In this document: in pieces, positions 1-64,000 of the stretch
How positions within the stretch are numbered: the first letter of the stretch is position 1
Layout: the number at the start of each line of letters is the position of its first letter
Made by a program: the position numbers and the translations under genes
From: an uncultured virus (IMG/VR IMGVR_UViG_3300021511_000004)
Lineage: Duplodnaviria > Heunggongvirae > Uroviricota > Caudoviricetes
Length of the DNA stretch: 64,000 bases
Strand: one strand, 5' to 3'
Virus record (IMG/VR): IMGVR_UViG_3300021511_000004
The notes under the pieces: model-generated
The model's database searches: none
Seen by the model: the letters and a program-made list of their open reading frames with translations, nothing else
Told to the model about the DNA's origin: nothing

Positions 1-225
1 TGGGGGAAAAGTAGAAATAATATATCATGATATAAAAGTTATGGGAATTAAGTCGGATTGGGATACCTTGAATCCGTGGAGGGATAATTTTAGATCAAGA
101 CTTGCGGTTAGATTTTTGAATGAGATTGATAGTCCAAAAATATGGCTAAAAAGAAATTTTGATGAGGCTGTAAAAGATTTAGTAGATGTTACACCAAAAT
201 TAATTATAAAAAAGTAGGATATAAA

Positions 226-852
226 ATGTTTAATAGAATACTTGTAATAGGAGCGCATACAGATGATGTTGAAATTATGTGCGGAGGAACTATATCAAAG
301 TTTATTGAGTTTGGTAGTGAAGTTTATTATTCGACATTTTCATATGCTGATAAATCATTACCAGAGGGATTTCCAGAAGGAACGACTGGCAAAGAAGTTC
401 TTCAAGCAACAGCCGTTTTTAACATTCGACCTATAAATGTATTTTTATTTGATTTTGAAGTAAGAGTATTTCCAAAATTCAGACAAGAGATTTTAGAAAA
501 TTTAGTTAAATTAAGGAAATCTATAGATCCCGATTTAGTTATAACACATAATTCAAATGATACACACCAAGATCATAAGGTAATTTCAGAAGAAACGTTT
601 AGAGCCTTTAAACAAACTTCTTCGATTTGGGGATATGAGTCATTTAAAAATAATAGAGTATTTGATAATGATTTGTATGTTAAATTGAATAGTTTTCATA
701 TAGACAAAAAGATTCAAGCGATGTCAAAATATAAATCTCAAATAGTTAAGTATGATAATCGGAGTGCTGTTGAGGCATTAGCAAAATATAGAGGCGCACA
801 AATTAATAATAGTTATGCAGAATGTTTTGAAGTAATGAGGATGATTATATGA
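226..852 (+). CDS. PIG-L/LmbE family N-acetylhexosamine deacetylase
   Basis: AHTDDVE and DTHQDH metal-binding motifs. Confidence 0.9.
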   Translation: MFNRILVIGAHTDDVEIMCGGTISKFIEFGSEVYYSTFSYADKSLPEGFPEGTTGKEVLQATAVFNIRPINVFLFDFEVRVFPKFRQEILENLVKLRKSIDPDLVITHNSNDTHQDHKVISEETFRAFKQTSSIWGYESFKNNRVFDNDLYVKLNSFHIDKKIQAMSKYKSQIVKYDNRSAVEALAKYRGAQINNSYAECFEVMRMII

Positions 853-1739
853 AAAAATTTGCATTAATTGGGTGTGGTGGTTTTGTTGCACCAAGACATA
901 TGAAAGCAGTCAAAGATACAGGGAATGAAATCATTGCAATGCTTGATCCACATGATTCAGTTGGTATAATAGATAGTTATTTTCCAGATTCTGCATTTTT
1001 TACTGAATTTGAAAGATTTGATAGACATCTTGAAAAATTAAAAAGAAGGGGTGAAGGTGTTGATTATGTTAGTATTTGTTCACCTAATTATTTACATGAT
1101 GCTCATTGTAGATTAGCATTAAGACTTGGAGCAGATGCTATTTGTGAAAAACCTTTAGTTTTAAATCCATGGAATCTTGATCAGCTAAGGGAAATTGAAA
1201 ATGATAATAACCGAAGAATATATACAGTTTTGCAATTGAGACTTCATCCTGACTTAATAGAATTAAAGAAAAAGATAAATAATAAAAAATATAAAGTTGT
1301 AATAAACTATGTTACACCTAGAGGAGAATGGTATGGTAGGTCATGGAAGGGAGATGTAGATAAGTCTGGAGGATTGGCAACAAATATTGGTATTCATTTA
1401 TTTGATATGGTTATTTGGTTGTTTGGTGAATACAAAGATGTTTCAATATTCAGAAATGAATCTAAGTGTGTCAGTGGTAATATTGTATTAGAAAAAGCAG
1501 AGGTTGATTTTTTCCTATCAACACAAAAAGAAGATCTCCCAGAAGGTTATTCATCATATAGATTAATTGAAATTGATGGAGAACCTCTTAGATTTGATAA
1601 ATCTTTTACAGATTTACACACTGCTGTATATAAGGATATTTTAGATGGAAATGGTTTTGGTATTGATGATTCTTTACCATCTCTTGAATTAGTTTATAAA
1701 ATAAGGGAGAGATATTATAATGAATTATTTTGTTCATGA
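849..1739 (+). CDS. wbpB: Gfo/Idh/MocA oxidoreductase, WbpB-like UDP-GlcNAcA 3-dehydrogenase
   Basis: GCGGFVAPRH, DSVGIIDSYFP, ICSPNYLHDAH, CEKPL, NIGIHLFD; adjacent to a WbpD-like gene. Confidence 0.85.
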   Translation: MKKFALIGCGGFVAPRHMKAVKDTGNEIIAMLDPHDSVGIIDSYFPDSAFFTEFERFDRHLEKLKRRGEGVDYVSICSPNYLHDAHCRLALRLGADAICEKPLVLNPWNLDQLREIENDNNRRIYTVLQLRLHPDLIELKKKINNKKYKVVINYVTPRGEWYGRSWKGDVDKSGGLATNIGIHLFDMVIWLFGEYKDVSIFRNESKCVSGNIVLEKAEVDFFLSTQKEDLPEGYSSYRLIEIDGEPLRFDKSFTDLHTAVYKDILDGNGFGIDDSLPSLELVYKIRERYYNELFCS

Positions 1740-2229
1740 TTCTTCTTATGTAGATGAGGGTGCTGTAATAGGGGAAGGTACAAAGATTTGGCACTTTTGT
1801 CATATCACGTCTAAAGCTAAAATAGGAAAGAATTGTAATATTGGACAAAATGTTTTTATAGGAGATAATGTTATTTTAGGTGATAACTGTAAAGTCCAAA
1901 ATAACGTTTCTATTTATGAGGGAGTAATTATAGAAGATGGTGTATTTGTTGGACCTTCTGTTGTATTTACAAATATTAGAGCTCCAAGATCTTTTATCAG
2001 TAGGAAAAACAAATATATTAAAACTGTTATAAAAAAGGGTGCTACATTAGGAGCAAACTCCACAATAATTTGTGGTATAACTATTTGTGAATATTCGTTT
2101 GTTGGAGCCGGATCTATTGTTACAAAAGGAGTTCCTCCACATACTACTGTTTATGGAAATCCAGCCAGAATAATAGGGTCTGTGTCAAGAGATGCAAATG
2201 AACTTTTAGTAAATTGGGAAAATAAATGA
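1720..2229 (+). CDS. wbpD: Hexapeptide-repeat N-acetyltransferase, WbpD-like
   Basis: IGEGTKIWHF, KVQNNVSIYEGV, GPSVVFTN, YGNPAR. Confidence 0.85.
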   Translation: MNYFVHDSSYVDEGAVIGEGTKIWHFCHITSKAKIGKNCNIGQNVFIGDNVILGDNCKVQNNVSIYEGVIIEDGVFVGPSVVFTNIRAPRSFISRKNKYIKTVIKKGATLGANSTIICGITICEYSFVGAGSIVTKGVPPHTTVYGNPARIIGSVSRDANELLVNWENK

Positions 2230-2822
2230 TGGATATTAAAAGCAAAGTTGAAGCAGATCAAGCTGAGGTACGATACTTAGCATCTAATTGGATATCTCCA
2301 GAAGAAGAGAGAATTATTGAAATTGGTTGTGACACTGGAAACTTTGCGACATTATTAGAGAAAAGACATATAACTAACTATATAGGAATTGATATAGAAG
2401 GTGATGCAATCAAGAAAGCTAGAAAACTCCATCCCAAATTTAAATTTTATTGTGCTGATATTACTGAGAATTTATATTATGTAACTAAAGCATCAATGAT
2501 TATTTCATTTTATTCTTTTCAGTGCATTGAAGATGATTTAGAAATACTAAACAATATACCACCAGGAACTAAGATAATTTTATCAGTTCCAAACAGTTCA
2601 TATAAAAATTATCATGTAAGGTGGTTTGAACTAGAAGGTTGGGAAGAAAGGTTTTCTGAATTTATAGATTTCAACAAGATTATATCTTGTCAAACTACTA
2701 GAAAACCTGGCAAAAAAATATTTTTGTTTAGAGGTGTTAGAAATAATTATATTGATAGGCAAACTATTAAATTTTTTAGAGATGTAACATTTGATAACAT
2801 GATGTTTAATAGGAATTTATAA
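2226..2822 (+). CDS. Class I SAM-dependent methyltransferase
   Basis: IIEIGCDTG motif I, YIGIDI motif II. Confidence 0.75.
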   Translation: MMDIKSKVEADQAEVRYLASNWISPEEERIIEIGCDTGNFATLLEKRHITNYIGIDIEGDAIKKARKLHPKFKFYCADITENLYYVTKASMIISFYSFQCIEDDLEILNNIPPGTKIILSVPNSSYKNYHVRWFELEGWEERFSEFIDFNKIISCQTTRKPGKKIFLFRGVRNNYIDRQTIKFFRDVTFDNMMFNRNL

Positions 2823-2835
2823 TCGAGGAAATAAA

Positions 2836-3507
2836 ATGCAAATTTTAATTGTTGGTTTTCAAAGGTCTGGCACCACTCTATTAAGAAGGATACTTAGCAT
2901 TCATCCACAAGTTAGGAGTATGTTTCATGAAGTTTTCTTGTTACATAAATTTGATAATAAAAATGATGTAATTCAATTTGTTAATGATAAGGGTGTTAAT
3001 CCAGTTTTAGAAAATTGGGGAGAAAAAGCTCCATTTTATCCAAATGTGAAAGGAATTTCTGTTATAGATTATTGTAGAACATGGAACGGATATTTTGGAG
3101 AGACTAGTCGTATTTTACATATAGTAAGGCACCCAATTGATGTTGCTCAATCTGTTGTTGTAAAAAGGGGTAAGGGTGGTATTAAACAACCTTTAAACTT
3201 TTATAAATTAAAAATGCGTTCATATATTTCTAAAATACAAAATATTAAAACTAGTTTTACATTTAAATATGAAGATATGCTTATGAATCCAGATGAGATG
3301 ATTCCACAAATATTTGAATTTTGTGGTCTTAATAAAGATATTGATTTTAGAGAAGCATTATCACTATTAGAAAATCCTAAATATCAAACTATTAATCCTT
3401 CTAGAGCATTTGCATATAGGAGCAGTCCTCCAGTTGTAAAAATTAATTTAAGCGGTGTATATCATTCTATAAATAAAAAAATTGGTGGGGTGGAATATAC
3501 AATATGA
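2836..3507 (+). CDS. Sulfotransferase family protein
   Basis: GFQRSGTTLL PAPS-binding loop, IVRHPIDVAQS, KYEDM. Confidence 0.85.
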   Translation: MQILIVGFQRSGTTLLRRILSIHPQVRSMFHEVFLLHKFDNKNDVIQFVNDKGVNPVLENWGEKAPFYPNVKGISVIDYCRTWNGYFGETSRILHIVRHPIDVAQSVVVKRGKGGIKQPLNFYKLKMRSYISKIQNIKTSFTFKYEDMLMNPDEMIPQIFEFCGLNKDIDFREALSLLENPKYQTINPSRAFAYRSSPPVVKINLSGVYHSINKKIGGVEYTI

Positions 3508-4163
3508 AAATATTAGTTGTTGGTTTTCCAAGAAGTGGTACTAGCTTAACTCACAGGATATTTGCGAAACATCCAGCTGTAAAAGGGATGCTTTTTGAAA
3601 AGTGGGCATTAAAGCAAGCTCCGAATATAAATGGATTGATTAAAAGGAATCCAATGTTCAAGGTAACATGTGGCGAAAAAATTATATGGGAAAAGCGAGT
3701 AACTGGAAAAATTGGCAAGACAGATGAAAATATTATTGATTATTGTTTAAAATGGAATGATTGGTTTAAAGATGAAGCGAAAATAGTTCAAATTATAAGA
3801 CACCCATTTGACTCATTAAATTCTCTTGTTATATCAAAGAAAAGATTTCCAAGAGGGCCGCTTTTTGGTACTGTCTATCCAGAGTATTTAAATAATGCTG
3901 TGAGATTTATAAATGGTATAAAATCTATACCTAATTGTATGACTATTAAATATGAAACTTTGATTTCAAATCCAGACAAAACAATAAAAAGATTATATAA
4001 ACATTGTAATATTGATCCAAGTCATAAACATAAAGAAGCGATGAAAGTAAGAAGAATTTTTAACTATAAAAAGAAAGACTTTTTATTTAAATATGATGAT
4101 AGACTACAAATAATCATTGATACTTTTAATGAAGTAGAAGGGGTTGAGTATCATGGCTTGTAA
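3504..4163 (+). CDS. Sulfotransferase family protein (tandem paralog)
   Basis: GFPRSGTSL, IIRHPFDSLNS, KYETL. Confidence 0.85.
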   Translation: MKILVVGFPRSGTSLTHRIFAKHPAVKGMLFEKWALKQAPNINGLIKRNPMFKVTCGEKIIWEKRVTGKIGKTDENIIDYCLKWNDWFKDEAKIVQIIRHPFDSLNSLVISKKRFPRGPLFGTVYPEYLNNAVRFINGIKSIPNCMTIKYETLISNPDKTIKRLYKHCNIDPSHKHKEAMKVRRIFNYKKKDFLFKYDDRLQIIIDTFNEVEGVEYHGL

Positions 4164-4473
4164 TAAGGATTATGATTATAAATGTGATGACTGTGTAGAT
4201 GCGTGGGCGTTATCGAGATTGTACTCGTGTTATGAAGCTGCACATCCAGTTGCAGATTTAGAATTTGAAGTGGAGGTAGGAGATTGTGTGGAAGCTAATC
4301 AGGGACGTGAGAGATTTTGGGTTCAGGTTACTGATGTTTGTGTATGCTACATTATTGGTATCGTTATTAGCGATTTACATTTTAATCATCCATTTACTAA
4401 AGGGAGCAGAATCAGATTAGAGATATTCCATATTTATAATGTAGATAAAGGGTGCAAACGAATATTATCTTAG
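4144..4473 (+). CDS. Hypothetical protein, DUF2314-like
   Basis: ERFWVQV...GIVISDL pattern. Confidence 0.4.
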   Translation: MSIMACNKDYDYKCDDCVDAWALSRLYSCYEAAHPVADLEFEVEVGDCVEANQGRERFWVQVTDVCVCYIIGIVISDLHFNHPFTKGSRIRLEIFHIYNVDKGCKRILS

Positions 4474-4614
4474 AACAAAATACTAAAGGTGATGTTATGA
4501 GAATTTTGAAGGTATATATTTGTAAACACAATCATATAAAGTACTCAGAATATGAACCTGATATTTGTAATATTTGTGGTAACGCGTCATTCAAATTAAT
4601 TCGTGGTATAACTA

Positions 4615-5328
4615 TTGAAATGGGGGACAGATATGGGATATCCAGAGAATCCGAAGACGATTATAGTAAAGAACTCATTTTATCCAAACGGATTAACTGA
4701 ACTAGATATTTGGAATTATTATCAAAAATTTAAGGGACGTTTTTTACAATCAACTAAAAATAGAGATCTGACTGCCCTTATTATGGTTGATGTAAATAAA
4801 CCAGTTATTAGAAGAAAAAATGTTGGTGGAAAAACAATCCGACTGACTCCACAAAATTATGATAAAGTAATCACTGGAAGAACTATAGGTTTTTATTCAG
4901 CTATGACTTCTACTGAACAATTTGGAATTATAGATATTGATATTGATCCAAGAGATGGTTTTGCATGGGCGAAAAAAGCTACTATTGATGTTTATGATTA
5001 TGTTATGGATAAAATGCCTGTTGTTCGTAGCGCTTCAATAAGATTCACTGGAAAGAGTTCTTTTCATGTGATATGTGATTTTGGAAGGAGAATGAAAATT
5101 GATACAGCTCGCTTTATGTTAAGAAAATTTTTACAAAATTCAGATTTAGCAAAAGCATATACAATTGAAGCAAAGAGAAGATCAGGTATTCCGAATTTAG
5201 ATTTATCGCCAAATAAAATAAGGGGAAATTATATTACTTTACATTCATTATCAATAATTGGGTTGAAATGTATGGAGGTACCATATAATCAGTTGAGTAG
5301 TTTTAATCCAATGCGAGCGAGGATTTAA
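4615..5328 (+). CDS. Archaeo-eukaryotic primase superfamily protein resembling the LigD polymerase domain (likely start 4633)
   Basis: GLTELDIWNYY, IIDIDID (DxD), FTGKSSFHV, PNLDLSPN. Confidence 0.7.
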   Translation: MKWGTDMGYPENPKTIIVKNSFYPNGLTELDIWNYYQKFKGRFLQSTKNRDLTALIMVDVNKPVIRRKNVGGKTIRLTPQNYDKVITGRTIGFYSAMTSTEQFGIIDIDIDPRDGFAWAKKATIDVYDYVMDKMPVVRSASIRFTGKSSFHVICDFGRRMKIDTARFMLRKFLQNSDLAKAYTIEAKRRSGIPNLDLSPNKIRGNYITLHSLSIIGLKCMEVPYNQLSSFNPMRARI

Positions 5329-5347
5329 TTATACAACGGAGGATACA

Positions 5348-6277
5348 TTGATGGAATTAACAGATAGGATTCATTGTGATACTATTATTTTTTGTACAAA
5401 AGCAGAACTACAAATTGAGATAGATAGGAGATTTAATGCTCCAATGTCAGTTGCGAGACTTTTAACAAAATTTCCTTTGACATATAGAAAAGATCCTGAA
5501 GATGAACGAGATTATTTATTAGCGGGATCAGAAGTAAATGTTTTAGAATCGGAAGGATTTTCTAATGCAGTTGACCATACACTAAAAATGACTCCTGTTA
5601 AAAATCAGGGGAGTCTTGGTAGTTGTGTTGGGTTTGCGGTTACTGCTATGAAAGAATGGCAAGAACGACACGAACATGAAGAAGAAGTTGCAGCAGGAAA
5701 GAGAGATACAAGAAAAGGAAAAATTTATGATCTTTCAGAGTCTTGGTTATATTGGAAGAGTAAAGAAATTGATGCTTGGCCGGGAGAAGAAGGAACTTCA
5801 ATTAGATACGCTATGAAGGTTCTTAATAGAGTAGGTGTGCCGACTGAGAGTGCATGGCCTTATGATGATGTAGATTTTGGAGAACCGAAAAGATGGGCAG
5901 ATATGGTTGCTAGATGGGCATTGATCGAGTCTTATTGGAGAATTAATAATATAGTTGAACTAAAAACAGCTTTAACTGATGGACCAGTTCCAATCGGCGT
6001 GCCATGTTTTTATGAATTTTTCTTTGCAGGAGATGATGGTATAATCTCATATCCTGAAAATCCAGATATGATTTATGGTGGACATGCTATATGCGCTGTT
6101 GGATATGATGATGATACTAAACTAATTAAGTTTAAAAATAGCTGGGGTTATGGTTGGGGTCAAAACGGTTATGGTTATCTCCCATATAAATATATTGATG
6201 ATTTTCTTTGGGATGCATGGACTTGTAAAGATCTGAGCGTAACAAGAGAGATGTTGAAAGGTGCGAGAGAATTATAA
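5348..6277 (+). CDS. Papain-like C1A cysteine peptidase
   Basis: PVKNQGSLGSCVGFA, GGHAI, KNSWGYGWGQNGY. Confidence 0.92.
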   Translation: MMELTDRIHCDTIIFCTKAELQIEIDRRFNAPMSVARLLTKFPLTYRKDPEDERDYLLAGSEVNVLESEGFSNAVDHTLKMTPVKNQGSLGSCVGFAVTAMKEWQERHEHEEEVAAGKRDTRKGKIYDLSESWLYWKSKEIDAWPGEEGTSIRYAMKVLNRVGVPTESAWPYDDVDFGEPKRWADMVARWALIESYWRINNIVELKTALTDGPVPIGVPCFYEFFFAGDDGIISYPENPDMIYGGHAICAVGYDDDTKLIKFKNSWGYGWGQNGYGYLPYKYIDDFLWDAWTCKDLSVTREMLKGAREL

Positions 6278-6304
6278 TAAATTAAAGAGAAAAGGAAAAA
6301 AACT

Positions 6305-7330
6305 GTGAAAAGATTTTGGTTATTTAGATCAAATATAAGAGATTTAGAATATTATCATGAATTTAAAGATTTAGATACATTCAAGAAAAAATGTCATGAT
6401 TTCTATATGCTATTTCCAATTTGGTTGTTAGAGAATGGCCATTTTGGTGAAGTAGTTATATGGCGCCTTGGAGATTACGCACGTGATGATATAATTTTTA
6501 ATGTTAATGGCAGAAAATTTATTCAAAGATGGTGCAGAAATTTTACTCAAACATTAAAATATTTTTCGCCATCAATGTCACTATGGAGAGGTGGATTTAA
6601 AGAATATGACGATATTACAAAATTACATCCTGAGCATTTTGGAGTAAAATTATATTTAGGAACAGGAAAGAGAACTTACCCACAGTATGGTGGCAAGTAT
6701 GATGTGATATTACAAGAAGATGAAAAAGACTTCAAGGCAGATTACAAATGTATGCCATTTTATAAAACAGCTTCGCCTTATATATTCAAAAGTGATAACG
6801 TTAATATTAAATGGGATATATGTTGGCCATGTAATTTCTCGCAGATAAGACATAAAGGTCAAGAAGAGTTTATCACCACGATAGCAAAATATCCAAGTTT
6901 ACAAAAATTAAAGATTGTTCATTGTGGAAATAAACCTGAAGTTGGAAAAAGAATGTGTGAAAAATATGGAGTTAAGAATATTAAATTTTTGGGATGGCAA
7001 ACTAGAGAAGAATTATGTAATGTGTTAAATACAAGTAAATTTGGATTATGTATGAGCAACAGAGTTGATGGTTGCCCAAGAGTTGCAACAGAGATATTAA
7101 TGACAGAAACACCAATGATTCTTAGTGAAAAAACTAGATTATTACCTTCATATAAAAAGAATGGGATTGTTGAAGTTAATGAGAAAAACATAGAAGAGAA
7201 AATTTTATGGGCAATGAAGAATCAAGCCGATTTAAAATCTCAAGTTTCTTATGCAGTTAATAATACAATTTCATTTGATAAAATCTGCCAAAAAAATATT
7301 AATAGGTGGAAAGTAGATCTAAAAATATAA
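6305..7330 (+). CDS. GT-B (GT4-like) glycosyltransferase
   Basis: RHKGQ, IKFLGW, DGCPRVATE C-terminal GT4 signature. Confidence 0.75.
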   Translation: MKRFWLFRSNIRDLEYYHEFKDLDTFKKKCHDFYMLFPIWLLENGHFGEVVIWRLGDYARDDIIFNVNGRKFIQRWCRNFTQTLKYFSPSMSLWRGGFKEYDDITKLHPEHFGVKLYLGTGKRTYPQYGGKYDVILQEDEKDFKADYKCMPFYKTASPYIFKSDNVNIKWDICWPCNFSQIRHKGQEEFITTIAKYPSLQKLKIVHCGNKPEVGKRMCEKYGVKNIKFLGWQTREELCNVLNTSKFGLCMSNRVDGCPRVATEILMTETPMILSEKTRLLPSYKKNGIVEVNEKNIEEKILWAMKNQADLKSQVSYAVNNTISFDKICQKNINRWKVDLKI

Positions 7331-7352
7331 GTCCGTTATAGACTTATATTTT
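7322..7352. terminator. Bidirectional intrinsic terminator
   Basis: AAAATATAAGTC...GACTTATATTTT hairpin between convergent genes. Confidence 0.7.
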
Positions 7353-7368
7353 ACAACCATTGGTTGTC

Positions 7369-7974
7369 TTACACTTTTAGTATCCTCTTCTTCAGCATAT
7401 CAGGCATCTTTTTCATTTCTTTTAACTGTCTTTTCAGATACTTTTCCACTTCTAAACTATCGGTATGTTTGGCAGTGAATTTCATCATTTTTTTCATCGG
7501 CCACAGAACTATTGATATTCCTTTGGAAGCAATGGGTGCCAGACGTTTTCGTCCTTTTGTATCTAGCTTGTCAAGAATTTTGAATAACCACATTTTATTA
7601 ACTACTATATATGTTAATTTATCATGTGGGAGAGGTTGCCCCTGATATATAATATCAAATTCTGCTTCCCGAAGCTTTGTAAGATATTCCTTTCTTTTTG
7701 CATGCTCTTCTTTATCGAAGTCTTTTGGAGTTTTGCCGATTTTTTCCCAATTAGCTTCTTCATCTCTTAAAATCCGCAGATCATTATGGGCCTTTTTTCG
7801 GATCTGCTCAGCTTCTTTCAATTGTTTAACAATGGTTCTATAAATATCCATTGCTTGATAATAGTTATCTGAAATGAAGCCAATAGTTTCTTCCAAATCC
7901 CCATAGTCAAATGACTTGTCGTTGAACTCCTGATCTATTTTATAACCTATAGACATAATAAAACCTCCTTTCAA
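7369..7974 (-). CDS. Hypothetical protein (putative early gene)
   Basis: Long ORF with AGGAGG SD, preceded by CTATATATATTAAT motif. Confidence 0.7.
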   Translation of the reverse strand: MKGGFIMSIGYKIDQEFNDKSFDYGDLEETIGFISDNYYQAMDIYRTIVKQLKEAEQIRKKAHNDLRILRDEEANWEKIGKTPKDFDKEEHAKRKEYLTKLREAEFDIIYQGQPLPHDKLTYIVVNKMWLFKILDKLDTKGRKRLAPIASKGISIVLWPMKKMMKFTAKHTDSLEVEKYLKRQLKEMKKMPDMLKKRILKV

Positions 7975-7992
7975 CTTGGTTAATATTCATTT

Positions 7993-8006
7993 ATTAATAT
8001 ATATAG
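7993..8006 (-). promoter_or_regulatory. Conserved 14-mer CTATATATATTAAT, putative early promoter
   Basis: Identical copies at 7993, 8532, 47491 and 51447, each upstream of a minus-strand unit. Confidence 0.6.
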
Positions 8007-8091
8007 AACAAAAAAAGTAACTAAAAATTTTTCATAAAAAATAAGGAATCGAAATGCATCCCTTATTTTTGCTGTTGTTATATGGTTTATG

Positions 8092-8508
8092 TTACATGCT
8101 GTCTGCTTCTGCCTCGTTGCCATCTTTGGTCAGATAGTCATATATCAACCATCCGCCGACTGTAGTGGCTACTGTGACGACTGCCAAACCGGTCCAGCTG
8201 AGGGCCTTTTTTACCGGTATTTTTCTAGCGGTATCCTTTACGGATTCCTTTGCCGCTGAAACTTTTTGATGAATAACACCTTTTGGCCGGGCTGCTTTGT
8301 AGGCATCTGTTGCTTTCTTTAAATTAGTTTTGGAACGTTTGAGAACTGTCTTCCTGGCATCCTGTGAATATTCATCGCTGACCTTTTTGAGATTATCCTT
8401 TGCCGTTTTCACTGACTCCTTACATTTTTCAACTTTCTGCGCTAAAATTTTGAGGTCTTCATCGCTCATAATAAATTCTCCTTTTAATGAAGGGTTAATA
8501 AGAACCAA
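8092..8508 (-). CDS. Hypothetical Lys-rich coiled-coil protein with C-terminal membrane anchor
   Basis: Hydrophobic segment WTGLAVVTVATTVGGWLIY. Confidence 0.65.
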   Translation of the reverse strand: MVLINPSLKGEFIMSDEDLKILAQKVEKCKESVKTAKDNLKKVSDEYSQDARKTVLKRSKTNLKKATDAYKAARPKGVIHQKVSAAKESVKDTARKIPVKKALSWTGLAVVTVATTVGGWLIYDYLTKDGNEAEADSM

Positions 8509-8531
8509 CAGCAGTTCTTGATATTTCAGGC

Positions 8532-8545
8532 ATTAATATATATAG
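8532..8545 (-). promoter_or_regulatory. Conserved 14-mer CTATATATATTAAT, putative early promoter
   Basis: Exact repeat of the motif. Confidence 0.6.
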
Positions 8546-8616
8546 TTAATATGACTATAATGGATTAAGATTATGGGATGATTATTTAATTTTTAGGAAC
8601 ATAATATAAATAAATT

Positions 8617-9240
8617 GTGAAAGGATATAGTTCAATGAAAAGCGATGGAAGTCCAAGTTTTCTTGCGAGTTCAAAAGAAAATGAATCTGAAAGATTTAAT
8701 TTAGTAATTTTATTTAGTGGTGGTGCCGATAGCATTCTTATGCTACATATGGCAAAATTTATGGGATACAATCCATATTGTGTTATTATTGATTATCAAC
8801 AACTTCATTATGGTGAAGTTACTACCTCATTAGCATTCTTCAAAAGAAATGATACACCATACCGTCTTGTTAAACTTCATGATCTTCAAATTCAAAGTGG
8901 GTTGACTGGAGCAGGTGAGAAAGGTAGATTTGAAGGTGTAAATGAGATGCATGTGCCGTCAAGAAATCTAATGTTTGTTGGGATTGCAACCTCAATTGCA
9001 GAAGATATGGGAGTTGATACTATTTGGATGGGAGCCGATCTCAGTGATTTTGTTAATAAATTTCCAGACTGTATGCAAACATGGTTTGGAGCTGTTAATG
9101 AAGTATTAAAAATCAATGGACCAACCTCCATTAGACTTCAAAGTCCATTAATGGGAATGTTGAAAGAAGATATTCTTGAAATTTTAAAAAATATTGGGGT
9201 TAATGAGGAAAATATATTCAGTGGTTATGGAAACTTATAA
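8617..9240 (+). CDS. queC: 7-cyano-7-deazaguanine synthase QueC-like
   Basis: LFSGGADS, IDYQQLH, VPSRNLMF, FPDC; lacks the C-terminal CxxCxxC Zn motif. Confidence 0.85.
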   Translation: MKGYSSMKSDGSPSFLASSKENESERFNLVILFSGGADSILMLHMAKFMGYNPYCVIIDYQQLHYGEVTTSLAFFKRNDTPYRLVKLHDLQIQSGLTGAGEKGRFEGVNEMHVPSRNLMFVGIATSIAEDMGVDTIWMGADLSDFVNKFPDCMQTWFGAVNEVLKINGPTSIRLQSPLMGMLKEDILEILKNIGVNEENIFSGYGNL

Positions 9241-10003
9241 TGTTAATGAATTACCATTCTGTACTTGTGGATGTGGAAAGCGAGTTTCGAGATCTGGAAA
9301 TAAATATATTAATGGTCATTATTGGAAAGGAAAAATTGGAAGCAGAAAAGGACAAAAATTAACAAAAGAAACTAAAAACAAGATGTCTAAATCTGCTATA
9401 AAAAAATTCCAGGAAAGACCGACACTTAGGAATAAGTGTGGATATCAGAAATTTACTTATAAAAGAATTTCAGAAAAATATAATTTTTTATTTGATTATG
9501 AAGATATAAGAGAGAATAAAAACAAAAAACTTCAGTTTAGATGTAAAGAATGTAAAAAGTGGTTTATACCAAAATCTTCGCAATTGGCTGAAAGAATTAG
9601 AGCAATAAAACAAAATATTAGATTAATACATCATTACTTATATTGTTCAGACGATTGTAAAAAGAATTGTAAATATTATAATCGACATTCAGATCCAGAT
9701 GAATATGAAAAACTTAAACGGTATAGAATACTTGTTTTGAGCGAGACAGATAGAAGTTTTAGAAATCATAAAAATAAGATTGAGAATATTAATTTACTAA
9801 AAAAGAAACAATATCAACTAGATCATAGATATTCAGTTTATCAAGGTTTTTTGGACAAAGTTGATCCCCATATTATTGGTCATTGGAAAAATTTAGAAGT
9901 TTTAACACAAAAAGAAAATAGAAGAAAAAGCTATGATTGTTCAATTACTTTAGATGAATTAAAAGAAATGATCGGAAGGGATTATAATGAAACTAAAATT
10001 TAA
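9194..10003 (+). CDS. Putative homing endonuclease (NUMOD3 + HNH-like)
   Basis: CTCGCG, KETKNKMS, QLDHRYS...NLEVL...ENRRK. Confidence 0.75.
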   Translation: MGLMRKIYSVVMETYNVNELPFCTCGCGKRVSRSGNKYINGHYWKGKIGSRKGQKLTKETKNKMSKSAIKKFQERPTLRNKCGYQKFTYKRISEKYNFLFDYEDIRENKNKKLQFRCKECKKWFIPKSSQLAERIRAIKQNIRLIHHYLYCSDDCKKNCKYYNRHSDPDEYEKLKRYRILVLSETDRSFRNHKNKIENINLLKKKQYQLDHRYSVYQGFLDKVDPHIIGHWKNLEVLTQKENRRKSYDCSITLDELKEMIGRDYNETKI

Positions 10004-10351
10004 CATTAGTAAGGGAAGACAGATAGGTGAATTGATTAAAGATAATACTAAAACTGTTTGGGTAACATTTAAATATAAGAAGAATATTGCAGAGGAAGGT
10101 GCAGAAGCTATCTTTAAAAAATTTATTGCTATTATTAAAAGACATAAAATAAAACATAATGTTATTGCTGTGGAGGACTAAATATCATGCGTTATAATAT
10201 AAAGAGGTGGTATGAGAATGAAGCTGAAAATGAAAGGTTTAGATTACAAGATTGTGAACGGCTTGAGGTTATAAAACAAGCAATTAAAGCAATTGATTAT
10301 GCTCAAAATTTTGAAGCTATAGTAAGTGGACCGGAAAGGGAGACATTATAA

Positions 10352-10693
10352 ATGGATTTTACAGATTATCAGATACAAACCAGAATAACAGATAAAGGAA
10401 CTGGAGAGAAACATGGTATTAGTCCACCTTGGTTATATTATGTGTTGGGAATTTCTGGAGAAACTGGCGAGTTAGTTGAAAAGATTAAAAAACATTTCAG
10501 AGATGATTATGGTGTAATGACAGTTCAAAAATTGGGTGAAATCGAGAAAGAGATGGGAGATGTCCTCTGGTATTGCGCAAGATTGGCGGATGTTCTGGAT
10601 CTGGATTTCAGTGAAGTAGCGGAAGAAAATATGAGAAAGCTTTTAGATAGAAAAGCAAGAAATAAAATACATGGGGATGGAGATAACAGGTAA
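10352..10693 (+). CDS. MazG-like NTP pyrophosphohydrolase
   Basis: LGISGETGELVEKIKK, EMGDVLWY, GDGDNR. Confidence 0.9.
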   Translation: MDFTDYQIQTRITDKGTGEKHGISPPWLYYVLGISGETGELVEKIKKHFRDDYGVMTVQKLGEIEKEMGDVLWYCARLADVLDLDFSEVAEENMRKLLDRKARNKIHGDGDNR

Positions 10694-11414
10694 TGTTGTG
10701 TGAATATGGATGTGATCGGAAAGCTAAATACCAATTTAAAAATGGAAGATGGTGTTGCAGCAAAAGTCATGTATCATGCCCATCTGTAAAAGAAAAGAAT
10801 CGAGATTATAAAACTAATTATAAAATGAAAGAAGCATGGAAAAAAAGAAAAATGAATCCAGAATATATCAAAAAGCAAGAGGTGTAATACAATCTAAAGT
10901 GATGAAAAAGTTATGGCAAAATGGTATATACGATGGAGAAGAATATAGAAAAAAAATTAGTGATGGAGTAAAGAAAGTATGGGAAGATCCAGATAGTATT
11001 TTTAATTCTTTAAAATGGAGAGAAGAATTATCAAAAAGAACGAGAGAATTATTTAAGGATCCAATCTTTCTTAAAAAATATCAAGATGGGAATAAAAGCA
11101 AACCAAATAATTGTGAAAAATCTATTTTGAATCTTTTGAAAGAATTAGATTTGGATGAATATATATTTGTTGGTGATCATTCATTATGGATTGGTGGGAA
11201 AAATCCAGATTTTATAAATGAAAATGAGAATAAAATTATAGAATTTTTTGGAGATTATTGGCATTCTGAAGAAGTGACTGGAGTTTCTCATGCAGTAGAA
11301 GAAGAAAGAAGAATAAAACATTTTGAGGAATACGGTTATCAGGTTTTAGTAATATGGGAATATGAATTAAAAAATAAAGAATTATTAAGGAAAAAAAGAT
11401 TGGAGGATTTATCA
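10693..11414 (+). CDS. Frameshifted putative homing endonuclease (Cys-rich N module + VSR/DUF559-like PD-(D/E)XK domain)
   Basis: CEYGC..YQFKNGRWCCSK in one frame; KNPDF..IIEFFGDYWH..LVIWEYE in the overlapping frame. Confidence 0.65.
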
Positions 11415-11987
11415 ATGAGTGAAAGATGGGATAGATATTATTATGGATTATGTAAAGAAGTTGCTAAAAACTCTCAGTGTTTATCACGTAAGATAGGAGC
11501 TATTTTAGTTAAAGATAAAAGCATTGTTAGTACTGGATACAATGGGCCACCAAGGGGTGTAAGAACTTGTGATGAAAGATGGTTAAATGATAAGAAACTT
11601 AGAGAGGCGGGAGGATTTGAAACTCCTGACACTAACGTTGATAAAGACGAATTTCAAGCAATATATAATGCAAGGTTGGAAGGTATCTGCCCAAGATATA
11701 TTGCCGAGATGGGATTCAAATCAGGTGAAGGTCTTGAGTGGTGTGTAGCAGGTCATGCTGAAAGAAATGCTTTAATTAATGCTGCAAGGGCTGGTATTGC
11801 AACCAAAGGGTTAAAGATATATATGGACTGTGGTGTTCCTTGTACTCCATGTTTAGTTGAGATAATTAATGCTGGTATTGAAGAAATTATTGTTACTAAG
11901 ATGACCTTCTATGACCAATCATCTGAGTATTTGCTAAAGGAAAGTGGAATAGCAATTCGAGTTTATGATCATCTGAAAGAAGTATAA
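11415..11987 (+). CDS. dCMP deaminase
   Basis: STGYNGPP, HAERNA, PCTPC; own GGAGG SD, but in frame with the upstream nuclease ORF. Confidence 0.9.
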   Translation: MSERWDRYYYGLCKEVAKNSQCLSRKIGAILVKDKSIVSTGYNGPPRGVRTCDERWLNDKKLREAGGFETPDTNVDKDEFQAIYNARLEGICPRYIAEMGFKSGEGLEWCVAGHAERNALINAARAGIATKGLKIYMDCGVPCTPCLVEIINAGIEEIIVTKMTFYDQSSEYLLKESGIAIRVYDHLKEV

Positions 11988-12601
11988 TGATTTATTATTA
12001 CGTTTATAAAATTACCGATAAGAAAAGAAAAAAATATTATATTGGATCCAGAAGCTCAGAAATAAAACCCGAGCAAGATCTGGGGCATATTTATTTTAGT
12101 TCTTCAGGTAATAAAAAATTTATTACTGAACAAAGAAAAAATCCAACCCAATTTAACTATGAAATTATTAAAACATTTTCTAATAAATTACAAGCTTTAA
12201 AGTATGAAAAAGAATTGATACAACAAAAGAATGCTTTAAATAATAAGAATTATTACAATGGTCGTACCAGATTAAAATTTGTTGAGATTAATTCAAACGT
12301 GACAAAAAACACAGTATCATATTTGGGTAATTTAATTAGCCTTGCAAGAAAAGAACGTGGATTTTCGCAAGAAGAATTATCTAAAAGGTTAAATGTAAGC
12401 CGTAGTAAAATCCAGAGAATTGAATCAGGAAATACTAAAGTTTCAATTGGTAGTGTATTTGAAGCATGTTATATTTTAGGAATACCATTATTTGGCGGTG
12501 ATAAAGAACATATAACTAATTTATCAGGAATGTTATCATATATGAATAAATTAATACCAGAAAGAATACCAAATAAAATTATTATAGATGATGATTTTTA
12601 A
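11987..12601 (+). CDS. GIY-YIG endonuclease domain fused to XRE-type HTH
   Basis: YVYKIT...YYIGSR; ARKERGFSQEELSKRLNVSRSKIQRIESG. Confidence 0.8.
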   Translation: MIYYYVYKITDKKRKKYYIGSRSSEIKPEQDLGHIYFSSSGNKKFITEQRKNPTQFNYEIIKTFSNKLQALKYEKELIQQKNALNNKNYYNGRTRLKFVEINSNVTKNTVSYLGNLISLARKERGFSQEELSKRLNVSRSKIQRIESGNTKVSIGSVFEACYILGIPLFGGDKEHITNLSGMLSYMNKLIPERIPNKIIIDDDF

Positions 12602-12783
12602 GGAGTATAAACCGAATGAATTTTTTTCGTAAAAGAAAAGTTAGTTATATTCAGAAAGAATATAAAAAGATTTATGGGTCAAAGTCTTCTTTTTCTGATG
12701 AACTTACATTTCAAATTGTTAGGATGTTTTACTTGGGAGAAAAGTTAAAACTAAAGTTAAGACTATTATATAATGATTAGTAA

Positions 12784-13392
12784 GTGGTATTATATATCAT
12801 AACATGTATAAAAATGTGGTTTTGGGGGGAAATTAAAGAAATGTTAGATGTGAACACAACAAGCAAAAATCCGACTCATTTTTTAAGAGCAGTTGAATTG
12901 GTCGGAAGGGCAAGAGAAGAGTTTGGAGTACCTTCTGAAAATTGGCCACATCCAAGTTCGTGCAGATTTGGTATTCCAAATGATAATTATTATGCAGAAC
13001 TATGGGTTGATGGGATGGATTGGCAACCTTCATATTGGATTATTGAGGAACTTAATTTAAGAAAACCTTCAATACAACCTCTTATTATTTTTAATTATTA
13101 TGATGAACGTATGAAATTTGATGAATCATATTTTGAAGAGTTTATGAATGGTATAATGTATTATCGTAGAGATTATATGTGGTTAAAAACAAATGATCTG
13201 AGGTATTTTACAGATTCAACCTGGCCGTTTTTGAGTTTATTTAAAGATGAATTGAGGTATAGAAAAATGAAACTTTATTCATTTGAACATGCTTCACAAC
13301 CAAGAGTTGTATTTTGGTTAAATGAAGATTTTATACCGGAGGTGTATCGTGGAAAAAGAAAATCCAAAACCACCACTTTGTCGAATAATTAG
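12784..13392 (+). CDS. Hypothetical protein
   Basis: Long ORF in a co-directional block. Confidence 0.6.
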   Translation: MVLYIITCIKMWFWGEIKEMLDVNTTSKNPTHFLRAVELVGRAREEFGVPSENWPHPSSCRFGIPNDNYYAELWVDGMDWQPSYWIIEELNLRKPSIQPLIIFNYYDERMKFDESYFEEFMNGIMYYRRDYMWLKTNDLRYFTDSTWPFLSLFKDELRYRKMKLYSFEHASQPRVVFWLNEDFIPEVYRGKRKSKTTTLSNN

Positions 13393-13515
13393 AGAAGGTG
13401 ACTGTCCTAAATGTGGTAGTTCTCGAAAATATATACTTTGGCCTTTTATTAAAAGTGATTATTGTATTAATCCAGAATGTGAAAATTATTATGGAAAACA
13501 AGAAAGGAAAGAAAA

Positions 13516-13914
13516 ATGAAACGAGTAATTGTTGAATCACCTTATAAAGGAAAGATTCCTATTAATGAAATATATGGTGAATTATGTATGCATGACTGTT
13601 TAGTTAATCATAATGAAAGTCCATATGCTTCACATTTACTTTATACTCGAACATGGGTATTAAGAGATGATCACCCAGAAGAAAGAAAGCTTGGAATTGA
13701 AGCAGGATTTTATTGGAGAGATGTAGTAGAGCAATCAAATTTTTATATAGATTTAGGTATGACGGATGGAATGAAATTAGGAATTGAGGATTGTGAAAAG
13801 AAAGGTAACCCATATCAAGTAAGAATATTACCTGATGATTTGTGGGATAGATTTGTTACAATTTGTCAATCAAAAGGATATGGAGAACCAGAAAGAATAG
13901 GAGATATTGAATAA
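13516..13914 (+). CDS. Nucleoside deoxyribosyltransferase-fold hypothetical protein
   Basis: VIVESPY, ESPYASHLLY, ERKLGI, DLGMTDGM. Confidence 0.55.
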   Translation: MKRVIVESPYKGKIPINEIYGELCMHDCLVNHNESPYASHLLYTRTWVLRDDHPEERKLGIEAGFYWRDVVEQSNFYIDLGMTDGMKLGIEDCEKKGNPYQVRILPDDLWDRFVTICQSKGYGEPERIGDIE

Positions 13915-14390
13915 TGGAAATAATTTATTTAGTAGGACAGATTTCACCGAAGTATGAAATTACATATCAGTGGAGAAAAAATTTAGAAGAACAGTTTAAA
14001 GATACAGAAGTTATTAAATTTATCAATCCATGTTCTAATTCATTTAATAAAAAAGTTTTAGAAGAAAAAGAATATGCTGTATCAAAAGATAGACGCATTA
14101 ATGCAATTGATGTTCTTCCACCAAAGGATTACACTTTTTGTAAACGATCATCTATGGCTGTAGTTAATATGAATCATTATGATCTTAATAAACCAATGCT
14201 TGGAAGTTTCTTTGAGTTGGGGTGGTATTACACAATGCCCGAGAAGACTGTTATTGGTTTTGCAAAAGATTTAAATGATTATCAAATTCAACATCCATTT
14301 GTTCAACAAGCAGTAACTACATGGTGTCATGATGAATACGAAGCAGCTTATATTATTGAGAAATATTTTATTGATGTGGAGGCGCTATGA
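13914..14390 (+). CDS. Nucleoside 2-deoxyribosyltransferase-like protein
   Basis: IYLVGQI..WR..FINP..GSFFELGW..HPF. Confidence 0.7.
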   Translation: MEIIYLVGQISPKYEITYQWRKNLEEQFKDTEVIKFINPCSNSFNKKVLEEKEYAVSKDRRINAIDVLPPKDYTFCKRSSMAVVNMNHYDLNKPMLGSFFELGWYYTMPEKTVIGFAKDLNDYQIQHPFVQQAVTTWCHDEYEAAYIIEKYFIDVEAL

Positions 14391-15223
14391 AACCCAGAAT
14401 TGGTATAGTTGGCTTTGGTTTTTTGGGGCGTGCATTGGCACATGGATTTTCGTTACATTCACATATAAAAGTATATGATAAATATGATAATAGTTATGAT
14501 TCATTATCTGAAACTGTGAATGAATCTGATTTTATATTCATTGGTGTTCCCACTCCAATGAATGATGATGGTTCACAAAATTTAACTAATATATATGATG
14601 CTGTTAGTAATGTTGTTAAAGTAGCAGAAAATCATAAAATAATTATTTTGAGAAGTACAATAATACCAGGTACTACAAGACAAATCGCTTTTAACTATAG
14701 AGATCATGATTTTGTATTTTTTCCAGAATTCTTAACAGAGCGAACAGCTAAATTAGATTTTATAAATGCGTCTCGTTTAATTTTTGGAGGCGATGTAGAT
14801 GTAACAACTAAAATGGAAGAGATGTTCAGGCCAAGATTTCCACACACTCCAATATACCAAACTACATGGGAAGCAGCAGAAGTTGTAAAATATATGTCTA
14901 ATTCTTTCTTTGCTATTAAAGTGTCTTATTTAAATGAGATATATGATATTGCTAAACATATTGGAGTTAGATATGAAACTTTGAGAGATATGTGGTTAAC
15001 TGATTATAGAGTTGGTAACAGTCATACAGATGTTCCTGGTCATGATGGGTATCGTGGTTATGGAGGTAAATGTTTTCCAAAAGATGTTAAAGCATTTATT
15101 AAATGGGCTGAAGAAAATAATCTAAGATTAGATGTGTGTAAAGCTGCTGATAAAGTTAATGAAAGAATAAGGACTGTGAAAGATTGGTTTGATATTAAGG
15201 GAGTTGTGTATAAAAAGAAATGA
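14387..15223 (+). CDS. UDP-glucose/GDP-mannose dehydrogenase family (no C-terminal domain)
   Basis: GFGFLG, GVPTP, RSTIIPGTT, PEFL, GYGGKCFPKD. Confidence 0.9.
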   Translation: MKPRIGIVGFGFLGRALAHGFSLHSHIKVYDKYDNSYDSLSETVNESDFIFIGVPTPMNDDGSQNLTNIYDAVSNVVKVAENHKIIILRSTIIPGTTRQIAFNYRDHDFVFFPEFLTERTAKLDFINASRLIFGGDVDVTTKMEEMFRPRFPHTPIYQTTWEAAEVVKYMSNSFFAIKVSYLNEIYDIAKHIGVRYETLRDMWLTDYRVGNSHTDVPGHDGYRGYGGKCFPKDVKAFIKWAEENNLRLDVCKAADKVNERIRTVKDWFDIKGVVYKKK

Positions 15224-15235
15224 AGGAGGATTAAC

Positions 15236-15724
15236 ATGATGGGTGGTGAAGTTCCAATAGACAAAGCTATGAGACAATATGAACGTTCTGCGGAGGAAGA
15301 GAAGCAGTTAGGAAAAGATGAGGCCGCTAGGTTCAGTGAAGGAAAAATTCGCCATGATTTGGTAGCTCCTTGGGCTCTCGAGCAAATTGCAAGGGTTTAC
15401 ACATACGGAACTATAAAATACGATGATGATAACTGGTGGAAAGGTTTGAGATGGAAAAAAGATGTTTTCGGTTGTATTCTCAGACATATTTGGAAATGGT
15501 TCCGTGGTGAGAAAAATGATGATGAAAGTGGTCTCCATCATTTGGCTCATGCTGCTTGGAATTGCCTGGCACTAATGGAATATGAGAGAAATGGGATTGG
15601 AATTGATGATCGAGTTCCATATGTTTTAGATCTAATGGAGGTAGAGGAAAGAGAACGTAGAATCAATCTATGGAAAGAGTTAGCTGCTCAAGGCAAAGAT
15701 AAGGAATATAACGGATTAAACTAA
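15236..15724 (+). CDS. dATP/dGTP diphosphohydrolase (DUF5664-like)
   Basis: GKIRHDL, YGTIKYDDDNWWKG, DDESGLHHLAHAAWN. Confidence 0.85.
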   Translation: MMGGEVPIDKAMRQYERSAEEEKQLGKDEAARFSEGKIRHDLVAPWALEQIARVYTYGTIKYDDDNWWKGLRWKKDVFGCILRHIWKWFRGEKNDDESGLHHLAHAAWNCLALMEYERNGIGIDDRVPYVLDLMEVEERERRINLWKELAAQGKDKEYNGLN

Positions 15725-15982
15725 GAACAAACGCCTGACTTTAAAATAAGTGAGGTATTAACCATGAAACACAAAGAGGTTATAGAATTAAGATCTGAGT
15801 CATATATGGAAGAGCAATTTCTTCTTGATAGGTTTCCTGGTATAACATGGATAAATTCGGGTAGTTCCACTACATTTTATTTACCCATAGAAGAAAAAGA
15901 TAGTGTATTAAAAGCAATAAAAGAGTGGGAAGACTATGAAAAAGCAGGATTGTGAATAATAAAATAAAGAGGAGAATTAGAA

Positions 15983-16432
15983 ATGACAGATGAAAAAAAT
16001 GTGAATATGGGAAAAGAAGCAAATGCAGGACTAGCGAGAGATGATAGTCAGACAGCAACGAGATTGTTAGACAAGCAATTTTCTCCATTTATTGTTAGAA
16101 AATATTATGTTGAAAACTGGCCCTTATATATTGGGATAATTTCAGATTGTAACTTAAATGATTTGGATAAAACTGTTTTGGAAATAATAGATGACGCAAG
16201 ACAGTTAGGATTTTTAGATGGTAATATCCAAGATGTTAGAAATTTTTGTGGATATATGAGTGATGAAATAGATAAACATTATGATTCTGTTAAGAAAGGG
16301 TCAGTTGAAGGATTGGGTGTTGCATGGTATGTGGATAAAATGTTTTGTAGTTCTCTTGCCAAAGATCTGATGGTTCACAAATCTTGCAGAGATGAATTTT
16401 ATTCAATTTTAAAAGTTCTTCCTCATATATAA
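15983..16432 (+). CDS. Hypothetical protein
   Basis: ORF with GAGGAG SD. Confidence 0.6.
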   Translation: MTDEKNVNMGKEANAGLARDDSQTATRLLDKQFSPFIVRKYYVENWPLYIGIISDCNLNDLDKTVLEIIDDARQLGFLDGNIQDVRNFCGYMSDEIDKHYDSVKKGSVEGLGVAWYVDKMFCSSLAKDLMVHKSCRDEFYSILKVLPHI

Positions 16433-16441
16433 TAACCAACC

Positions 16442-16480
16442 ATACTCCTTTTTATTCAGAACAAACATAAAAAGGAGTAT
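16442..16480 (+). promoter_or_regulatory. RBS-sequestering hairpin with AGAACA promoter-like motif in the loop
   Basis: ATACTCCTTTTT...AAAAAGGAGTAT 12-bp inverted repeat. Confidence 0.7.
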
Positions 16481-16487
16481 TTAATCA

Positions 16488-17456
16488 ATGAAGCAATTAT
16501 GTTATTGGTGTGGTAGAGAAGCAATATATCAATTTAAAAATGGGAAGTGGTGTTGTAGTAAAAGTTATAATTCTTGCCCAGTTTTAAAAGAAAAAAATAG
16601 AACTTCTCATAAAAAGAAAGCAATTTCGATAAAAACTGATAAATTATGTGAATATAATTGTGGAAAAACTGCAAAATTTATTTTACCAAATCAGAAATAT
16701 TGTTGTAGTGATAATAGAAATAAGTGTATAGCTCTTAAAGAGAAAAATAGGTACGGAAAAGTAGGAATTCCTTTACCAGAATATCAAAAGAATAAAATAA
16801 GAGAAAAGGCTACAGGAAGAAAAAGAAGTCTTGACTCAATAAAAAAACAAAGTAATAAAATGAAAGAGTTATGGAGTGATAGAAATAGTATATATAATGA
16901 TCCTATATTTTTGAAATCTCGCGCATCAACATTAGTTCTTAAAGGGGCTTCATTTGATGTTTTTGAACCACAACTAAAATTTTGTGAAGATGTACGCCGA
17001 GATAAAAATGACAAAAGAATTTTAAGTATAAAATGTACATATTGTGGAAAAAGGTATACACCAAAAAAATTAGAAGTGTATAATAGAGTCGCATGTTTAA
17101 AAAATACAGATCCTAATATTAATGCAGAAAGTAGATTTTATTGTTCTCAAGAATGTAAAGGGATGTGCCCAATTTTTAAAAAAATAAGGTGACCAGAAGG
17201 TTTTAGAAAGAAATCAAGAACAGTTGAAGTTGATCCACATCTACGAAAAATGGTTTTTGAAAGAGATGATTGGGAATGTCAAAAATGTGAGAAAAAAGAA
17301 TCTATAGAATGTCACCATATAGATCCAGTATCACAAGAACCAATGTTTTCTAATGATATGGATTCTTGTATAACTCTATGTAAAGAGTGTCATAAGTATA
17401 TACATATGAATATAGAAGGTTGTGGATATAATGAATTAAGATGTGATAGAAAATGA
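16488..17456 (+). CDS. HNH endonuclease interrupted by one in-frame TGA (17190-17192)
   Basis: ORFs 16488-17192 and 17250-17456 share a frame; ERDDWECQKC...CHHID...CITLCKECH. Confidence 0.75.
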
Positions 17457-18263
17457 AAACGTACAAGCGTAGAATATATTGGTTTCATACAATAAAGTAT
17501 TGTGGTGCAGTTGCTGTCGATCAAGATGGTCTTGTATATAAATATGATACTGTACCATGATATAGATGGATGTCAGGAAAGAGATTTGTTGAAATGAAGA
17601 AGTATTTACAAAGAAAAAATCAATTAATTAATTGTATAAAAATAGAAGTGGATATAGATCCATTTTAGGAGAATATAATGAATGCGAATGAAATAGTATC
17701 GAAAATAAGAGATAATTTTCCAAATGATAATCCAATGTATCAACAACCAGATAGAGAAGATCAAGTAAAGGCGATACAGAAAATATTGGATAGAGGTATT
17801 AAGATTCATATTGTAAATCAACCAGTTGTAAAGTATAAAGGTAAAATATTTTCATTGTATTCATATTTGCTTGATGGGGCCAATGACAGTTCCGCCCAAT
17901 GCTAATACAGTAATTATTTGGTGTTGGTTTGCATTGCCAGATGGTAAGGAAATAATAAGAATAACATCTGAACAAGAAGCTGAGGTAATTAAAAATGAAA
18001 ATTGAAGCTGAAGATCATGTAATTTATATGACACCAGTTGTAGTTAAACATGATATAAAAGCTAAATGGATAATGCCAACTGTAGAGATAGTGGTTATAA
18101 AAGTTCACGAGTTATGTGGTGAAAATGAATTTAAAGATTCTACTGGTAAAGTATTTAAGAATTATAGAGTTCGATTTTTGATCAAAAATGGGCAAAAAAA
18201 TAAATTAGAATATGATGGTTATGACTACATGAAAATAGCTAAGGAAGAAGAGGAGATAGAAAA

Positions 18264-18644
18264 ATGACAGATGAAAAATTAGATTATAGACTAGAAACTT
18301 TTTATAAATATAAAGGGAAAGTTTTGAGAGTTGTCGATGCTGATACAGTTGATGCAGAACTTGAGTTGGGATTTGGAATTACAATGACACAACGATTTAG
18401 AATTGATAGTTTTGATGCACCTGAGACATGGAGACCAAGAAATGAAGCTGAAAAAATACATGGGAAGGAAGCAACACAAAGAGCGATTCAACTTCTCGCC
18501 GAAGAAGAATTGATTTTTGTTACTTCAAAAACAGCAGGTATTTATGGACGATATGGAGCACAAATTTTCTTAAAAGACGGAAGAGATTATGCAGAAGTAA
18601 TGATTCAGGAAGGATTTGAGAAAAAAAATGAGTATCTTATGTAA
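18264..18644 (+). CDS. Thermonuclease (SNase-like)
   Basis: RVVDADTVD, RIDSFDAPE, GIYGRY. Confidence 0.85.
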   Translation: MTDEKLDYRLETFYKYKGKVLRVVDADTVDAELELGFGITMTQRFRIDSFDAPETWRPRNEAEKIHGKEATQRAIQLLAEEELIFVTSKTAGIYGRYGAQIFLKDGRDYAEVMIQEGFEKKNEYLM

Positions 18645-18810
18645 TAAAGCAAAGTGTCGTAAATGTGGGGATATAATTGAATCTAAACACCGGCACGATT
18701 TTGTTAACTGTAAATGTGGCGCAATTTTTGTCGATGGTGGAAAGGATTATCTTCGTCGTGGAGGAAAGGATTTAGAAGATATAATTGAATTATCAGAAGA
18801 AGATGGGGAG

Positions 18811-18846
18811 TAAGTGTCAATGGAAATAAATCTCCATTGACACTTA
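18811..18846. terminator. Bidirectional terminator at the strand switch
   Basis: TAAGTGTCAATGGA...TCCATTGACACTTA 14-bp stem. Confidence 0.8.
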
Positions 18847-18851
18847 TTTAA

Positions 18852-18942
18852 TGGTGGGCCAGAAAGGATTTGAACCTTCGCGGAATCATAGATTCACCGG
18901 GTTAAAAACCCGATACTCTCGACCTGGCTGAGTGACTGGCCC
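18852..18942 (-). tRNA. tRNA-Lys(UUU) with long variable arm
   Basis: Cloverleaf, GGGCCAG/CTGGCCC-ACCA, V-stem GAATC/GATTC. Confidence 0.85.
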
Positions 18943-19791
18943 CATATTACTAAAATTTTTTATTCTGTGTTTTAATTCTTTTAGAGTAATTGAAGAATCA
19001 GTATTCTTTTTGTTATTTTCAGAGTGCTGCATCAATTTACAATTAGCTGGATGTCTTATTAATTCAGAAGGAATTTTATTTTTAAAACCATCAGTAATTG
19101 AAATCATATGATCTATAGAAATTCCATTTAAATTATTTCCTCTATTTTTAGCTTTATACCATCCGTGTTTATTAATTAGATCTAAATCAAATTTGTCTGG
19201 GTAATCGTAAACATTAAAAGTAAACATACAATCTAATTTATATCTTTCATATTTAGAATTTAATTCTTTTTTGTAATCTGGATTATCTTTACGGAATTTA
19301 CCAAAACATCTATGAGAACAAAATTTTTCATTTTTATGACTGATACCACATCTTATACATTTTCTTTTTAGTTTTGGAATACGAGGTATATTTTTTGTTT
19401 TTGGATTATTTATTCTGGTTCTACAACTTAATATGACGGACACTCTTATCTTTTCTTTAGTTTTTGATGAATGTTTCCTTTTTTTATTATTATACGAAGC
19501 AGAACATTTTTTTGAACAGAATATATTATTATTTTTTACTATTTTTTCACAATTTTTACATTTTCTGATATTTTTTGGATTTAAATAACAAGCTCTTTTA
19601 TGTCTTTTAATTGATGTATAACTTATTAATTTTTTGCAATATTCACATACTACTTTTTTGTTTATTTTTTTGTAATCTGGTAAGCCTTTATATCTCATAT
19701 GTGGGCACATTCTAAAATTTTTAGAACAACACCACTTTCCATTTTTAAACTGATATTTTGCTTCTCTCCCACAACCATAATTACATAACAT
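18886..19791 (-). CDS. HNH-like homing endonuclease overlapping tRNA-Lys
   Basis: CNYGCG module; SIDHMIS...HPANCKLM..ENNKK. Confidence 0.8.
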   Translation of the reverse strand: MLCNYGCGREAKYQFKNGKWCCSKNFRMCPHMRYKGLPDYKKINKKVVCEYCKKLISYTSIKRHKRACYLNPKNIRKCKNCEKIVKNNNIFCSKKCSASYNNKKRKHSSKTKEKIRVSVILSCRTRINNPKTKNIPRIPKLKRKCIRCGISHKNEKFCSHRCFGKFRKDNPDYKKELNSKYERYKLDCMFTFNVYDYPDKFDLDLINKHGWYKAKNRGNNLNGISIDHMISITDGFKNKIPSELIRHPANCKLMQHSENNKKNTDSSITLKELKHRIKNFSNMGPVTQPGREYRVFNPVNL

Positions 19792-19833
19792 TTATATCTC
19801 CTTTAATGTTTGTTCTAATTAAAAAGAAGATAT

Positions 19834-19930
19834 TGGAGACCCTGGTAGGATTTGAACCTACGTAGTTAAATAATTTAACATATAAAATGATTTGCAGTCA
19901 TCTGCCTTAACCGGACTTGGCAACAGGGTC
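19834..19930 (-). tRNA. tRNA-Cys(GCA) with long AT-rich variable arm
   Basis: Cloverleaf, U73, CCA; V-stem GTTAAA/TTTAAC. Confidence 0.85.
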
Positions 19931-20019
19931 TTAATAAATGTGCCAGAAGAACTTTTTCTGGTAATACTTGATCCATTCAAAGGAGTACCCCAGGATTTCG
20001 AGCCTTCTGGCACGAGCTC

Positions 20020-20208
20020 TTATTGTGCTGCTTTACGAGCTTTTTTAGCAGCTTTCTTTTCTAAGCTTTTTGCAATTTTAGCAGCTTTTCGTGCTTTGTT
20101 TTTCTCCCAGCGTCTTTCAGTATTATAACGACCATGCGCTGGTTTACGAGAAGCGCGGCCAATTTTTTTCTGACCACTTTTCCCTTTTTTGCGGTTGGGA
20201 TTGCTCAT
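20020..20208 (-). CDS. Small highly basic (K/R/A-rich) protein
   Basis: AAGGAGGTG SD; KAAK repeats. Confidence 0.65.
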   Translation of the reverse strand: MSNPNRKKGKSGQKKIGRASRKPAHGRYNTERRWEKNKARKAAKIAKSLEKKAAKKARKAAQ

Positions 20209-20268
20209 GACTAATCACCTCCTTAGGTTATTCAGTCATGAATCCCTCCCGCGCCACTAACAAAAGAA

Positions 20269-21063
20269 TTAATCATTTTGTTTTTCTCCTTCATCTTTGG
20301 CTTTTTTGTAGTCAACTCGTTTTTGAAATGTGCCCTCAAGTTCTTTAGCGAGAGCATCTTTGATCTTTTGAAGATCGCCTAACCGCATGACGACGTCGTC
20401 CAATTGACCATCACTCAATAATGAGTTGAGTGTATCTTCGATTACATTTGTAGGATCGAAGACTCCTTTTCCTGCTTGAACTTCAGATCTTGATCGAGCT
20501 TCAATTGAATCACATATCATTAATATTGCTGATTCAATACACTTAGGTTTCTCCCCTTTATATCTGAAAAAATCTTCAACGTCAGTATCGTGTTTTGCTT
20601 GATACTTTTCATAAAAATATTTCATCACATGTGTTCCATGATGTTCAGTAGCTATTCTGATTAGATCTCTTGGGAAGTTTTTATCTGCTAATAATATAAG
20701 TGCAGTATCTGAAATATGTCTACTAATAATTTGGTAACTTATTAAAGGATCCAATTTTTCATGCGGGTTTTCATCCTCTAATTGATTTTCAGTAAAATAT
20801 TTTGCATTAAACATTTTTCCAACATCATGATATAAAGCAGCTACTTTCATAAATGTTGTATCTAAATTTAATGCAATACTAATCCCTTCAACCATTCCTG
20901 ATAATGCTTGAGAATGTTTGAATGTTCCAGGACATGCTTCTCGAAACTTTTGGAGTAAAGGATAACTTGAATCTAATAGTAAAGTAAGTACATCTTTTTC
21001 TTTATCTCCATTTTGAGTATTTTCATCACTCATACATTTCCTCCTTGCGGAAGTTTTTGGCAC
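20269..21063 (-). CDS. Stand-alone HDIG domain of 7TM-HD/PgpH type (likely start 21033)
   Basis: PGTFKHS, ALYHDVGK, YFTENQ, EHHGT, FRYKGEKP, ILMICDSIEA, DGQLD. Confidence 0.85.
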   Translation of the reverse strand: MPKTSARRKCMSDENTQNGDKEKDVLTLLLDSSYPLLQKFREACPGTFKHSQALSGMVEGISIALNLDTTFMKVAALYHDVGKMFNAKYFTENQLEDENPHEKLDPLISYQIISRHISDTALILLADKNFPRDLIRIATEHHGTHVMKYFYEKYQAKHDTDVEDFFRYKGEKPKCIESAILMICDSIEARSRSEVQAGKGVFDPTNVIEDTLNSLLSDGQLDDVVMRLGDLQKIKDALAKELEGTFQKRVDYKKAKDEGEKQND

Positions 21064-21135
21064 CCCTGAGAGGATTCGAACCTCCGACCTCTTAGTTCGT
21101 AGCCAAGCGCTCTAATTCCACTGAGCTACAGGGGC
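21058..21135 (-). tRNA. tRNA-Arg(ACG)
   Basis: Canonical cloverleaf with CCA. Confidence 0.95.
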
Positions 21136-21150
21136 ATTTGTTAAAAAGTT

Positions 21151-21226
21151 TGGGGTGACGGGCTGGTCTCGAACCAGCTTACATCAGGGCCACGGCCTGA
21201 CGGCGTACCAGTATGCCTCCCGCCAC
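21151..21226 (-). tRNA. tRNA-His(GUG)
   Basis: Cloverleaf, C73, C33; G-1 not encoded. Confidence 0.9.
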
Positions 21227-21453
21227 AAATTATATTTTATCAATTTGTTCTTTCTTTCATCTTTAATAATCTTCTTTTCTTGGTAATGTTATACCCTCGA
21301 TAATAGCACATCCCATGTCATGATGATAAAAATTAATTTCCATATATTTTTTTAAGATACTGCATTTATATAGCAATAGACTTATATCTTGGCCTTTACA
21401 AATAGCAAAACATATACAGTCTATACAAGGCATTTTATCAGGACCAAAATCCA

Positions 21454-21795
21454 TTATTCGTCCCCTTCCTTTGATATTAGTTCATACCAGAGAGCTTCAC
21501 CTCTTTCAGTATCAGTTTTTATATATTCATGACCATCATAAACTGAACTGCCACCCATCACTTGATTTGGAGTTCCATCTATACACATGGACCCAGCTGG
21601 GTGGGTATCACAAAATAATCCCAATATACCGGGCATTCTTCCTCTTGCTTTTTCAACCCAGTCTATTTTTCCGGTAGCATAACAATATCCACATTTTTCA
21701 TAATAGTGAAACTCTTTACCCTTAAACTTAAATTTAATTATATGTTCTTTTTTCCCTTTGCATTTTTCACATATTTCATAACCTTCATCATTCAT
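21454..21795 (-). CDS. DnaJ-type Zn-finger family protein (CxxCxG..CxxCxxxGKIDWV)
   Basis: Motif shared with five other ORFs in the window. Confidence 0.7.
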   Translation of the reverse strand: MNDEGYEICEKCKGKKEHIIKFKFKGKEFHYYEKCGYCYATGKIDWVEKARGRMPGILGLFCDTHPAGSMCIDGTPNQVMGGSSVYDGHEYIKTDTERGEALWYELISKEGDE

Positions 21796-22045
21796 TAGAA
21801 GTTCCTTTTTAAATTATAGTAAAAGAACCATTTTCTTCAATAAATTTATTTAACATATTACATTTGGTTGCTGACATAAACGGATCATTTGTAATATAGT
21901 GATTTTCCAGACATAAACAACGAACAATACATTCTTTATATGGTGGATTATGTTTCATAAATGAATTTATTGTAGTTTCAAGTATGTACACATTATTTTT
22001 AGGTCCATGAAAATATTTTACCATTATATTCCTTTATGAATTAAT

Positions 22046-22124
22046 TGGTGAGAAGGACAGGAATTGAACCCGTGCAAACCGAGGACTTCACCCTCGTGCT
22101 ACTACCTAGCTGAGCTACCTTCTC
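22046..22124 (-). tRNA. tRNA-Phe(GAA)
   Basis: Cloverleaf; unusual loop GT-GAA-GT. Confidence 0.9.
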
Positions 22125-22162
22125 ATTAATTTGATGCCCAAAATAAATCTATATATTTAACA

Positions 22163-22408
22163 TTATTTCCCCTTAATATGAGCCCAAGCAGTCACCCCCA
22201 TATATGCACCTATTATTGATGCTGAAGCAAAGTAGTACCATGTAATTACTTCAGCAACAATTTTTAAGCGCTCTGGTGGACACCAATTAGTAAACAAAAT
22301 TAAATATGTTACTATAGTCATGGATATTAAAGATGTCCATGCCATTCTTCTTCGATTTTTCCACCTGACCCTTCCGTTCCCATTTTGGGTAGTAATTTCG
22401 TCAGACAT
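22163..22408 (-). CDS. Small two-TM membrane protein (holin-like)
   Basis: RWKNRRRMAW followed by two hydrophobic helices. Confidence 0.5.
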   Translation of the reverse strand: MSDEITTQNGNGRVRWKNRRRMAWTSLISMTIVTYLILFTNWCPPERLKIVAEVITWYYFASASIIGAYMGVTAWAHIKGK

Positions 22409-22440
22409 TATATTGTCCTCACAACTAAATATTTTGACTC

Positions 22441-23238
22441 TTAAAACAATTTATCTATAATTTGTTCAACAGGATTGAATCCAAGCATTTCAATATAAGG
22501 TTCACTAAAATTGGGTGTAGGATTATTTTCTATGACTGTTGGGCCATCTTTAGTGATAATAATATCTATACCATTAATAGAAGCTTTTATTGACTCACTT
22601 GCTGCAATAGCAATTTCTTCAACTTCTTGTGGAATGACATCTAATTTTTTTGTTTTAGAACCTTTGTTTACTGCACCCATCCATCCATTTATCAAACTTC
22701 TTGTAAAACCAAATAGAATTTCTCCATTACAAACACAAATACGATAATCAAATGGTAAAGTTGATTTTACATACTCTTGTAAAATATATCCTGAAAATGA
22801 TTTAAAATGTTTTAATTCTTCTTCATTATCACATTTTTTTAATCCGATACATCTACCAGACATAGCTGGTTTTATTATTACAGGATATTTAATTTCTTCC
22901 AATTCATATATTTTGGGCGTAGAAACACCAAAGTACTTCATTCGGTTTGATGAAAATTTTTTATCACAATCTGCTATTGCTGCTATAGTTGAATTTATGA
23001 ATATAATATTTTCATATATAGACATAAGATTAAGTACGTAATTAGTTAAATCGAAATTTATATCTCTTTTAGCAACACTAGGCATAACTCTGTTTAAAAT
23101 AACATCGAACTCATGAGCACATTTGAAATTAAAATCATTGATATGTTTCTGAGTAACTACATGTCTTTTGATTTTTAAATATTTAACCATTTGTTGTTCA
23201 CACCATTCAAACGAATTATATAACATTAATATTTTCAT
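22441..23238 (-). CDS. RimK-like ATP-grasp ligase
   Basis: YPVIIKP, ILQEYV, DYRI, GIDII, IENNPTPNF. Confidence 0.85.
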   Translation of the reverse strand: MKILMLYNSFEWCEQQMVKYLKIKRHVVTQKHINDFNFKCAHEFDVILNRVMPSVAKRDINFDLTNYVLNLMSIYENIIFINSTIAAIADCDKKFSSNRMKYFGVSTPKIYELEEIKYPVIIKPAMSGRCIGLKKCDNEEELKHFKSFSGYILQEYVKSTLPFDYRICVCNGEILFGFTRSLINGWMGAVNKGSKTKKLDVIPQEVEEIAIAASESIKASINGIDIIITKDGPTVIENNPTPNFSEPYIEMLGFNPVEQIIDKLF

Positions 23239-23536
23239 GATTTTTATTTCCCTTCGTAACTGTTTTGGTTGATTTATTAATTCAATTTTTCTATGGTTAG
23301 ATCATGGAATTTCTGCGTTTGTTCTTTTTTGTGTTTTGCATCTACTGGGTGTAAACTCCCAAATTTAATCCCTTTTTTATCAATGTGTTGATGTAAAATT
23401 TGTTCTTTCTTTTTCTCAGTCATTGTGTCTCCTTTTCAATGATTCACTTGCGGGATGCAGCTTCTCAAGGACATTGCCTCAATCGGATAACCTCTGTTGT
23501 TGCTACTTTCGATCTGGTCACTATCTATCCCGCGTT

Positions 23537-23613
23537 TGGAGCGGATGATCGGGTTCGAACCGACAACCTGTAGATCGGCAACCTACTGCTCTGCCTATTT
23601 GAGCTACACCCGC
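23537..23613 (-). tRNA. tRNA-Gly(GCC)
   Basis: Canonical cloverleaf. Confidence 0.95.
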
Positions 23614-24095
23614 CTTTTCAATAATGTAAATATTACTGAATTAAATTGCCACAAAATTCCTTTAATTTGACTTGGTAAGTGTGTATAATTTTTTCTTTTA
23701 ATATGTTTTATAGTTGATTTTATAAAAGCAATAGTTCCCATTACATGAAAGTAAAAGAAACAATATCTACCTGTTCTCTCCACTTATACTTTTATTTTGT
23801 TATCCACAGATTATTGACAATTAGGCTTCAAGGGACAATTCATCCACCATATAGGTATAATAGCCTTTGTCTCATTTTAATTCTGGGTGCATACTGTTAA
23901 ACTATCCAACTATCCGTAAATTCTGTTGGAGTCAAACTATTTTTTGAAATTTTCTTTTTAATATTTATGAGCTGCTCTTTAATATCTTCTGGTAATTTTT
24001 CCCATGCTAAGCCTCTAGCTTCTTCAATATTAGATGCTTCTCCGAGCGATTTTCTTCCACAATCAAAGAATACAGGTTTATATTTTTTGTTCATT

Positions 24096-24623
24096 TTAAT
24101 CCCACCATCCTTCAATGTGTTTTTTCATATAATCAAAAAGGTAATCTATATCTTGTTTTCTCATTTTTCTTTCATGATCACATATTCTGTGAAATTCTTT
24201 TTTATTTTGTTTTTCATCTTCTTTTGTTCTAACGTGTTTGTGCGTTATTTCAAGCATAGAGCAACCATGTTCATCATCAGGGATTTCAACCCAATCAAAT
24301 TTTGGTCTCCCCCATTTTTTATGATATTCTATAGATGCATTTTCATGATATTCATCTGCCATTAAACGTTCTAAAAGATTAATACATCTTTTCATTTGTT
24401 TAGCTTGCCGTTTTGAATATAATGCCATAGCTTTACCGCTATTGAATGCTTTTACCATATGTTTTAATTTATGGTTTAAAATTAGATATATAAAGTAATG
24501 ATCCCAATCTCTATTTTTCCATATTACAGGAAACCATTTTATTAAATTCAATACTCCATATTTTATATCATATGGTACATCTTTTATTTTCTGTATGATA
24601 AAGTGTATGTTCATATTTACCAC
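24096..24623 (-). CDS. Phage hypothetical protein
   Basis: WFPVIWKNRDWDH...WWD pattern. Confidence 0.6.
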   Translation of the reverse strand: MVNMNIHFIIQKIKDVPYDIKYGVLNLIKWFPVIWKNRDWDHYFIYLILNHKLKHMVKAFNSGKAMALYSKRQAKQMKRCINLLERLMADEYHENASIEYHKKWGRPKFDWVEIPDDEHGCSMLEITHKHVRTKEDEKQNKKEFHRICDHERKMRKQDIDYLFDYMKKHIEGWWD

Positions 24624-24977
24624 CCTTCATAATCTGTTAGATTTAATTCTTCACCACAAATACATGTGACTATGGTTATTAAACCCAAACTAGTAGGAGT
24701 AAACTGAAAAGTTATTCTTCCTCCTATAGCACCTGCATTTTTAACAGAACAAACTTTCTTATGTTCTTCTAACCATACCCTATATTTCTTTACATCTTCT
24801 TTTGTGAGATAAAATTCCATTTCTTTATCTTCTTTTTTAAAACAAGGACAGTTTTCATGTCTGCTGCGAGGGCACCCTTTTTTAGTCACCTCACATGTAT
24901 AATGACCAAAAGACGTCCATTCTCTATACTTACAAATTTTTTGAAATTCTTGATATTCTTCGATCATTTTTCACCTC

Positions 24978-25055
24978 TGGAGCGAGTGACACTTTTCGAT
25001 TATGTGTGACCTTCCCAGCGGTAACCAGGACGCTCTGCCTCTGAGCTACACCCGC
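24978..25055 (-). tRNA. Aberrant tRNA-Gly-like gene (ACC?) with remodelled anticodon and T loops
   Basis: Gly-type acceptor GCGGGTG/CACTCGC-UCCA and normal D arm; 11-nt T loop. Confidence 0.6.
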
Positions 25056-25304
25056 ATATGGATTTATGACTCAAGTATTTCGGTTTCTATAAATTTACGA
25101 CTACCGCCAATTACATGACCATCTCTGGTAGCATGATATGAACTTAAATGATATTTACTAAACCAATCTTTGATAATTTCTTTTATAGTCCAACCGTTTA
25201 TTTCACTTCTTTTATCATCATGCATTTCAATATAGTAATCTTCTGTAAAAGTAACTCTTATTATTTTTATTTTGGGTTCACTCATTTAAAATTCCTTTCC
25301 AAGT

Positions 25305-25388
25305 TGGAGCGGCCGACAGGATTTGAACCTGCGATGCCGAAGCGGGAGGTTGGAAACCTCCTGTAGTACCAGACTCTACAACGGCCGC
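25305..25388 (-). tRNA. tRNA-Gly(UCC) with extended variable arm
   Basis: Cloverleaf; V-arm GC-TTCG-GC. Confidence 0.9.
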
Positions 25389-25397
25389 TCAAAAGTA

Positions 25398-25476
25398 TGG
25401 TGGCGACACCTGGATTCGAACCAAGGGGGCCACAGAATTATCGGTTCTGTGCTCTACCAGACTGAGCTATGCCGCC
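25398..25476 (-). tRNA. tRNA-Ile(GAU)
   Basis: Cloverleaf; C33; bulged T stem. Confidence 0.9.
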
Positions 25477-26252
25477 ACGTTTAATTAAACTTATCAATAA
25501 TCAACCTAGTTATACCAAAGAAGAACATTGAAACACTCAATAAAATTGAGATTAAAAGAAACAGTTCCCATACTTTTTTATTTTCTCCATGTTGAGTACA
25601 CCAATTCCATTTTTCTTTATCTAAGCATATAGCTGTGCAGCAAGCTTGAACCAAGCATGATTTACAGGGGTCTTTTTTAAAGAAAGTATAATAATATACA
25701 TTATATATGTCAATTGTCATTTCTCGCCAAGCATGTTTCATTAGAGTTTCTTTAAATTATCTTCATTATAAAGTTTGTTCTTCTTTTATCTCAGGCTTCT
25801 TTTCAACTTTCTTTTTACGATTTAAAAGATGACCGACTTCTTTCTGCAATACCCTGAGTTTATATAATTTAATTTCTTGTATCAATTCTTTTAATTTTTT
25901 ACCTTTAAAATCATAGTTGAACGGTTTTTTAAGATCGGCATAGAAAAAGTTTGTATGAAAGCAATATGCGATAACAAGTTCCGATTCATGTTCAGGCCAT
26001 GTCATTTCTTTTAATATTTTCATTCTATTAGGATCTTCATAATGTACAAATCTAGATCCTGTATCTATCCATTGTTCTGGATGTTCTCTTATAGATTTTA
26101 CTATATCATCTATGATTTGATCTCGATCAAGCATTAGAGCAGATACAGAAGTAACAGAAAACAATAATATTAACATAACAATAGCTATTCGTATCTTCAT
26201 ATTCACCTCTCACTCTCCCTCACAGGCCAGTCAAGGAGAGTTCTCATTTTCC

Positions 26253-26696
26253 TTATATTAAGATTAAGCTTTTCATCATTCTATCATATAACACCAGATA
26301 TATTGCAGCAGCTAAGTTAACACAATGCTTACTAGGTATAACAACAAATCTATGACAATGTTTAAGCATAATTTGTGGAATACTTCCATCCTCTGGACCA
26401 AAAACATATATAGCATGTTCTGGATGTTCAAAGAAAGGAAGAGACTCTGCATTTTCTCTCAGTTCAATAGCAACAGGAATAACATTTTTATCAAATCTGT
26501 TGAATGGATATTGATCGTTTAATAATGTAACATCTTTATATCCTTTCATTCTTTCTTCTCTTGGAAGTCGATATCCCTTAACATCAGATGGTTCAAGTGA
26601 TACACGATCTCCAGTAAAGATAATAAGATCTGAACCAAAGCATGATGCTGCTCTTACTGCTGCCCCAACATTATAAGGATATTTAGGATTATGCAT
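26253..26696 (-). CDS. SpoU/TrmH (SPOUT) RNA methyltransferase
   Basis: NVGAAVRAASCFG, VFGPEDGSI, CVNLAAA. Confidence 0.85.
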   Translation of the reverse strand: MHNPKYPYNVGAAVRAASCFGSDLIIFTGDRVSLEPSDVKGYRLPREERMKGYKDVTLLNDQYPFNRFDKNVIPVAIELRENAESLPFFEHPEHAIYVFGPEDGSIPQIMLKHCHRFVVIPSKHCVNLAAAIYLVLYDRMMKSLILI

Positions 26697-27625
26697 TATA
26701 ATCGCCGGAGTTCTAGATGGACCAAATAACTTTTCCTTTTTTTCTCACAGTATGTTGAGTATGTAATTCAAATTCAACTTCTTTTTCTTTCATGTGATTC
26801 CTTTCTTGATTGATCCTGTGATACCTCAGTTAATACTTCCTTAAATGACACTTTATATCTTTTACATGCTTTTATAACATTACGAAGACATGATTTAATT
26901 ATTTGTTTTGGAATCATAATTCACCCCTTATTCATGGCTTGTGATACCCAATCTGTTGTTCTAAAGAAAGCGTGATCTTCACAAGAATTCATATCTACAA
27001 CTTTTATTATTTTAAGATTGTCATCTGATTTGATAAAATTATATAACATTTGATTAAAATATCCTTTGTAGTGATCATTCACTTCAATTTGATATCCATC
27101 AAACATATAGATTGTTATTTGGATATAAAGAGCAAATTCATGAGTATATATTGTTTTTATTTTATCTATATGTAACCATATTTGATTTTCATGATCTTTA
27201 AAAACGATTATTTTCACTTTTTCACCTTAGCTTGGCATGAATATTTCTTCTCTTTCTGTGTAATACTTAATATTTGACAGACCAGGTTCAGCTGGTAAAA
27301 TTTGAAGACCTTCCCAACAACCAGCACTATTCACACTAAATATAGCAATAATTACTTGGTCTTTTTCTAATTGAAATATTCTATAACTATCATATGAAGG
27401 TCTTTTATAACGAATATAGTAAGGATCATAATCAAGAAATATTTTTTCAAAGTGTTCTCTTGCCTCATATTCAATCTCAAGATCATCTACATGTCGTCTG
27501 AAATTCATAGCTGTCATTATTCTTTCTTGTTCTTTTAATATTAGTTCTTTTATAGTTTGATCTTCATCACTAACAAGCACAAAAATTGATGCTTCTCTAG
27601 ACATTTTTTATTTCCTTTCAAAAAT

Positions 27626-27713
27626 TGGCTCCGAGGGCAGGGATCGAACCTGCGATGGTCTTTCGACACGGGTGGTTAACAGCCACCTGCTACTGCCACT
27701 GAGCGACCTCGGA
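27626..27713 (-). tRNA. tRNA-Asn(GUU) with long variable arm
   Basis: TCC acceptor, G73; V-arm GTC-GAAA-GAC. Confidence 0.9.
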
Positions 27714-27906
27714 GCAATATTATGTTTCCCACCATCTTTCACAAAATTCGTCAATTGTTTCAAGAGATGCTATTATTCTATCTTTTTGAAGATGATTTGA
27801 ATTTCCTACTATTTCTATTGCAGAAGATAGATCTTCCATACATTCTGTTTTAATTTCAAATTCCGTCTTATCATTCGCCATAATCCATTCTCCTTATTAT
27901 TTATTG

Positions 27907-28003
27907 TGGTACCCCTGGTAGGAATTGAACCTACAACCTCACGCCTATCTAGCGCCAACTCCGGGCATAAACCGGATGCTCTGCCTTATTGAGCTACAGG
28001 GGC
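27907..28003 (-). tRNA. tRNA-Ile(UAU)-type with 25-nt variable region
   Basis: TCCGG-TT-TAT-GC-CCGGA; G37. Confidence 0.8.
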
Positions 28004-28227
28004 TTATAATTTTTTGCACATAGATATGCATTCTCAACTGTTAAATATGTTGTATTGCTTCGCCTGCTGTCATTTTATTTTCAATTGTCTGTTTGACCAT
28101 ATCACCTGCTTGGGCATATTCTTTAGTTTTATAAATGTATATTGCGTAATCAATACACCGTTTTGTGCAGCAAGCTCTAACTATACATTTATCACATGGT
28201 TTTTCCATTTGATGACCTTTCTTTGGA

Positions 28228-28302
28228 TGGTGGAGGTGAGGGGATTCAAACCCCTGGCAGCCTGATTGCAGGTCAGGAACTCTCTCGCTGAGCTACACCC
28301 CC
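28228..28302 (-). tRNA. tRNA-Ala(UGC)
   Basis: G3:U70, A73, C33. Confidence 0.9.
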
Positions 28303-28887
28303 ATTTTGTTTTTTAAAATTATTTATATAAACTAATATTTTTTCTTCTATTAAATGTTTATATTTAGTATGCATATACCAATGATGATTTAAACAAAGAG
28401 GAATTAAATTATCTGATTTATTATTTTCTCTATTTTCATCAATATGGTGAGCCTGAACTATATTTTCTTCTCCACAAATAAGACATTTATCTCCATGATT
28501 ATCAAAACAAATTTTTCTATAATTTTTTGCTCCTCCATTATTAAAATTCCAGTGTTGATCACCAAGCTTCTTAAAGAGGTTATTTCCACATTTATGAGAA
28601 CATGTTTTTGTATTTTTATAATCTTTGATTGGTTTATTACATACTGGGCATGGAGTTAAATTCTTTGGATTTAAATAACAAAATTCTTCATGCCTTTTAA
28701 TTTGAGCATATTTTTGACTACAGTATTGACATTCATGATATGTATAATTTCTTTCACCCAAACTATTCTTCTTTTTTAATTCTGGGCATTTATTTTTGCT
28801 ATCTTGACAAATCCAATTACCATTTTTCAGCTGATATTTTCCTTCTTGTCCGCATCCATAAATACAAAAGTTCATGATTCTTTCCAC
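28273..28887 (-). CDS. HNH endonuclease overlapping tRNA-Ala
   Basis: CIYGCG module; CLICG..AHHIDENRENN..NLIPLCLNHH. Confidence 0.85.
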   Translation of the reverse strand: MERIMNFCIYGCGQEGKYQLKNGNWICQDSKNKCPELKKKNSLGERNYTYHECQYCSQKYAQIKRHEEFCYLNPKNLTPCPVCNKPIKDYKNTKTCSHKCGNNLFKKLGDQHWNFNNGGAKNYRKICFDNHGDKCLICGEENIVQAHHIDENRENNKSDNLIPLCLNHHWYMHTKYKHLIEEKILVYINNFKKQNGGVAQRESS

Positions 28888-29292
28888 CTTTTGAATTTTG
28901 TTCTTAATAATTATGGATGTAATGCAAGATGGATAATTACCCCATTAAATCTGTTTATCGAAAATTCTAAAAGCTGTATGTCTTACTTCAACTTTAAATT
29001 CTTTTCTTATAATACTAGGTTCTATTTGATGAATATCTGTTATAATCTTTGCTGCATCTAATTCCATTCCCTCTGATTTAGCAACATTTTTTATAGTTGT
29101 GTCAGTTAATTTTTGGAGATTGGTATTGTAATTTTTCTCCCAAGCATTCAATATCATGTTTGTTTTTTCAGCTTTTTCTTTAAGAGGTAGTCCATGTGTT
29201 TGTGCATTTATTAAGAACATGATAAGATCATATGATATTTGTAACTTGTAAAAATTTGTTAATTGATGCTCCATCTACAACTCCTTTTTATG

Positions 29293-29370
29293 TGGCGCCT
29301 GCGACGGGAATTGGACCCGCTACTCAAGATCGACAGTCTCGTATAGTTCACCACCTACTACCACGCAGGC
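29293..29370 (-). tRNA. tRNA-Asp(GUC)
   Basis: Cloverleaf, G73; T loop TCCAATT. Confidence 0.85.
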
Positions 29371-29669
29371 ATTATTTTATATATCTAAATGTTTTGGATC
29401 AAAATGAAAAATTTGTGATTTGATATTCATGACTTTCATAGTAAATCTTCCATAACGTATATATTCAGGCGAACGAGGTTTACAGTATTCTACATTTAAA
29501 CCATTTAGTATAGCTATTTCTTTTATTTGATCAGTTTTATATCCCCTGAATATGTAAATACATCTCCTATTTTTAGTTTTTTGAAAAATGCATTTCTGTT
29601 CATAATGATAGCTAAAAATGGAATACTTTTTTGTCTTTTTGCAACTAACCCCCCATATATCTCCTTTTG

Positions 29670-29741
29670 TGGCAGGGCGACGGAGAATCGAACTCCGCTT
29701 AGAGGGTTTGGAGTCCTCTGTCGTCACTCAGAACCCGCCCT
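29670..29741 (-). tRNA. tRNA-Trp(CCA) with reduced D arm
   Basis: AGG acceptor, G73, 72 nt, A31.C39 mismatch. Confidence 0.8.
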
Positions 29742-30360
29742 ATATTTTTTAATTCTTGTGATATATTGTGGTAACTCAGATTTCCATTCTTCTGAAAAAG
29801 AATATAGTTCACCATTTTTAATAAGGCCACTTATCATACTTTTAACTGCCATGGGAGTCGATTCATAATATGCTTCTATTTGTTCTCTCGACATTTTATT
29901 TGGAAAACCATTTATAATTTTATTCATAAATTTAAAGTGCTCTATACAATATATTCTACAACAAGCATTTACAATGCAAATTTTACAAGGATATATGAAG
30001 TCCATTATAAATCCAAATTATTTGCATCAAATAAAAATGAGGCTGATTGTTTTTCTGATATGGCTGCTGTTGCTGGCATAAGATCTTTTGCTGACCAGTT
30101 ATAACTTTCTTTACAATCAAATCGAATAGCCGTTCTTAAAATATTTTTAACTCTTTGTACTGTCCCTTTATACTTATCCATATGTTCATTCCAACCAAAA
30201 TCGCGTTTTGTATGTTTGCAAAGTTCTGAAACACTAACATACATATTTTCTTTTACATCTGATAAATCCATTAGATATCCTTTATTAAAGTGGCGGCCTA
30301 CTTTGGAATCTTCCTCTATAACGACGAAGATGAGCGCTCCTATCCGTTTCGGCCATAAAC

Positions 30361-30439
30361 TGGTGATTCCGGCGGGATTTGAACCCGCGATCTTCAGATT
30401 GAAAGTCTGATGTCCTAGTCCAGACTAGACGACGGAATC
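30361..30439 (-). tRNA. tRNA-Glu(UUC)
   Basis: Canonical cloverleaf. Confidence 0.93.
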
Positions 30440-30941
30440 ATTTTGTACCTTCTCGGCATTTATCGCATAATGTTGCTTTCCAATAACCTTCAACATTTAC
30501 TTTTCCGGGTTTGCCACATCTTTCGCAAGTTTCGTATGAGTTATATTCAGCATCGCTAATGGCATCTGAAATTTTTTCTTCTGTTGTCATATATAATTTT
30601 CTTTTGAAATGTATAATTTTCCAGTATAGTCTTCCCCATTTTCTTTTAAACATAAAATGACTAATTATATAATTAACCTTATTTATAAAAGTTTCTGGAG
30701 ATTCAGTGCCATAATAAAATCGTAACCCACCAAATTTTTCTTTTACTTGGTGAGCAGTAACCTTTATATCTTTATTACCAATTAACAAAGTAATTTTTTC
30801 ACATAAATTATGAATGAGATCATACCAACCATCTCCACATTCAAATCCCCAGTGCATACAGGTGTCTCTCATATCTCCACCATAATCTTTAAATATAACT
30901 GGGAATTTTTCAACTAGCTGTAGTTCGAGTTCTTTTTTCAT
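30438..30941 (-). CDS. Phage hypothetical protein
   Basis: GFECGDGW, QVKEKFGGLRFY, CERCG..TLC. Confidence 0.7.
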   Translation of the reverse strand: MKKELELQLVEKFPVIFKDYGGDMRDTCMHWGFECGDGWYDLIHNLCEKITLLIGNKDIKVTAHQVKEKFGGLRFYYGTESPETFINKVNYIISHFMFKRKWGRLYWKIIHFKRKLYMTTEEKISDAISDAEYNSYETCERCGKPGKVNVEGYWKATLCDKCREGTK

Positions 30942-31486
30942 GTTACTAACCCCTTAATATCAAAATGAAATATTTGTGGTTCCTTTTCTGGAGGACATAC
31001 TTCAGTTAAGTCTTTTGGATGCCATGTCCAACCTTCAATGTCTGCAGCTAATCCATAATGAGTATCTTTGACTCTTTGAATTACATATTGTTTTTCTCTC
31101 ATATCTTTCATTGCAGCATTTACAGTATGCGTTCGTCTCGTATTAGAAAGATCTTTTGATATAACAATACGCATACCCTTTGTCATTTCTAATTCGTTCA
31201 TATTTCTAACCTTTCGACATCAAAATGAAATATATGTGCTTTCTTTTCCGGCACAGATATTTCAGCCAAATCATGATAATGCCAATAGAAAGAGTTAATC
31301 ATTGCAGCTTTTCCATATTTGGTGTTTGTAATACTATCAATTCTATATTGTTTGCCTGCCATATTTCTCATTTCTCTGGTTAGTGTGTGTGTTTGACTTG
31401 TTCTATAAGGATCATCTGATATAGTAATATGCATACCTTTTTCCATTTCACTTTCTTTCATTATTCACCTATTTTTTGTTAAGGTT

Positions 31487-31875
31487 TGGTGGAGGCGGTC
31501 GGAGTTGAACCGACGTCCACAAAAGTTCAAATCAAGTATCTACACTCATAGCTAACTTTTAAAATTCTTTAACACCACGTTCAATGACGGAGTTAGCAAA
31601 ACAACAGTGCTAAAGTAGCCCATTTGCTGGTAGTTTTCAAAACATAAATGCCAGTGTACAGAACTAATTGCCCATTTATATTTCTATCTCTCTAGTCGAC
31701 GCCCCATCCCAATCCGAGAGAATGAAAGGGTGGAACGGATTATGCCGCTAGGGCAAGATCTTCGTAATAATCATCTGCGATTATATTTAAGTGGTCATGT
31801 TTTTATACGGAGTCACATACCATCTCCGGAGTGCAACCATCATCTCTTCTTCTATGTCGAAGCCATTTCGCCCCC
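31487..31875 (-). ncRNA. ssrA: tmRNA; tag (A)ADDYYEDLALAA*
   Basis: 5' GGGGGCGAAATGGCTTCGAC, 3' T arm and CGCCTCCACCA with G3:U, internal tag ORF ending LAA. Confidence 0.95.
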
Positions 31876-32080
31876 ATATTGTTTTAATATAATATTGGAA
31901 AACTAATAAGATAACCTTCAACATCTGATAATTCAATAGTTTCTTTTGAAGTCTTACATATCCAACCTCTATGGACATCTTCTTCAATATCAATAATAGT
32001 TTCCCAAACATGATTTATAAATATTTGGTCAGATTGTAGACGTTTCCATTTACAGTACGCATTCTCACATTCTTTGTAAT

Positions 32081-32620
32081 TCATGGCAAGTTCATTAAAA
32101 TGTTTTTTACAACGTTTCCATCACAACCTTTAAATTGTTTCATGATTGGTCCCATTGCTTGCATTTTATTTTTATAAATTGAAAAGCCTATATTTTCATA
32201 TATCCATGCAGAAATTTCTTCCTCTGTTGCTTGTTTGGGAAGATATTCTTGTGCAATTTCAATCTTTGGAGAAGTTAATGAATTACCCAATTCTTGAAAT
32301 TTTTTATTAACTAACTTTTTTAATTCCGCAGGGCTAATTCCATTAATATCAGATTCAGTTATATATTTATCAGAATATAATAATCTTTCTTTTTCATTTT
32401 TGATATATTTTTTCAATAATTTAATAGTATCATCATCAGTTGCATCAGCTGGTTTTACACCAATTTCAGGAAACATGCTTATAATTGCTCTAGCAACAGT
32501 TTTTTGTGCAATTGCCATACTAAATTTATCTTCTGCAACAACTCCATGCTTTCTTAATTTTATTTCTATAGACATAAATGTTTTAAGATCTTCTCTTATT
32601 CGTTTCAATATTTCAGACAT
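32081..32620 (-). CDS. GatB/YqeY-domain protein
   Basis: EIAQEYLPKQATEEEI...MGPIMKQFKG..DGNVVK. Confidence 0.75.
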   Translation of the reverse strand: MSEILKRIREDLKTFMSIEIKLRKHGVVAEDKFSMAIAQKTVARAIISMFPEIGVKPADATDDDTIKLLKKYIKNEKERLLYSDKYITESDINGISPAELKKLVNKKFQELGNSLTSPKIEIAQEYLPKQATEEEISAWIYENIGFSIYKNKMQAMGPIMKQFKGCDGNVVKNILMNLP

Positions 32621-33492
32621 TTTTCTCCTCTCTTATTCAATAAGCATTACTTGAATTGCTCCTCTTTCATGTTCATCGACTTCTATATAACATTTTGTTT
32701 TTGTCCAATCTCTAGTAGGTATAACGTAACAAGTTTTAATTTCATGAACCGGATAACAAAGCCCGTCATGTATAGTCATCACTTTTAAATCTGTGGGAGC
32801 TTGTTTTTAAACGTCTACGAACATCATCAATTGTTTTTAAGTCATATGCCATGATATATTCCTTTCATGTTTATTCGTTATCCCATTCTTTTCTCATTTT
32901 GTCTATGTTTTTCCATTTAATATATAAGTGCTGACATTTTGGACATTGACTGGGACCAGGATTGCTTTCCCATACAAACCCACACCTTAAACATCTATAT
33001 TTTGCTAAAGTTTTCATTATACCACCCAAGGTGTTATCATGTTTGTTGCAGTATTATTAATCCATTCAGTTTCTCTTACATATTTGATACCATTTGTAGA
33101 TGTGTGAATTTTTGCAATTAAAGAATTTGCTACTCCATACTTGCTCATGTAAGTAAGAGTCAAATATGATTCTGCATCTGGTGATTCTGATGGTCTTTTA
33201 GTCCCATCTAAATAATCTTTTACTTCCTCAGAATCCTTACTCATTTTAACCATCCATTGTTCACATATAAAAATAACAGCATCAGCCTCAGTATCGTGAG
33301 CAAGACTTACTGTTAAATTTGCAAGGTGTTGAATTGTGATTCCAGCCCACCCTACAATGGGATTTAACATATTATCTTTAATAATAAAGTATACAGGAGA
33401 AATTTGACCCTTTTCTGCTAAAATAATTGATGTTGTATTAAATAAGTCTTCTGCCATTTTTCTATCTTCATCGTTCATTTTGACTCCTTTTT

Positions 33493-33570
33493 TGGAGGCT
33501 CAGGTGGTGGGGATTGAACCCACGACGCAGGGATCTAGAGGCCCCCGCTCTGCCGCTGAGCTACTGAGCC
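33493..33570 (-). tRNA. Amber-reading tRNA (anticodon CUA), non-canonical
   Basis: GGCTCAG/CTGAGCC-U-CCA, normal D and T arms, loop CT-CTA-GA, extra CAC between T stem and acceptor. Confidence 0.7.
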
Positions 33571-33900
33571 TCATAACAAATCTATAAGACTTGCTAAATT
33601 ATAGTTATACATATAAAATGAATAAAATAAAATGAGAAATATATAAGCAGATCCTAAGTAAATTATTTCACGTTTGTTTAATATCTTTTTTAAAGCACGA
33701 GTTACTACATATGTTAGTAGAATAAGGAACGGAACTTTTAACAACAACATAGCTTCAACTGGTCCAATTAAGTTCATAACCCAATTAACAAAAGGATTAA
33801 GTTCCATCCCACCATTTTGTAATAATATACAAGTACTAACAAAGTCAAAAATATTTAAAATCCATAAAGCTATACATGCTGAAATAAGAAATAATTTCAT
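33571..33900 (-). CDS. Small membrane protein (DUF5658-like)
   Basis: LNIFDFVST...GGMELNPF; three hydrophobic helices. Confidence 0.65.
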   Translation of the reverse strand: MKLFLISACIALWILNIFDFVSTCILLQNGGMELNPFVNWVMNLIGPVEAMLLLKVPFLILLTYVVTRALKKILNKREIIYLGSAYIFLILFYSFYMYNYNLASLIDLL

Positions 33901-34090
33901 CTTTTCACTATACAGAAAAAGTAATCATTTGAACCAGCATCACCAACTAATAATTCAAGTTTGTGATCTTCCAATTCACCATCAATAGCTTCAAATATAG
34001 ATTCATCATTCATTAGAGCATGAGAATATACATTACCATTTTTGTCCTCTGGTATTGGTGTATCATGCGGAAATATTATTTCGGTTTCTT

Positions 34091-34384
34091 TCATAACAAA
34101 TTCAACCTTTCTACATGTTTACTACAAACTTCAGTAGCAATTGCTGTTATTTCATTATTCAAATCTGGCTCTCTAAACTCTATATAGGGAATATCTTCCC
34201 ATTCAAACTTTTGTTTGATATTTTCTAGTTGATTTAGTCCCTTAACACCCAAGTATATTAAGGTACCGTTTGACCAACGGAACGAAGGACCGCGAAGCAG
34301 GAATTCAGCAACTGCATGACCTGCTTGCACGGCCCTTTGTGATATTGAAAGATCCTTACGCACAATCACAAACAACTTCGTCAT
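34091..34384 (-). CDS. Peptidyl-tRNA hydrolase, Pth2 family
   Basis: KLFVIVRKDL..QRAVQAGHAV, LIYLGV, FREPDLNNEITAIA. Confidence 0.85.
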   Translation of the reverse strand: MTKLFVIVRKDLSISQRAVQAGHAVAEFLLRGPSFRWSNGTLIYLGVKGLNQLENIKQKFEWEDIPYIEFREPDLNNEITAIATEVCSKHVERLNLL

Positions 34385-34691
34385 CAATCTGATTCTCCCA
34401 CTCTTCTTTAATTTTATCAAGAAGATGAGAACTTGGTCTATTACCATCTCTTGGTTGTTCAATCATATCGTAAGGAGTGTTATTAAACATATTACAATAA
34501 ATAATGTGTCTATGTCTAAACTCCCAACCATAGTTATTCCAACCTTCATTATAACTATTACAAAGTTGTTTGGTTTTTTCAGAAGCTGAATCCCAATTTT
34601 TCGGTTTCCTTAATGGTTTACAGGTTCTGATTTTTTGTGCTAAAGATTTTTGTTCTTCTTTGATCTTGTGTTTTAATTCTTTGTACGTCAT
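34356..34691 (-). CDS. Hypothetical protein overlapping and upstream of Pth2
   Basis: GAGGAG SD; FRHRHIIY..PYDMIE motif. Confidence 0.7.
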   Translation of the reverse strand: MTYKELKHKIKEEQKSLAQKIRTCKPLRKPKNWDSASEKTKQLCNSYNEGWNNYGWEFRHRHIIYCNMFNNTPYDMIEQPRDGNRPSSHLLDKIKEEWENQIDDEVVCDCA

Positions 34692-34745
34692 GGATTCCTC
34701 TCCTCTTTTTCAGTTTTTTGATTTTAAGTTTTATCCAAAAACTGA

Positions 34746-34931
34746 TTAAGGAGGTCCACGACATATCTACGGATATGGTGGCCGTGCTATCTAATCATCA
34801 GTCCACTCTATATGGCATTCTTCACCACAACAAGCACACTCATGACCGCTGTCTTCATTAATATCGGCGGTATCTGTGGCTTCGTCTGTTGGATCGCCAG
34901 AAATGCCTATATCCTCACTTTTATCTTGCAT
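34746..34931 (-). CDS. Leader peptide (46 aa, acidic, Cys cluster) with amber-readthrough extension IARPPYP*ICRGPP
   Basis: AAGGAG SD, ATG at 34931, TAG at 34791-3 and 34767-9, TAA at 34746-8. Confidence 0.65.
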
Positions 34932-35667
34932 TATTATACTCCTTTGTCCTTCATGTTATTTTCTTTTTGGTATTAAACACTATAATACCTCCCGTTTTAT
35001 TTTTGTTCTAAGTTTTATCAGATGTTATCTTGTTGAAGCCTTTGACGTCTTAATATAATACGAAGCATATCTTCATTATTCTGTAGTTGTAACTTCTTCC
35101 AAAAATTGTATCGTCTAATATAATCTGTTGATGGAGTATTATCAAATCTAACTCCAATTTGATAAGTATGTACTGTTTGTCTAAGAAGAGTTCTTAAGTT
35201 TTCTTTGGCTTCACATATAGCAGTACAATTATTTATTAACATACACGTATGATACGGATTCTGCATAATTCAAATATATCCTATTTAAAATTCTGTTGAT
35301 TTCTTGATGGTTGATTTTTTGCAGGTTTATTGTTTTTTGCCAATGAATGAATATATTATTTGAAATTTTTTTCCTTTGATGACCATTTATTGACAAGACA
35401 TGAGGATGAAGACCATCTAATATTTTATTTAGTTCTTCTCTATAATTCTCTTTGTCTTTGCAGAGCTGTGTGCAACATGAGTTAACTATACAACTATTAC
35501 ATGGATTTTTCACGTTTAATCCAATCTGCTCCTCCATACCAAAAACAAGATGTGAATGGTTTTCTGCAGCATTCACATACAGACTCAAAAATCATGTTTC
35601 GACTAGAAGGAAGTTTATATTTTTTTTGACATTCTTTGCAGTATAACATATAATTCCTTTCAAAGGT

Positions 35668-35756
35668 TGGTGAGGGGTGAAGGAATTGAACCTCTCGTCT
35701 CCCTCCCGTACGTTTTATGACACCGAGTTTACAGCCCGGCAATAGGAACACCCCCC
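35668..35756 (-). tRNA. tRNA-Tyr(GUA)-like lacking a D arm
   Basis: Acceptor, anticodon arm CCGGG-CT-GTA-AA-CTCGG, T arm, ACCA; only 10 nt in the D region. Confidence 0.7.
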
Positions 35757-36068
35757 ATAATTCCATGTAACAATCATGCGTAAATATTTGAACTGTTCAG
35801 TATAACTTAAATGTGGATTGAAAAATCCTTTATATATAAAATAGCTTGCACCAGGTACTTCTAGCAAATAATCATCTTTTTGTAATTTACTCATAATTTT
35901 AACTATCTGCAAGGGACCTGTATAATCTTTAACTTTTGTTATCATCTCAATCCAATCCAGTTTCTTTTTTCCATAACATTTAGCACATATTACTTTGTAA
36001 CATCTTTCAGAATAACAAACTAACTCATCCCATCCTTTACCTTGACACCTTGGACACTTTTCTTTCAT
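35715..36068 (-). CDS. DnaJ-type Zn-finger family protein
   Basis: CPRCQGKG...CAKCYGKKKLDWIE; 3' end overlaps the tRNA-Tyr-like gene. Confidence 0.65.
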   Translation of the reverse strand: MKEKCPRCQGKGWDELVCYSERCYKVICAKCYGKKKLDWIEMITKVKDYTGPLQIVKIMSKLQKDDYLLEVPGASYFIYKGFFNPHLSYTEQFKYLRMIVTWNYGGCSYCRAVNSVS

Positions 36069-36972
36069 GGTCTAACCTTTTCCTTTCGATTACGTATCTA
36101 ACAACATCTCCAAAATTATCAAATTTAATTCGTTTAAAATATGTTCTTATATAAAAGTAAAATGGCCCAAATCTTTTTTTAACTCTATAACAATTACCTT
36201 TCTCAATGATACGGTAATTTCTATTTTTTAGTTTTGCTTCCCCATGATTTATTTCTCCCTGGTGGTTTTATATAACATCCTTTTATAGTCTCTGTGATAT
36301 GCACTATTGCACCCCATGCGGATACACCACCTTGTTATTGGAGTCTTAAGAAATAATAAACCACAATATTTACAATATAACCATGGGGTGCCTTTTAATT
36401 TAACCGGTCCATGTCGTTCATATGAATATATTATCTTTTCGTCCGCTATCTCTGCTGGGACCCAGTATCCACCTTTCGGCATGGTTTTATAATGGTGTTC
36501 CCTTTGGAATAATATTATCATTCCTTTCACGAAGCACAGTTTCAGATAAATCTAATGACTGCAGGTTTTTGCCAATTACAGAATTATCAATATAGCTATT
36601 TGTTACAATCCAGTTTCTCTGACTTGCATATAAATGAAGACCACATTCCGGACAAATTAAATGATAAGATTCAAGACAATTATTTCTAAACATACATTCT
36701 GCATTTTCTGATTTACAATTTGGGCATATTGCCGTATCTCCGTACCATCCCATAATCATATCCTTTCATTTTTCTTTTAATTCACTACATTCTTTTGGTT
36801 TCTTAACATGACCATCTTTATCATATTCTATATCAAAACCAAATCTACAAGTAGGATGACCACCTTCATTATCAAAATAGTTACATATTTTACCATACCC
36901 CCAACAATATTCTCCATCTGAAACTTGAATAGGCAGTAATACAGTTTTATATAATTTTTTATGTGTCATGAG

Positions 36973-38187
36973 TTAAAATCCAGTTTTCTTATTTATCCCT
37001 CTCTTAGGTGCTATTGTTATGTTTCTTGTTTTTTGACCAATATTATATAACTCACTTATAGGATAATCCTTATTTTCAAGATCTGATGTTTCACCAATAA
37101 GTTTAAGTAAAATTAATGATTCATCTTTAGTTAGTGGTCTTGTTTTGATAATATCAAAACATCTACCAGGTCTTAATAATGCTTCATCAATATTATTTAT
37201 ATTGGGCAAGTTTGTTGATAAGATGATTTTTTTCTCTTTCATATAATTAGAAGCTATCCCATTTGAAATATTTAATAGATGATACATTGATGTGTTTCCG
37301 TCAGTTCTTGGTGTTAAATGAAAATCTACATCTTCAAGAATTAATGTTTCATAATCACCCGTTAAAAATTTAGTAAATATATAACCATCTTCTATAATTT
37401 TTTGATCTGATGTAAAAATACATTCTACTTCTGATTTTTCATTTAAAGACGCTTTATATTTTAATATATTTCTAATCAATCTTGTTTTTCCAGTTCCTGG
37501 AGGCCCGAGAAATATAAGTATTGGAGAATCTGATGCATTAAATTCTTTATTCAATTTTTCAATATCTATATATGGATATGCCTCAGAATAAAAAATATCG
37601 TTTAAATCTTCCTCCAAACTAAAAAACTTTATTTGCCCATCTAACATAGCGCCCCAATGCAAAGAAGCTCTCTCTACTGTTGGTCTTAAAACATCTTTAA
37701 ACTTTTGTCTTATATACTCATATTCAGCATCTATACCATCTATGTTATCTGTACTTGTTTCTATATATACATTAGTATAAATAGAAAAGTCTATATTAAT
37801 TCTATGAAGAAAATCATCATGGAGTAATATGACAATAGTTGGAGAAGCTATATGAATTGTAATAATTTCTCCTAATTTTTTTATATAGTTATCTATTATA
37901 GAATCACTACCCAATTTTTTTAAAAAGAATTGGGTATTAAATCCAAACTTAAAAGATTTCCCCTTAATTCTTTCTCTTACGACTTCTATTTTATGTGTGT
38001 CAATTAGAGTTATATATAAATCTCTAAAATGATATGCTGGCATAACAACAGATGTTTCTTGACTGCTTATTTTAGGAGGAGTCTCTTCTATTTTATATCC
38101 AGAGCATTCGTCTGCAGTGGGAATATCTTCGTTTATTGAAAAATCTTTTCCATCTTCATTCGATGTCGTTGGTTCATTACTATTCAT
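36973..38187 (-). CDS. AAA+ ATPase
   Basis: GPPGTGKT, LILEDVD, STN, IDEALLRPGRCFD. Confidence 0.9.
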   Translation of the reverse strand: MNSNEPTTSNEDGKDFSINEDIPTADECSGYKIEETPPKISSQETSVVMPAYHFRDLYITLIDTHKIEVVRERIKGKSFKFGFNTQFFLKKLGSDSIIDNYIKKLGEIITIHIASPTIVILLHDDFLHRINIDFSIYTNVYIETSTDNIDGIDAEYEYIRQKFKDVLRPTVERASLHWGAMLDGQIKFFSLEEDLNDIFYSEAYPYIDIEKLNKEFNASDSPILIFLGPPGTGKTRLIRNILKYKASLNEKSEVECIFTSDQKIIEDGYIFTKFLTGDYETLILEDVDFHLTPRTDGNTSMYHLLNISNGIASNYMKEKKIILSTNLPNINNIDEALLRPGRCFDIIKTRPLTKDESLILLKLIGETSDLENKDYPISELYNIGQKTRNITIAPKRGINKKTGF

Positions 38188-38210
38188 TAATTATCCTTTC
38201 ATTTAAAAAT

Positions 38211-38287
38211 TGATAGGCGCGGCAGGAGTCGAACCTGCGTACTTCACCTTGTAAGGATGACGGCTAGCCTCTCGCCTTCACGCGCCC
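38211..38287 (-). tRNA. tRNA-Val(UAC)
   Basis: Cloverleaf; 3' end TCA rather than CCA. Confidence 0.85.
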
Positions 38288-38987
38288 TTAGAGCATTAAT
38301 GCAAACGTTGCTCTTAATTGTAACCATGTAAAATATTTAGGTCTTTGATATATAGCAAGTTTGACAAATTGGATTTGAATATATGGCATTACTTCATCGT
38401 ATTCACAAAGATCTGAGATCCAAAATAAAAACATTATAGATCCTCAAAAATTAAAATAACTGTTAAAATAATACCGCCCATAAATAATAGAAATTGTGCC
38501 CACCCAATAACTACAGCGAATATAACGAATATAGCAAGTTCTTGCCAGAACCCAAAGGGATTTATTAAAAATCTAACTCCAAGATATATCCAAGCAGGAA
38601 TTAGAGCAATCACCCACACTAAGGCCCCAATTAATATTTTAGCCACGAAGTTTGAATTTGCAAATCTTTTCAAAGACCGAATAAGGTTATTTTTTCTTAG
38701 ACTTTCTTTGTTTGGTAATAACATTATAATTTCCTTTCTCCCGTTTTCGGAATGTTACATCATAATTATTTCGATAATTTTCATTAGTTGCTTTATGTTC
38801 AGGAGTCATCATGTTTTCAGCCACTATATATCTCCTTTTTAATCCATTTTGATTCTTTTTCATATTCTTCTTTATAAGAACAATTATTACAAATAATTTT
38901 TTTTAACTCAAGACCAGCATCAAGATGTTCTTCAGCATTTTTATCGCCACAATTTGGGCATATTATAGTAGATACTAACCACATATT

Positions 38988-39680
38988 TTATACTTTTCCT
39001 TTCAACAGATATTCTAAATATTGTTTATGTGTTATTGTATAATAGTCTCCAAATTGAGCAACCCTTGTTCTTGGCCTGTACATTTCTTTGAAATCTACAA
39101 CATCTGCTTTAAAATTTTTTAGATTTGGTTTAGCAAGTGCTATAGCTTTAATAAAGATCTCTGGATGCATTACAGCTGATCCCATATTTACAAAATGAAA
39201 ATTCTCTTTTTTAAATCTTGCAAATAAAGTTAAAAATCCTAAATGAGATTTATCAGAAAGAAGATCCCAATCTTGTGTAAATAATTTTAATATGTGCCAA
39301 AAATCAGCTCCGGGTGTTGTAAAAAGAAGGACTGGAATATTCATATCTTCACATAATCTTGTTACAGATCCTTCTGGGGTTAAATGACTTCTATTTTCAT
39401 CTGGACATTTTATTGAAGTCCATAACCAATCCCAAAGTAAATTAGATGTTGGTTTAAGCCAATCAAGAGATTCTAATAATTTTTCAATAGGATAAGAATG
39501 ACCTTCTAGATTTTTATCAGTTGGTATTTGAAAGTCATGAAATATTGATCCGCCATTATGAATTAACATTTCTACCTTATCTTGTTTTATGACTTCGATC
39601 AATTCTTTTTGGGCAGTCTTTATAACAGCACCACCAATCGCTAAGATTTTTTTCATAACTAGTCTTTCATATATCCCCAT
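38988..39680 (-). CDS. Deoxyhypusine-synthase-fold hypothetical protein
   Basis: GGAVIK, HNGGSIFHDF, GADFWH, GSAVMHPEIFIKA, YRP. Confidence 0.55.
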   Translation of the reverse strand: MGIYERLVMKKILAIGGAVIKTAQKELIEVIKQDKVEMLIHNGGSIFHDFQIPTDKNLEGHSYPIEKLLESLDWLKPTSNLLWDWLWTSIKCPDENRSHLTPEGSVTRLCEDMNIPVLLFTTPGADFWHILKLFTQDWDLLSDKSHLGFLTLFARFKKENFHFVNMGSAVMHPEIFIKAIALAKPNLKNFKADVVDFKEMYRPRTRVAQFGDYYTITHKQYLEYLLKGKV

Positions 39681-40151
39681 TCAAGATCTTCGGGCTGGTC
39701 TCCATAAAGTTTTTCTAACCTTTCAATGGCGAGGCTTACTTCTTCTGGCATGACAAAACCTCCGACAAAACCACTTCCTTGTTTGTTCCATTTTGGGTCC
39801 GTCTCGCTATGTAAGAACCAACTTCCTTCTCTAACCGGTTTAAACATTGCCATGAGTCATCTCCTTTCATTTCAATCCAGTTAAAATCACCCTTAGCTAA
39901 GACCAAACCTTTCCAATATGAGCTAATCATTGTATCAACCACTGGTTTTATACATTTAAATAACTCTGATGGTATCCCTTCCTCTTTCTCAGATACAGAG
40001 TAACCTAAAACGTGATTAGTCTTTGAGATCTTACATTTAAAAAGGTTCACTGGAGCATTGAAATAAGTTTCATCACATTCTTCAACATATAAAGTTCCAC
40101 TTATACTTCTAAGAAATGGACTTATATTGTCATATTCAATTCGTATGCGTA

Positions 40152-40670
40152 TCATTTGTCTTCCACAAATTCATCACATGAACAATACTTACATCCACAA
40201 CAAGCCATATTTTCATATGTATCAAAATGTCTATAATAAGGATGACCACATTGGCATACACGATCATCTCCATATTTTGGATTATACTGTCGTAATACAT
40301 GTATCTCTTCTATATAAATATATGGTTGTTCTATAGATTTTGGAGTTCGTATCATTACGTTAGGTTCTTTAAACATTATAAAACCAGAAGCTCTAAAAAA
40401 GCTCTTTAAAGCATCTAAATCTCTTTTTCCATAAGGATTTAGTTCATTGTATATTGTAGCATTTAGTTGATCCATATAACGACAGACCTCAATCATTAAC
40501 TCTTTTCCTTCACCTGTGCCTTCAAATTCAGATCTTACTTTTATTCTGTGAAAATAGAATGCTGGTCCTTCTATTTCTTCCATTGGAAATGTTGAGGATA
40601 GTTCTGCTACTGAACCATTTTCTGTCATAATAGAAATTTGATTACTTTTATAACTTGATAAAATTATCAT
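40152..40670 (-). CDS. GNAT acetyltransferase with C-terminal Cys/His Zn module
   Basis: VRSEFEGTGEGKELM, FFRASGF; CQCGHPYYRH. Confidence 0.65.
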   Translation of the reverse strand: MIILSSYKSNQISIMTENGSVAELSSTFPMEEIEGPAFYFHRIKVRSEFEGTGEGKELMIEVCRYMDQLNATIYNELNPYGKRDLDALKSFFRASGFIMFKEPNVMIRTPKSIEQPYIYIEEIHVLRQYNPKYGDDRVCQCGHPYYRHFDTYENMACCGCKYCSCDEFVEDK

Positions 40671-40827
40671 TTTATCCTTTCCTTAAGAATTTCATCAATA
40701 AGTTCTTTCCACTCTGGTCTTTTCTTTTTTAATTTCAATAGATCATCACCTGATTTTTCTTTAAGCTGAGATATTAACCGCCTGCTTTCAGATATTGAGG
40801 CAAACATAATAAACTCCTTTCAAAAGT

Positions 40828-40916
40828 TGGCGGAGGGGACAGGATTCGAACCTGCAAGGCTTTTGACACCCGACGGCTTTCAAGGCCGCTGTCACACCAT
40901 ACTTGACCACCCCTCC
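40828..40916 (-). tRNA. tRNA-Ser(UGA)
   Basis: Class II cloverleaf, G73. Confidence 0.93.
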
Positions 40917-41683
40917 ATTAATTACAATACTTGCAATAATCAACTGGACTATTCGGAGGACTAAATCTTTTACACCGATCACAATATGTCCAGTGCCCAG
41001 TTAATGCCAAGTCCAGTTTTCTTATATAATATTTAATTCGTGTTATCCAATTCCAAAACATACTATTTTATTAAACCTCTTTGGTTTTTCAGTTATTTTC
41101 TCATATCTATTTGAATCTAAACTCCACTCAAACCAGATTTCATTCCTTGGGAAAAAATAAACTCCCTCCCCGATTTCCTCAATAACACAATATGGATAAT
41201 AACCTTCTTCAAATATATCACAAGCATTATTTTCAACAATTTCTTCTGCTTCTGATAGTTTAAAATAGAATCCGACACATCTAGCTCTATTAGGAAGATC
41301 ATCTCTAAGAGTCGTTATTGTAAATATACTTTGTTTTTCTTCTGTCATAATTTATTCCTTTTCAATCCTGCTAAGAAGTCTTTAAGGTTTTCTTTTGTTA
41401 TTGGAACTATATCGAAGTCATGTTCATAATTATCTGTTATCAATAAAACTCTTTCTAATTGTTCCAAACATTGAGCTAAACCTATACCAAGTGTAAAATG
41501 ACTTACAACTTCTCCAGTTTTTAATTTATTAAAAAGAGTTTTTACATAATTAAGAGTTTTTTGATCTTGTGTATAATCACACGCTTCTTTTATATGTACA
41601 TTTTCTTTTAATAATGGAATTAATTCATTGAATTCAAGATTTTCAACATTCACTATCCATGCCATCATTTACCCCCTTTCAAA

Positions 41684-41771
41684 TGGCGGTGGGTACAGGA
41701 TTTGAACCTGTGGGGCTGTTACACCCTACTGCTTAGCAGGCAGCTTCCTTACCAGACTCGGACAACCCACC
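41684..41771 (-). tRNA. tRNA-Ser(GCU)
   Basis: Class II cloverleaf, G73. Confidence 0.93.
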
Positions 41772-42391
41772 TTTCGTTAAACCTGCCTCATATTTCCAGT
41801 AAGATACCATATTCTCATACCAATCAATAAGATAACCCATATAAATCCAATAATATTAAAGAATCTACTATCGGTTAATACTGCAATTGAGTCAGATAAA
41901 AGAAATGGTGCCATTGTTCCCAGGGCTATAAAAAATCGTTTTGGTTCTTTTACTTGATCATATTTATAGTTTAATTATGATATAAATCTTATTACTGAAA
42001 TTATCATTTCCATATACATTATTTCACCTTTTCTTTTTAATTAACTTTTTCCCCTCTTTAAGAGCTGCTATGAAATCATTAATATCATCTTCACCTTGTA
42101 TAATAAAGGATTCGTCAAGTTCAACATATCCTGTAAAAAGCATTTTAAAAGAACATTTTATTCTCTTCCAAGTCCTTCCAAATAAATTAAGATTTCCCCA
42201 GTGAGAACACCAAGCAATGTTTTTATGAAAGTTCAAAAAAAGCATTGAAGGGATATCTTCATCTATTTCAAACTCGATAGTAATATCATGTTCATTAGAA
42301 CCACAAGAGCAAGCAGCACGATAAAATATAGAATCTTTAAACTCGTCTGTTTTCATTACATTTTTGCTTATCATGTTTCTCCTTAAAATAT

Positions 42392-42411
42392 GGGGGCTTA
42401 ATTAAGCCCCC
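42392..42411. terminator. Palindromic hairpin after tRNA-Met
   Basis: GGGGGCTTAATTAAGCCCCC. Confidence 0.55.
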
Positions 42412-42419
42412 TTTAAAAT

Positions 42420-42495
42420 TGGTAGCGGGGACGGGACTCGAACCCGTGATTGACAGGATATGAGCCTGTCTTGCTAGCCGCTGCATCACCCCGCA
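42420..42495 (-). tRNA. tRNA-Met(CAU), initiator-like 1:72 mismatch
   Basis: TGCGGGG/CCCCGCT-ACCA. Confidence 0.9.
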
Positions 42496-42977
42496 TTAAG
42501 ACTTTTTGTTTTGCGTTTTCTTTGTTTTTCAGCCAAGATCTTTCTTGCTTTTTTGGTATGAGTTCTTCCTCTAAATGCAAAGTTGGGAGTTAACCAGTGA
42601 CAATTCAAACATAGTATTTGTACATTTTCTCTTTTCCAATTAGTATTATCACCATCAATATGATGAATTTGAAAAGGCCCCTTTCCTGTTTTTGGATCGG
42701 TGTACTCAAATAAGCAATTTTGGCACTTATTACCGTTTTCTTCAAATAGAGTTTTTACCCTGAGTCTTCGAGACCACTTCTCAAAAGGAATAGTCTTTAC
42801 AATTTCTTGTTTCTTTTTATTTTGATATTCTATTTGCCCCAGTCTACATTTTTCACCAAAATCATCTGGAAGAATTCTTGGTTTTCTTATTCTTATTCCA
42901 CTTTTTATCTTTTTGGAATGTTCTTTTCTTCTTTCGATAGTCCACCATTCTTTATCATTAGCACCAATCTTTTTCAT
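42486..42977 (-). CDS. HNH endonuclease overlapping tRNA-Met
   Basis: CQNC..QIHHIDGDNTN..NVQILCLNCH. Confidence 0.88.
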   Translation of the reverse strand: MKKIGANDKEWWTIERRKEHSKKIKSGIRIRKPRILPDDFGEKCRLGQIEYQNKKKQEIVKTIPFEKWSRRLRVKTLFEENGNKCQNCLFEYTDPKTGKGPFQIHHIDGDNTNWKRENVQILCLNCHWLTPNFAFRGRTHTKKARKILAEKQRKRKTKSLNAG

Positions 42978-43008
42978 TGCTGGTCTAACTCCTTTTTATA
43001 TTTATGTT

Positions 43009-43038
43009 CTGAGATAGACCAGACTTCTCAACCGCGCA
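43009..43038 (-). pseudogene. Orphan tRNA 5' half (acceptor strand + D arm)
   Basis: TGCGCGG-TT-GAGA-AGTCTGGTCTA-TCTC-AG upstream of the HNH gene. Confidence 0.6.
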
Positions 43039-43046
43039 TTCAAACT

Positions 43047-43586
43047 TTATTTACTATTAACTGACATAATTATAACACGCCTGTTTTCCCGATTGGTCAT
43101 ATTGGGAAGTAGTTGTGATTTACCAAAACCTTCGACACTCATGATACGATCAACTGTTACACCTTCTTCGGCCAAATAATTTTCCACCGCATCGGCACGA
43201 TCTTCAGATAGCATTTGATTATATTCATCTGAACCATATTTATCGGTATGCCCCTTCAATATTAGAAGTATATCGGGATTCTCTGCCATTTGAATTGCAA
43301 CTTTTTGTAGAATTAATTTTGCTTCAGTATCAAGTTCAAATGAGTCAAAATCAAAAAGAACTATTTCCCTGATTGTAAAATCAATGTACTCAGGCATTTC
43401 TCTGGAAGCTGATACCGCTTGAGTTTCTTCAGCAACTGCCATTGTCTTTACATCATATTGACCGGCGCATGAACTGAATGTTAAAGCTAATACTGCTACT
43501 ACGACAAATGATAATAATTGTTTCATGCTAATTCCTTCATTGTTAATGTTTTGGTAGCGACAACAGGACTCGAACCTGTACGCCAA
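43047..43586 (-). CDS. OmpA/Pal-family lipoprotein (likely start 43526)
   Basis: Lipobox FSSC, LFDFDS, GHTD..YNQMLSEDRA, NRRV. Confidence 0.9.
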   Translation of the reverse strand: MAYRFESCCRYQNINNEGISMKQLLSFVVVAVLALTFSSCAGQYDVKTMAVAEETQAVSASREMPEYIDFTIREIVLFDFDSFELDTEAKLILQKVAIQMAENPDILLILKGHTDKYGSDEYNQMLSEDRADAVENYLAEEGVTVDRIMSVEGFGKSQLLPNMTNRENRRVIIMSVNSK

Positions 43587-43636
43587 ATGGCACTGGGGCT
43601 TGAGGCCAGCGTGTCTACCAGTTCCACCATGTCGCC
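43552..43636 (-). tRNA. tRNA-Leu(CAA)
   Basis: Class II cloverleaf. Confidence 0.9.
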
Positions 43637-43641
43637 ATGTT

Positions 43642-43730
43642 TGGTGACCCGAGAGAGAATCGAACTCTCACGCCCACTAAGGAGCCAGAGATTTTAAGTC
43701 TCTGATGTCTACCAGTTCCAACACCGGGCC
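43642..43730 (-). tRNA. tRNA-Leu(UAA)
   Basis: Class II cloverleaf. Confidence 0.93.
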
Positions 43731-43736
43731 AAATTA

Positions 43737-43815
43737 TGGAAGCCCCTCCAGGATTCGAACCTGGGAAAATGACGGGTCCAAGGCCCGCCGTGTTGAACCG
43801 CTTCACCAAGGGGCT
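43737..43815 (-). tRNA. tRNA-Gln(UUG)
   Basis: Cloverleaf; C33. Confidence 0.88.
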
Positions 43816-44033
43816 ACAATTTTACTTTCTAAAAATACATATAGCTGTTGATTTTCCAGTTTCTTCATTTGGCTGGAAAGTTATGTCAGTAAGGATCCAG
43901 TCAGCTATCCCCTCCGCATCAAGAAGAGCTTTGGTTGCAACATCATTTTGAAAATCCTCAATTGTTACAATTTTATACTCAATTGCCATGAAATCATCCT
44001 CCTATGATAAAAATAATCCAAAATTCATTTTTA

Positions 44034-44111
44034 TGGTACCCCCGGCAGGATTCGAACCTGCGGCACAGAGCTTAGAAGGCTCTTGCTCTAATTCCCCTGA
44101 GCTACGGAGGC
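44034..44111 (-). tRNA. tRNA-Arg(UCU)
   Basis: Canonical cloverleaf. Confidence 0.95.
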
Positions 44112-44693
44112 ATAAGTTATATATGTGTTACTACAAATAAAACATTTACAGTAATAAAAAGACATACAAACAATACGTTTGGAATCTTAGCTGTATTTCC
44201 TGTAAAAATTTCCTTTTTACTGTTTTAAACATTACCTCATATACAAGTTGCTCCAACATATTATCTTTTAACAATTTTTCTTTTAACTTATTGGATATAT
44301 TTGCTTCGTTTATGCGAACTTTAAGTCTTTCAGAATCGAAAGGTATTTTGGCATTAATACCAAGTATAGTTATATCACATTCTATCATAAATGTAAGATG
44401 ATCTAAAAAACCATTTGTCATCTCCATTGCGCTGTAATCTATTTTTATTTTCAGCGTTACCTTCCTTTCATCTTTGCGTAAATCGTTTATTATCAATCCA
44501 TATAATTAGATTTTCAGGTTGTTGATACAACATAACATTGAATCCTTTATCTAATATAAAATCAATAATTTCGTTTCGCTTCTCTTTGGTATATTCAAAG
44601 CTAGAATTATGTTTTATTCCAACATATTCTTCAATACTTCTTGACCAATATACAACAAGTATTTTCTTCATATTTTCACCTATAATTAGGGGG

Positions 44694-44781
44694 TGGAGCC
44701 GGTAGAGGGATTCGAACCCCCGCGTGACAAAGTCATCCTGCTTACAAGGCAGGTGCTCTCGGCCAGCTGAGCGATACCGGC
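44694..44781 (-). tRNA. tRNA-Thr(UGU) with long variable arm
   Basis: GCC acceptor; V-arm TGAC-TTT-GTCA. Confidence 0.9.
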
Positions 44782-45254
44782 ATTATTTATGATACTTCTT
44801 TTCGACTACATCTTCAGTAACTTGATTTAATAGTAATCTACATACCTTGAATCTATGTTGAGGATTCCATTCAGAAATTTTATCAAGGATTTTAACAGCA
44901 TCTCTCTTAACAAATGAACCATGTATTCCAGTTTTTGCCAACAATTACCAGAAGCAGTAAATGGTCGAAATATATTCTTAAAACGTTTATCAAAATGTCT
45001 TCGGACAACATCCTTTAAATAAAATTGCTCACAACTTCCAGAACCACCCCAACCTCTTTCTATTTCATCTTTATAAAGATGCTTAATAATATAGATTTTA
45101 AAGTTTCCATCTTTCCATGGATGTCCCATCATATATACTCCAGACTAACTTTTGGAACGGGAGGATGTATAATTGTTACCTTTGATTTGGCAATCATATT
45201 TCTTGAAAGTATATCTCCAATAACGTCGCCCACGTATTCCAAATCATTTTAAAA

Positions 45255-45338
45255 TGGTACCCAAGGGGAGACTCGAACTCCCACGTCCGAAAACCTGGAT
45301 CCTAAATCCAGTGACTATACCAATTCGTCTACTCGGGC
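45255..45338 (-). tRNA. tRNA-Leu(UAG)
   Basis: Class II cloverleaf. Confidence 0.93.
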
Positions 45339-45947
45339 AAGATTATATTTCTTAATAACTTTTTTTGCCTTTGTCCAATTTGTACCACCAGGAATAACAT
45401 TAAGTTTTTTAAGAGCCTGATTTATATTTAATTCATGCTCAATAAGAGAATTTTTTAAATCATTTTCTGAAATAACTTCTTTGTTACCTCTACAATAAGT
45501 TTTTGTTTGACTATGGCAGTTTGGACAAAGTAATCTGCTATTACTTCTAGAATTATTACTACGATCGCCATTTATATGATCATAATGGAAATTTAAAGGA
45601 GCGCCGTTCCATATATTTTTACAGCGGCATATATCACATTTATACTCCTGCTCTTTTAGTATAATTCTTTTTCGTTCAGCAAATGGTTTTTGATTAAATG
45701 GTAATTTATCATACTGTTTTTTTAATCTCTTTCTTAGACTTAATGTACATTTTCTAACACCTTTAATTTTATCTTGTCGAGGTATGATAATTTTTCGTAA
45801 TCCAGAAGAATAAACTTTTCTCAATGCATTTGAGTTTTTCTTTTTTAAACATGAACATTGACAAGCAAATTGTGAACAACACCACTTATCTACACTTTTA
45901 AAATAATATTTTGCTTCTTGCCCACAACCATAATTGCAAATGTTCAT
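45315..45947 (-). CDS. HNH endonuclease overlapping tRNA-Leu
   Basis: CNYGCG module; DHINGDRSNN..LLCPNCHSQT. Confidence 0.88.
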   Translation of the reverse strand: MNICNYGCGQEAKYYFKSVDKWCCSQFACQCSCLKKKNSNALRKVYSSGLRKIIIPRQDKIKGVRKCTLSLRKRLKKQYDKLPFNQKPFAERKRIILKEQEYKCDICRCKNIWNGAPLNFHYDHINGDRSNNSRSNSRLLCPNCHSQTKTYCRGNKEVISENDLKNSLIEHELNINQALKKLNVIPGGTNWTKAKKVIKKYNLARVDELV

Positions 45948-46460
45948 ATATTTCTCCTAGTTTTACCATTTTAATCGTTTACTATAAACCAATCAGTCCA
46001 ATGTTGTTGTTCACAGTTATGAACATGAGGACGAAACTGCTTATGACAACTGCCGCATATAATTGCTGTTCCTACTGATGGAGTTGTTCCATCTATATTT
46101 ATAACATTAGCAGCTTCTATTGCATCTCCTCGATTTAACTTTCTTCTAAAATAGAAGGCAACTTCTCCACATTCCTTATGTACTACTCGTATCATTCATT
46201 TCTGAACCAAGGAGTTCAGCAATTTTTGTAACCGTAAACTCAGACTTTTTGATTTCATCATTTGAGTCATGGATTTTTACATTAATATCTCTTCTTTCTT
46301 CTTCAAGAGCGGAGATATTGTTTCGTTGATCGCCTATGTACATAGACAGGTCACTTTCAATTTTCTTTAATGGAGCTACGATAATTTCATAATTCTTTTC
46401 TTTGTTAAAAATACTAATCATGTTTCAATTCCTTTCGCAGTTAAGTTTAATTCTTGAAGT

Positions 46461-46540
46461 TGGTCGGGATGAGAGGATTCGAACCTCCGACTCCGTGATC
46501 CCAGGTCACGTACTCTAATACCAGACTGAGCTACACCCCG
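46461..46540 (-). tRNA. tRNA-Pro(UGG)
   Basis: CGG acceptor; C33. Confidence 0.92.
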
Positions 46541-46564
46541 ACATATTACATTTCAATTATGTTC

Positions 46565-47488
46565 TTAGTTATATACCGACTTTAAGTAAGAAACGAACCC
46601 TTCATCTTCACACATACCTTTACCAGGCGAGTTAGAAACTTTAGCAACTGGTTGGCCATTACACCTGGTCATTTTTATAACTATATTTAGAGCTGCTTGT
46701 GCCCAATCATTAGTGAGAAATGTTCCGATGCCAAATGGTGTTTTAATAAGATTGTGCAACTGACTATGGATGTGTAAAGCCTTTTCAAAGGTTAATCCAT
46801 TGCTAAATACAATGGTCTTTGTTTTTGGGTCAATATGCTTTGCAAGATAGAAGTTAACTATACGGTGACCAAAACGTACGGGATCAGGTTCTGAGTCCTC
46901 TCTGACGCCATCGAATAATTTATATAGAAGAGGATCATCAAAATCTTTTAAGAAAGCATCTGTGTTTATAATATCGGATAGTGCGATTCCTAGATCACCT
47001 CTATACACTTTAATCCAATTTTCAAAAGCCATTTTCTGACTGTCAGCTAATCTATACCCTAATTGCTGATGAGCTTGAAGCCAGCTATGATCCATAGTTC
47101 CAATCGCTGTTAAATCATACTTCATAGCCATTAATAAATTACTAGTACCAATAAAATTTTTGGGGGTATGTTTCTTACAGAATTGAACTACTTGTTTATG
47201 CCATTCATAGCTCCTTCTTCTTCTTGTCCCAAAATCTCCATAATAAAAATCATCAGGCAAACCGTTTGTTTTTTCCAGCAAACGAGCTTTTGCATCCATT
47301 ATTGTATTCTCATAAGTATCTCCAATGGTTTGACTAATAGTTGAAAGACATGGAATATCAAGCAAAGTGGTATGGAACCATGGTCCTCTAATAATTAAAT
47401 CAAGTTCCCCCGTCCGAGAACACTCGGGCCAAACCCCATATGGCTCCCACCAAATAAAAATGAATAAATGTAGCTTCTTATACTTCAT
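46565..47488 (-). CDS. pncB: Nicotinate phosphoribosyltransferase, apparently N-terminally truncated
   Basis: DFGTRRR, GTSN, GTMDHSW, GVREDS, FGIGT, LNIVIKM, PVAKVS. Confidence 0.85.
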   Translation of the reverse strand: MKYKKLHLFIFIWWEPYGVWPECSRTGELDLIIRGPWFHTTLLDIPCLSTISQTIGDTYENTIMDAKARLLEKTNGLPDDFYYGDFGTRRRRSYEWHKQVVQFCKKHTPKNFIGTSNLLMAMKYDLTAIGTMDHSWLQAHQQLGYRLADSQKMAFENWIKVYRGDLGIALSDIINTDAFLKDFDDPLLYKLFDGVREDSEPDPVRFGHRIVNFYLAKHIDPKTKTIVFSNGLTFEKALHIHSQLHNLIKTPFGIGTFLTNDWAQAALNIVIKMTRCNGQPVAKVSNSPGKGMCEDEGFVSYLKSVYN

Positions 47489-47490
47489 AA

Positions 47491-47504
47491 ATTAATATAT
47501 ATAG
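47491..47504 (-). promoter_or_regulatory. Conserved 14-mer CTATATATATTAAT at the head of the tRNA block
   Basis: Exact repeat of the motif at a divergent junction. Confidence 0.6.
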
Positions 47505-47598
47505 AATAAAATTATTTAATTAAGAACAAAATTAAAATCAAAATCTTACTGGTTGCTAAAAAATTTGTCAGTAACAAAAAATAAAAAGGAGATTTTAA

Positions 47599-48078
47599 AT
47601 GGCAATAAAAGATACTATTGTAGTAGCACCTCATCCTGATGATGAAATTATAGGATGTTATGAAGTATTAATGAATAAAGATATAAAACCAATTATTATA
47701 TACTCGGGTGATATAGATGCAGATAGGAGAGAAGCAGTATTGAAGTTAAAAGAACATGTTGATTGTAAACTTCAATTATTTCAAATGACAGTTCCACAAA
47801 CATTTTTAAGCCCAGATAATGTTTTCTATATGCCAGACCCAATTTATGAAATACATCCAAAGCATAGAGAATGGGGATTTTTAGGAGAAAATCTAGCACG
47901 AAATGGATTTAATGTTAAATTTTATAATACAAACATGATTGCTCCATATATTCATGAGTGTAAAGATCCAGAAAAAAAGAGGGATTTATTAAATAAAGTA
48001 TACCCAGATCAGAAATCGCTTTGGGAATATGAACATAAATATTTTCTCTTTGAAGGTTACTGTAAATGGATATTTTAA
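47599..48078 (+). CDS. PIG-L family deacetylase
   Basis: VAPHPDDEIIG, EIHPKH, YPDQ. Confidence 0.8.
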   Translation: MAIKDTIVVAPHPDDEIIGCYEVLMNKDIKPIIIYSGDIDADRREAVLKLKEHVDCKLQLFQMTVPQTFLSPDNVFYMPDPIYEIHPKHREWGFLGENLARNGFNVKFYNTNMIAPYIHECKDPEKKRDLLNKVYPDQKSLWEYEHKYFLFEGYCKWIF

Positions 48079-48290
48079 TATTAAGTATTGTATCGCTTAT
48101 AACAACGCTGATAGGATTATACTTGCTTGGTGAAAAGAAAGCATCAGGTTTTTTAATATTCACCATTAGTTTAGTATGTCAAATGTATATTTTTTATATG
48201 AATAAGAATTTATTTTTATTTTTTCAAATGATGATTCTTATTATATTTAATATTTGGAATTATTGTAAATGGACTAGGGAGGATTTATGA
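48066..48290 (+). CDS. Small membrane protein (PnuC-like half)
   Basis: Three hydrophobic helices; near pncB. Confidence 0.4.
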   Translation: MDILILSIVSLITTLIGLYLLGEKKASGFLIFTISLVCQMYIFYMNKNLFLFFQMMILIIFNIWNYCKWTREDL

Positions 48291-49034
48291 AGATTATAAA
48301 AATTGATGAAGAATTACCAGGAAATGGTTATTGCACATTACACTGTGAATTTTCTCAAGAAGAAGTCAATATTTTTATTGAGTATGCTATTAATGATATA
48401 TTGAAAAAACAAATTGAGAAAATGGAACAACTCGGTAAAAGGAGATGTTTTGATTGTGGTGAAGAAATTGATAGTAAAACTATTGAGGAGTTTCCGGATA
48501 CTGAAATATGTATAGAATGTATGGAAGAAAAAATGTTTGAATTTCCAGCGGATACACCTTAAAAGGAGAAGAAAATGGGAATGTTGAAAGTAGGATTATG
48601 TTTATTAGACGAGAAAGATATAGACCAGTAAAAGAAAACTGGACTGTTAATATTACCAGAGATTTAAATAATATATATGTAACAGACGAAATTTCTAAGA
48701 TACTAACTGAAAGTTTTAAACTTGAACTTGAACCGAAAACTATAAAAGAAATGTTAGTGGAGGTAAAAGAAAAATGGGCGAACTAGGAAAAAAGATAACA
48801 GTAAAAGAAACTGAAACAAAACGATTTAAATTTGCATTATGTATTTTAGATGAGGATGATAACATAGTTAAGATGCATGGGATAAATACTAAATGGACTG
48901 CTGTTAGTGAAGGATTTTTGGGAGAAAAGTTTAATGTTGATATACATGATGAAATCGCAAATATTATATCAAATGAATTGAAAAAAGATTTAACTCCAGA
49001 AGTTATTAAGGAGTTACTGAAAGGGTTAACTTAA

Positions 49035-49973
49035 ATGAAGAGGATTATTTTTGTACCTCAATATCCCACACCAAATCGCTATCAAGAATGGTGGGCAACT
49101 AAATTTCCAGAAGAATTTATAAAAGCGGGGTTCAATGTTCATGTTCTTGGAGGTAATAAAATATATGAAATGAAACATAGAAGGGGAGATTTATCAATGT
49201 TTTCTCCTATTCACGCTGCCATTGAATTTGAGTGTTATCAGATAGATGAATATATGAATATGGAATTACGAGATGATGATATTCTATTTGTAGCTGATAT
49301 TAGTTTTCCGGGTTTCTTTTGTAATACTTTATTTCATAAACGAACGGATAAGATGTTTGCATTTTGTCATGCTACAAGTTTAAATTATAAAGATTATTTT
49401 GAAGAAGTTAGAAATGTAAAATATCCAGTTGAGACATCACATGCAGCTATGTTTAATAAAGTCTTTGTAGGAAGTAAATATCATCAAGATAAACTTGGGT
49501 GGTATAATACAGTTGTAACATACTTACCATTTCCCCCTCTTCTTTCACAAAAAAATATTAAAAAATATGAAATAATATCTGCTTCAAGACCGTCCCCTCA
49601 GAAAGTTAATTTAAATTTAGAGAAGGATGTTGAAGCAAAATTTTCAGAGATTATAAGAAAAGATACACGAAGCTGGGACGAATATTTTAAATTTTTTAGT
49701 GAGTCTGTAGTTCTTTTGATTTCATCACATGAAGATACATTCGGTTATCAAATTGTAGATGCAATTATGAATGGATGTATTCCGATTGCTCCAAATAAAT
49801 GTGCTTATCCAGAATTGTTATCAAGAGAGTATCTATATAATGATAAAGAAGAACTATTCAAAATAATTAATGATGCTTTGTGGGGTTTATTAGATGTACC
49901 GAAGTTGAAATGTAAGAATCAAATGAATGATTTTTATGATAGAATAATAGAGGAGATAAGAAATGCCATTTAG
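49035..49973 (+). CDS. GT-B glycosyltransferase
   Basis: EDTFGYQIVDAIMNGCIPIAP..AYPEL. Confidence 0.8.
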   Translation: MKRIIFVPQYPTPNRYQEWWATKFPEEFIKAGFNVHVLGGNKIYEMKHRRGDLSMFSPIHAAIEFECYQIDEYMNMELRDDDILFVADISFPGFFCNTLFHKRTDKMFAFCHATSLNYKDYFEEVRNVKYPVETSHAAMFNKVFVGSKYHQDKLGWYNTVVTYLPFPPLLSQKNIKKYEIISASRPSPQKVNLNLEKDVEAKFSEIIRKDTRSWDEYFKFFSESVVLLISSHEDTFGYQIVDAIMNGCIPIAPNKCAYPELLSREYLYNDKEELFKIINDALWGLLDVPKLKCKNQMNDFYDRIIEEIRNAI

Positions 49974-50478
49974 AACTTTCAATAGCTGGCTCTTTGATAG
50001 GAATGAAACATCTCCTATCCCGCCACCAAAAAATGGAGTAGATATTCTTAAATATAATTCACCGATTACAAACACTTTTGTTCTCTCTTTATTCATGAGA
50101 AATGGTCATCTTAATCATTATTTAAATGAATATTTTAACAATATGGGATTAAGATATTTATCCAGAGAAGAGCTTTTTAAGTTTATCAAAAAATGTGTCC
50201 TTGATTTTAGAGTGAGAAGAAGAGATACAGTTTTTTATAAATTCAGAAGGCAGGACAAATTATATAATATTTTAAGAGATAAGTTGCCGCAATTTAAAAA
50301 TAATGATATAACATTATTATGCGAATTGGTCGAAAAATCAGATGATAAAGAAGCAATATATAATTCATTAGGTCTTGAAACTCCAAAGAAAAAGAAATTA
50401 AAAACTGGCAAAAAAAGAGTTAAAAAAGGCAAAGTTTCATTAAAAGAATTTTTAGCAGAGCACTTCTCTGTGATATAA
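49963..50478 (+). CDS. Hypothetical protein
   Basis: ORF coupled to the upstream glycosyltransferase. Confidence 0.6.
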   Translation: MPFRTFNSWLFDRNETSPIPPPKNGVDILKYNSPITNTFVLSLFMRNGHLNHYLNEYFNNMGLRYLSREELFKFIKKCVLDFRVRRRDTVFYKFRRQDKLYNILRDKLPQFKNNDITLLCELVEKSDDKEAIYNSLGLETPKKKKLKTGKKRVKKGKVSLKEFLAEHFSVI

Positions 50479-50494
50479 GAAGTGCTCTACTAAA
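50450..50494. terminator. Bidirectional terminator
   Basis: TTTAGcAGAGCACTTCT...AGAAGTGCTCTaCTAAA between convergent genes. Confidence 0.7.
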
Positions 50495-50497
50495 AAA

Positions 50498-51229
50498 TTA
50501 TTCTTCGCCTGAAAATGGAGTATTATCTGGCTGTGGAGTATCAGCAATACTTTCTTTGATTTTCTCAGCTAAGTTTGCTGATAGAACTGGATTGTTGGGC
50601 CGGTATTCCTTTTTCTTTTTTTGTGGTTTCGCTTTTTTTGGAATGTTAGAAGTGAATCCAAGTTGTTCACAATGTTTACAAGGAGTCGTTGATTTGATTT
50701 CGTGATCCGGAACGACTTTTGGTATTTTTCCTTTACCACGACATTCAACACATTTTATATAAACTTCTCCTTCACCACCACATGTTTGACAGGTGACATT
50801 GATACCACCTCCACCTTTCCATCTTTTTTGAAATCTACCTGTACCTTTACATTTTCTGCACTTGACTTTAATTTTCTTTTTTCCAGCGCAGATATGGCAG
50901 TTGACTTTTACAGTCTTGCGTTTAAATTTATAAATTTCGCCTGTACCTCTACAAGCAATACAGGTGTTCTCAAATGGCGAGATAATTTCAAAATATCTCT
51001 GTGCTTTCATTTGAGACGATACCAGAAGTTGTATCAATTGATTTTTTGCCTCAATAAAAGGGTCGATTTCATCTAATTCGCCATTTTCTTTTTTAACCCA
51101 ATAGTTTGCCTCAAAACATTTTAAGATATGTTCTGGAGTATAATCAGCGCCAACTCCCAATAATTTTTCAAATTCAAATATAGTTTCGTCGGGTTGGTCT
51201 TGAGTGACAACTTCCTGTTCAATGGGCAT
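50498..51229 (-). CDS. Protein with multiple DnaJ-type CxxCxGxG repeats
   Basis: Six CxxC(xGxG) repeats, no J domain. Confidence 0.75.
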   Translation of the reverse strand: MPIEQEVVTQDQPDETIFEFEKLLGVGADYTPEHILKCFEANYWVKKENGELDEIDPFIEAKNQLIQLLVSSQMKAQRYFEIISPFENTCIACRGTGEIYKFKRKTVKVNCHICAGKKKIKVKCRKCKGTGRFQKRWKGGGGINVTCQTCGGEGEVYIKCVECRGKGKIPKVVPDHEIKSTTPCKHCEQLGFTSNIPKKAKPQKKKKEYRPNNPVLSANLAEKIKESIADTPQPDNTPFSGEE

Positions 51230-51446
51230 AAAAACTCCTTTCTATATGAAGTAACTCATTAATAAAAATGGTGTGGAAGGCACAGGGTCATGGCCGTCAC
51301 CACCGGGCTCTCCTGTGCCTTTTTTAAATTGTTGTCATGTTGTATGTCAATCCATTCTTAGGCACCTCCGGACCTTAATCGGGGTTAAAAAATTATTATT
51401 GCTAATGTAAATGGATAGATAATAAACTGTCTATCTCTTTTCAATA

Positions 51447-51460
51447 ATTAATATATATAG
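51447..51460 (-). promoter_or_regulatory. Conserved 14-mer CTATATATATTAAT
   Basis: Exact repeat of the motif at a divergent junction. Confidence 0.6.
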
Positions 51461-51503
51461 ATGCCAGTTATTAAAATAGGAACAAAATGAAAAGGAAAAA
51501 CAT

Positions 51504-51848
51504 ATGAATTTACAGGAATATGAAGTCATTTGCAATAAGTGTGATGGCGAAGGAGCTATCCATTCTGATGATCCACAGGGGGCGAGTGTTACATGCCCAA
51601 AATGTGACGGCGAAGGAAAAGTAGACTGGGTATCTAATGCTATGGAAGGTGTATTATCTTTCAATAAATTACATGGAACTTTTACTTCAATTAATCCATG
51701 TGCTGATATAAACTTTCAAGTTGAGGGTAAAGAACTGTTGAGAATTACAAAAGATGCATTTTATATAAAAGGAAGGAAGGTTGTGAATGATGATAAAATA
51801 TATAATGCGTTTGTTGATTTTTTTAAACAGACCGGAACTTATATCTAA
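51504..51848 (+). CDS. DnaJ-type Zn-finger family protein
   Basis: CNKCDGEG...CPKCDGEGKVDWV. Confidence 0.7.
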   Translation: MNLQEYEVICNKCDGEGAIHSDDPQGASVTCPKCDGEGKVDWVSNAMEGVLSFNKLHGTFTSINPCADINFQVEGKELLRITKDAFYIKGRKVVNDDKIYNAFVDFFKQTGTYI

Positions 51849-51860
51849 GGAGGAAAATAT

Positions 51861-54800
51861 TTGATTTCAATAAAAAATTCGTTTGCAAATTGCTCAGTTT
51901 GTGATCTTTTAGATGCACCATCATGTATTCTTGAGACAAATTGTAAAAGTGATATTACTAAGGTTGATGTTGTTTTTATTGCGGAAAATCCTGGAAAAGA
52001 TGAAGTTAAAAAAGGAAGTCCTTTAATAGGAAAAGCAGGAAAAAAGTTCCGAAAATATTTTGAGAGATTCGGAATAAATAAAATGAATTATTTATTAACT
52101 AATGTTGTTTTATGTCAAACAAAGAATCTAGATGGAACAACTGGTAATCCCACTAAAGAAGTCATAGAATTATGTAAAGATAATTGTATGCAAATTATTA
52201 AGGCATGTAATCCTAAATTAGTTGTATTAATGGGAACCAGTCCAATGTCAGCATTCGGAATTGCGAAAGCAGGAATTACAAATATTCATGAAAGATACGA
52301 GCTATTTGATTGGGAAGGATATAAAACTATGATTATTGTACACCCTTCGTTTGTCAATAGAAATCAATCATGGGAACCTAAATTCTCTGAAGCAATGTCT
52401 AGAATCTCTGAGATGTTAGGAGGGAAAAAAATGGAGATAGCAGTTGAATCGAAAGCTAAATCGTTAGGTAAAGGGATTCATAGATATAGAATTCCAGATA
52501 AGTTTTATACTGAGAATTATAGATTAATTAATGTTCAATTTTTAAATAAGACAAGTCAAGTCTTATATATTTTCAGAGATAAAGATAATAATAAAGTATT
52601 TCATAAAGAAAATGATGATTACATTTGTTATCAAGCTCCTAAGGGAGTTGAAACAAGAAAACTTGTACCATATGAAAAATTAAATCAAATATCAATTAAA
52701 TTTAAAGATAGATATAATCTAGATTCAAATATAACATATGAAGGTGATGTAAGAATTGCAACTAAACATGCTATGGATTACTATCATTATAATAAGGGAG
52801 AGTGTAAGAAAACTAAATCTAATATCATGTTCTTTGATATTGAAATTGACACTGGAGACGAACGAGTGTTCCCCAAACCAGAAGATGCAGCATTCCCAAT
52901 TAATATGTTGACAACAATTCATAATGGTGAAAAAATATGTTATGTAATTGATAATAAGACTGAACCGATAATAAAGAGACAAGATGTTGAATATAAAATC
53001 TTTGCTAATGAAAAGAAATTTCTACAAACGTTCATTAAAGATTTTAAAGATACAGCCCCAGACTTTCTTGCTGGGTGGAATTGTATTAGCTTTGACCTTT
53101 CATATATTTATAATAGATTACCTCAGATTGGAATGCAACAGACAAGCATGACATCTTTTGGTGAATTTTATATTGATGCTTCTAAGTTTGTATGCCATAT
53201 ACCTGGAACTGTAGCAGTAGATCAGGATTTCTTATATCGGACATTTACATTTACAAAAATGGAAAATTATAAGTTGGGGTTTATTGCTGATCATGAACTT
53301 GATGGTTATACAAAACTTGATTTGCCTTTACCATTCAATGAAATGTACTGGAAGATGTTGAATAAAACAATTGAATACAACATCAGAGATACAGAATTGC
53401 TTGAGAAATTAGATGAAAAATTAGCTCATATCAATCTTTTGAATGAGTTGAGAATTATTTGTAAAGCCAACTTTGAATCTACTTCATCATTTGGTCAGAT
53501 TGACTCTTTAATGGTTTCGTATGCTAAGAACAAAGGAATAGCATCAAAGAATAGTGATCCTCATATTGTTAAAGAAGAATATCCAGGAGCATTTGTATTT
53601 GAACCAATACCGGGAGTATATGATTGGATTACAGACTTTGACTTTGCATCTCTATATCCAAGTTTAATGATAACATATAATATTGGAGTTAATAGTTTTG
53701 TAATGAAAACTGAAGACCCAAGTATGGGATATGATCTTGTTTATGATAAAGAAAATTTACCAGATGTAATTAATGTTATAATCGACCCTTTATATGAAGC
53801 AAAAGTTGTACAAATGAATACAAAAGAATTGTATAAAATCATACAAAAGAAAGAACTAATTCATACAATCAACGGGTGTTTCTTTCACCCTCATAAGAAA
53901 GAATTTTCTATGTTTGGTGAGGTTGTTAATATGTTAATGACTTCAAGAAAGGGCTATAAAGGAAAGATGTTTGATGCAATTGAAGAAAAAGATAAAGACG
54001 AAGAAACATTTTATTACATAAGACAGTTAGTATATAAGGTGTTGGCAAATACACTATATGGAGTTGTTGCAAATAAAGCATTTAGATTTTTTGATACATC
54101 TTTAGCATCAGCTGTTACTCTTACTGGTCAAGAAGCATTAAAGACTTCAATTGTTCAGGGTGATGCTTATATGAGACATCTTGATACAGGAAGACCATTT
54201 GTTGAACCAACAAAAATTACAAAAGAAGAAATGTTTGCAAATAAAATGCCTAAAAGAAGTAATGAGTATATCATAACTGGAGATACTGATTCAATTTTTT
54301 GTTGTTTTGAAAATTTCAGTGATGATCTATCAGTTGGAAATCTTCATGATTGGTGTGAGCAAATTGAAAACTTTTTAAATGAAGAGAAGATGATTGATGT
54401 AGTTAAAAGTCATAACGTTGATTTGGAGTTTAACAGACTGAAGTTGAAAAATGAATTGGTTATATCACGGGGTTTATTCTTAGCCAAGAAACGTTATGCT
54501 ATTCGAGTTATTAATAATGAAGGCAAAGATGTTGATAAAATTAACTATATGGGTGTTGAAATTAAGAGATCAGATTACCCAAGGAAATCAAAAGAATTTT
54601 TAGTTGAGCTCTTGGACTTATTATTAAAATCAAAGAGAGTTTCATTAAATAAATTGATGGAGTTTGTTAATAGAGAAGAACAAAACTTCATTAAAGCAAT
54701 TTTAGATGGTGATAAGAGTATTGCTCGACCTGTATCATATGGAAAGAAATTAAAAGATTATAAACTTGTTCCACAGGGAGTGAAAGCAATGGAGAATTGG

Positions 54801-55091
54801 AACACGTTAATGTATGATATTCATAAAACTGGCAATAAAGCATATATGTACTGGGTTCAAGGTATTGATCTTGAAAAAGCTCCAAAAGACGTACAAGAAA
54901 AATATCATAAGTTTGTGAAGGATGGAAATAAGTTAGAAGTAATTGCCATTCCAGATGAAGAACCACGGTTACCTAATTTCTTTATTCCAAATAAACAAGC
55001 AGCATTAAAATTTACGTTTAATAATAGGTATGAATTGATGTTAAAACCTTTAGATGTTAAGGTGAAAAGTAAGGAAGTTCTAACTTTCTAA
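51861..55091 (+). CDS. Family B DNA polymerase with N-terminal family-4 uracil-DNA glycosylase domain
   Basis: AENPGKDE..PLIGKAG, HPSF; exonuclease FDIEID, GWNCISFD, YNIRD; polymerase DFASLYPS, KVLANTLYG, GDTDS, KKRY. Confidence 0.93.
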   Translation: MISIKNSFANCSVCDLLDAPSCILETNCKSDITKVDVVFIAENPGKDEVKKGSPLIGKAGKKFRKYFERFGINKMNYLLTNVVLCQTKNLDGTTGNPTKEVIELCKDNCMQIIKACNPKLVVLMGTSPMSAFGIAKAGITNIHERYELFDWEGYKTMIIVHPSFVNRNQSWEPKFSEAMSRISEMLGGKKMEIAVESKAKSLGKGIHRYRIPDKFYTENYRLINVQFLNKTSQVLYIFRDKDNNKVFHKENDDYICYQAPKGVETRKLVPYEKLNQISIKFKDRYNLDSNITYEGDVRIATKHAMDYYHYNKGECKKTKSNIMFFDIEIDTGDERVFPKPEDAAFPINMLTTIHNGEKICYVIDNKTEPIIKRQDVEYKIFANEKKFLQTFIKDFKDTAPDFLAGWNCISFDLSYIYNRLPQIGMQQTSMTSFGEFYIDASKFVCHIPGTVAVDQDFLYRTFTFTKMENYKLGFIADHELDGYTKLDLPLPFNEMYWKMLNKTIEYNIRDTELLEKLDEKLAHINLLNELRIICKANFESTSSFGQIDSLMVSYAKNKGIASKNSDPHIVKEEYPGAFVFEPIPGVYDWITDFDFASLYPSLMITYNIGVNSFVMKTEDPSMGYDLVYDKENLPDVINVIIDPLYEAKVVQMNTKELYKIIQKKELIHTINGCFFHPHKKEFSMFGEVVNMLMTSRKGYKGKMFDAIEEKDKDEETFYYIRQLVYKVLANTLYGVVANKAFRFFDTSLASAVTLTGQEALKTSIVQGDAYMRHLDTGRPFVEPTKITKEEMFANKMPKRSNEYIITGDTDSIFCCFENFSDDLSVGNLHDWCEQIENFLNEEKMIDVVKSHNVDLEFNRLKLKNELVISRGLFLAKKRYAIRVINNEGKDVDKINYMGVEIKRSDYPRKSKEFLVELLDLLLKSKRVSLNKLMEFVNREEQNFIKAILDGDKSIARPVSYGKKLKDYKLVPQGVKAMENWNTLMYDIHKTGNKAYMYWVQGIDLEKAPKDVQEKYHKFVKDGNKLEVIAIPDEEPRLPNFFIPNKQAALKFTFNNRYELMLKPLDVKVKSKEVLTF

Positions 55092-55120
55092 TTAGAACAT
55101 AATAATGAAAGGGGAATATA

Positions 55121-55786
55121 ATGGAAGAAGTTAAACTTATTGAGAATTTTGTGAGTTGGCAAGGGGAAGGTCCCGATAGTGGGCAAGCAATGATTATATT
55201 GAGATTTAAAACATGTAATTTGAAATGTCCTTGGTGTGATACCTCTGTTAAAATGAGAATATCAGCTGAGGCTCCATATAAGTTAGAGGATATTCAACAA
55301 AGTATTTATAAAAATAAAGCAGGTATTCTTATAACAGGTGGAGAACCAACAGTGCCAAGGCATATTGATGAAGCAGCAGCATTATTGAATGAACTTCGTT
55401 ATCCAGTTGCTAATGTCGAATCAAATGGATTTCAACTTGAACAACTGATACAGAAAACAAAACATGAAGATAATATCCGCTTTATGTACTCACCTAAATT
55501 TTTTAATCACAAAGATCTTGGTTCTGCAATATCAAAAACAAGAGACCTCATAAATTATTCTAATCTATACATTAAAATTGTTTACGAAGACAAACCAATA
55601 GTGCATGAGTATCTTGACTGGTTATCATCACAAATTAAATTAGATAGAGCAAATAAGGTCTGGATTATGCCGGAAGGTGTTACAAGAGTTGACTTAATTA
55701 AAAATTCCGAAAAAGTGTTTAATGCATGTGAGAAGTACAAATTTAATTTTTCATCAAGAGATCATATTATATTCGGTTTTGTATAA
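55121..55786 (+). CDS. queE: 7-carboxy-7-deazaguanine synthase QueE-like radical SAM protein
   Basis: SWQGEG, CNLKCPWCDT, ITGGEP, ESNG, SPK. Confidence 0.88.
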   Translation: MEEVKLIENFVSWQGEGPDSGQAMIILRFKTCNLKCPWCDTSVKMRISAEAPYKLEDIQQSIYKNKAGILITGGEPTVPRHIDEAAALLNELRYPVANVESNGFQLEQLIQKTKHEDNIRFMYSPKFFNHKDLGSAISKTRDLINYSNLYIKIVYEDKPIVHEYLDWLSSQIKLDRANKVWIMPEGVTRVDLIKNSEKVFNACEKYKFNFSSRDHIIFGFV

Positions 55787-55795
55787 GAAAGGGAG

Positions 55796-56185
55796 GTGAT
55801 CGAGATTCAGGCATCTAGTTATCATAAACATTATTATCCAGATGAGCATTCTGGAATATGTGTTGTTCGTCGCAAAGGTGAAAAAGATGAAGACTTCATT
55901 AAGAGATTTCGTAAGAAATTTTCAAAAAGTGGTCTTGCTAAAGAAGTACGAGATCGAATGTTCTTTGAAAAACCTAGTGATAAAAAGCGACGTAAGAAAG
56001 CTCAATCCATCAGGATGATAAAAAGAGATAAAGAAAAGCTCATTGAAATGCATGAGCGTTACAAACGTATGAAGTTAAAAAGAAAAAGACAACAAGCTAA
56101 AGAAAGAAAAGCTAAAGGAGATAGATATGATCAACGCACTAGCAGACAAGATAGTAGTAGAGTTTCTGAGAACGACAAAGAGTGA
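55796..56185 (+). CDS. rpsU: Ribosomal protein bS21 with extensions
   Basis: GEKDEDFIKRFRKK..GLAKEVRDRMFFEKPSDKKRRKK. Confidence 0.85.
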   Translation: MIEIQASSYHKHYYPDEHSGICVVRRKGEKDEDFIKRFRKKFSKSGLAKEVRDRMFFEKPSDKKRRKKAQSIRMIKRDKEKLIEMHERYKRMKLKRKRQQAKERKAKGDRYDQRTSRQDSSRVSENDKE

Positions 56186-56477
56186 GGGAGGATTAATAAT
56201 TCCTGATATAGCTCAAGATCCTCAAGGTTATGGCAAAGTACTTTCAGTTGGGGAAGATGTAAAGATTATCAAAGAAGGTGACGTTCTTGTTTTTCATATG
56301 AGAGCGGGAATGGATTTAATTCTTAATGATAAAGTCCAAAAATGTTTGAAAGCTGAGGAAGTATATGGTATTCTGGAAGATGAAGAACTTATAAGCAGAC
56401 TTGCACCTCTTGAGTTTAAAGCAAAAGAAGAACAGTCAAAAATAGTTAAACCAGGAGGGGGTGTTATAATTGCTTAA
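56127..56477 (+). CDS. groES: Co-chaperonin GroES
   Basis: LADKIVVE, KSEGGLIIPD, GKVLSVG, IKEGDVL. Confidence 0.85.
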   Translation: MINALADKIVVEFLRTTKSEGGLIIPDIAQDPQGYGKVLSVGEDVKIIKEGDVLVFHMRAGMDLILNDKVQKCLKAEEVYGILEDEELISRLAPLEFKAKEEQSKIVKPGGGVIIA

Positions 56478-57270
56478 TCTGCAACATATAGAGGCCACCA
56501 GCTTGAATGATACATGGTTTCAAACATTATTTAAAATGCTTGAAGAAGGTACAGTATTCAAAATTGATCGTGGCTCAAATGCTGGCCAGAAACGCTTAGA
56601 GTTTGATTGGATTACTTTACATATAAACAATCCAGGCGTTCGTCCATTACTACCGCAAATTGAGGATCATTATGGTATTCCTAATCCAGTAAAGGATGAC
56701 TATCTAGATGATTATCTACCATATTTAATGACTGCAGAATTAAAACCAACAGAGTCATATACATATGGTCAAAGGTTGACAGGATATCCAGTTAAATATC
56801 CTTTACAATTATGTAAGGAAGGTCATTGGCCAGAAATTCTTATTCATGAAGTAGAAGAGTTAATTAAACTTGGAATTATATACTCAACAGGATTTTGGCA
56901 TGTAAATCAGATTGAACTTCTTATTTGGACTTATAAAAATAAGGGATTCAGAAATAATCAAATGGTTTTACAGGTAGCTCATCCATCTGATATGTTGCTT
57001 CAAGACCCACCTTGTTTACGCCATATTGATACTCGAATTCAAGATGGGAAGTTACATTTCATGCCGTATTTTCGGAGTTGGGACTTATGGGGCGGATTGC
57101 CTGCAAATCTAGGAGGAATCCAACTCTTAAAAGAATATGTTGCTGCAGAAATTGGAGTTGAAGATGGAGAAATGGTTGCTACAAGTAAGGGACTTCATAT
57201 TTATGATTACTCGTTTGACCTTGCAAAATGTCTAAGAATGCGAGATGATATTCAGTTGAAAGGAGAATAA
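56470..57270 (+). CDS. thyA: Thymidylate synthase family protein
   Basis: YTYGQRL, DPPCL, YFRSWDLWGGLPAN, GLHIYD. Confidence 0.85.
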   Translation: MLNLQHIEATSLNDTWFQTLFKMLEEGTVFKIDRGSNAGQKRLEFDWITLHINNPGVRPLLPQIEDHYGIPNPVKDDYLDDYLPYLMTAELKPTESYTYGQRLTGYPVKYPLQLCKEGHWPEILIHEVEELIKLGIIYSTGFWHVNQIELLIWTYKNKGFRNNQMVLQVAHPSDMLLQDPPCLRHIDTRIQDGKLHFMPYFRSWDLWGGLPANLGGIQLLKEYVAAEIGVEDGEMVATSKGLHIYDYSFDLAKCLRMRDDIQLKGE

Positions 57271-57272
57271 CA

Positions 57273-57800
57273 ATGTCTACTGTTGTTGCAATTGTTGATA
57301 AAGGAAAAGTTTGGATGGGTGCTGATAGTTATGCTACAATGGAGGGTGGACAGAGAAGACGTATAATGTGTAAAAAAATGTTTGTAAATCCTCCATATCT
57401 TATTGGTCATGTTGGTAGTGTTAGAGTAGGTCAAGTTGTCAAACCAGAGTACTTTAAAGCACCTGAAAATATTTTACAATTTCCTGATAACCTAATTAAA
57501 CATTTTAGAAAGAAAGGTTGTTTGGGTATAGACTCAGATGATCAAACTACTACAAATGGATCGAACTTTTTAATAGCTACCCCATATGGTAAATTATATG
57601 AACTTCTTGTAGATTTTCAATTAAATGAAGTTGAAGATTTTACATCTATTGGATCAGGATCTACATTTGCGCTTGGTTCTTTATATACAACAAGAAAAAA
57701 GAAAAATCATAGAAAACGAATAATAACTGCTTTAAAAATAGCAGCTGTTTATGATATGCAAACTGGTCCTCCGTTTATAGTTGAGGAATATTTGGAATGA
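57273..57800 (+). CDS. HslV/proteasome-like Ntn hydrolase
   Basis: MSTVVAI..MGADS, SIGSGSTFALG, TGPPF. Confidence 0.75.
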   Translation: MSTVVAIVDKGKVWMGADSYATMEGGQRRRIMCKKMFVNPPYLIGHVGSVRVGQVVKPEYFKAPENILQFPDNLIKHFRKKGCLGIDSDDQTTTNGSNFLIATPYGKLYELLVDFQLNEVEDFTSIGSGSTFALGSLYTTRKKKNHRKRIITALKIAAVYDMQTGPPFIVEEYLE

Positions 57801-58231
57801 TGGATATTATTGTATCAGAAGATACTATTGTATTAAGAGAAGATGAAATAATTTGTCCTGTGTGTAAAGGTGTGGGGCATACTAAAAAAAGTATATATGT
57901 CTGTGAAAAATGTGATGGTACTGGAAAAGTTGATTGGATTGCCAATGCAATGGTGAAAAAGAAGAAAGGAAGGTCATTTTTAGATGAGATAAATATAAGA
58001 AGGTTAGTTCTACATCTTAAATCTCTAGTCACCGGTCTTCAATTTGAACCAAATGATAAAATTACTTTTGATACTCTAAAAGGAATGATGGAATCTTATC
58101 TAGACACAATGAAGAGCAGAAAAGCAATTTATGACTATAATATCATACAATCTCCTACAAATCATTTAAACATTCATGTAAAACCAAATAGATCAATTGA
58201 AGTAGTTAATATGGAGTTTACTATAGTATAA
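57797..58231 (+). CDS. Zn-finger fused to a tail-sheath C-terminal-like domain
   Basis: CEKCDGTGKVDWI then INIRRL..QFEPND..YL..AIYDY..VKPNRSIEVV. Confidence 0.7.
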   Translation: MMDIIVSEDTIVLREDEIICPVCKGVGHTKKSIYVCEKCDGTGKVDWIANAMVKKKKGRSFLDEINIRRLVLHLKSLVTGLQFEPNDKITFDTLKGMMESYLDTMKSRKAIYDYNIIQSPTNHLNIHVKPNRSIEVVNMEFTIV

Positions 58232-58257
58232 AACTAACTGATAAATGTAGATTATAT

Positions 58258-59709
58258 GTGAAATATTTGGAACAAAGAATAAATAGATTAGGAGAATACA
58301 GAATGGTTAGAAGTGGATATGTACTTGCAGGTTTTGAAACATTAGCGACTATTATGGATTTGTTTATGACTGGGCAACGTGGAAGATTTAATGATAACTT
58401 CACAAGAGCAGAAATCTCAAATTTTCTATCTAGTACATGCTCTGGTTTTTTACATTCATACGGACAGAATTTTGCAAATAAAAAGAAGTATGATAAATAC
58501 AATCAAACTGAAGCAAATATGTTTAAAAAATGTAGAGACATGCAGATTTTTGATAATTGTAATTTTATCGTGGATAGCGGTGGATTTCAAATTTCAACCG
58601 GTAGATTAACAAGAAAAGAATCTGACCTTCTTCATATAATGTATTATGATTTTATTGAAGAACATCATGAAGTATTTGATAAAGCTTTTATTTTGGATAT
58701 TCCTCCGGGACCTGGTTGTGAAATTTTCAAAAATTTCTATGATGTATATAAATTAAATCTTGAATCTTATACTAGAGCAAAAGAACTTCCAGATGAAATA
58801 AGAAAGAAACTTATTTATGTTCATCATTTCAGAACTCCTAGATTGTGGGAAATATATACAAGAATTCTACGAGATTATGATATGTTTTCTGCATTTGAAT
58901 ATCATAGTACTGGTGGTATTGTGGCGAATATGTCAAGCGATATGTCAATACCATGCATTATTTATGTCCTACCATTAATCCCTCTTATTAATGAAGCAAT
59001 GAGAGACAAAAGGAATTATCTAAATTTTCATATTCTCGGAGGTGCCAACTTTAGAGACGTTTTATTTTATGAACTATTTAAAATCACAGTCAAAAAGAAA
59101 CATAATTTTGATCTAAATATAACTTATGATTCATCCGGTCCATATAAGCAAGTAATGCACGCAAGATTTTTACATGCAAAAGATGAACATAATTATATTA
59201 GAAAAATGAGTATTAAAGAAAGCGATTTAGATAAAAGATTTATGGTTGATAAAACAACTATAGATAATTATCAAGACCTTATGAATAAAATGGCAGATAA
59301 ATGGCAGTTTAAACGAATTGACATTGATGGAGTGTATGGAATGTATGAAAATAAATCTGGAATCATGACAAGTACATTTCATGCAGACGTAAAAGCATAT
59401 GCAATTTTATATGCATTGAATATTTATTCTGAAATTCATGATGAAATGAGAGAATTTGCTGAAAAGGTGTATCCAATATATGAAGCTGGTTTACTGGAAC
59501 AATTTTATCATGAATGTTTTGAAATTACAAGAACTATTAATCAAGGAAAACTAACAAAAAAACAAAAGATTAAAGCTCATAGTATTCCAAAATCTCTTGA
59601 TATGTTGGGTGATTTAGATGAAGATTACTGTGAATTTTTGATAAATAAATATTTAGCAAAAGATGAATTTGTTGAGTTAAATGAACGCAAAAAGGTGCTT
59701 ACATTTTAA
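58258..59709 (+). CDS. TGT/DpdA-like guanine transglycosylase
   Basis: IVDSGGFQ, ILDIP, FHILG, TYDSS; QueC and QueE in the same window. Confidence 0.65.
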   Translation: MKYLEQRINRLGEYRMVRSGYVLAGFETLATIMDLFMTGQRGRFNDNFTRAEISNFLSSTCSGFLHSYGQNFANKKKYDKYNQTEANMFKKCRDMQIFDNCNFIVDSGGFQISTGRLTRKESDLLHIMYYDFIEEHHEVFDKAFILDIPPGPGCEIFKNFYDVYKLNLESYTRAKELPDEIRKKLIYVHHFRTPRLWEIYTRILRDYDMFSAFEYHSTGGIVANMSSDMSIPCIIYVLPLIPLINEAMRDKRNYLNFHILGGANFRDVLFYELFKITVKKKHNFDLNITYDSSGPYKQVMHARFLHAKDEHNYIRKMSIKESDLDKRFMVDKTTIDNYQDLMNKMADKWQFKRIDIDGVYGMYENKSGIMTSTFHADVKAYAILYALNIYSEIHDEMREFAEKVYPIYEAGLLEQFYHECFEITRTINQGKLTKKQKIKAHSIPKSLDMLGDLDEDYCEFLINKYLAKDEFVELNERKKVLTF

Positions 59710-59990
59710 TGGAATTAAGATATAATAAATATAAAAAAACCTTATTATCTTTGGATGAAGGTGAGGAATTTTGTAAAACATGTAATGGAGATGGTATAAT
59801 AAGTTCAAAAAGAAGTTACCCTGCTCTTAATATAAGAACTGGTAATCCTTTAGTATGTAAAGATTGTTTGGGTGATGGTAAAATTGATTGGATTGAAAAA
59901 GCAATTGGCAAAAGACCACAAATACCATTTATTAATATGACAATAGAAAGAACAAAACTTGTTCCAAGAATAAGGAAATTTAAAAGGTGA
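59709..59990 (+). CDS. DnaJ-type Zn-finger family protein
   Basis: CKTCNGDG...CKDCLGDGKIDWIE. Confidence 0.7.
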   Translation: MELRYNKYKKTLLSLDEGEEFCKTCNGDGIISSKRSYPALNIRTGNPLVCKDCLGDGKIDWIEKAIGKRPQIPFINMTIERTKLVPRIRKFKR

Positions 59991-60309
59991 AAGATGAACC
60001 ATATCTCAAAGAAGGAGAAGTGATTTGTGATAACTGCAATGGAGATGGAAAACTTTCAATAACTCTTGGCAGTATTACTGTCTGCACTAAATGTTGGGGG
60101 GGGCTGGAACTAGTGGTTTTGCTTTACCATTTGATGCTCCAGCAGGTTTTGATAGAAGTCATGATGATGCGATAGATGCAATGGCTAAGCAACTTGCCGA
60201 TGAAATAGACAAAGAAATCTTAGAATCTATATTAGAGTCAGTGGAACAAACTAATAAATTAATGAAAATAGCAAAAACAGTGATGTATGAAATGGAGGAT
60301 AAAACTTGA
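59987..60309 (+). CDS. Zn-finger family protein, frameshifted at a G8 run
   Basis: CDNCNGDG..CTKCWG then a frame change near 60095-60102. Confidence 0.55.
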
Positions 60310-61802
60310 TAACAGAATCATTTTTAAATTCGTGCTTTTCTTTACTATTAAATCAAAAATCAAAAATTAAGAAAACTAAAGCATTATACCGAGATATTCT
60401 TGAAATTTTGAATTTTAGCGATACAAAAGATTCATACGAAATTCCTTTACCTGTTAAGAGTAAGTTGGAATTTTTAAAGAAAATCACTGAAATGTTATTA
60501 ACTGATAAAACACCAGAAAGTGTTAGAGATAGTGTTTCATTAAGTGAAAAGTTTAAACAACACCAAGATTTTTTGGACTTAAAAATTAATGAAGATTTAA
60601 ACGAAGCTGTTTTCCAAGATTATGTGCGGCAGGTAAGAATAAGGAAAAAGATAGGTGCATTGTTTCAAAATTATGATGAACTTAATACAGTTTTAGAGTC
60701 AATAAAAGATGGGTCGTTTGACTCTATTGATGATTTAGTTGAAGATTATGAAGTAACAATCAAAACTCTTTATACAAATATGATGGAGAGTAATAGAGCA
60801 GTAACAATTGAAGCTGCTGCGTCTCTTGATTTAATGAAGGATGACTATACCTCAGTAATTGAAATGATTACAAAAAAGTATGAAAAAACAAATAAAACTC
60901 CAAGCGGATTTCGTTTACTTGATGGTATAGATTATTTAAATGGCGGGTATGAACCATCAAGGTTATATGTTTGGGGAGGGGGTTCTGGAGCAGGTAAATC
61001 AACATTAATAAACAATTCAATTTATAGGGCTGCTTTGTCAAATCAATTTCTTACGATTGAAGGTGGTAAACCTCCAGTACCTGGAGAGATTCATAAGGTT
61101 TATGTTTATGTAACAATGGAGAATACAATTGAAGAATCTCTAATGAGAACATATCAACCAATGTTTGATAAGACAATCCCAATGATGATTACTGATATTA
61201 AGAATAACGTACCAATTGGGAAAATAATTTCAGATGAACTAGCAAAAAATAGTGCAACAATTGTAATGAAATACTTTCCGGCAATGAGTATTAGTACTCT
61301 TGATTTAATGGGAGTTATTGATGAAGTAATTGATGAATATGGTATAGAGGCAATTGCTGGTTTATATGTTGATTATTTAGATCTTCTAAAAACTGATACT
61401 AAATATGATATATATAGATTAGAACTTGGGCATATTACTTTAGCTTTAAAAACACTAGCAGTTCAATATGGTATTCCTGTAATAACAGCTACGCAACTAT
61501 CAAGAAGAGTATACAATATTCAAGAGTCAAGAGAATTAAATCTTGATCAAATGTCTGAGTCAATAAAGAAAGTTGAACATGCAGATTTTGTGGGATTACT
61601 TGGCAAAGATCAAAATGATAATTCTATAGTTCATGGAAAAATTGGAAAAAATAGAGCGGGAAAAAGCAACATTGCTTTACAGTTTCAAGTTGATTTTTCA
61701 AAATTCAAATTTATTGATGCAACTGTAGCAGCAAATAAAAGTAAAATAGATTCCTCTGATGATGAACAACCTTTATTTGATGGATTAGGTATAAAGTTTT
61801 AG
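60306..61802 (+). CDS. DnaB-like replicative helicase
   Basis: GGSGAGKS, YVTMEN, YVDYLDLL, ITATQLSR, ESIKKVEHAD, KNRAG. Confidence 0.92.
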   Translation: MITESFLNSCFSLLLNQKSKIKKTKALYRDILEILNFSDTKDSYEIPLPVKSKLEFLKKITEMLLTDKTPESVRDSVSLSEKFKQHQDFLDLKINEDLNEAVFQDYVRQVRIRKKIGALFQNYDELNTVLESIKDGSFDSIDDLVEDYEVTIKTLYTNMMESNRAVTIEAAASLDLMKDDYTSVIEMITKKYEKTNKTPSGFRLLDGIDYLNGGYEPSRLYVWGGGSGAGKSTLINNSIYRAALSNQFLTIEGGKPPVPGEIHKVYVYVTMENTIEESLMRTYQPMFDKTIPMMITDIKNNVPIGKIISDELAKNSATIVMKYFPAMSISTLDLMGVIDEVIDEYGIEAIAGLYVDYLDLLKTDTKYDIYRLELGHITLALKTLAVQYGIPVITATQLSRRVYNIQESRELNLDQMSESIKKVEHADFVGLLGKDQNDNSIVHGKIGKNRAGKSNIALQFQVDFSKFKFIDATVAANKSKIDSSDDEQPLFDGLGIKF

Positions 61803-61905
61803 AAACAAACTCTGTACTAAGGTGATTTAAATTTAGAACAAATTTTAAAATGTCAAGATGTTATGGAATTAATTTATTACTATCCTAACAGGAGGAAATA
61901 TTAAG

Positions 61906-62919
61906 ATGAGTACGAAAAAATCATACATGAGCTTATTAAAAGAAGCCATCGCTGAGTTTGATACCAGTGATAATCTCGAAGTAAAGGGACCGATGCTCGA
62001 CCCGATTTTGTCGTGGGACGGTGGCGGAGAACTTCCCATTTATAAGGATGCTGCTAGTATCCTTGAAAGGTATTACTTCGAAGAAAACAACGATGATGGT
62101 GTTAATGTTATGGACGAAGGTTCAGAACTAGAAGCTGCTTATCAAAATGATAAGGGATCAGCGTCCGGAGAAGCAATGAAAAATACTAAAGGCACAGGTA
62201 CTGAACAAGCTGGTACAAGTGATGCCGCAGGCATTATAGCTTCAAAAGATGAAAAAGCTAAAGACATCGCTAAAGAAGACGTTCAAGTAGAAAAAGAAGA
62301 AAAAGAGGAAAAAGAGGAAGAAAAAGAAGTTTCTGAAGATCTAAAAATGGAAAATGCTATTATTGAAAAACTGATTTCAGAAATGGAAGATGAAGAAAAA
62401 GAAGATGAAGACAAGGAAGATAAAGAAAAAGTTGATGAAGCTGAAGTCATGAATTATACTGGCGACGGCCCAAAAGAAGAAGCTCCAAAAGAAAAGAAAG
62501 CATCAGGATCAGAGGAAGATACACAAGGTGCCGGAACTAATCAAGCAGGCACAGGTGGTGATGAAAAACAACTTCCGGATAGAAAAGATGATCATAATAC
62601 AGCAGTAAAAGCTAAAGAGTATACTGATGAAAATACTATGATCGAAGCAGCTCTAGCAGAGCTAGAATCTGAAATTTCCGAGCAAGATGCACCTCCAGCA
62701 GAACCAGAAGTTCCTGAGGAAGAAGAAAAGGAACTTGATGTTGATAAAGAAATGGCTAAAGAACAAGCACCGCCACCACCAAGTGCTGTTCCTGGTGGAC
62801 CTGCTCCAGATAAAGAAGATAAAGACGAAGAGGTTTATGAAGAAGCCTTTAAACTCTTTAAAGAAGCAATAAAGGAGCAAGACGAAGAAGAAGAAGACAA
62901 AGACAAAGAAGAAGAATAA
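61906..62919 (+). CDS. Highly acidic low-complexity protein (possible scaffold/head core protein)
   Basis: E/D/K-rich; repeated GTxQAGT; AGGAGG SD; TTAGAACA upstream. Confidence 0.65.
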   Translation: MSTKKSYMSLLKEAIAEFDTSDNLEVKGPMLDPILSWDGGGELPIYKDAASILERYYFEENNDDGVNVMDEGSELEAAYQNDKGSASGEAMKNTKGTGTEQAGTSDAAGIIASKDEKAKDIAKEDVQVEKEEKEEKEEEKEVSEDLKMENAIIEKLISEMEDEEKEDEDKEDKEKVDEAEVMNYTGDGPKEEAPKEKKASGSEEDTQGAGTNQAGTGGDEKQLPDRKDDHNTAVKAKEYTDENTMIEAALAELESEISEQDAPPAEPEVPEEEEKELDVDKEMAKEQAPPPPSAVPGGPAPDKEDKDEEVYEEAFKLFKEAIKEQDEEEEDKDKEEE

Positions 62920-62944
62920 TTAGTCTTTCTAAATAATTAGTTGA

Positions 62945-63316
62945 GTGGGTACAAAAGTATCCGCTCAACATTTAATTGTAAATGAAGGAGCGAAAATGGA
63001 GAATGATTTGACTTATAGAGTAAAAGTATTTACGCCTAATTCTTTTCTTATATTTAGAGGAAAAAAGTTACGAACTCCAGTTGAATGTCGTAATGTTTTT
63101 GAAAAAGAGTTACCTGTTCTTAAACTACAAATTAAAAGAGACTCTTTAAAATATGAGATTATAAGAGAAGTAGATATAACAGAGGAAGATGTTGAAGCTT
63201 TAGTAGTTGAAAAGCGTGACAAAGATGTAAAAGTTGAAGAGTTGTACGATCCTGATGTTGATTCCAATTCAATTATGGATCGACTTATAGCAGAAGAAAA
63301 GGTATCAGAGAAATGA
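62945..63316 (+). CDS. Hypothetical protein
   Basis: ORF in co-directional block. Confidence 0.55.
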   Translation: MGTKVSAQHLIVNEGAKMENDLTYRVKVFTPNSFLIFRGKKLRTPVECRNVFEKELPVLKLQIKRDSLKYEIIREVDITEEDVEALVVEKRDKDVKVEELYDPDVDSNSIMDRLIAEEKVSEK

Positions 63317-63603
63317 GAAAGATAACTATTTATCAAAGTGATGCACAAAATATTGAGATTCTTGATGATAGCGATGAATCAATGGATGATTACTGTAGCC
63401 GTCTATCAAAGCTAATGAAGATGGGTAATGTTGCTATTTTAAAGACCTCTACTTTTTCAGTTGTCCTTAGACCCAGTAAAGTTGTTGGAATCAAAGTTGA
63501 AGACAGTACAACTTCAGAAACAGAAACCCCACCTCTAGTAATCAAGTCTAAGGAAATTGAAGTAAAACCAAAAGAAATTGAGGATATTATAACAGATGTT
63601 TGA
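63313..63603 (+). CDS. Hypothetical protein
   Basis: ATGA-coupled ORF. Confidence 0.55.
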   Translation: MRKITIYQSDAQNIEILDDSDESMDDYCSRLSKLMKMGNVAILKTSTFSVVLRPSKVVGIKVEDSTTSETETPPLVIKSKEIEVKPKEIEDIITDV

Positions 63604-64000
63604 TATATTAATTGTACCAGGTGTTATTATAATCCCTTTGGTTATATGTTTCTTTTTTGGTTTAAAAGCTATTTTGAATGATAAACAAAAAAATCGAATG
63701 ATAAAAGATTTTACGGATTATATATCTGTATTACAATTTCATATGGAAAAAGCGTATGATATGATCCATAAAGATCGTGTTCTTGTTTATTCACTAGAAG
63801 CAACAAAAGTTCCAGAGGAACAGATTAATATCGCCTCAAAGGACTTTATTACTTTAGTTCAAAAACTTATAGGACCAAGATTACTTAAAGAATTTGTTTT
63901 TCTTTATGGAAATTATGAAACATTTGCTTTTATACTAGCTGAATATTTTAGTACAAGGTATGAAGATGACGAGATAAGAAAAACATCAATGAATGACATG

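What the first reader, a model, noticed from the sequence alone, without database searches (positions are those of the whole stretch)
33493..35011. Amber-readthrough / ribosome-arrest leader + Pth2 + CUA tRNA operon
Seen: an ORF missing from the track (ATG 34931, AAGGAG SD) encodes MQDKSE...HECACCGEECHIEWTDD and continues in frame as TAG-IARPPYP-TAG-ICRGPP-TAA, i.e. two tandem stop-I-x-R-(x)-PP units. The second TAG sits at the tip of a hairpin (CATATC/GATATG). Another hairpin (CAGTTTTT/AAAAACTG) lies just before the next SD. Four overlapping genes follow, including a Pth2-family peptidyl-tRNA hydrolase, and then a CUA-anticodon tRNA abutting the last stop codon. A TTAGAACA motif heads the unit and tmRNA lies 1.6 kb further on. 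Known: RAGP/RAPP/RGPP are arrest motifs of SecM/ApdA/ApdP-type peptides, and Pth2 hydrolyses peptidyl-tRNA. Inference: only ribosomes that read through UAG reach the arrest motif, so the leader could sense suppressor tRNA or RF1 activity and control, or be rescued by, the downstream genes. This would be a stop-codon-suppression feedback circuit.
Basis: partly seen in the sequence, partly recalled or inferred. Interest (0 to 1): 0.92.

Follow-up and report, generated by a model that had tools for sequence, protein, structure and literature searches.

The report
Amber-codon-gated arrest leader in phage
A large phage carries a tiny leader gene whose two in-frame UAG stop codons must be read through before the ribosome reaches a stalling motif that unmasks the next gene, so a peptidyl-tRNA-hydrolase-like enzyme seems to be made only when an amber-suppressor tRNA is active.

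Summary
On the minus strand a 46-codon ORF (34931-34794) continues in frame as TAG-IARPPYP-TAG-ICRGPP-TAA. It lies upstream of p111, a Pth2-fold protein, two small genes and a CUA-anticodon tRNA. The same design, 1-2 in-frame TAGs followed by [R/K]-x-P-P, lies upstream of the Pth2-like gene in 23 of 30 IMG/VR loci and in 43 of 52 assessable metagenome clusters; about 0.35 per 30 loci is expected by chance. The Pro-Pro codons form the foot of a hairpin that pairs with the Shine-Dalgarno sequence of p111, and the inner stems differ between loci. 105 of 112 leader TAGs are followed by a purine. Other relatives put the TAG at codon 3-4 of, or inside, the Pth2-like ORF, so all forms tie Pth2-like synthesis to UAG decoding. 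The closest relative uses the standard code. Best reading: a suppression-sensing translational switch built from an RGPP arrest peptide and SD unmasking. This is inferred, not shown at the bench. Caveats: the window's own tRNA is atypical (3-nt insertion, G37, one stem mismatch). What the Pth2-like/p111 pair does is unknown. The hairpin at the second TAG and the TTAGAACA motif did not hold up.

The parts
34997..35010 (-). TAGAACAAAAATAA motif ahead of the leader. It could be a promoter element, but this is not validated.
   Evidence: Present in the window. TAGAACA is also upstream of the leaders of L001 and L004. It is not enriched in the window.
34939..34944 (-). Shine-Dalgarno AAGGAG of the leader ORF, 7 nt before the ATG.
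   Evidence: Most homologous leaders also have an AGGAG-type SD.
34794..34931 (-). Leader ORF, first 46 codons (MQDKSE...CACCGEECHIEWTDD). It is acidic and Cys-rich.
   Evidence: The C..GEEC..EW.DD stretch is shared with L001, L004 and the metagenome relatives L074-L086. No Pfam or PHROG hit.
34791..34793 (-). First in-frame UAG, followed by A (AUA Ile).
   Evidence: The position is conserved in L001 and L004. 43 of 63 distinct leader cores have two TAGs.
34770..34790 (-). Inter-TAG unit IARPPYP. A Pro lies directly before the second UAG.
   Evidence: The residue before a leader TAG is Pro in 28 and Thr in 32 of 112 cases.
34767..34769 (-). Second in-frame UAG, followed by A (AUA Ile).
   Evidence: A purine follows 105 of 112 leader TAGs.
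34749..34766 (-). ICRGPP. The arrest core RGPP is 34760-34749 (CGU GGA CCU CCU).
   Evidence: RGPP occurs in 30 of 63 distinct leader cores. The others are RAPP, RSPP, RDPP, RPP or KPP types. The literature reports RGPP as the most robust arrest core (PMC12992588, section 8).
34746..34748 (-). UAA stop of the read-through leader.
   Evidence: Leader stops in 23 loci are TAA 14, TGA 6, TAG 3.
34692..34757 (-). SD-sequestering hairpin. The 5' foot GGACCUCCUU (34757-34748: the Gly, Pro and Pro codons plus the first base of the stop) pairs with the p111 SD region (GAGGAG 34705-34700). The inner stem is 34745-34737 / 34718-34710.
   Evidence: RNAfold gives -18.5 kcal/mol, z -4.77, with the SD 5/5 paired. 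The same architecture appears in 20 of 23 loci against 9 of 117 control genes.
34356..34691 (-). p111, an all-helical protein of no known family. It is the conserved partner gene and is fused to the Pth2-like domain in some relatives.
   Evidence: tblastn finds it in most loci. Alignment A2. AF2 model pLDDT 87.7, with no PDB match. Fusion ORFs occur in L022-L026.
34091..34384 (-). Pth2-fold protein (peptidyl-tRNA hydrolase 2-like). It overlaps the end of p111 by 29 nt.
   Evidence: Pfam PTH2 at 21 bits, below the cut-off of 23. Profile against PDB Pth2 2zv3, E 6e-6. AF2 pLDDT 94.2, and all 13 best Foldseek hits are Pth2 structures.
33897..34094 (-). p65, a small ORF with a 4-nt overlap. It has no family and is not conserved in the module.
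33571..33900 (-). DUF5658 membrane protein. It is also present in L001, between the Pth2-like gene and the tRNA.
   Evidence: Pfam PF18902, 4.4e-9. L001 homologue.
33493..33570 (-). tRNA-like gene with a CUA anticodon and an encoded CCA end. It is atypical: a CAC insertion between the T stem and the acceptor stem, G37 instead of A37, and a C31:U39 mismatch.
   Evidence: All 9 relatives compared are canonical, with a CUCUAAA loop. The sequence is identical in contigs of three runs.
31487..31875 (-). Phage tmRNA (tag ADDYYEDLALAA). This is context, not part of the switch.
   Evidence: L001 has a tmRNA in the same relative place.

Best explanation
The leader is a translational switch that reports whether UAG is being read as sense.

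How I think it works:
- Ribosomes start at ATG 34931.
- Without an efficient amber suppressor, RF1 releases them at the first UAG. The downstream hairpin stays closed, and the Shine-Dalgarno sequence of p111 stays paired with the CCUCCU Pro-Pro codons.
- When a CUA tRNA wins against RF1 at both UAGs, the ribosome reaches R-G-P-P and stalls there, at the Pro-Pro codons and/or the following stop.
- The stalled ribosome covers the 5' foot of the hairpin. This frees the SD, so p111 and the translationally coupled Pth2-like gene are translated.
- Two UAGs make the response steep and the off state tight.

The output is a two-part enzyme (p111 plus a Pth2-fold domain) that travels with suppressor tRNAs. 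It probably deals with peptidyl- or aminoacyl-tRNA made as a consequence of suppression.

Shown: the anatomy, its conservation, the in-frame relation, the codon context, the predicted pairing, and the standard code in the closest relative. Inferred: readthrough, stalling, the direction of control, and the enzyme's substrate.
For: (1) Conservation. A leader with in-frame TAG(s) then [RK]x?PP lies within 600 nt upstream of the Pth2-like gene in 23/30 IMG/VR loci. It is also present in 43/52 assessable metagenome clusters. Background is 9 hits in 463,244 codons, or 0.35 expected in 30 loci.

(2) Only TAG is used. In the 48 nt before PP there are 34 in-frame TAG, 0 in-frame TGA and 3 in-frame TAA, against 13 TAG and 50 TAA/TGA out of frame.

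(3) Codon context. A purine follows 35/35 leader TAGs and 105/112 in the larger set (p 1.5e-23). Pro or Thr precedes 60/112. The review PMC6412442 (passages) states three relevant things: poly-Pro C-termini weaken termination most, the 3' base affects RF1, and multiplexed UAG raises the gain of a suppression switch.

(4) Peptide-level selection. Pro-Pro is encoded by 13 different codon pairs (26 of 63 are CCTCCT). Arg is encoded by AGA, CGT and AGG.

(5) RNA structure. The SD of p111 is at least 75% paired and z is below -2 in 20/23 leaders, against 9/117 control genes (p 1.7e-14). The partner is the PP/stop region in 17/23. The inner stems differ in sequence between loci.

(6) Three architectures share one logic. 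The N-terminal form M-x(1-3)-TAG in frame with the Pth2-like ORF occurs in ME3, L019, L035, L036, XacN1, Xoo-sp13, RAS14, CM1, L088, L120 and L128. Baseline for that pattern is 8/484 open frames. Internal TAGs, never TAA or TGA, occur inside the Pth2-like ORF in L008, L012, L017, L028 and L036, and in 11/52 clusters.

(7) Not general recoding. The window has 88% coding density under table 11, and TAG ends 11/125 crude ORFs with short extensions. In the closest relative, 40 kb of the late region has 92-93% coding density under the standard code. Terminase genes carry no internal stops.

(8) RGPP is reported as the most robust arrest core and as refractory to EF-P (PMC12992588, abstract and section 8).

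(9) A CUA tRNA is nearby in 24/30 loci and 33/39 clusters.
Against: - There is no experiment. Readthrough, stalling and SD unmasking are all inferred.
- The window's own tRNA departs from its relatives in three ways: a CAC insertion, G37 and a C31:U39 mismatch. ARAGORN does not call it. It may be weak or dead, and the rest of this phage's genome is not held.
- The hairpins are minimum-free-energy predictions in AT-rich RNA. 44/117 control SDs are also at least 75% paired.
- Many leaders give nascent chains of only 8-17 residues. Arrest by RAPP-like cores in chains that short has not been tested in what I read.
- 4/52 clusters and 5/30 IMG/VR loci show no gating of any kind. 5 of 37 gated clusters have no CUA tRNA within the DNA held.
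- In XacN1, Xoo-sp13 and ME3 an ATG or GTG after the TAG could serve as the start, so gating there is not compulsory.
- The gating-by-tRNA association is weak statistically (p 0.04 and 0.29).
Confidence: 0.68

Rival explanations
1. The leader senses release factor 1, not the phage tRNA. Readthrough of the two UAGs rises when host RF1 is depleted, inhibited or outcompeted for any reason. The switch then reports termination capacity at UAG. The CUA tRNA is only one of several inputs.
For: The design measures the suppression-to-termination ratio and cannot tell the two apart. 5 of 37 gated clusters, and L008 and L011, have no CUA tRNA in the DNA held. The window's own tRNA looks impaired.
Against: A CUA tRNA is within about 1 kb in 24/30 loci and 33/39 clusters, often abutting the gene. 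Near-cognate readthrough of two successive UAGs would be very rare without a cognate tRNA (principle stated in PMC6412442). No RF1-directed gene was identified here.
Confidence: 0.12
2. TAG is simply a sense codon for these phages at that stage of infection. On this reading the leader is an ordinary RAPP-type arrest leader that monitors something else, such as a localisation or folding process, and the TAGs are incidental.
For: Stop-codon recoding with phage suppressor tRNAs is widespread (Borges preprint, passages). L036 and the Lak phages do carry TAGs in other genes.
Against: Among the IMG/VR loci, homology-supported in-frame TAGs occur only in the Pth2-like gene and its leader. The closest relative's late region and terminase use the standard code. 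TAG is the one feature shared by leaders whose other residues differ, and 43/63 cores have two. The window leader is acidic, and I saw no hydrophobic or signal-like segment in it on reading the sequence.
Confidence: 0.08
3. The UAGs are true stops and nothing behind them is translated. The conserved stretch is then an RNA element only (anti-SD plus hairpin). It would be opened by simple coupling to the short ORF or bound by a factor, and R-x-P-P would be a by-product of the sequence AGAGGNCCUCC.
For: CCUCC must be kept to pair with GGAGG. 26/63 cores use CCTCCT. SD-sequestering hairpins exist without arrest peptides.
Against: Pro-Pro is kept with 13 codon pairs, including CCACCC, CCGCCG and CCCCCA, and Arg with three codons. 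The motif is always in frame with the TAGs and with an SD-ATG, and no TGA and almost no TAA intervenes. A purine follows the TAGs. In other relatives the conserved Pth2-like protein itself can only be made by decoding an internal TAG.
Confidence: 0.07

Closest known systems
RAPP-type arrest peptides with SD unmasking (SecM-secA, ApdA, ApdP, ApcA; Sakiyama 2021, Morici 2024, Fujiwara 2025)
   Same: A small upstream ORF ends in R-(A/G)-P-P. The downstream SD is held in a hairpin that a stalled ribosome would open. RGPP is reported as the strongest core (PMC12992588, section 8; the other papers seen as abstracts).
   Different: The input is different. Here the arrest motif lies behind one or two in-frame UAG stops, so it is reached only after nonsense suppression. 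The window leader showed no hydrophobic or signal-like segment on reading. The regulated genes are a Pth2-like enzyme pair, not Sec or YidC components. The setting is a phage.
prfB (RF2) autoregulation through an in-frame UGA (recalled, not read here)
   Same: An in-frame stop codon early in a translation-factor gene makes its synthesis depend on how that stop codon is handled. The N-terminal and internal TAG forms of the Pth2-like gene resemble this most closely.
   Different: prfB escapes by +1 frameshifting, and its product recognises the stop. Here escape is by a suppressor tRNA, and it is unknown whether the product acts back on UAG decoding.
Leader-peptide attenuators (trpL, hisL) and the synthetic amber-codon leader switch of Liu, Qi, Yanofsky and Arkin 2011 (cited in PMC6412442, passages)
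   Same: A short leader carries tandem codons for the tRNA being sensed. The synthetic version uses UAG in a leader, and multiplexed UAG gives a tighter switch.
   Different: Those act on transcription termination. No terminator-like site is found here (0 in 31000-36000), and the predicted target is the SD. This is a natural case, not an engineered one.
AMD1 stop-codon readthrough followed by an arrest peptide (PMC13025110, abstract only)
   Same: Ribosomes that read through a stop are then arrested by a nascent-peptide element.
   Different: AMD1 is eukaryotic, has no suppressor tRNA and a long tail, and the stall limits translation of the same mRNA rather than switching on a downstream cistron.
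Suppressor-tRNA-driven late-gene switch of recoded phages (Borges et al. preprint, passages)
   Same: A phage-encoded CUA tRNA makes expression of TAG-containing genes conditional on its own activity.
   Different: There many late genes carry TAG as a sense codon. Here the genomes use the standard code, and the TAGs are concentrated in one small leader or in one gene next to the tRNA.

Membership tests
RAPP-like ribosome arrest peptides | C-terminal core Arg-(Ala/Gly)-Pro-Pro at or near the end of a small ORF | tested here: met
   RGPP-TAA in the window. RGPP in 30 and RAPP in 4 of 63 distinct cores. The others are RSPP, RDPP, RPP or KPP.
RAPP-like ribosome arrest peptides | Encoded directly upstream of the regulated gene, whose SD lies in a structure that a stalled ribosome would open | tested here: met
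   Predicted hairpin 34757-34692 with the SD 5/5 paired. 20/23 leaders against 9/117 controls.
RAPP-like ribosome arrest peptides | Demonstrated elongation arrest (toeprint, peptidyl-tRNA accumulation) | not testable with these tools
No RNA run is listed for this DNA.
RAPP-like ribosome arrest peptides | N-terminal signal or membrane segment that lets the secretion machinery release the arrest (monitoring substrates) | tested here: not met
   The window leader is acidic (MQDKSEDIGISGDPTDEATD...), and no hydrophobic segment was seen on reading it. Short leaders start M-x-TAG.
Pth2 peptidyl-tRNA hydrolase (PF01981) | Score over Pfam's gathering cut-off | tested here: not met
   The window protein scores 21.0 bits against a cut-off of 23. 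18 of 21 family members match at E<=0.01, best 4.3e-7.
Pth2 peptidyl-tRNA hydrolase (PF01981) | Pth2 alpha/beta fold | tested here: met
   AF2 pLDDT 94.2. The best 13 Foldseek PDB hits are all Pth2 entries, TM 0.67-0.80, probability 1.00. Profile against 2zv3, E 6e-6.
Pth2 peptidyl-tRNA hydrolase (PF01981) | Catalytic residues (Lys of the GKGK loop and Asp of the DAGxT motif, as recalled for the Sulfolobus enzyme) | tested here: inconclusive
   In the HMMER alignment to 2zv3, the GKGK loop is replaced by S-x-SQ, and the acid aligns with invariant E72 or D74. The residue roles are recalled, not read.
Canonical amber-suppressor tRNA | CUA at positions 34-36 of a 7-nt loop with U33 | tested here: met
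   The loop is CUCUAGA.
Canonical amber-suppressor tRNA | Continuous cloverleaf (7-bp acceptor stem stacked on a 5-bp T stem) and A37 | tested here: not met
   A CAC insertion lies between CCCAC and CUGAGCC. Position 37 is G. C31:U39 is a mismatch. ARAGORN makes no call. All 9 relatives compared are canonical, with A37.
Stop-codon-recoded phage (code 15 type) | Many genes with homology-supported in-frame TAG and low coding density under table 11 | tested here: not met
   Window coding density is 88%. The closest relative's late region is 92-93%. Terminases carry no internal stops. Among the IMG/VR loci only Pth2-like genes carry such TAGs.
Transcription attenuator leader (trpL type) | Alternative terminator and antiterminator hairpins after the leader | tested here: not met
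   0 terminator-like sites in 31000-36000. The hairpin is followed by A-rich sequence and the SD.

The most novel reading that the evidence does not exclude
The module is a natural amber-suppression homeostat. The p111/Pth2-fold enzyme would act on the suppressor tRNA itself, hydrolysing its aminoacyl or peptidyl form, or on the products of UAG readthrough. Because the enzyme's synthesis needs UAG decoding, it would close a feedback loop like that of prfB. That would let standard-code jumbo phages run a controlled level of stop-codon readthrough. It would define a portable three-part system of suppressor tRNA, UAG-gated sensor and hydrolase. It would also explain the orphan CUA tRNAs of XacN1-like, ME3-like and many uncultured phages.
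Probability: 0.25. Interest if true: 0.92.

Novelty: new variant of a known kind. Interest (0 to 1): 0.86.

Why it matters
- **New input for a known device.** Arrest-peptide leaders and leader-peptide attenuators are textbook devices. A natural one whose input is nonsense suppression did not turn up in six full-text searches or in the passages I read.
- **A target for orphan tRNAs.** It gives a concrete, conserved target for the CUA tRNAs of standard-code jumbo phages. The XacN1 authors looked for such targets and did not find them (PMC5852040).
- **A link for phage PTH2.** It ties the archaeal-type PTH2 of jumbo phages to stop-codon suppression. Iyer et al. noted that enzyme without this link (PMC7824862).
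- **Agreement with engineering practice.** The design rules match those that genetic-code engineers reached independently: multiplexed UAG, Pro before the stop, a purine after it, and a leader switch (PMC6412442).
- **Possible uses.** It may be an intermediate on the road to full TAG recoding. It also offers a compact natural sensor part for suppressor-tRNA activity.

Tried and rejected
- The whole genome of the window is not held.
- The search for related loci with p111 alone found nothing. A profile rescan of viral contigs returned the same loci again.
- blastn of the region against the phage collection found only a 60-nt tRNA match in Xoo-sp13.
- The hairpin with TAG2 at its tip has z from -2.35 to +1.87 in 14 leaders and no common structure. 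I dropped it as a functional part.
- The TTAGAACA motif is not enriched. The sigma-70 and terminator scans were uninformative: 26 sites against 25.2 expected, and 0 terminators.
- Other M-x-TAG-[IV] starts in the window are scattered in-gene chance matches. None is followed by a long conserved frame.
- A pattern scan of five relatives' genomes for further RGPP-type leaders found only the known one plus one out-of-frame match. The pattern was too narrow to count as a test.
- p111 has no Pfam or PHROG hit, no PDB sequence hit, no Foldseek hit at E<=0.001 and no usable Atlas hit.
- Complex prediction of the Pth2-like protein with p111 gave no verdict.
- No RNA holder is listed among the public runs, so nothing can be said about expression.
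- Reinitiation at the codon after TAG was considered and rejected. 12 of 35 such codons are GTT, GTA or GTC, which are not start codons.
- Pyrrolysine: ARAGORN's 'Pyl' label is automatic for CUA. No pyl genes were looked for.
- I did not open any supplementary files. XacN1 Table S3 and the Borges tables may list these tRNAs.
Full report
**What is there**

The features lie on the minus strand.
- An SD (AAGGAG, 34944-34939) and an ATG (34931) open a 46-codon ORF.
- The ORF continues in frame as TAG (34793-34791), IARPPYP, TAG (34769-34767), ICRGPP (RGPP = 34760-34749) and TAA (34748-34746).
- Directly after it comes a hairpin, TCAGTTTTT / AAAAACTGA, then the SD GAGGAG (34705-34700) and the ATG (34691) of a 111-aa ORF, p111.
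- Next come a 97-aa Pth2-like ORF (34384-34091, overlapping p111 by 29 nt), a 65-aa ORF and a DUF5658 membrane protein (Pfam 4.4e-9).
- One base after that ORF's TGA stop, a 78-nt tRNA-like gene begins (33570-33493) with CUA in the anticodon position.
- A tmRNA lies 1.6 kb further on.

The window is AT-rich (32% GC). It carries 24 tRNA genes, and also DNA polymerase, helicase and nucleotide-metabolism genes. I read it as part of a large phage genome. Four public runs labelled hydrothermal vent metagenome hold at least 95% of the sampled words of the stretch. Two of them may be the source.

**Relatives from IMG/VR**

The Pth2-like protein retrieved 30 IMG/VR loci at 40-76% identity.
- ARAGORN finds a CUA tRNA just downstream of the gene in 24 of 30. 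The misses are L004 (contig ends 24 nt after the gene), L008, L011, L027, L029 and L030.
- I translated the 600 nt upstream through stops. In 23 of 30 loci this shows a short ORF with one or two in-frame TAGs followed by [R/K]-x(0-1)-P-P.
- Examples (# = TAG): L001 ..EWDD#VKRPDT#VNVRGPP; L004 ..EWDDD#IAQLPDT#VIRGPP; L003 ..GGP#IKAPP#SIARAPP; L006 MT#IQIPP#IRGPP; L014 MT#IHKMEYG#VARGPP; L022 MS#VSKPP.
- The misses are L017 (only 73 nt of upstream DNA held), L019, L020, L021, L027, L029 and L030.
- The same pattern occurs 9 times in 463,244 background codons (six frames of all loci and the window). That gives about 0.35 expected in 30 upstream regions.

**Relatives from metagenomes**

A metagenome scan gave 80 more loci, the best of 195 relatives. 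They fall into 65 clusters at 95% identity, and 52 of these hold at least 520 nt upstream.

| Feature (of 52 assessable clusters) | Clusters |
|---|---|
| Leader | 43 |
| M-x(1-3)-TAG in frame at the start of the Pth2-like ORF | 4 |
| TAG inside the Pth2-like ORF | 11 |
| At least one of the three | 48 |
| None | 4 |

A CUA tRNA is present in 33 of 39 clusters with both flanks held. The two collections overlap in part, since some contigs are the same, and one cluster contains the window's own sequence. Pooling both with the window gives 63 distinct leader cores.

**Evidence that the TAGs are decoded and the peptide matters**

- In the 48 nt before the Pro-Pro codons of 23 non-identical leaders, the in-frame stops are 34 TAG, 3 TAA and 0 TGA. 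Out of frame there are 13 TAG and 50 TAA/TGA. This is partly by construction, because the search pattern required an in-frame TAG.
- Every one of the 35 leader TAGs in that set is followed by a purine. In the 63 cores the figure is 105 of 112 (p 1.5e-23).
- The residue before a TAG is Thr (32) or Pro (28) in 60 of 112 cases.
- Pro-Pro is written with 13 different codon pairs. Arg is written AGA, CGT or AGG. This argues for selection on the peptide and not only on an RNA motif.
- The core is RGPP in 30 of 63. RAPP (4), RSPP (6), RDPP (6), RPP (5), KPP (6), RPPP (2) and single KKPP, KRPP, KIPP and RASP cores make up the rest.
- Fujiwara et al. report that RAPP and RGPP support arrest in several peptide contexts, that RGPP is generally the most robust, and that the arrest is refractory to EF-P (PMC12992588: abstract; section 8).
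- A review of engineered UAG switches states that poly-Pro C-termini weaken termination most, that the base 3' of UAG affects RF1, and that multiplexed UAG tightens the off state (PMC6412442, passages).
- That a 3' purine favours amber suppression is my recollection (Bossi 1983). I did not read it here.

**RNA structure**

I folded each stretch from the Pro-Pro codons to the p111 start.
- The CCNCC(N) codons, with the stop or the next few bases, form the foot of a hairpin by pairing with the GGAG core of the p111 SD.
- The inner stems differ completely between loci. Examples are TCAGTTTT/AAAACTGA in the window, L001 and L004, TTATTAAGT/ACTTAATAA in L005, and TGTGG/CCACA in L003.
- The SD is at least 75% paired in 21 of 23 leaders. 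It is both so paired and has z below -2 in 20 of 23.
- Among 117 other SD-bearing genes of the same DNA the figures are 44 and 9 (p 1.7e-14). Segment lengths and shuffle numbers differed somewhat between the two sets.
- The partner of the SD lies within the first 17 nt, the PP/stop region, in 17 of 23. In the others it lies a few bases further on.
- In L001, L002 and L015 the read-through leader runs on through the hairpin and stops overlapping the p111 ATG. In L016 it stops a few bases before the ATG. These ribosomes would open the hairpin and couple to p111 even without a long stall.
- No terminator-like site is present. The predicted target is therefore translation initiation, not transcription.

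**One logic in three forms**

*N-terminal TAG.* Some relatives lack the leader but place the TAG in the enzyme's own frame.
- Acinetobacter phage ME3 starts ATG ACT TAG ATT, in frame with the Pth2-like ORF. Its record annotates a tRNA with anticodon CTA 450 nt upstream.
- Two huge uncultured phages start MK#INN.. (L035) and MS#IYK.. (L036), and L019 starts MKR#NEE...
- XacN1, Xoo-sp13, RAS14 and CM1 have SD-ATG-AAG-(AAG)-TAG-A in frame with a longer ORF whose C-terminal part is the Pth2-like domain.
- RAS14 and CM1 have no ATG in the first 21 in-frame codons after the TAG that I read, and RAS14's annotated start lies 25 codons downstream of the upstream ATG, inside the stretch conserved with XacN1. 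XacN1, Xoo-sp13 and ME3 do have an ATG or GTG that could serve as a start.
- The baseline for M-x(1-3)-TAG directly before an open frame of at least 100 codons is 8 of 484. One of those 8 is the L019 case itself.

*Internal TAG.* Internal TAGs, never TAA or TGA, interrupt the conserved Pth2-like ORF in L008, L012, L017, L028 and L036. Alignments from 32-37 other loci span the TAG.

In all three forms the protein is made only if UAG is read as sense. This supports reading the leader as an activator on readthrough rather than a repressor.

**Not general recoding**

- The window is 88% coding under table 11. TAG ends 11 of 125 crude ORFs, with extensions of 0-23 codons.
- In the closest relative (the contig of L001), 40 kb around the terminase is 92-93% coding under the standard code. 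Reading TAG as sense adds almost nothing.
- Terminase matches in three relatives have no internal stops.
- Among the IMG/VR loci, homology-supported in-frame TAGs are confined to the Pth2-like gene. The other flagged cases are antisense shadows or near-identical loci.
- Only the replication and metabolism part of this phage is in the window, so I cannot exclude recoded late genes in this very genome.

**The tRNA**

- Relatives have canonical cloverleaves with the loop CUCUAAA. Their discriminator bases and acceptor stems vary, so the amino acid inserted is probably not conserved.
- The window's copy differs from its nearest relatives, for example L086, in three ways: a CAC insertion between the T stem and the 3' acceptor strand, G37, and a C31:U39 mismatch.
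- ARAGORN misses it, and Rfam aligns only positions 7-64.
- Contigs of three runs cover it without a single difference. The leader is identical in all four runs. It is therefore not an assembly error.
- Whether this variant still works is open. That A36-A37-A38 is the usual context for modification of UNN-reading tRNAs is recalled.

**The proteins**

- The Pth2-like family (alignment A1, 21 sequences) matches archaeal Pth2 2zv3 at E 6e-6.
- 18 of 21 members hit Pfam PTH2 at E<=0.01, but the window protein is under the cut-off.
- The AF2 model (pLDDT 94.2) has Pth2 structures as its 13 best Foldseek hits.
- The GKGK loop of Pth2 is replaced by S-x-SQ. Invariant residues include R9, Q20, H23, E72, D74 and T80. 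Hydrolase activity and substrate therefore need testing.
- p111 is helical (pLDDT 87.7) and has no relatives of known structure or family.
- In L022-L026 p111 is fused to the Pth2-like domain in one 183-189-aa ORF. The two most likely act together.
- Lak phages, which are TAG-recoded, have the Pth2-like gene ungated, about 600 nt from a tRNA with anticodon UUA. The link is thus between this enzyme and suppressor tRNAs in general.

**Mechanism**

My best reading follows (confidence 0.68).
- RF1 ends most leader translation at the first UAG, and the p111 SD stays paired.
- When a CUA tRNA outcompetes RF1 twice, the ribosome reaches RGPP and stalls at the Pro-Pro codons and/or the stop. This holds the hairpin's foot in its mRNA channel.
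- The SD, 44-49 nt downstream of the Pro-Pro codons (34705-34700), is then free for a second ribosome.
- The Pth2-like gene follows by coupling.
- The tRNA gene is probably co-transcribed at the 3' end of the unit: the genes overlap or abut on one strand, and no terminator-like site lies in 31000-36000. If so, the proteins would be made only once the tRNA cut from such transcripts is functional.

What the enzyme then does is inference. It may clear peptidyl-tRNA produced when stops are read through; tmRNA and a YqeY-like gene lie next door. Or it may act on the suppressor tRNA itself and close a prfB-like feedback loop.

**Comparison and novelty**

- The parts are known: an RAPP-type arrest core, an SD-sequestering hairpin, and a leader with tandem codons for the sensed tRNA.
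- The input, nonsense suppression sensed through in-frame stops placed before the arrest core, did not turn up as a natural system in six full-text searches.
- It also did not appear in the passages I read. The XacN1 paper found no targets for its CUA tRNAs. Iyer et al. note jumbo-phage PTH2 without any link to amber codons. The Borges preprint does not mention a hydrolase. The Fujiwara paper does not mention phage, amber or suppressor.
- The closest engineered analogue is the UAG-in-leader transcription switch cited in PMC6412442.
- I did not open any supplementary files, and they may list some of these tRNAs.
- I rate it a new variant of a known kind.

**Limits**

- Everything about function is inferred from sequence.
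- The structures are minimum-free-energy predictions.
- The collections overlap.
- The association of gating with a nearby tRNA is statistically weak (p 0.04 and 0.29).
- The window's own tRNA may be defective.

Noticed in passing
L031 940-951; L153 137-148; L034 940-951; L155 140-151: Phages XacN1, Xoo-sp13, RAS14 and CM1 have SD-ATG-AAG-(AAG)-TAG-A in frame with the long ORF that ends in the Pth2-like domain. RAS14 and CM1 have no ATG in the first 21 in-frame codons after the TAG. This is a candidate target for the CUA tRNAs whose targets the XacN1 paper could not find.
   Followed up: partly
L038 1468-1479 (Acinetobacter phage ME3): ATG ACT TAG ATT is in frame with the Pth2-like gene gp266, which is annotated from a GTG 12 codons later. 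The record annotates a tRNA with anticodon CTA 450 nt upstream. ME3 is a cultured phage that carries the module.
   Followed up: partly
L022 2731-3297, L023 2743-3291, L025 799-1362, L026 2734-3291: p111 and the Pth2-like domain are fused into one ORF of 183-189 aa, behind a minimal leader of the type M-x-TAG-V-x-K-P-P-stop.
   Followed up: partly
L032 844-916 and L037 734-806 (Lak phages): A tRNA with anticodon UUA lies about 600 nt upstream of an ungated Pth2-like gene in TAG-recoded Lak phages. The enzyme therefore keeps company with suppressor tRNAs of another anticodon too.
   Followed up: no
window 18852-18942, 19834-19930, 27907-28003, 27626-27713, 44694-44781: Several tRNA genes are unusually long by ARAGORN: Lys 91 nt, Cys 97, Ile-UAU 97, Asn 88, Thr 88. 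They may carry insertions or introns.
   Followed up: no
window 32081-32620 (-) and 32871-33029 (-): A YqeY/GatB-like protein (Pfam 1.5e-7; PHROG 'tRNA amidotransferase') and a small zinc-ribbon protein lie between the CUA tRNA and the tmRNA. The region is an island of translation-related genes.
   Followed up: no
window 30938-31201 and 31198-31461 (-): Two tandem 87-aa paralogues with overlapping stop and start lie just downstream of the tmRNA.
   Followed up: no
window 34667-34739 (run X1, record 3): A low-depth 202-nt contig matches the RGPP side and the p111 start but has 76 other letters in place of the 71-nt hairpin region. I read it as a co-occurring strain with a different hairpin sequence.
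   Followed up: no
window 34794-34931 (-): The long N-terminal part of the leader (C-x-CC-GEEC-H-I-EW-TDD, acidic) is conserved in the closest relatives (L001, L004, L074-L086) and absent from most other leaders. Its role is unknown.
   Followed up: no
L035 1834-1881: A second TAG leader (MK#IKITIRGPTYLF*) lies after the Pth2-like gene and before the CUA tRNA of a 462-kb uncultured phage. Its core is RGPT rather than RGPP.
   Followed up: no

Follow-up and report, generated by a model that had tools for sequence, protein, structure and literature searches.

A privately mutated amber suppressor tRNA of a standard-code jumbo phage and its PTH2-fold gene neighbor

Suppressor tRNAs have been described in recoded phages, including Lak and crAss-like phages, and in some standard-code relatives, where the accessible text of the study regards them as a possible stage on the way to recoding (Borges et al., bioRxiv 10.1101/2021.08.26.457843). 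The "code change module" of that text consists of a tRNA, a synthetase, and a release factor, with no PTH2-like gene, and the term "peptidyl tRNA hydrolase" is absent from its accessible part (Borges et al., 10.1101/2021.08.26.457843). The jumbo phage XacN1 carries two CUA tRNAs, for which the accessible part of the paper gives no read-through target and no hydrolase link (Yoshikawa et al., PMC5852040). The presence of PTH2 in jumbo phages has been noted already, in a paper whose accessible text does not contain the word "suppressor" (Iyer et al., 2021; PMC7824862), and a 2026 survey of jumbo phages ties suppressor tRNAs to recoding only, as far as its accessible text goes (PMC13037316). In the openly accessible literature, no paper linking peptidyl-tRNA hydrolase or PTH2 to phage suppressor tRNAs was found. 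The purpose of amber suppressor tRNAs in standard-code phages has been an open question, for which XacN1, with no target given in the accessible text, is one example (PMC5852040).

The tRNA analyzed here lies in a 64,000-nucleotide stretch of DNA from an uncultured virus (IMG/VR IMGVR_UViG_3300021511_000004), the whole of which is referred to as the window. The window is AT-rich (31.8% G+C) and encodes a family-B DNA polymerase (PolB) fused to a UDG domain, a DnaB-like helicase, a dCMP deaminase, a NAPRTase, and many small genes. No close phage relative of the 12-kb tRNA neighborhood was found in GenBank, and relatives of the PolB at 67–69% identity are located on IMG/VR contigs. One of these, G001 (248 kb), encodes capsid, portal, terminase, sheath, baseplate, and fibers together with pieces of a multisubunit RNA polymerase, a jumbo-phage gene set which indicates that the window is a piece of a jumbo phage.

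Like XacN1, as far as the accessible text describes it (PMC5852040), the window phage combines a CUA anticodon with the large tRNA set of a jumbo phage and with TAG as a stop. XacN1 also encodes a PTH2-like homolog, but its gene, like those of phiAS5 and RAS14, has no tRNA within 3 kb. Unlike in XacN1, the window tRNA has an insert at the junction of two stems, G37, and a C31.U39 mismatch. A phage-encoded tRNA-CUA is shared with the recoded Lak and crAss-like phages, and one locus of the gene module described below (contig G010) has in-frame TAG, whereas, unlike in TAG-recoded phages, no recoding was detected in the window, in G001, or in the further phage genomes G006, G007, and G009. The window tRNA is a real, privately mutated amber suppressor of a standard-code jumbo phage, of a kind that is already known, and the module of tRNA-CUA and a PTH2-fold gene is conserved and apparently undescribed in the literature.

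The tRNA-CUA gene and its relatives

The tRNA-derived gene occupies positions 33493–33570 on the minus strand and was recognized by direct reading of the sequence, by a match to Rfam RF00005, and by syntenic orthologs in G001, G009, and the metagenome locus L215. It has a 7-bp acceptor stem (GGCTCAG/CTGAGCC), a D stem (GCTC/GAGC) with GG in the D loop, an anticodon stem (GGGGC/TCCCT) whose last, closing pair is C.U (C31.U39), a 7-nt anticodon loop (CTCTAGA, with CUA at 33538–33536, followed by G37), a 5-nt variable loop, and a T arm with the stem GTGGG/CCCAC and the loop TTCAATC. Between the 3' strand of the T stem and the 3' strand of the acceptor stem lies a 3-nt insert, CAC (33504–33506, minus strand), after which the acceptor strand, U73, and an encoded CCA follow. 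The loop over the C31.U39 mismatch and the CAC insertion had both been pointed out in the preliminary description, and both are read directly on the minus strand. All four helices can form, with three unpaired bases parting the T stem from the acceptor strand; the continuity of these two strands, which a cloverleaf requires, is therefore interrupted. U8, the D-loop GG, U33, the TTCNANN T loop, and G53-C61, which are conserved core bases of tRNAs, are all present. With its repeat of CAC CAC or ACC ACC, the insert can be read as a tandem duplication, of the kind that slippage commonly leaves.

Positions 33506–33564 matched Rfam RF00005 with 34.3 bits, above the gathering score of 29 (E 0.0021 with the whole window as query and 1.6e-5 with 501 bases); the match is local and spans only model positions 7–64, so that the acceptor stem is left unaligned. 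ARAGORN made no call for the gene, even with lowered thresholds or with introns allowed; its calls in the window are a tmRNA and 24 other tRNAs, all on the minus strand. An encoded CCA ends 23 of these 24 tRNAs in the same register, which backs the register of a 7-bp acceptor stem, U73, and CCA. Other tRNAs of the window phage carry structured insertions, score well, and look functional. Two different classifications of the gene were rejected. The label tRNA-Pyl is one that ARAGORN assigns automatically to CUA tRNAs, and the relatives have ordinary D and T loops; the extra pairs with the 5' leader on which a Sec-like acceptor of 9 bp would depend are not kept in G001, and the CCA register argues against it.

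Contigs assembled from two runs (X1, 7,886 nt; X4, 1,732 nt) cover the gene with no differences, so the CAC insert, present in both, is no one-off assembly slip. Both runs are possible source material of the window DNA and so are not independent support, and the comparison used contigs rather than reads. The minimum-energy structure predicted by RNAfold (−32.4 kcal/mol) agrees with an 8-nt loop proposed earlier as an alternative fold, with the G-run slipped by one to give the loop CCUCUAGA. The fold energy is unremarkable (z −1.87, with 9 of 200 shuffles as good).

The tRNA order in G001 and G009 is that of the window, with tRNA-CUA between tRNA-Val and the tmRNA. The G001 gene is canonical, scoring 63.8 bits across the full Rfam model and forming a perfect cloverleaf in ARAGORN, with the loop CTCTAAA, U73, and CCA. 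The closest relative found was L215, whose tRNA-CUA is also canonical and whose neighboring proteins share 83% (PTH2-like), 60% (153-aa protein), and 68% (YqeY-like) identity with those of the window; the corresponding identities between the window and G001 are 67% for the PTH2-like protein, 58% for the all-helical protein p111, 38% for the DUF5658 protein, and 37% for the 153-aa protein. The window tRNA is hence a positional ortholog of canonical tRNA-CUA in related jumbo phages. When it was aligned with 15 syntenic or module-linked relatives, 97.6% of the cells were paired and 14 of the 21 pairs showed changes on both sides, while none of 500 shuffles was as good and slid controls reached 40–53%. 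This pairing and the double changes indicate that the window gene descends from a tRNA under structural selection. Three pairs of the window tRNA differ from G001 by compensatory changes, which, together with the intact acceptor stem, T arm, U73, and CCA, suggests that the fold was under selection until recently.

The GGC/GCC start of the acceptor stem and U73, noted in the preliminary description as a Cys/Gly-like acceptor, are indeed present, and the proposed identity is weak. U73 with G1-C72, G2-C71, and C3-G70 recalls tRNA-Cys. The discriminator varies, being U in 9 and A in 7 of the 16 aligned tRNAs, and thus gives no conserved identity mark; neither it nor the acceptor stem is conserved across the family of phage CUA tRNAs. 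The varying discriminator among orthologs speaks against an assignment to tRNA-Cys, and the one alignable in-frame TAG, in G010, falls in a variable column. The anticodons of homologs are uniform in kind: the module-linked tRNAs all read stop codons, those of G001, G009, and L215 are CUA, and that of Lak phages is UUA.

Exact and near-exact DNA searches of viral contigs with the window tRNA found nothing, and a strict acceptor-specific pattern returned only two true relatives. A pattern scan of viral and metagenome contigs, in which positions 31, 37–39, and everything 3' of G53-T-T-C were left free, yielded at least 192 unique CUA tRNAs, with flanks from 80 loci per scan; the pattern fixes GTAGCTC, GAGC, CTCTA, and GGGTTC and therefore favors canonical tRNAs, and fractions from it are lower bounds. 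Among the 192 unique CUA tRNAs listed, the acceptor strand directly follows the T stem in 190 and has an ambiguous offset of 2 in the other two, and none has a 3-nt insert at the junction. The insert is equally absent from the 15 syntenic or module relatives, so that it occupies columns unique to the window among the 16 aligned tRNAs. G37 occurs in 4 and A37 in 188 of the 192 listed, and A37 is found in 55 of 55 unique module-linked tRNAs, which were collected without a sequence pattern, with G37 in none. A special "bulged" tRNA is thus not supported, since the insert, G37, and C31.U39 are absent or rare in relatives and are private to the window phage, constituting no new class.

An unpaired 31:39 position as such is common (37 of the 192 listed CUA tRNAs and 12 of the 55 module-linked ones). 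The specific mismatch C31.U39 accompanies G37 in two of the four other G37 tRNAs, as against 4 of the 188 A37 tRNAs listed (Fisher p 0.005, window excluded), a co-occurrence that speaks against pure decay for these two changes, and the anticodon arm with G37 and C31.U39 may be a working variant. In laboratory amber suppressors, according to the "extended anticodon" rules, the loop CU-CUA-AA with a paired 31:39 gives efficient UAG reading. The tRNAs of the module family have this loop and a paired 31:39, as in the efficient laboratory suppressors, whereas the G37 and unpaired 31:39 of the window tRNA should, by the same rules, lower its efficiency.

TAG usage and the module with the PTH2-fold gene

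In the window, TAG ends 5 of the 91 predicted genes, including that of the DnaB-like helicase, and PolB and the DnaB-like helicase are intact in code 11, as described previously. In no window ORF does an in-frame TAG separate two pieces of at least 50 codons, against 13 chance joins in the TGA control, and no special back-up stops were found downstream of the TAG-terminated window genes. In G001, 92% of the sequence is coding in code 11, and coverage rises less when TAG is read as sense than when TGA is; capsid, portal, terminase, sheath, fiber, and RNA polymerase genes are intact, and among the 13 TAG-joined ORFs that were read, a Shine-Dalgarno-like motif and an ATG come just past the TAG where the pair looks like two genuine genes. 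Among ORFs of at least 150 codons, TAG ends 26 of 221 in G001, 31 of 218 in G006 (286 kb, 95% complete), 47 of 251 in G007 (315 kb, complete with terminal repeats), and 15 of 193 in G009 (223 kb), and in all four genomes the coverage gained by reading TAG as sense is no greater than in the TGA control. TAG is an ordinary stop in the window and in these four genomes of 223–315 kb, and the earlier statement that there is no global recoding holds for this lineage and for others. The coding density of 6-kb loci was less informative, with a gain of at least 0.15 from TAG as sense in 10 of 63 loci and in 12 of 63 for the TGA control, a signal inseparable from noise.

The preliminary description had suggested a link between the tRNA and neighboring enzymes, which is borne out by a PTH2-like gene (34091–34384, minus strand) that ends 520 nt upstream of the tRNA-CUA on the same strand and whose counterparts in many phages are co-oriented with stop-reading tRNAs. 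The gene encodes 97 aa from its ATG, in an ORF that reaches 34462 from a TTG, and its relatives have 94–98 aa; a homolog 96% identical to the window protein exists elsewhere. The window protein matches Pfam PTH2 (PF01981) with 19.9–20.3 bits, below the cut-off of 23, while 25 of 36 family members match it (E up to 0.01), and the best PDB matches of the family profile are Pth2 structures (E 3.6e-5). For the AF2 model (pLDDT 94.1), Foldseek gave 13 matches at E up to 0.001, each of them a Pth2-type chain, with TM scores of 0.62–0.79 (about 0.75) and E values down to 7e-6. By these models, the gene is predicted to encode a Pth2 fold, like that of the archaeal and eukaryotic Pth2 proteins (PDB 2zv3, 3erj, 1xty, 1q7s). 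Unlike in Pth2, the Gly-Lys-rich stretch corresponds to a 2-residue gap in the profile alignment of the phage family. An invariant Q, H, E, and T are particular to this family, all of the invariant residues being present in the window copy, and its hydrolase activity is putative. The catalytic residues of Pth2 are Lys and Asp, and around the Lys the alignment is gapped in the phage family.

Directly upstream, with its 3' end overlapping the start of the PTH2-like gene, lies p111 (34356–34691, minus strand), which encodes a 111-aa partner protein. In 38 of 72 loci, a p111 homolog immediately precedes the PTH2-like gene, and in locus L370 the pair is fused. The AF2 model of p111 is all-helical (pLDDT 90); no Pfam family and no Foldseek match at E up to 0.001 was found, and VIA-align gave a best Z of 5.7, tied with many helical hairpins, hence no convincing PDB relative. 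In the clade of the window, two genes on the minus strand are inserted ahead of the tRNA, a 65-aa ORF (33897–34094) between the PTH2-like and DUF5658 genes, with no Pfam or PHROG match, and a gene for a DUF5658 membrane-type protein (33571–33900; Pfam PF18902, E 4.4e-9), whose stop codon abuts the 5' end of the tRNA. DUF5658 homologs occupy the equivalent position in G001 and in loci L162, L271, and L164.

A profile search placed PTH2-like genes beside at least 87 of 199 unique CUA-tRNA loci, on the strand of the tRNA in all 87, and single-sequence tblastn gave 53. Of the 86 CUA-tRNA loci whose flanks reach 1.5 kb or more in both directions, 44 have a PTH2-like neighbor, and in 30 loci the PTH2-like gene lies within 150 nt upstream of the tRNA. 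The reverse search from the PTH2-like protein covered the best 80 of 162 matches, which comprise 67 unique loci and are biased to the closer subfamily. A suppressor tRNA was found within 3 kb in 55 of these 67 loci (54 CUA and one UCA), always co-oriented with the PTH2-like gene. Of the loci from these best 80 of 162 matches, 61 hold some tRNA, and in 52 of them the suppressor is the closest one, although CUA makes up only 55 of the 203 tRNAs there. Counted with duplicates, the module-linked suppressor tRNAs number 68 (55 unique), and all read stop codons, with CUA in every case except the one UCA. In G006, the CUA tRNA is 24 kb away from any other tRNA and 17 nt from the PTH2-like gene. Two huge phages in GenBank, LR756500 and LR756501, have CUA tRNAs 0.8 and 2.2 kb downstream of a PTH2-like gene, and in two Lak phages a tRNA-UUA is located 0.6–0.7 kb upstream of one. 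Judged by gene order and sequence, p111, the putative PTH2-fold hydrolase-like protein, and tRNA-CUA form a conserved, co-oriented module.

In 46 of 130 unique PTH2-like genes, the start has the form Met-X-UAG, an ATG followed by 1–4 codons and a TAG at about codon 3–5, with a ribosome-binding motif before the ATG and no start codon between the TAG and the domain. Such a gate implies that the PTH2-like protein is made only if the tRNA inserts an amino acid at UAG, and we infer that the gated genes are translated through UAG by the module tRNA. A TGA gate occurs in one of the 130 genes, the one beside the tRNA-UCA, and a TAA gate in none. The genes of LR756500 and LR756501 are gated, and that of G010 has TAG at codons 3 and 38, on a contig where TAG ends only 2 of 72 genes and where a canonical CUA tRNA is accompanied by a second one that has G37 and C31.U39. 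A gate and p111 rarely occur together: 44 of the 130 genes are gated without p111 and 3 with it, while 59 have their own start and p111 and 24 their own start without p111. The window represents the alternative form of the module, ungated, with its own ATG on the PTH2-like gene and p111 upstream. No UAG-gated leader was found in the 64-kb window, against 2 for the TAA control, and a search of the window and six related genomes for other genes with a Met-X-UAG gate gave no more than the TAA and TGA controls did. The directional linkage to the PTH2-fold gene, with a matching stop in a third of the loci, offers a natural target for these tRNAs and a testable role for the protein.

Readings of the departures in the window tRNA

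At the level of the family, the tRNA would act in elongation as an amber suppressor, with a host enzyme charging it, and the PTH2-like protein would be made as a consequence of suppression and act on its products. Judging from its fold and the gene logic, the protein could clear peptidyl-tRNA after read-through or, alternatively, hydrolyze the suppressor's own ester and so limit read-through. The window tRNA itself is probably an amber suppressor that has been weakened or inactivated while its module stayed intact, still transcribed and cut from the operon transcript but suppressing poorly or not at all. The first private change, the 3-nt tandem duplication, would disturb the junction at which the T stem stacks on the acceptor stem. 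In tRNAs, these stems stack without unpaired bases at 65/66, and RNase P, the CCA enzyme, and EF-Tu read the resulting helix. The second, the C.U that closes the anticodon stem, would let this stem slip to an 8-nt loop, and the third is G in place of the near-universal A at position 37. A weak suppressor would be tolerable here, since the phage uses TAG rarely and as a plain stop and since no gene with a UAG gate was found in the window; with its own ATG on the PTH2-like gene and no gated gene in 64 kb, the phage would pay little for losing the function of the tRNA.

Several observations weigh against a weakened copy. The partner genes are intact and well conserved, so the module as a whole appears to be maintained. 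C31.U39 and G37 recur together, and the G010 lineage, which has them, contains in-frame TAG codons in its PTH2-like gene, but the second, canonical CUA tRNA on that contig qualifies this point. The tRNA retains an intact acceptor stem, T arm, U73, and CCA, with compensatory changes relative to G001, and other window tRNAs with structured insertions look functional. Targets were sought within the 64 kb, and the rest of the genome may hold TAG-containing ones. As a private mutation of one copy, the tRNA is a natural mutant, handy for gauging how much damage to the junction and the anticodon arm a suppressor tolerates.

These same observations give some room to an unlikely but serious alternative, in which the tRNA retains full function and owes its oddities to adaptation, being tuned to a low or conditional UAG read-through that is tolerable with TAG stops. 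The combination of C31.U39 and G37 in independent lineages would fit such tuning, as would the integrity of all helices, the CCA end, and the module partners, the identical sequence in two assemblies, and the tolerance of this phage for additions in its other tRNAs. Against it stand the uniqueness of the insert (0 of the 192 listed and 0 of 15), the A37 kept in 55 of 55 module-linked tRNAs, and the general rule that the junction at 65/66 carries no unpaired bases, and no natural UAG target was found in the 64-kb window.

A broader proposal extends such tuning to the whole module, and we put it forward as a speculation that is rather improbable in full. Amber tRNA and PTH2-fold protein would form a self-limiting read-through circuit across large phages, in which the tRNA enables the hydrolase-like gene to be translated, by way of a Met-X-UAG leader or of p111, and the protein acts specifically on the acylated or peptidyl form of the suppressor, so that the window oddities would be tuning and not decay. 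If true, UAG could serve as a conditional sense codon in a phage in which it still terminates a tenth of the genes.

Very unlikely, by comparison with the preferred reading of a weakened suppressor, is a role in termination, with the tRNA guiding the PTH2-like hydrolase to ribosomes at UAG for termination or rescue in place of release factor 1. Such a device would suit the common use of TAG as a stop in module-bearing genomes, the lack of conservation in discriminator and acceptor stem across the family, and the tRNA-UUA near the PTH2-like gene of Lak phages, in which TAA is a stop; but it would block the UAG read-through at about codon 3–5 that 46 of 130 PTH2-like genes need, and in G010 the domain itself contains another in-frame TAG. 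That the slipped stem and 8-nt loop make a quadruplet or frameshift-type decoder at UAG-containing sites is scarcely credible. The loop CCUCUAGA of the minimum-energy structure speaks for it; against it, the slipped fold borrows D-stem bases and ignores tertiary structure, no aligned relative has a G-run that permits the slip, and the fold energy is ordinary. An assembly or sequencing artefact over a junction that is really canonical deserves as little credence, given that assembly can yield three-base slips in short repeats such as CAC CAC but that the contigs of both runs, at depths of about 25 and 8, carry the insert, with the caveat already stated on their source.

Genes downstream of the tRNA

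Directly downstream of the tRNA-CUA, on the same strand, lies a gene for a 153-aa protein (p153; 33017–33478, minus strand), recognized from its sequence and its homologs, with a Shine-Dalgarno-like motif 5–10 nt past the CCA of the tRNA. A protein search with this neighbor returned no usable locus, and p153 homologs come after tRNA-CUA in G001, L215, L240, L202, and L162. Downstream of it lies a gene for a protein resembling YqeY and the GatB tail (32081–32620, minus strand), with a Pfam YqeY match at E 1.5e-7 and a match to PHROG 1460, "tRNA amidotransferase".

Farther along the minus strand, a tmRNA gene with the tag ADDYYEDLALAA was identified by ARAGORN and Rfam (31487–31875; 138 bits). 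A tmRNA is found near the module in the window, G001, G009, L305, and L313, and this proximity fits a link to the rescue of ribosomes that passed a stop.

PTH2-like genes with a stop codon near the start, and their tRNAs

Among 130 unique PTH2-like genes, which encode proteins of the PTH2 hydrolase fold, 46 begin with ATG followed by one to four codons and then TAG, and lack any other start codon. Loci with this TAG-containing start include L063, L092, L288 (LR756501), L287 (LR756500), and about 40 others. Only one of the 130 genes, at L359, has a start of the TGA form, and it is adjoined by a tRNA-UCA.

The contig carrying L063, G010, encodes a pair of CUA tRNAs (18287-18360 and 18787-18862) spaced 0.4 kb apart, one of which is canonical, while the other has G37 and C31.U39. 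TAG serves as the terminator in only 2 of the 72 genes on this contig, and occurs twice internally in its PTH2-like gene.

Other tRNAs and tmRNA beside PTH2-like genes

In the Lak megaphages, an ochre-reading tRNA-UUA lies 0.6-0.7 kb upstream of the PTH2-like gene on the shared strand (2359-2431 in L284 from Lak-B5, and 2233-2305 in L285 from Lak-A1). About 0.65 kb downstream of the PTH2-like gene of another locus, L313, there is only a weak tRNA-like match (31 bits; 3924-3988), in which the D region is shortened and one loop contains TTCTAAAA. This element may be a second degenerate tRNA of the module formed by a PTH2-like gene and a stop-reading tRNA.

A phage tmRNA gene is located within about 1-2 kb of the module of PTH2-like gene and tRNA-CUA in several lineages, including the window (31487-31875), the related jumbo-phage genomes G001 (68211-68561) and G009 (167085-167470), and the loci L305 (1356-1752) and L313 (855-1186). 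Just downstream of the window tmRNA are two neighbouring 87-aa genes on the minus strand (30938-31201 and 31198-31461), which overlap by 4 nt and are clear paralogs.

The tRNA array and other genes of the window

Trp and Tyr are the sole amino acids without a tRNA in the arrays of the window (18852-46540), G001, and G009, and the anticodons of both differ from CUA by one base. Six window tRNAs, Lys, Cys, Asn, Thr, Gly-UCC, and Ile-UAU, for which a short variable loop is the normal state, carry an extra variable-region hairpin of 9-21 nt, some capped by GAAA or TTCG (18852-18942, 19834-19930, 27626-27713, 44694-44781, 25305-25388, and 27907-28003, all on the minus strand). Such an arm is found in G001 only in Ile-UAU, Gly-UCC, and one Met tRNA. 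The window tRNA-Gln(UUG) (43737-43815, minus strand) has C rather than U at position 33, together with G37 and U73, and its G001 ortholog has U33 and G73. In addition, the window encodes a family-B DNA polymerase (51849-55091, plus strand) as a single 1080-aa protein with an N-terminal domain of the uracil-DNA-glycosylase superfamily.

Follow-up and report, generated by a model that had tools for sequence, protein, structure and literature searches.

The small zinc-finger genes of this phage are members of a large family of small phage proteins that evolves by birth and death. In this family a constant N-terminal zinc module (the handle) is joined to a short, variable tail, and a sizeable share of the tails are copies, since diverged, of segments of the polymerising virion proteins that the lineage itself encodes. 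The DNA analysed here, called the window throughout, is a stretch of 64,000 nucleotides with approximately 31% GC from a distant T4-like jumbo phage, and a nucleotide search for DNA close to it found no match in the phage collection. A preliminary description of the window had proposed a modular zinc module fused to fragments of virion proteins. This proposal holds more widely than claimed, with many members in relatives and in a protein library, and profile comparisons gave significant matches to virion proteins for the sheath- and capsid-type tails, so that the contrary outcome did not occur. A full-text literature search, judged largely on abstracts, found no account of zinc handles fused to virion fragments; PMC9038755 concerns a DnaJ motif within a DNA polymerase. 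A match in Ralstonia phage RsoM2USA was considered as a further zinc fusion and rejected, since it sits in an unannotated 411-aa protein that has no such fusion.

All six small ORFs listed in the preliminary description are present at their positions, and we refer to them by their first coordinate: 57797..58231 (+ strand, 144 aa), 59709..59990 (+, 93 aa), 59987..60175 (+, 62 aa), 51504..51848 (+, 114 aa), 35715..36068 (−, 117 aa) and 21454..21795 (−, 113 aa). The common motif ascribed to them, CxxCxGxG..CxxCxGxGKxDW(I/V), is exact in three of the six (57797, 59709 and 51504), but relaxed in 35715 (CAKCYGKKKLDWI) and 21454 (CEKCKGKK...CGYCYATGKIDWV) and cut off in 59987, whose second knuckle, CTKCWGG, enters a run of eight G residues (G8; 60096..60103, + strand, read from the sequence) at which the frame changes. 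In the six-frame translation of the window, CxxCxGxG occurs 12 times, as against a mean of 0.08 and a maximum of 1 in 100 block shuffles; four of the 12 sites are carried by a seventh gene at 50498-51229 (−, 243 aa).

The handle has a single zinc centre built from two CxxCxGxG knuckles of the DnaJ / Anti-TRAP type, comparable to one half of the cysteine-rich (CR) domain of DnaJ, and it runs on into a family-specific GK(L/V)DW(I/V)EN..GK strand, which in the window ORFs reads GK(V/L/I)DW(I/V). Its profile matches the structures of the DnaJ CR domain (1EXK, E 1e-10), Anti-TRAP (3LCZ, 4e-4) and BSD2 (6EKB, 4e-3). Against PF00684 (DnaJ CR), the small window ORFs score 14.2-24.9 bits with two repeats each, below the gathering cut-off of 32.7, which is passed by the 50498-51229 gene alone (36.7 bits, four or more repeats). 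The Anti-TRAP family PF15777 (cut-off 32 bits) is matched by 51504 at 36.2 bits, by 59709 at 18.4 and by 59987 at 16.1, with no listed match for 57797, 21454 or 35715, and zinc ORFs of relatives score 16-28 bits. Pfam finds no J-domain (HPD motif) in the zinc ORFs of the window or of its relatives. A precomputed family assignment, PF27659.1, stands on P0001-P0003.

The clearest tail is that of the 57797 gene (Zn-sheathC), in which a handle at approximately residues 13-55 is followed by residues 60-144, whose homologue is the final stretch of ~90 residues in the T4-type tail sheath, up to its C-terminus. The resemblance had been noticed by eye, and sequence, profile and fold all bear it out strongly. 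A tblastn search matched 857 phage records (best E 8e-9), and among the 25 matches listed, 23 carry a tail-sheath annotation and two carry none. The protein matches the profiles phrog_10581 (E 2.2e-6) and phrog_23 (E 3e-5), and its tail matches a purpose-built, lineage-aware sheath HMM at E 1.6e-17. It aligns with residues 554-650 of the 650-residue sheath of the closest relative (E 9e-11) and with residues 546-646 of 659 in T4 gp18, and its end coincides with the end of the lineage's real sheath. When the window tails were compared with gp23, gp24 and gp18 of two cultured phages by Smith-Waterman alignment, 57797 reached z 21-24 against gp18, and all other tails stayed at z<=3.2, most of them below 2.3. 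The AF2 model shows the tail as a compact sheath-like subdomain (pLDDT 80-92), for which the ten best Foldseek matches are all sheaths. In Pfam, 57797 itself stays below the cut-off of Phage_sheath_1C (PF17482; 16.9 versus 26.9 bits), and its orthologue L023_7353 exceeds it (27.6 and 29.3 bits).

The 57797 protein is not a full sheath subunit, having 144 aa as compared to 650 aa and matching only with residues 60-144. Four homologues of the same size (68-74% identity) were found and no longer fused forms, the latter being weak evidence. A scan of IMG/VR for the protein gave no match because the search patterns were too specific, and of seven loci from a metagenome scan, five (L004-L008) were dropped as spurious high-GC matches to QFEPNDK. 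Separately, in L023 a handle is preceded by an isolated stretch that resembles sheath (phrog_10581, E 0.0047).

Two further tails, those of 60091 and 59709, had been likened to segments of the Gp23-type major capsid protein (MCP). For the first, a tail ORF of the capsid spine-helix type at 60091..60309 (+, 72 aa; ..HDDAIDAMAKQLADEIDKEILESIL..), the match is not significant when the tail is taken alone (phrog_138 E 0.072; purpose-built MCP HMM E 0.12; no capsid match by tblastn), but it becomes so through its orthologous family, whose profile aligns with MCP positions 270-318 (hhalign, 87%, E 3.7e-6). Tail clustering places it with 29 other tails, and it belongs to a conserved group that in relatives lies directly upstream of a DnaB-like helicase. 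The spine-type gene keeps to a single locus even where the helicases share as little as 45% identity, and it is present in 12 of the distinct aligned loci. The tails of this group match the E-loop / spine-helix region of gp23-type capsid proteins. The Pfam Gp23 family (PF07068, cut-off 24.4 bits) is matched by the relatives L023_9278 (34.3 bits) and L041_1525 (29.1 bits) and, below the cut-off, by L015_9623 (20.8 bits), while window 60091 and 59709 give no Pfam match at E<=0.1; since all PF07068 matches cover fewer than 60 of the 376 model positions, none of these proteins is a capsid protein. The tail of L041_958 was likened by eye to the C-terminal YSPYVP region of the capsid, an assignment that we dropped with a support of just E 0.29.

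In the window, the spine-type gene is broken at the G8 run, such that 59987 passes into out-of-frame sequence and 60091 forms the 3′ part of the gene. A −1 shift or one added G at this site joins the handle to the 60091 frame (CTKCWGGAGTSGF...), and a slippery heptamer, G_GGG_GGG, is present; a stimulatory structure downstream of it scores no better than shuffled sequence (z −0.25). Relatives read handle and tail in one open frame, both in A4 and in P0007, an intact form of 118 aa with 74% identity to 60091. The G8 run is kept in contigs of three sequencing runs, which are possibly the source runs of the window, and in one independent run a contig breaks at 60075-60140, spanning the site. The 59987 handle resembles L002 469-720 and L014 7153-7395, and the window 59987/60091 gene looks like a chimera of two paralogues.

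The 59709 gene has a short basic tail (..IPFINMTIERTKLVPRIRKFKR) whose likeness to the capsid stands through one intermediate, P0083, but not for the tail alone, which matched neither the closest relative's ORFs nor the MCP and sheath HMMs. P0083 is 43% identical to 59709 over 90 aa including the tail (E 1e-24), and its own tail matches MCP 252-279 (BLASTP E 0.005; HMM E 4.9e-4). The 59709 tail is thus probably a degenerate, shortened capsid copy of the E-loop type, with a weaker link than those of 57797 and 60091. Several 59709 orthologues (L011, L012, L013 and P0086) stop directly after the handle.

The tails of 51504, 35715 and 21454 had no virion match in PHROGs, in the closest relative's ORFs or in tail clustering. 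The suggestion that 51504 and 21454 resemble fibre motifs found no support in these sources, in Pfam or in the Atlas, where a search with 51504 returned small viral hypothetical proteins only. One family motif, PPxNPxxGxxYxDxxxNxLxxYxGxxW, which defines a cluster of 15 tails, is of a kind that we take to be typical of tail fibres; a fibre origin of these tails was rejected after finding no match among the ORFs of the closest relative (G005), a best E of 0.2 in cultured phages, and only unknown-function PHROGs.

How general is the arrangement? In a library of 1.84 billion proteins, the handle family counts 6740 representatives at E<=0.001, and 108 of the best 150 are small single-handle proteins with diverse tails. 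When 157 tails were tested at E<=0.1, 23 matched the MCP HMM and nine the sheath HMM, as against 0.0 and 0.2 in shuffled tail sets of equal size; the other 125, among them those of three of the six window ORFs, matched neither. There are 41 singletons among the 157, and some family tails consist of low-complexity Gly/Ser runs. A PHROG scan of the 108 representatives at E<=0.001 assigned 'major head protein' only to the tails of P0058, P0142 and P0148, the remaining matches being to handle-only families. Compared with all 328 ORFs of at least 80 aa in the closest relative, the sheath- and capsid-type tails rank sheath and MCP at the top, and the significant tail matches are almost only to these two proteins. 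A motif scan of 22 helicase-anchored loci of relatives plus L002 yielded 67 ORFs, a count that takes in duplicate loci, six large multi-knuckle proteins and three L002 ORFs. The small motif ORFs of the relatives are mostly clustered directly upstream of the helicase, with one to six paralogues per 3-kb cluster, and tails are swapped between handle subtypes.

The tails with virion matches are of five types: those matching the C-terminus or the N-terminal arm of the sheath, and those matching the N-arm, the E-loop strand or the spine helix of the capsid. Their matches cluster at residues 76-123, 252-279 and 264-324 of the MCP and at residues 4-24 and 562-667 of the sheath. These segments are assembly-contact elements, namely the handshake arms of the sheath and the N-arm, E-loop and spine helix of the capsid. 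PMC10457771 describes an inter-subunit handshake sheet formed by the N- and C-terminal sheath strands together with a hairpin of the C-terminal domain. The predicted complex between Zn-sheathC and the sheath of the relative scored 0.49 as against 0.00 for the best control, which lends weak support. Of 157 solved complexes, 116 attain that mark, as do two of 215 mismatched pairs, and just 18 of the 157 solved complexes, plus both passing mismatches, pass with scores of 0.60 or less. At least 86% of the contacts agree between runs, with a partner pLDDT of at least 62, but the pass may reflect model memory because sheath-sheath complexes have already been solved. Spine-type tails have dN/dS values of 0.26-0.38 (three pairs) versus 0.10-0.14 for the helicase, which points to some purifying selection on the tails, with dS near saturation; for the sheath C-terminal tails, values of 0.45-1.04 (six pairs) indicate weak constraint. 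Core fold residues are conserved among the tail homologues.

As had been claimed, the zinc genes lie outside the structural gene cluster: no structural gene was found among the window ORFs in two scans (91 and 16 ORFs), and the neighbours of the zinc genes serve replication and nucleotide metabolism. The real capsid gene of relatives is located downstream of the helicase, at a distance of approximately 9 kb, and their sheath gene is far off and intact. The closest relative, G005, is collinear with the window at 70-78% nucleotide identity, lacks the 51504 and 57797 genes and has a decayed counterpart of 59987/60091; the MCP is 76-88% identical across the clade. From their operon position we infer early expression of the zinc genes. 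The start of 57797 overlaps the stop of an HslV-like gene (ATGA). The T4-type late-promoter word TATAAATA is absent from the + strand beyond position 40320, and its 17 occurrences in the window are no enrichment over the 14.6 expected; sigma-70 and terminator scans were uninformative.

The evidence narrows the function only to something that exploits native assembly contacts. In our best explanation, to which we give a probability of roughly one in three (0.35), the proteins are interface mimics, preferably non-essential modulators that would keep subunits from polymerising off-pathway, into polysheath- or polyhead-like products, until they are outcompeted by the proper template. Each tail would dock through native-like contacts on the surface that normally receives the corresponding segment, that of Zn-sheathC into the β-sheet handshake linking sheath subunits, and the docked protein would cap subunits that are not yet assembled, or hold them. 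A shared activity might be added by the common zinc handle, be it oligomerisation, docking to a common partner, or chaperone-like holding as with the zinc domains of BSD2 and DnaJ; BSD2 holds an assembly intermediate of Rubisco. Several observations count against modulators: the genes are dispensable (51504 and 57797 in G005) and the window 59987/60091 copy is broken, 59709 orthologues are often tail-less, the sheath C-terminal tails are under little constraint (0.45-1.04), 125 of the 157 tails are unmatched, and the handle is poorly modelled (pLDDT 40-60 in the 57797 product). A broader proposition, which we hold only tentatively, is that the phages of the clade maintain a set of interface mimics that continues to diversify, with which they would cap, time or sabotage virion polymerisation. 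In each gene, the universal zinc handle would display one of the strands or helices by which sheath and capsid subunits grip one another, the targets being the phages' own proteins, those of co-infecting rivals or satellites, or structure-sensing host immunity.

The turnover of these genes fits genes of conflict at least as well as chaperones. The tails could be decoys or blockers of host immunity that senses capsid or sheath, or dominant-negative poisons against co-infecting phages or satellites, displayed on a stable, perhaps oligomeric handle. Birth-and-death dynamics, with up to six paralogues in a 3-kb cluster, tail swaps, loss or decay in G005 and a frame-broken window copy, would be expected of such genes, as would fast tail evolution (dN/dS up to ~1) and a location away from the virion genes; moreover, the capsid N-arm-type tails presumably cover the gp23 region Gol, which triggers the exclusion protease Lit. 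However, a sensor should be set off, and not blocked, by a copy of its ligand, a poison against conserved contacts would also strike the phage's own MCP, and the retention of the spine-type gene at one locus across diverged helicases favours a stable function. We regard a role in conflict as possible, if somewhat doubtful.

It is unlikely, in our view, that the handle alone works and the tails are pieces of neighbouring or ectopic genes, captured accidentally by illegitimate recombination as the small-gene family proliferated, that slowly decay without any role. Handle-only orthologues, singleton and Gly/Ser tails, dN/dS values near 0.5-1 in the sheath C-terminal tails, the chimera-like 59987/60091 gene and the stray stretch in L023 would all fit such debris. 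Yet the same tail types recur with open frames in very diverged genomes, the captures go back time and again to the contact elements of just two proteins and not to random genes, the core residues of the fold are conserved, a compact fold is predicted for the Zn-sheathC tail, and the spine-type tails have low dN/dS values.

T4 directs internal proteins to its prohead by short peptides, and the tails, which copy segments that insert into neighbouring subunits, might likewise be address tags that co-assemble with sheath, capsid or scaffold and carry the handle along as a decoration or an ejected protein; a zinc knuckle of ~45 residues would be an odd cargo, and the genes lie outside the virion modules and are dispensable in close relatives, which makes this improbable. 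Least probable of all are regulators binding nucleic acids or RNA polymerase like Q-type zinc proteins, with irrelevant tails, because the handle matches to phrog_6060 and phrog_127 'anti-termination protein Q-like' (E 1e-3 to 5e-7) span only the CxxC knuckles, DnaJ CR matches are stronger, and the virion-derived tails would be left unexplained.

Among known systems, the DnaJ CR domain, BSD2 and Anti-TRAP share the zinc-binding CxxCxGxG knuckles. DnaJ, however, has four knuckles and a J-domain, whereas the window handle has two (one zinc centre) and no J-domain, and neither the GKLDWIEN..GK extension nor the fusion to client-like virion fragments has a counterpart in these proteins. BSD2 is a small zinc protein required in Rubisco biogenesis (PMC7217058, which cites Aigner 2017). 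With the C-terminal domain of T4 gp18 (PF17482), the 57797 tail shares the predicted fold, including the handshake hairpin and the terminal strand, but it amounts to ~14% of a sheath, without the N-terminal arm or other domains and with a zinc handle in their place. The capsid-type tails are pieces of 20-55 residues of a gp23-type MCP (PF07068) and not an HK97 fold, and the window copies are weak (60091) or degenerate (59709). A parallel in idea comes from satellite mimicry, where SaPI CpmB copies the capsid-binding end of the scaffold, a small protein thus borrowing a contact segment to redirect assembly; the present family differs in being phage-encoded and multi-gene, with a common zinc module and several source proteins.

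If the tails use native contacts, they would make up a natural collection of peptide-level agents that inhibit or hold back the polymerisation of sheath and capsid, in which each tail marks a contact that evolution found worth mimicking. Phage assembly would then have an extra layer of control, or of conflict, exerted by a new class of protein-level regulators or weapons recycled from pieces of their targets. Such proteins would provide an experimental handle on off-pathway polymerisation (polysheaths and polyheads), and might account for some of the small zinc-ribbon ORFs in large phages. Even if the tails are neutral, the family shows that fragments of essential virion genes are copied and retained in phage genomes, where they may be a source of error for annotation and for surveys that use gp23 or sheath as marker genes.

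In this context, T4 gp40, a head vertex assembly chaperone, is likewise encoded by a small gene directly upstream of a replicative helicase (gene 41) and is of similar size (114 aa). Homology was nevertheless rejected, as the hhalign probability is 0.6% and gp40 lacks zinc knuckles; T4 gp40 matched phrog_999, whereas the 28 family members scanned alongside gave no match to it. The word 'KLDWV', common to gp40 and the handle family, is probably due to chance.

The product of the ORF at 57797 (Zn-sheathC) joins a zinc-knuckle N-terminal module, the handle, to a variable C-terminal part, the tail, that is a piece of a contractile tail sheath. When the 144-aa product was compared by tblastn with 50,697 phage records, 857 records matched, none covering more than 60% of the query; 23 of the 25 matches listed are annotated as tail sheath and two are unannotated, with 32-35% identity across residues 56/62-141/144 and a best E of 8e-9 among the matches listed. 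In PHROGs it matches tail-sheath families at E 2.2e-6 and 3e-5. Among 328 ORFs (at least 80 aa) of the closest relative, G005, the tail finds as its top match residues 554-650 of the 650-aa sheath (E 9e-11), and an HMM from two lineage and two T4-like sheaths finds the tail at E 1.6e-17. Pfam Phage_sheath_1C gives 16.9 bits, under the cut-off of 26.9, which the orthologue at the relative locus L023 exceeds. A profile from five homologues aligns to residues 546-621 of the 659 of T4 gp18 and, in the sheath of a Klebsiella phage, to 547-641 of 656. Since the lineage sheath ends in ..TRTVEQIELNFFII and the 57797 tail in ..NRSIEVVNMEFTIV, the copy reaches the true sheath C-terminus. AlphaFold2 models the handle poorly and the tail at pLDDT 80-92 (helices 61-79 and 88-107; strands 111-118, 123-130 and 137-142), and in a Foldseek search of the PDB every one of the best ten matches of the model is a tail sheath protein, at E 0.03-0.18 only and with probabilities of 0.57-1.00 (0.99-1.00 in seven). 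The assignment to the sheath C-terminal domain, first made by eye, is thus borne out by tblastn, PHROGs, the G005 ORFs, the sheath HMM and the fold search alike.

Four metagenome proteins match Zn-sheathC in size (135-145 aa) at 68-74% identity, handle and tail being equally conserved, and more distant orthologues lie at L002 37-459, L014 7409-7804, L023 7353-7829, L024 7801-8208 and L018 7820-8143. The relatives' true sheath gene is intact and located elsewhere than Zn-sheathC. G005 carries neither the Zn-sheathC nor the 51504 gene. In L003 the gene order is that of the window: thymidylate-synthase-like, HslV-like, Zn-sheathC. The HslV-family peptidase gene (57273-57800, plus strand; phrog_1040, E 7.7e-18) has a stop that overlaps the Zn-sheathC start, and a putative protease-adaptor link between the two products is conceivable; their pairing is also present in L003.

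All six Zn-handle ORFs (57797, 59709, 59987, 51504, 35715 and 21454) are present in the window. The motif that the preliminary description ascribed to all of them is exact in three (double CxxCxGxG plus GKxDW(I/V)) and relaxed in two, while in 59987 it is cut by a frame change; in six-frame translation CxxCxGxG occurs 12 times, against a mean of 0.08 in 100 shuffles. With relatives aligned, the handle consensus is L.EGE..C..C.G.G...C.KC.G.GKLDWIEN..GK, and its two knuckles imply one zinc centre. The handle profile matches the zinc domain of E. coli DnaJ (1EXK, E 1e-10), Anti-TRAP (E 4e-4) and BSD2 (E 4e-3), but unlike DnaJ the handle proteins have no J-domain. PHROG families matched by the handle (8027, 9961, 3931 and others) have no assigned function. 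When the defining features of DnaJ, sheath and capsid proteins were checked, they were absent from the Zn-handle proteins, which are none of these; with T4 gp40 the family has only genomic position in common. In a literature search at the level of titles and abstracts, no description of zinc-knuckle proteins fused to virion-protein fragments was found. A seventh knuckle gene (50498-51229, minus strand; 243 aa) encodes at least four CxxCxGxG knuckles and no J-domain; its product alone in the window passes the Pfam DnaJ_CXXCXGXG cut-off (36.7 bits), and counterparts of 197-231 aa occupy an equal relative position in L011, L015, L017 and L027.

The ORFs at 59987 and 60091 appear from their sequence to be one broken gene carrying a capsid-derived tail. 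In the 59987 frame, ..CTKCWGG runs into a G8 tract (60096-60103), and the 60091 frame, -1 relative to it, continues GAGTSGF..HDDAIDAMAKQLADEIDKEILESIL. A relative's protein, P0007 (118 aa, 74% identity to the 60091 product), has an intact handle with GKVDWLENILGK preceding the tail, and an intact handle-tail gene of this type, the spine type, lies directly upstream of the helicase at 12 distinct relatives' loci. By BLASTP the 60091 tail matches other tails at E as low as 2.9e-10 (L023_9278, named by locus and ORF start, at 3.7e-4), and it can be placed firmly in the spine-type family. Its resemblance to the gp23-type major capsid protein (MCP), proposed earlier, stands for this family but not for the tail by itself. 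In hhalign the 13-member family aligns to six capsid proteins with 87% probability (E 3.7e-6, MCP 270-318), and L023_9278 passes Pfam Gp23 at 34.3 bits against a cut-off of 24.4 (model positions 149-194; phrog_138 E 1e-8), L015_9623 reaching 20.8 bits against the same cut-off. Eleven of the 13 members match the G005 MCP (residues about 262-316) at E<=1 among 328 ORFs (E 1e-6 to 0.63); L012 and L013 tails have no such match, and in L017 the MCP is matched, but not as top. A tblastn search of cultured phages with L023_9278 matched 545 records, and of 30 matches listed in spread 28 are annotated as capsid or head-vertex and two are not, at E 9e-4 to 0.1 only. The 60091 tail alone gives no significant capsid match (phrog_138 E 0.072; HMM E 0.12 at MCP 297-324), and among the 328 G005 ORFs it finds the MCP at E 0.19, tied with one other ORF.

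The 59987 handle resembles another paralogue subtype (L002 469-720, L014 7153-7395) and lacks the GKxDW strand, which suggests that 59987/60091 arose by recombination between two adjacent paralogues. Slippage on G_GGG_GGG would be one way into the -1 frame; downstream of the G8 tract no outstanding RNA structure was found (z -0.25), and relatives' spine-type genes need no frameshift. The tract is unchanged in contigs of three runs, possibly the window's own source, and in the sole independent run a contig breaks at just this site (60075-60140). The G005 counterpart is in pieces. In L023, an N-terminal extension of the long spine-type ORF (9278-9400; ..GGVTLWGQKTL..) matches tail-sheath phrog_10581 782-811 at E 0.0047, possibly a relic of another sheath fragment beside the handle.

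For the 59709 tail, also held to be capsid-like, the case is plausible only by transitivity, because the intermediate protein P0083 matches MCP and the tail of 59709 alone does not. P0083 is 43% identical to the 59709 product across 90 residues including the tail (E 1e-24), and its longer tail (..IDIEVEELTLKKRRRQLKGEWTIE) matches MCP 252-279, the strand immediately ahead of the spine-helix segment (BLASTP E 0.005 among 328 ORFs; HMM E 4.9e-4); the P0062 tail matches MCP at E 0.025. The 25-residue tail of 59709 has no match among G005 ORFs or with capsid and sheath HMMs, and its orthologues in L011, L012, L013 and P0086 end directly after the handle. The fibre motifs once seen in the 51504 and 21454 tails found no backing: these tails and that of 35715 have no virion match in Pfam, PHROGs or the G005 ORFs (E>=0.28), nor any relative among 157 pooled tails, and in the Atlas the 51504 tail meets only small viral proteins of no assigned function (scores <0.9).

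A handle profile from 56 sequences, searched against 1.84 billion proteins, matched 6740 representative proteins at E<=0.001, of which 606 reached E<=1e-10. Among the best 150 matches, 108 are small, single-handle, variable-tail proteins; the other 42, with several knuckles each, were excluded. We pooled 157 tails of at least 15 residues (57 from window and loci, 100 from the library), with ten shuffles of each as control. At E<=0.1 the capsid HMM matched 23 of them and none of the 1570 shuffles; at E<=1 it matched 35, compared with 1.1 per shuffled set. The sheath HMM matched nine at E<=0.1 against 0.2 per shuffled set (five at E<=0.01 against 0). A single-sequence PHROG scan was far less sensitive (‘major head protein’ in three of 108 tails, E<=0.001). 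The matches are confined to five places: MCP 76-123, 252-279 and 264-324, and sheath 4-24 and 562-667. The mature protein starts with MCP 76-123 (N-arm), and the L041_1525 tail of this type passes Pfam Gp23 (29.1 bits); the capsid segments are presumably the N-arm, E-loop and spine helix of the HK97 fold. Tails of the sheath 4-24 type (..PGVY.KEID.S..) are individually weak (E 0.05-0.075), yet form a cluster of eight. As described in PMC10457771, the four-stranded ‘handshake’ sheet joining sheath subunits consists of the N-terminus, the C-terminus and C-terminal-domain strands. Unexplained tails include a recurrent motif, PPxNP..Y.D...N.L..Y.G..W (15 tails), collagen-like Gly-X-Y runs (Pfam Collagen 24.4 bits, under cut-off), several basic or low-complexity types and 41 singletons.

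The handle-tail architecture and the virion origin of tails are direct observations; as to function, a copied contact element would bind where its original binds. A predicted complex of Zn-sheathC with the G005 sheath lends this weak support (score 0.49 against 0.00 for the best control; at least 86% contact agreement between runs; partner pLDDT at least 62). Of 157 solved complexes 116 reached the mark, as did two of 215 mismatches; passes with scores no higher than 0.60 comprised only 18 of the 157 and both of these mismatches. Because sheath-sheath complexes are already solved, the pass may reflect likeness only. We rank first, at a probability of roughly 0.35, non-essential capping or holding factors that would restrain premature polymerisation, a reading favoured by the chaperone ancestry of the handle and by the fact that the spine-type gene has long been kept at a single locus. 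Family turnover and broken or missing gene copies speak against it and for functions in conflict, as sensor blockers or poisons of rivals, which come a close second. The roughly 3-kb cluster upstream of the helicase holds one to six Zn-handle paralogues, further clusters exist elsewhere (L041), and Zn-handle gene content varies among close relatives. Nei-Gojobori estimates are rough here, dS being about 1 or saturated; they put dN/dS at 0.26-0.38 for spine-type tails (three pairs), 0.45-1.04 for sheathC tails (six pairs), 0.15-0.60 for handles and 0.10-0.14 for the helicase; the tails are thus constrained but evolving fast. Neutral capture of fragments, third in rank, is unlikely, a role as virion address tags is decidedly improbable, and regulators are the most far-fetched of these readings. 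The second cluster of three Zn-handle genes (L041 955-1857, minus strand) belongs to the L023 record, some 16 kb away from the helicase cluster, and includes one gene with a capsid N-arm tail; another of its tails (..IYAPYMPVTIIP..) may copy the capsid C-terminal region, at E 0.29 only.

The AT-rich window (GC about 29-37%) has a gene content that reads as the replication and nucleotide metabolism of a distant T4-like phage; PHROGs scans of 91 and 16 ORFs detected no virion genes, and the cultured-phage collection gave no DNA-level match. Related IMG/VR contigs reach 277 kb and encode helicases at 32-79% identity; the 223-kb G005 is collinear with the window, its conserved genes showing 70-78% nucleotide identity. 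The family-B DNA polymerase (51861-55091, plus strand; 1076 aa) is 26-29% identical to cyanomyovirus gp43 and carries at its N-terminus a uracil-DNA-glycosylase-superfamily domain (residues 34-174, 64.5 bits), followed by the exonuclease and polymerase domains. Also encoded are a DnaB-like helicase, Cpn10, the HslV-like peptidase and a thymidylate-synthase-family protein (56470-57270, plus strand), whose Pfam match (43 bits) is confined to the C-terminal half of the model and which could be a dCMP/dUMP-modifying enzyme instead of ThyA. QueC-like (8617-9240), QueE-like (55121-55786) and DpdA-like (58258-59709) genes, all on the plus strand, suggest a candidate 7-deazaguanine DNA modification pathway, the 483-aa DpdA-like product giving a weak queuine tRNA-ribosyltransferase match (phrog_887, E 3.8e-7). 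The DpdA-like gene is flanked by Zn-handle genes. Four paralogous ORFs (16488-17192, plus; 18886-19791, 28273-28887 and 45315-45947, minus) share a Cys-rich N-terminus (..C.YGCG.EAKYQ.KNG.WCCS..) and are probably a homing endonuclease family, at least two of the four having HNH endonuclease domains. ARAGORN finds 24 tRNA genes, spread over the minus-strand block 18852-46540, and one tmRNA gene (31487-31875, minus strand; tag ADDYYEDLALAA), a translation kit unusually large for a phage.
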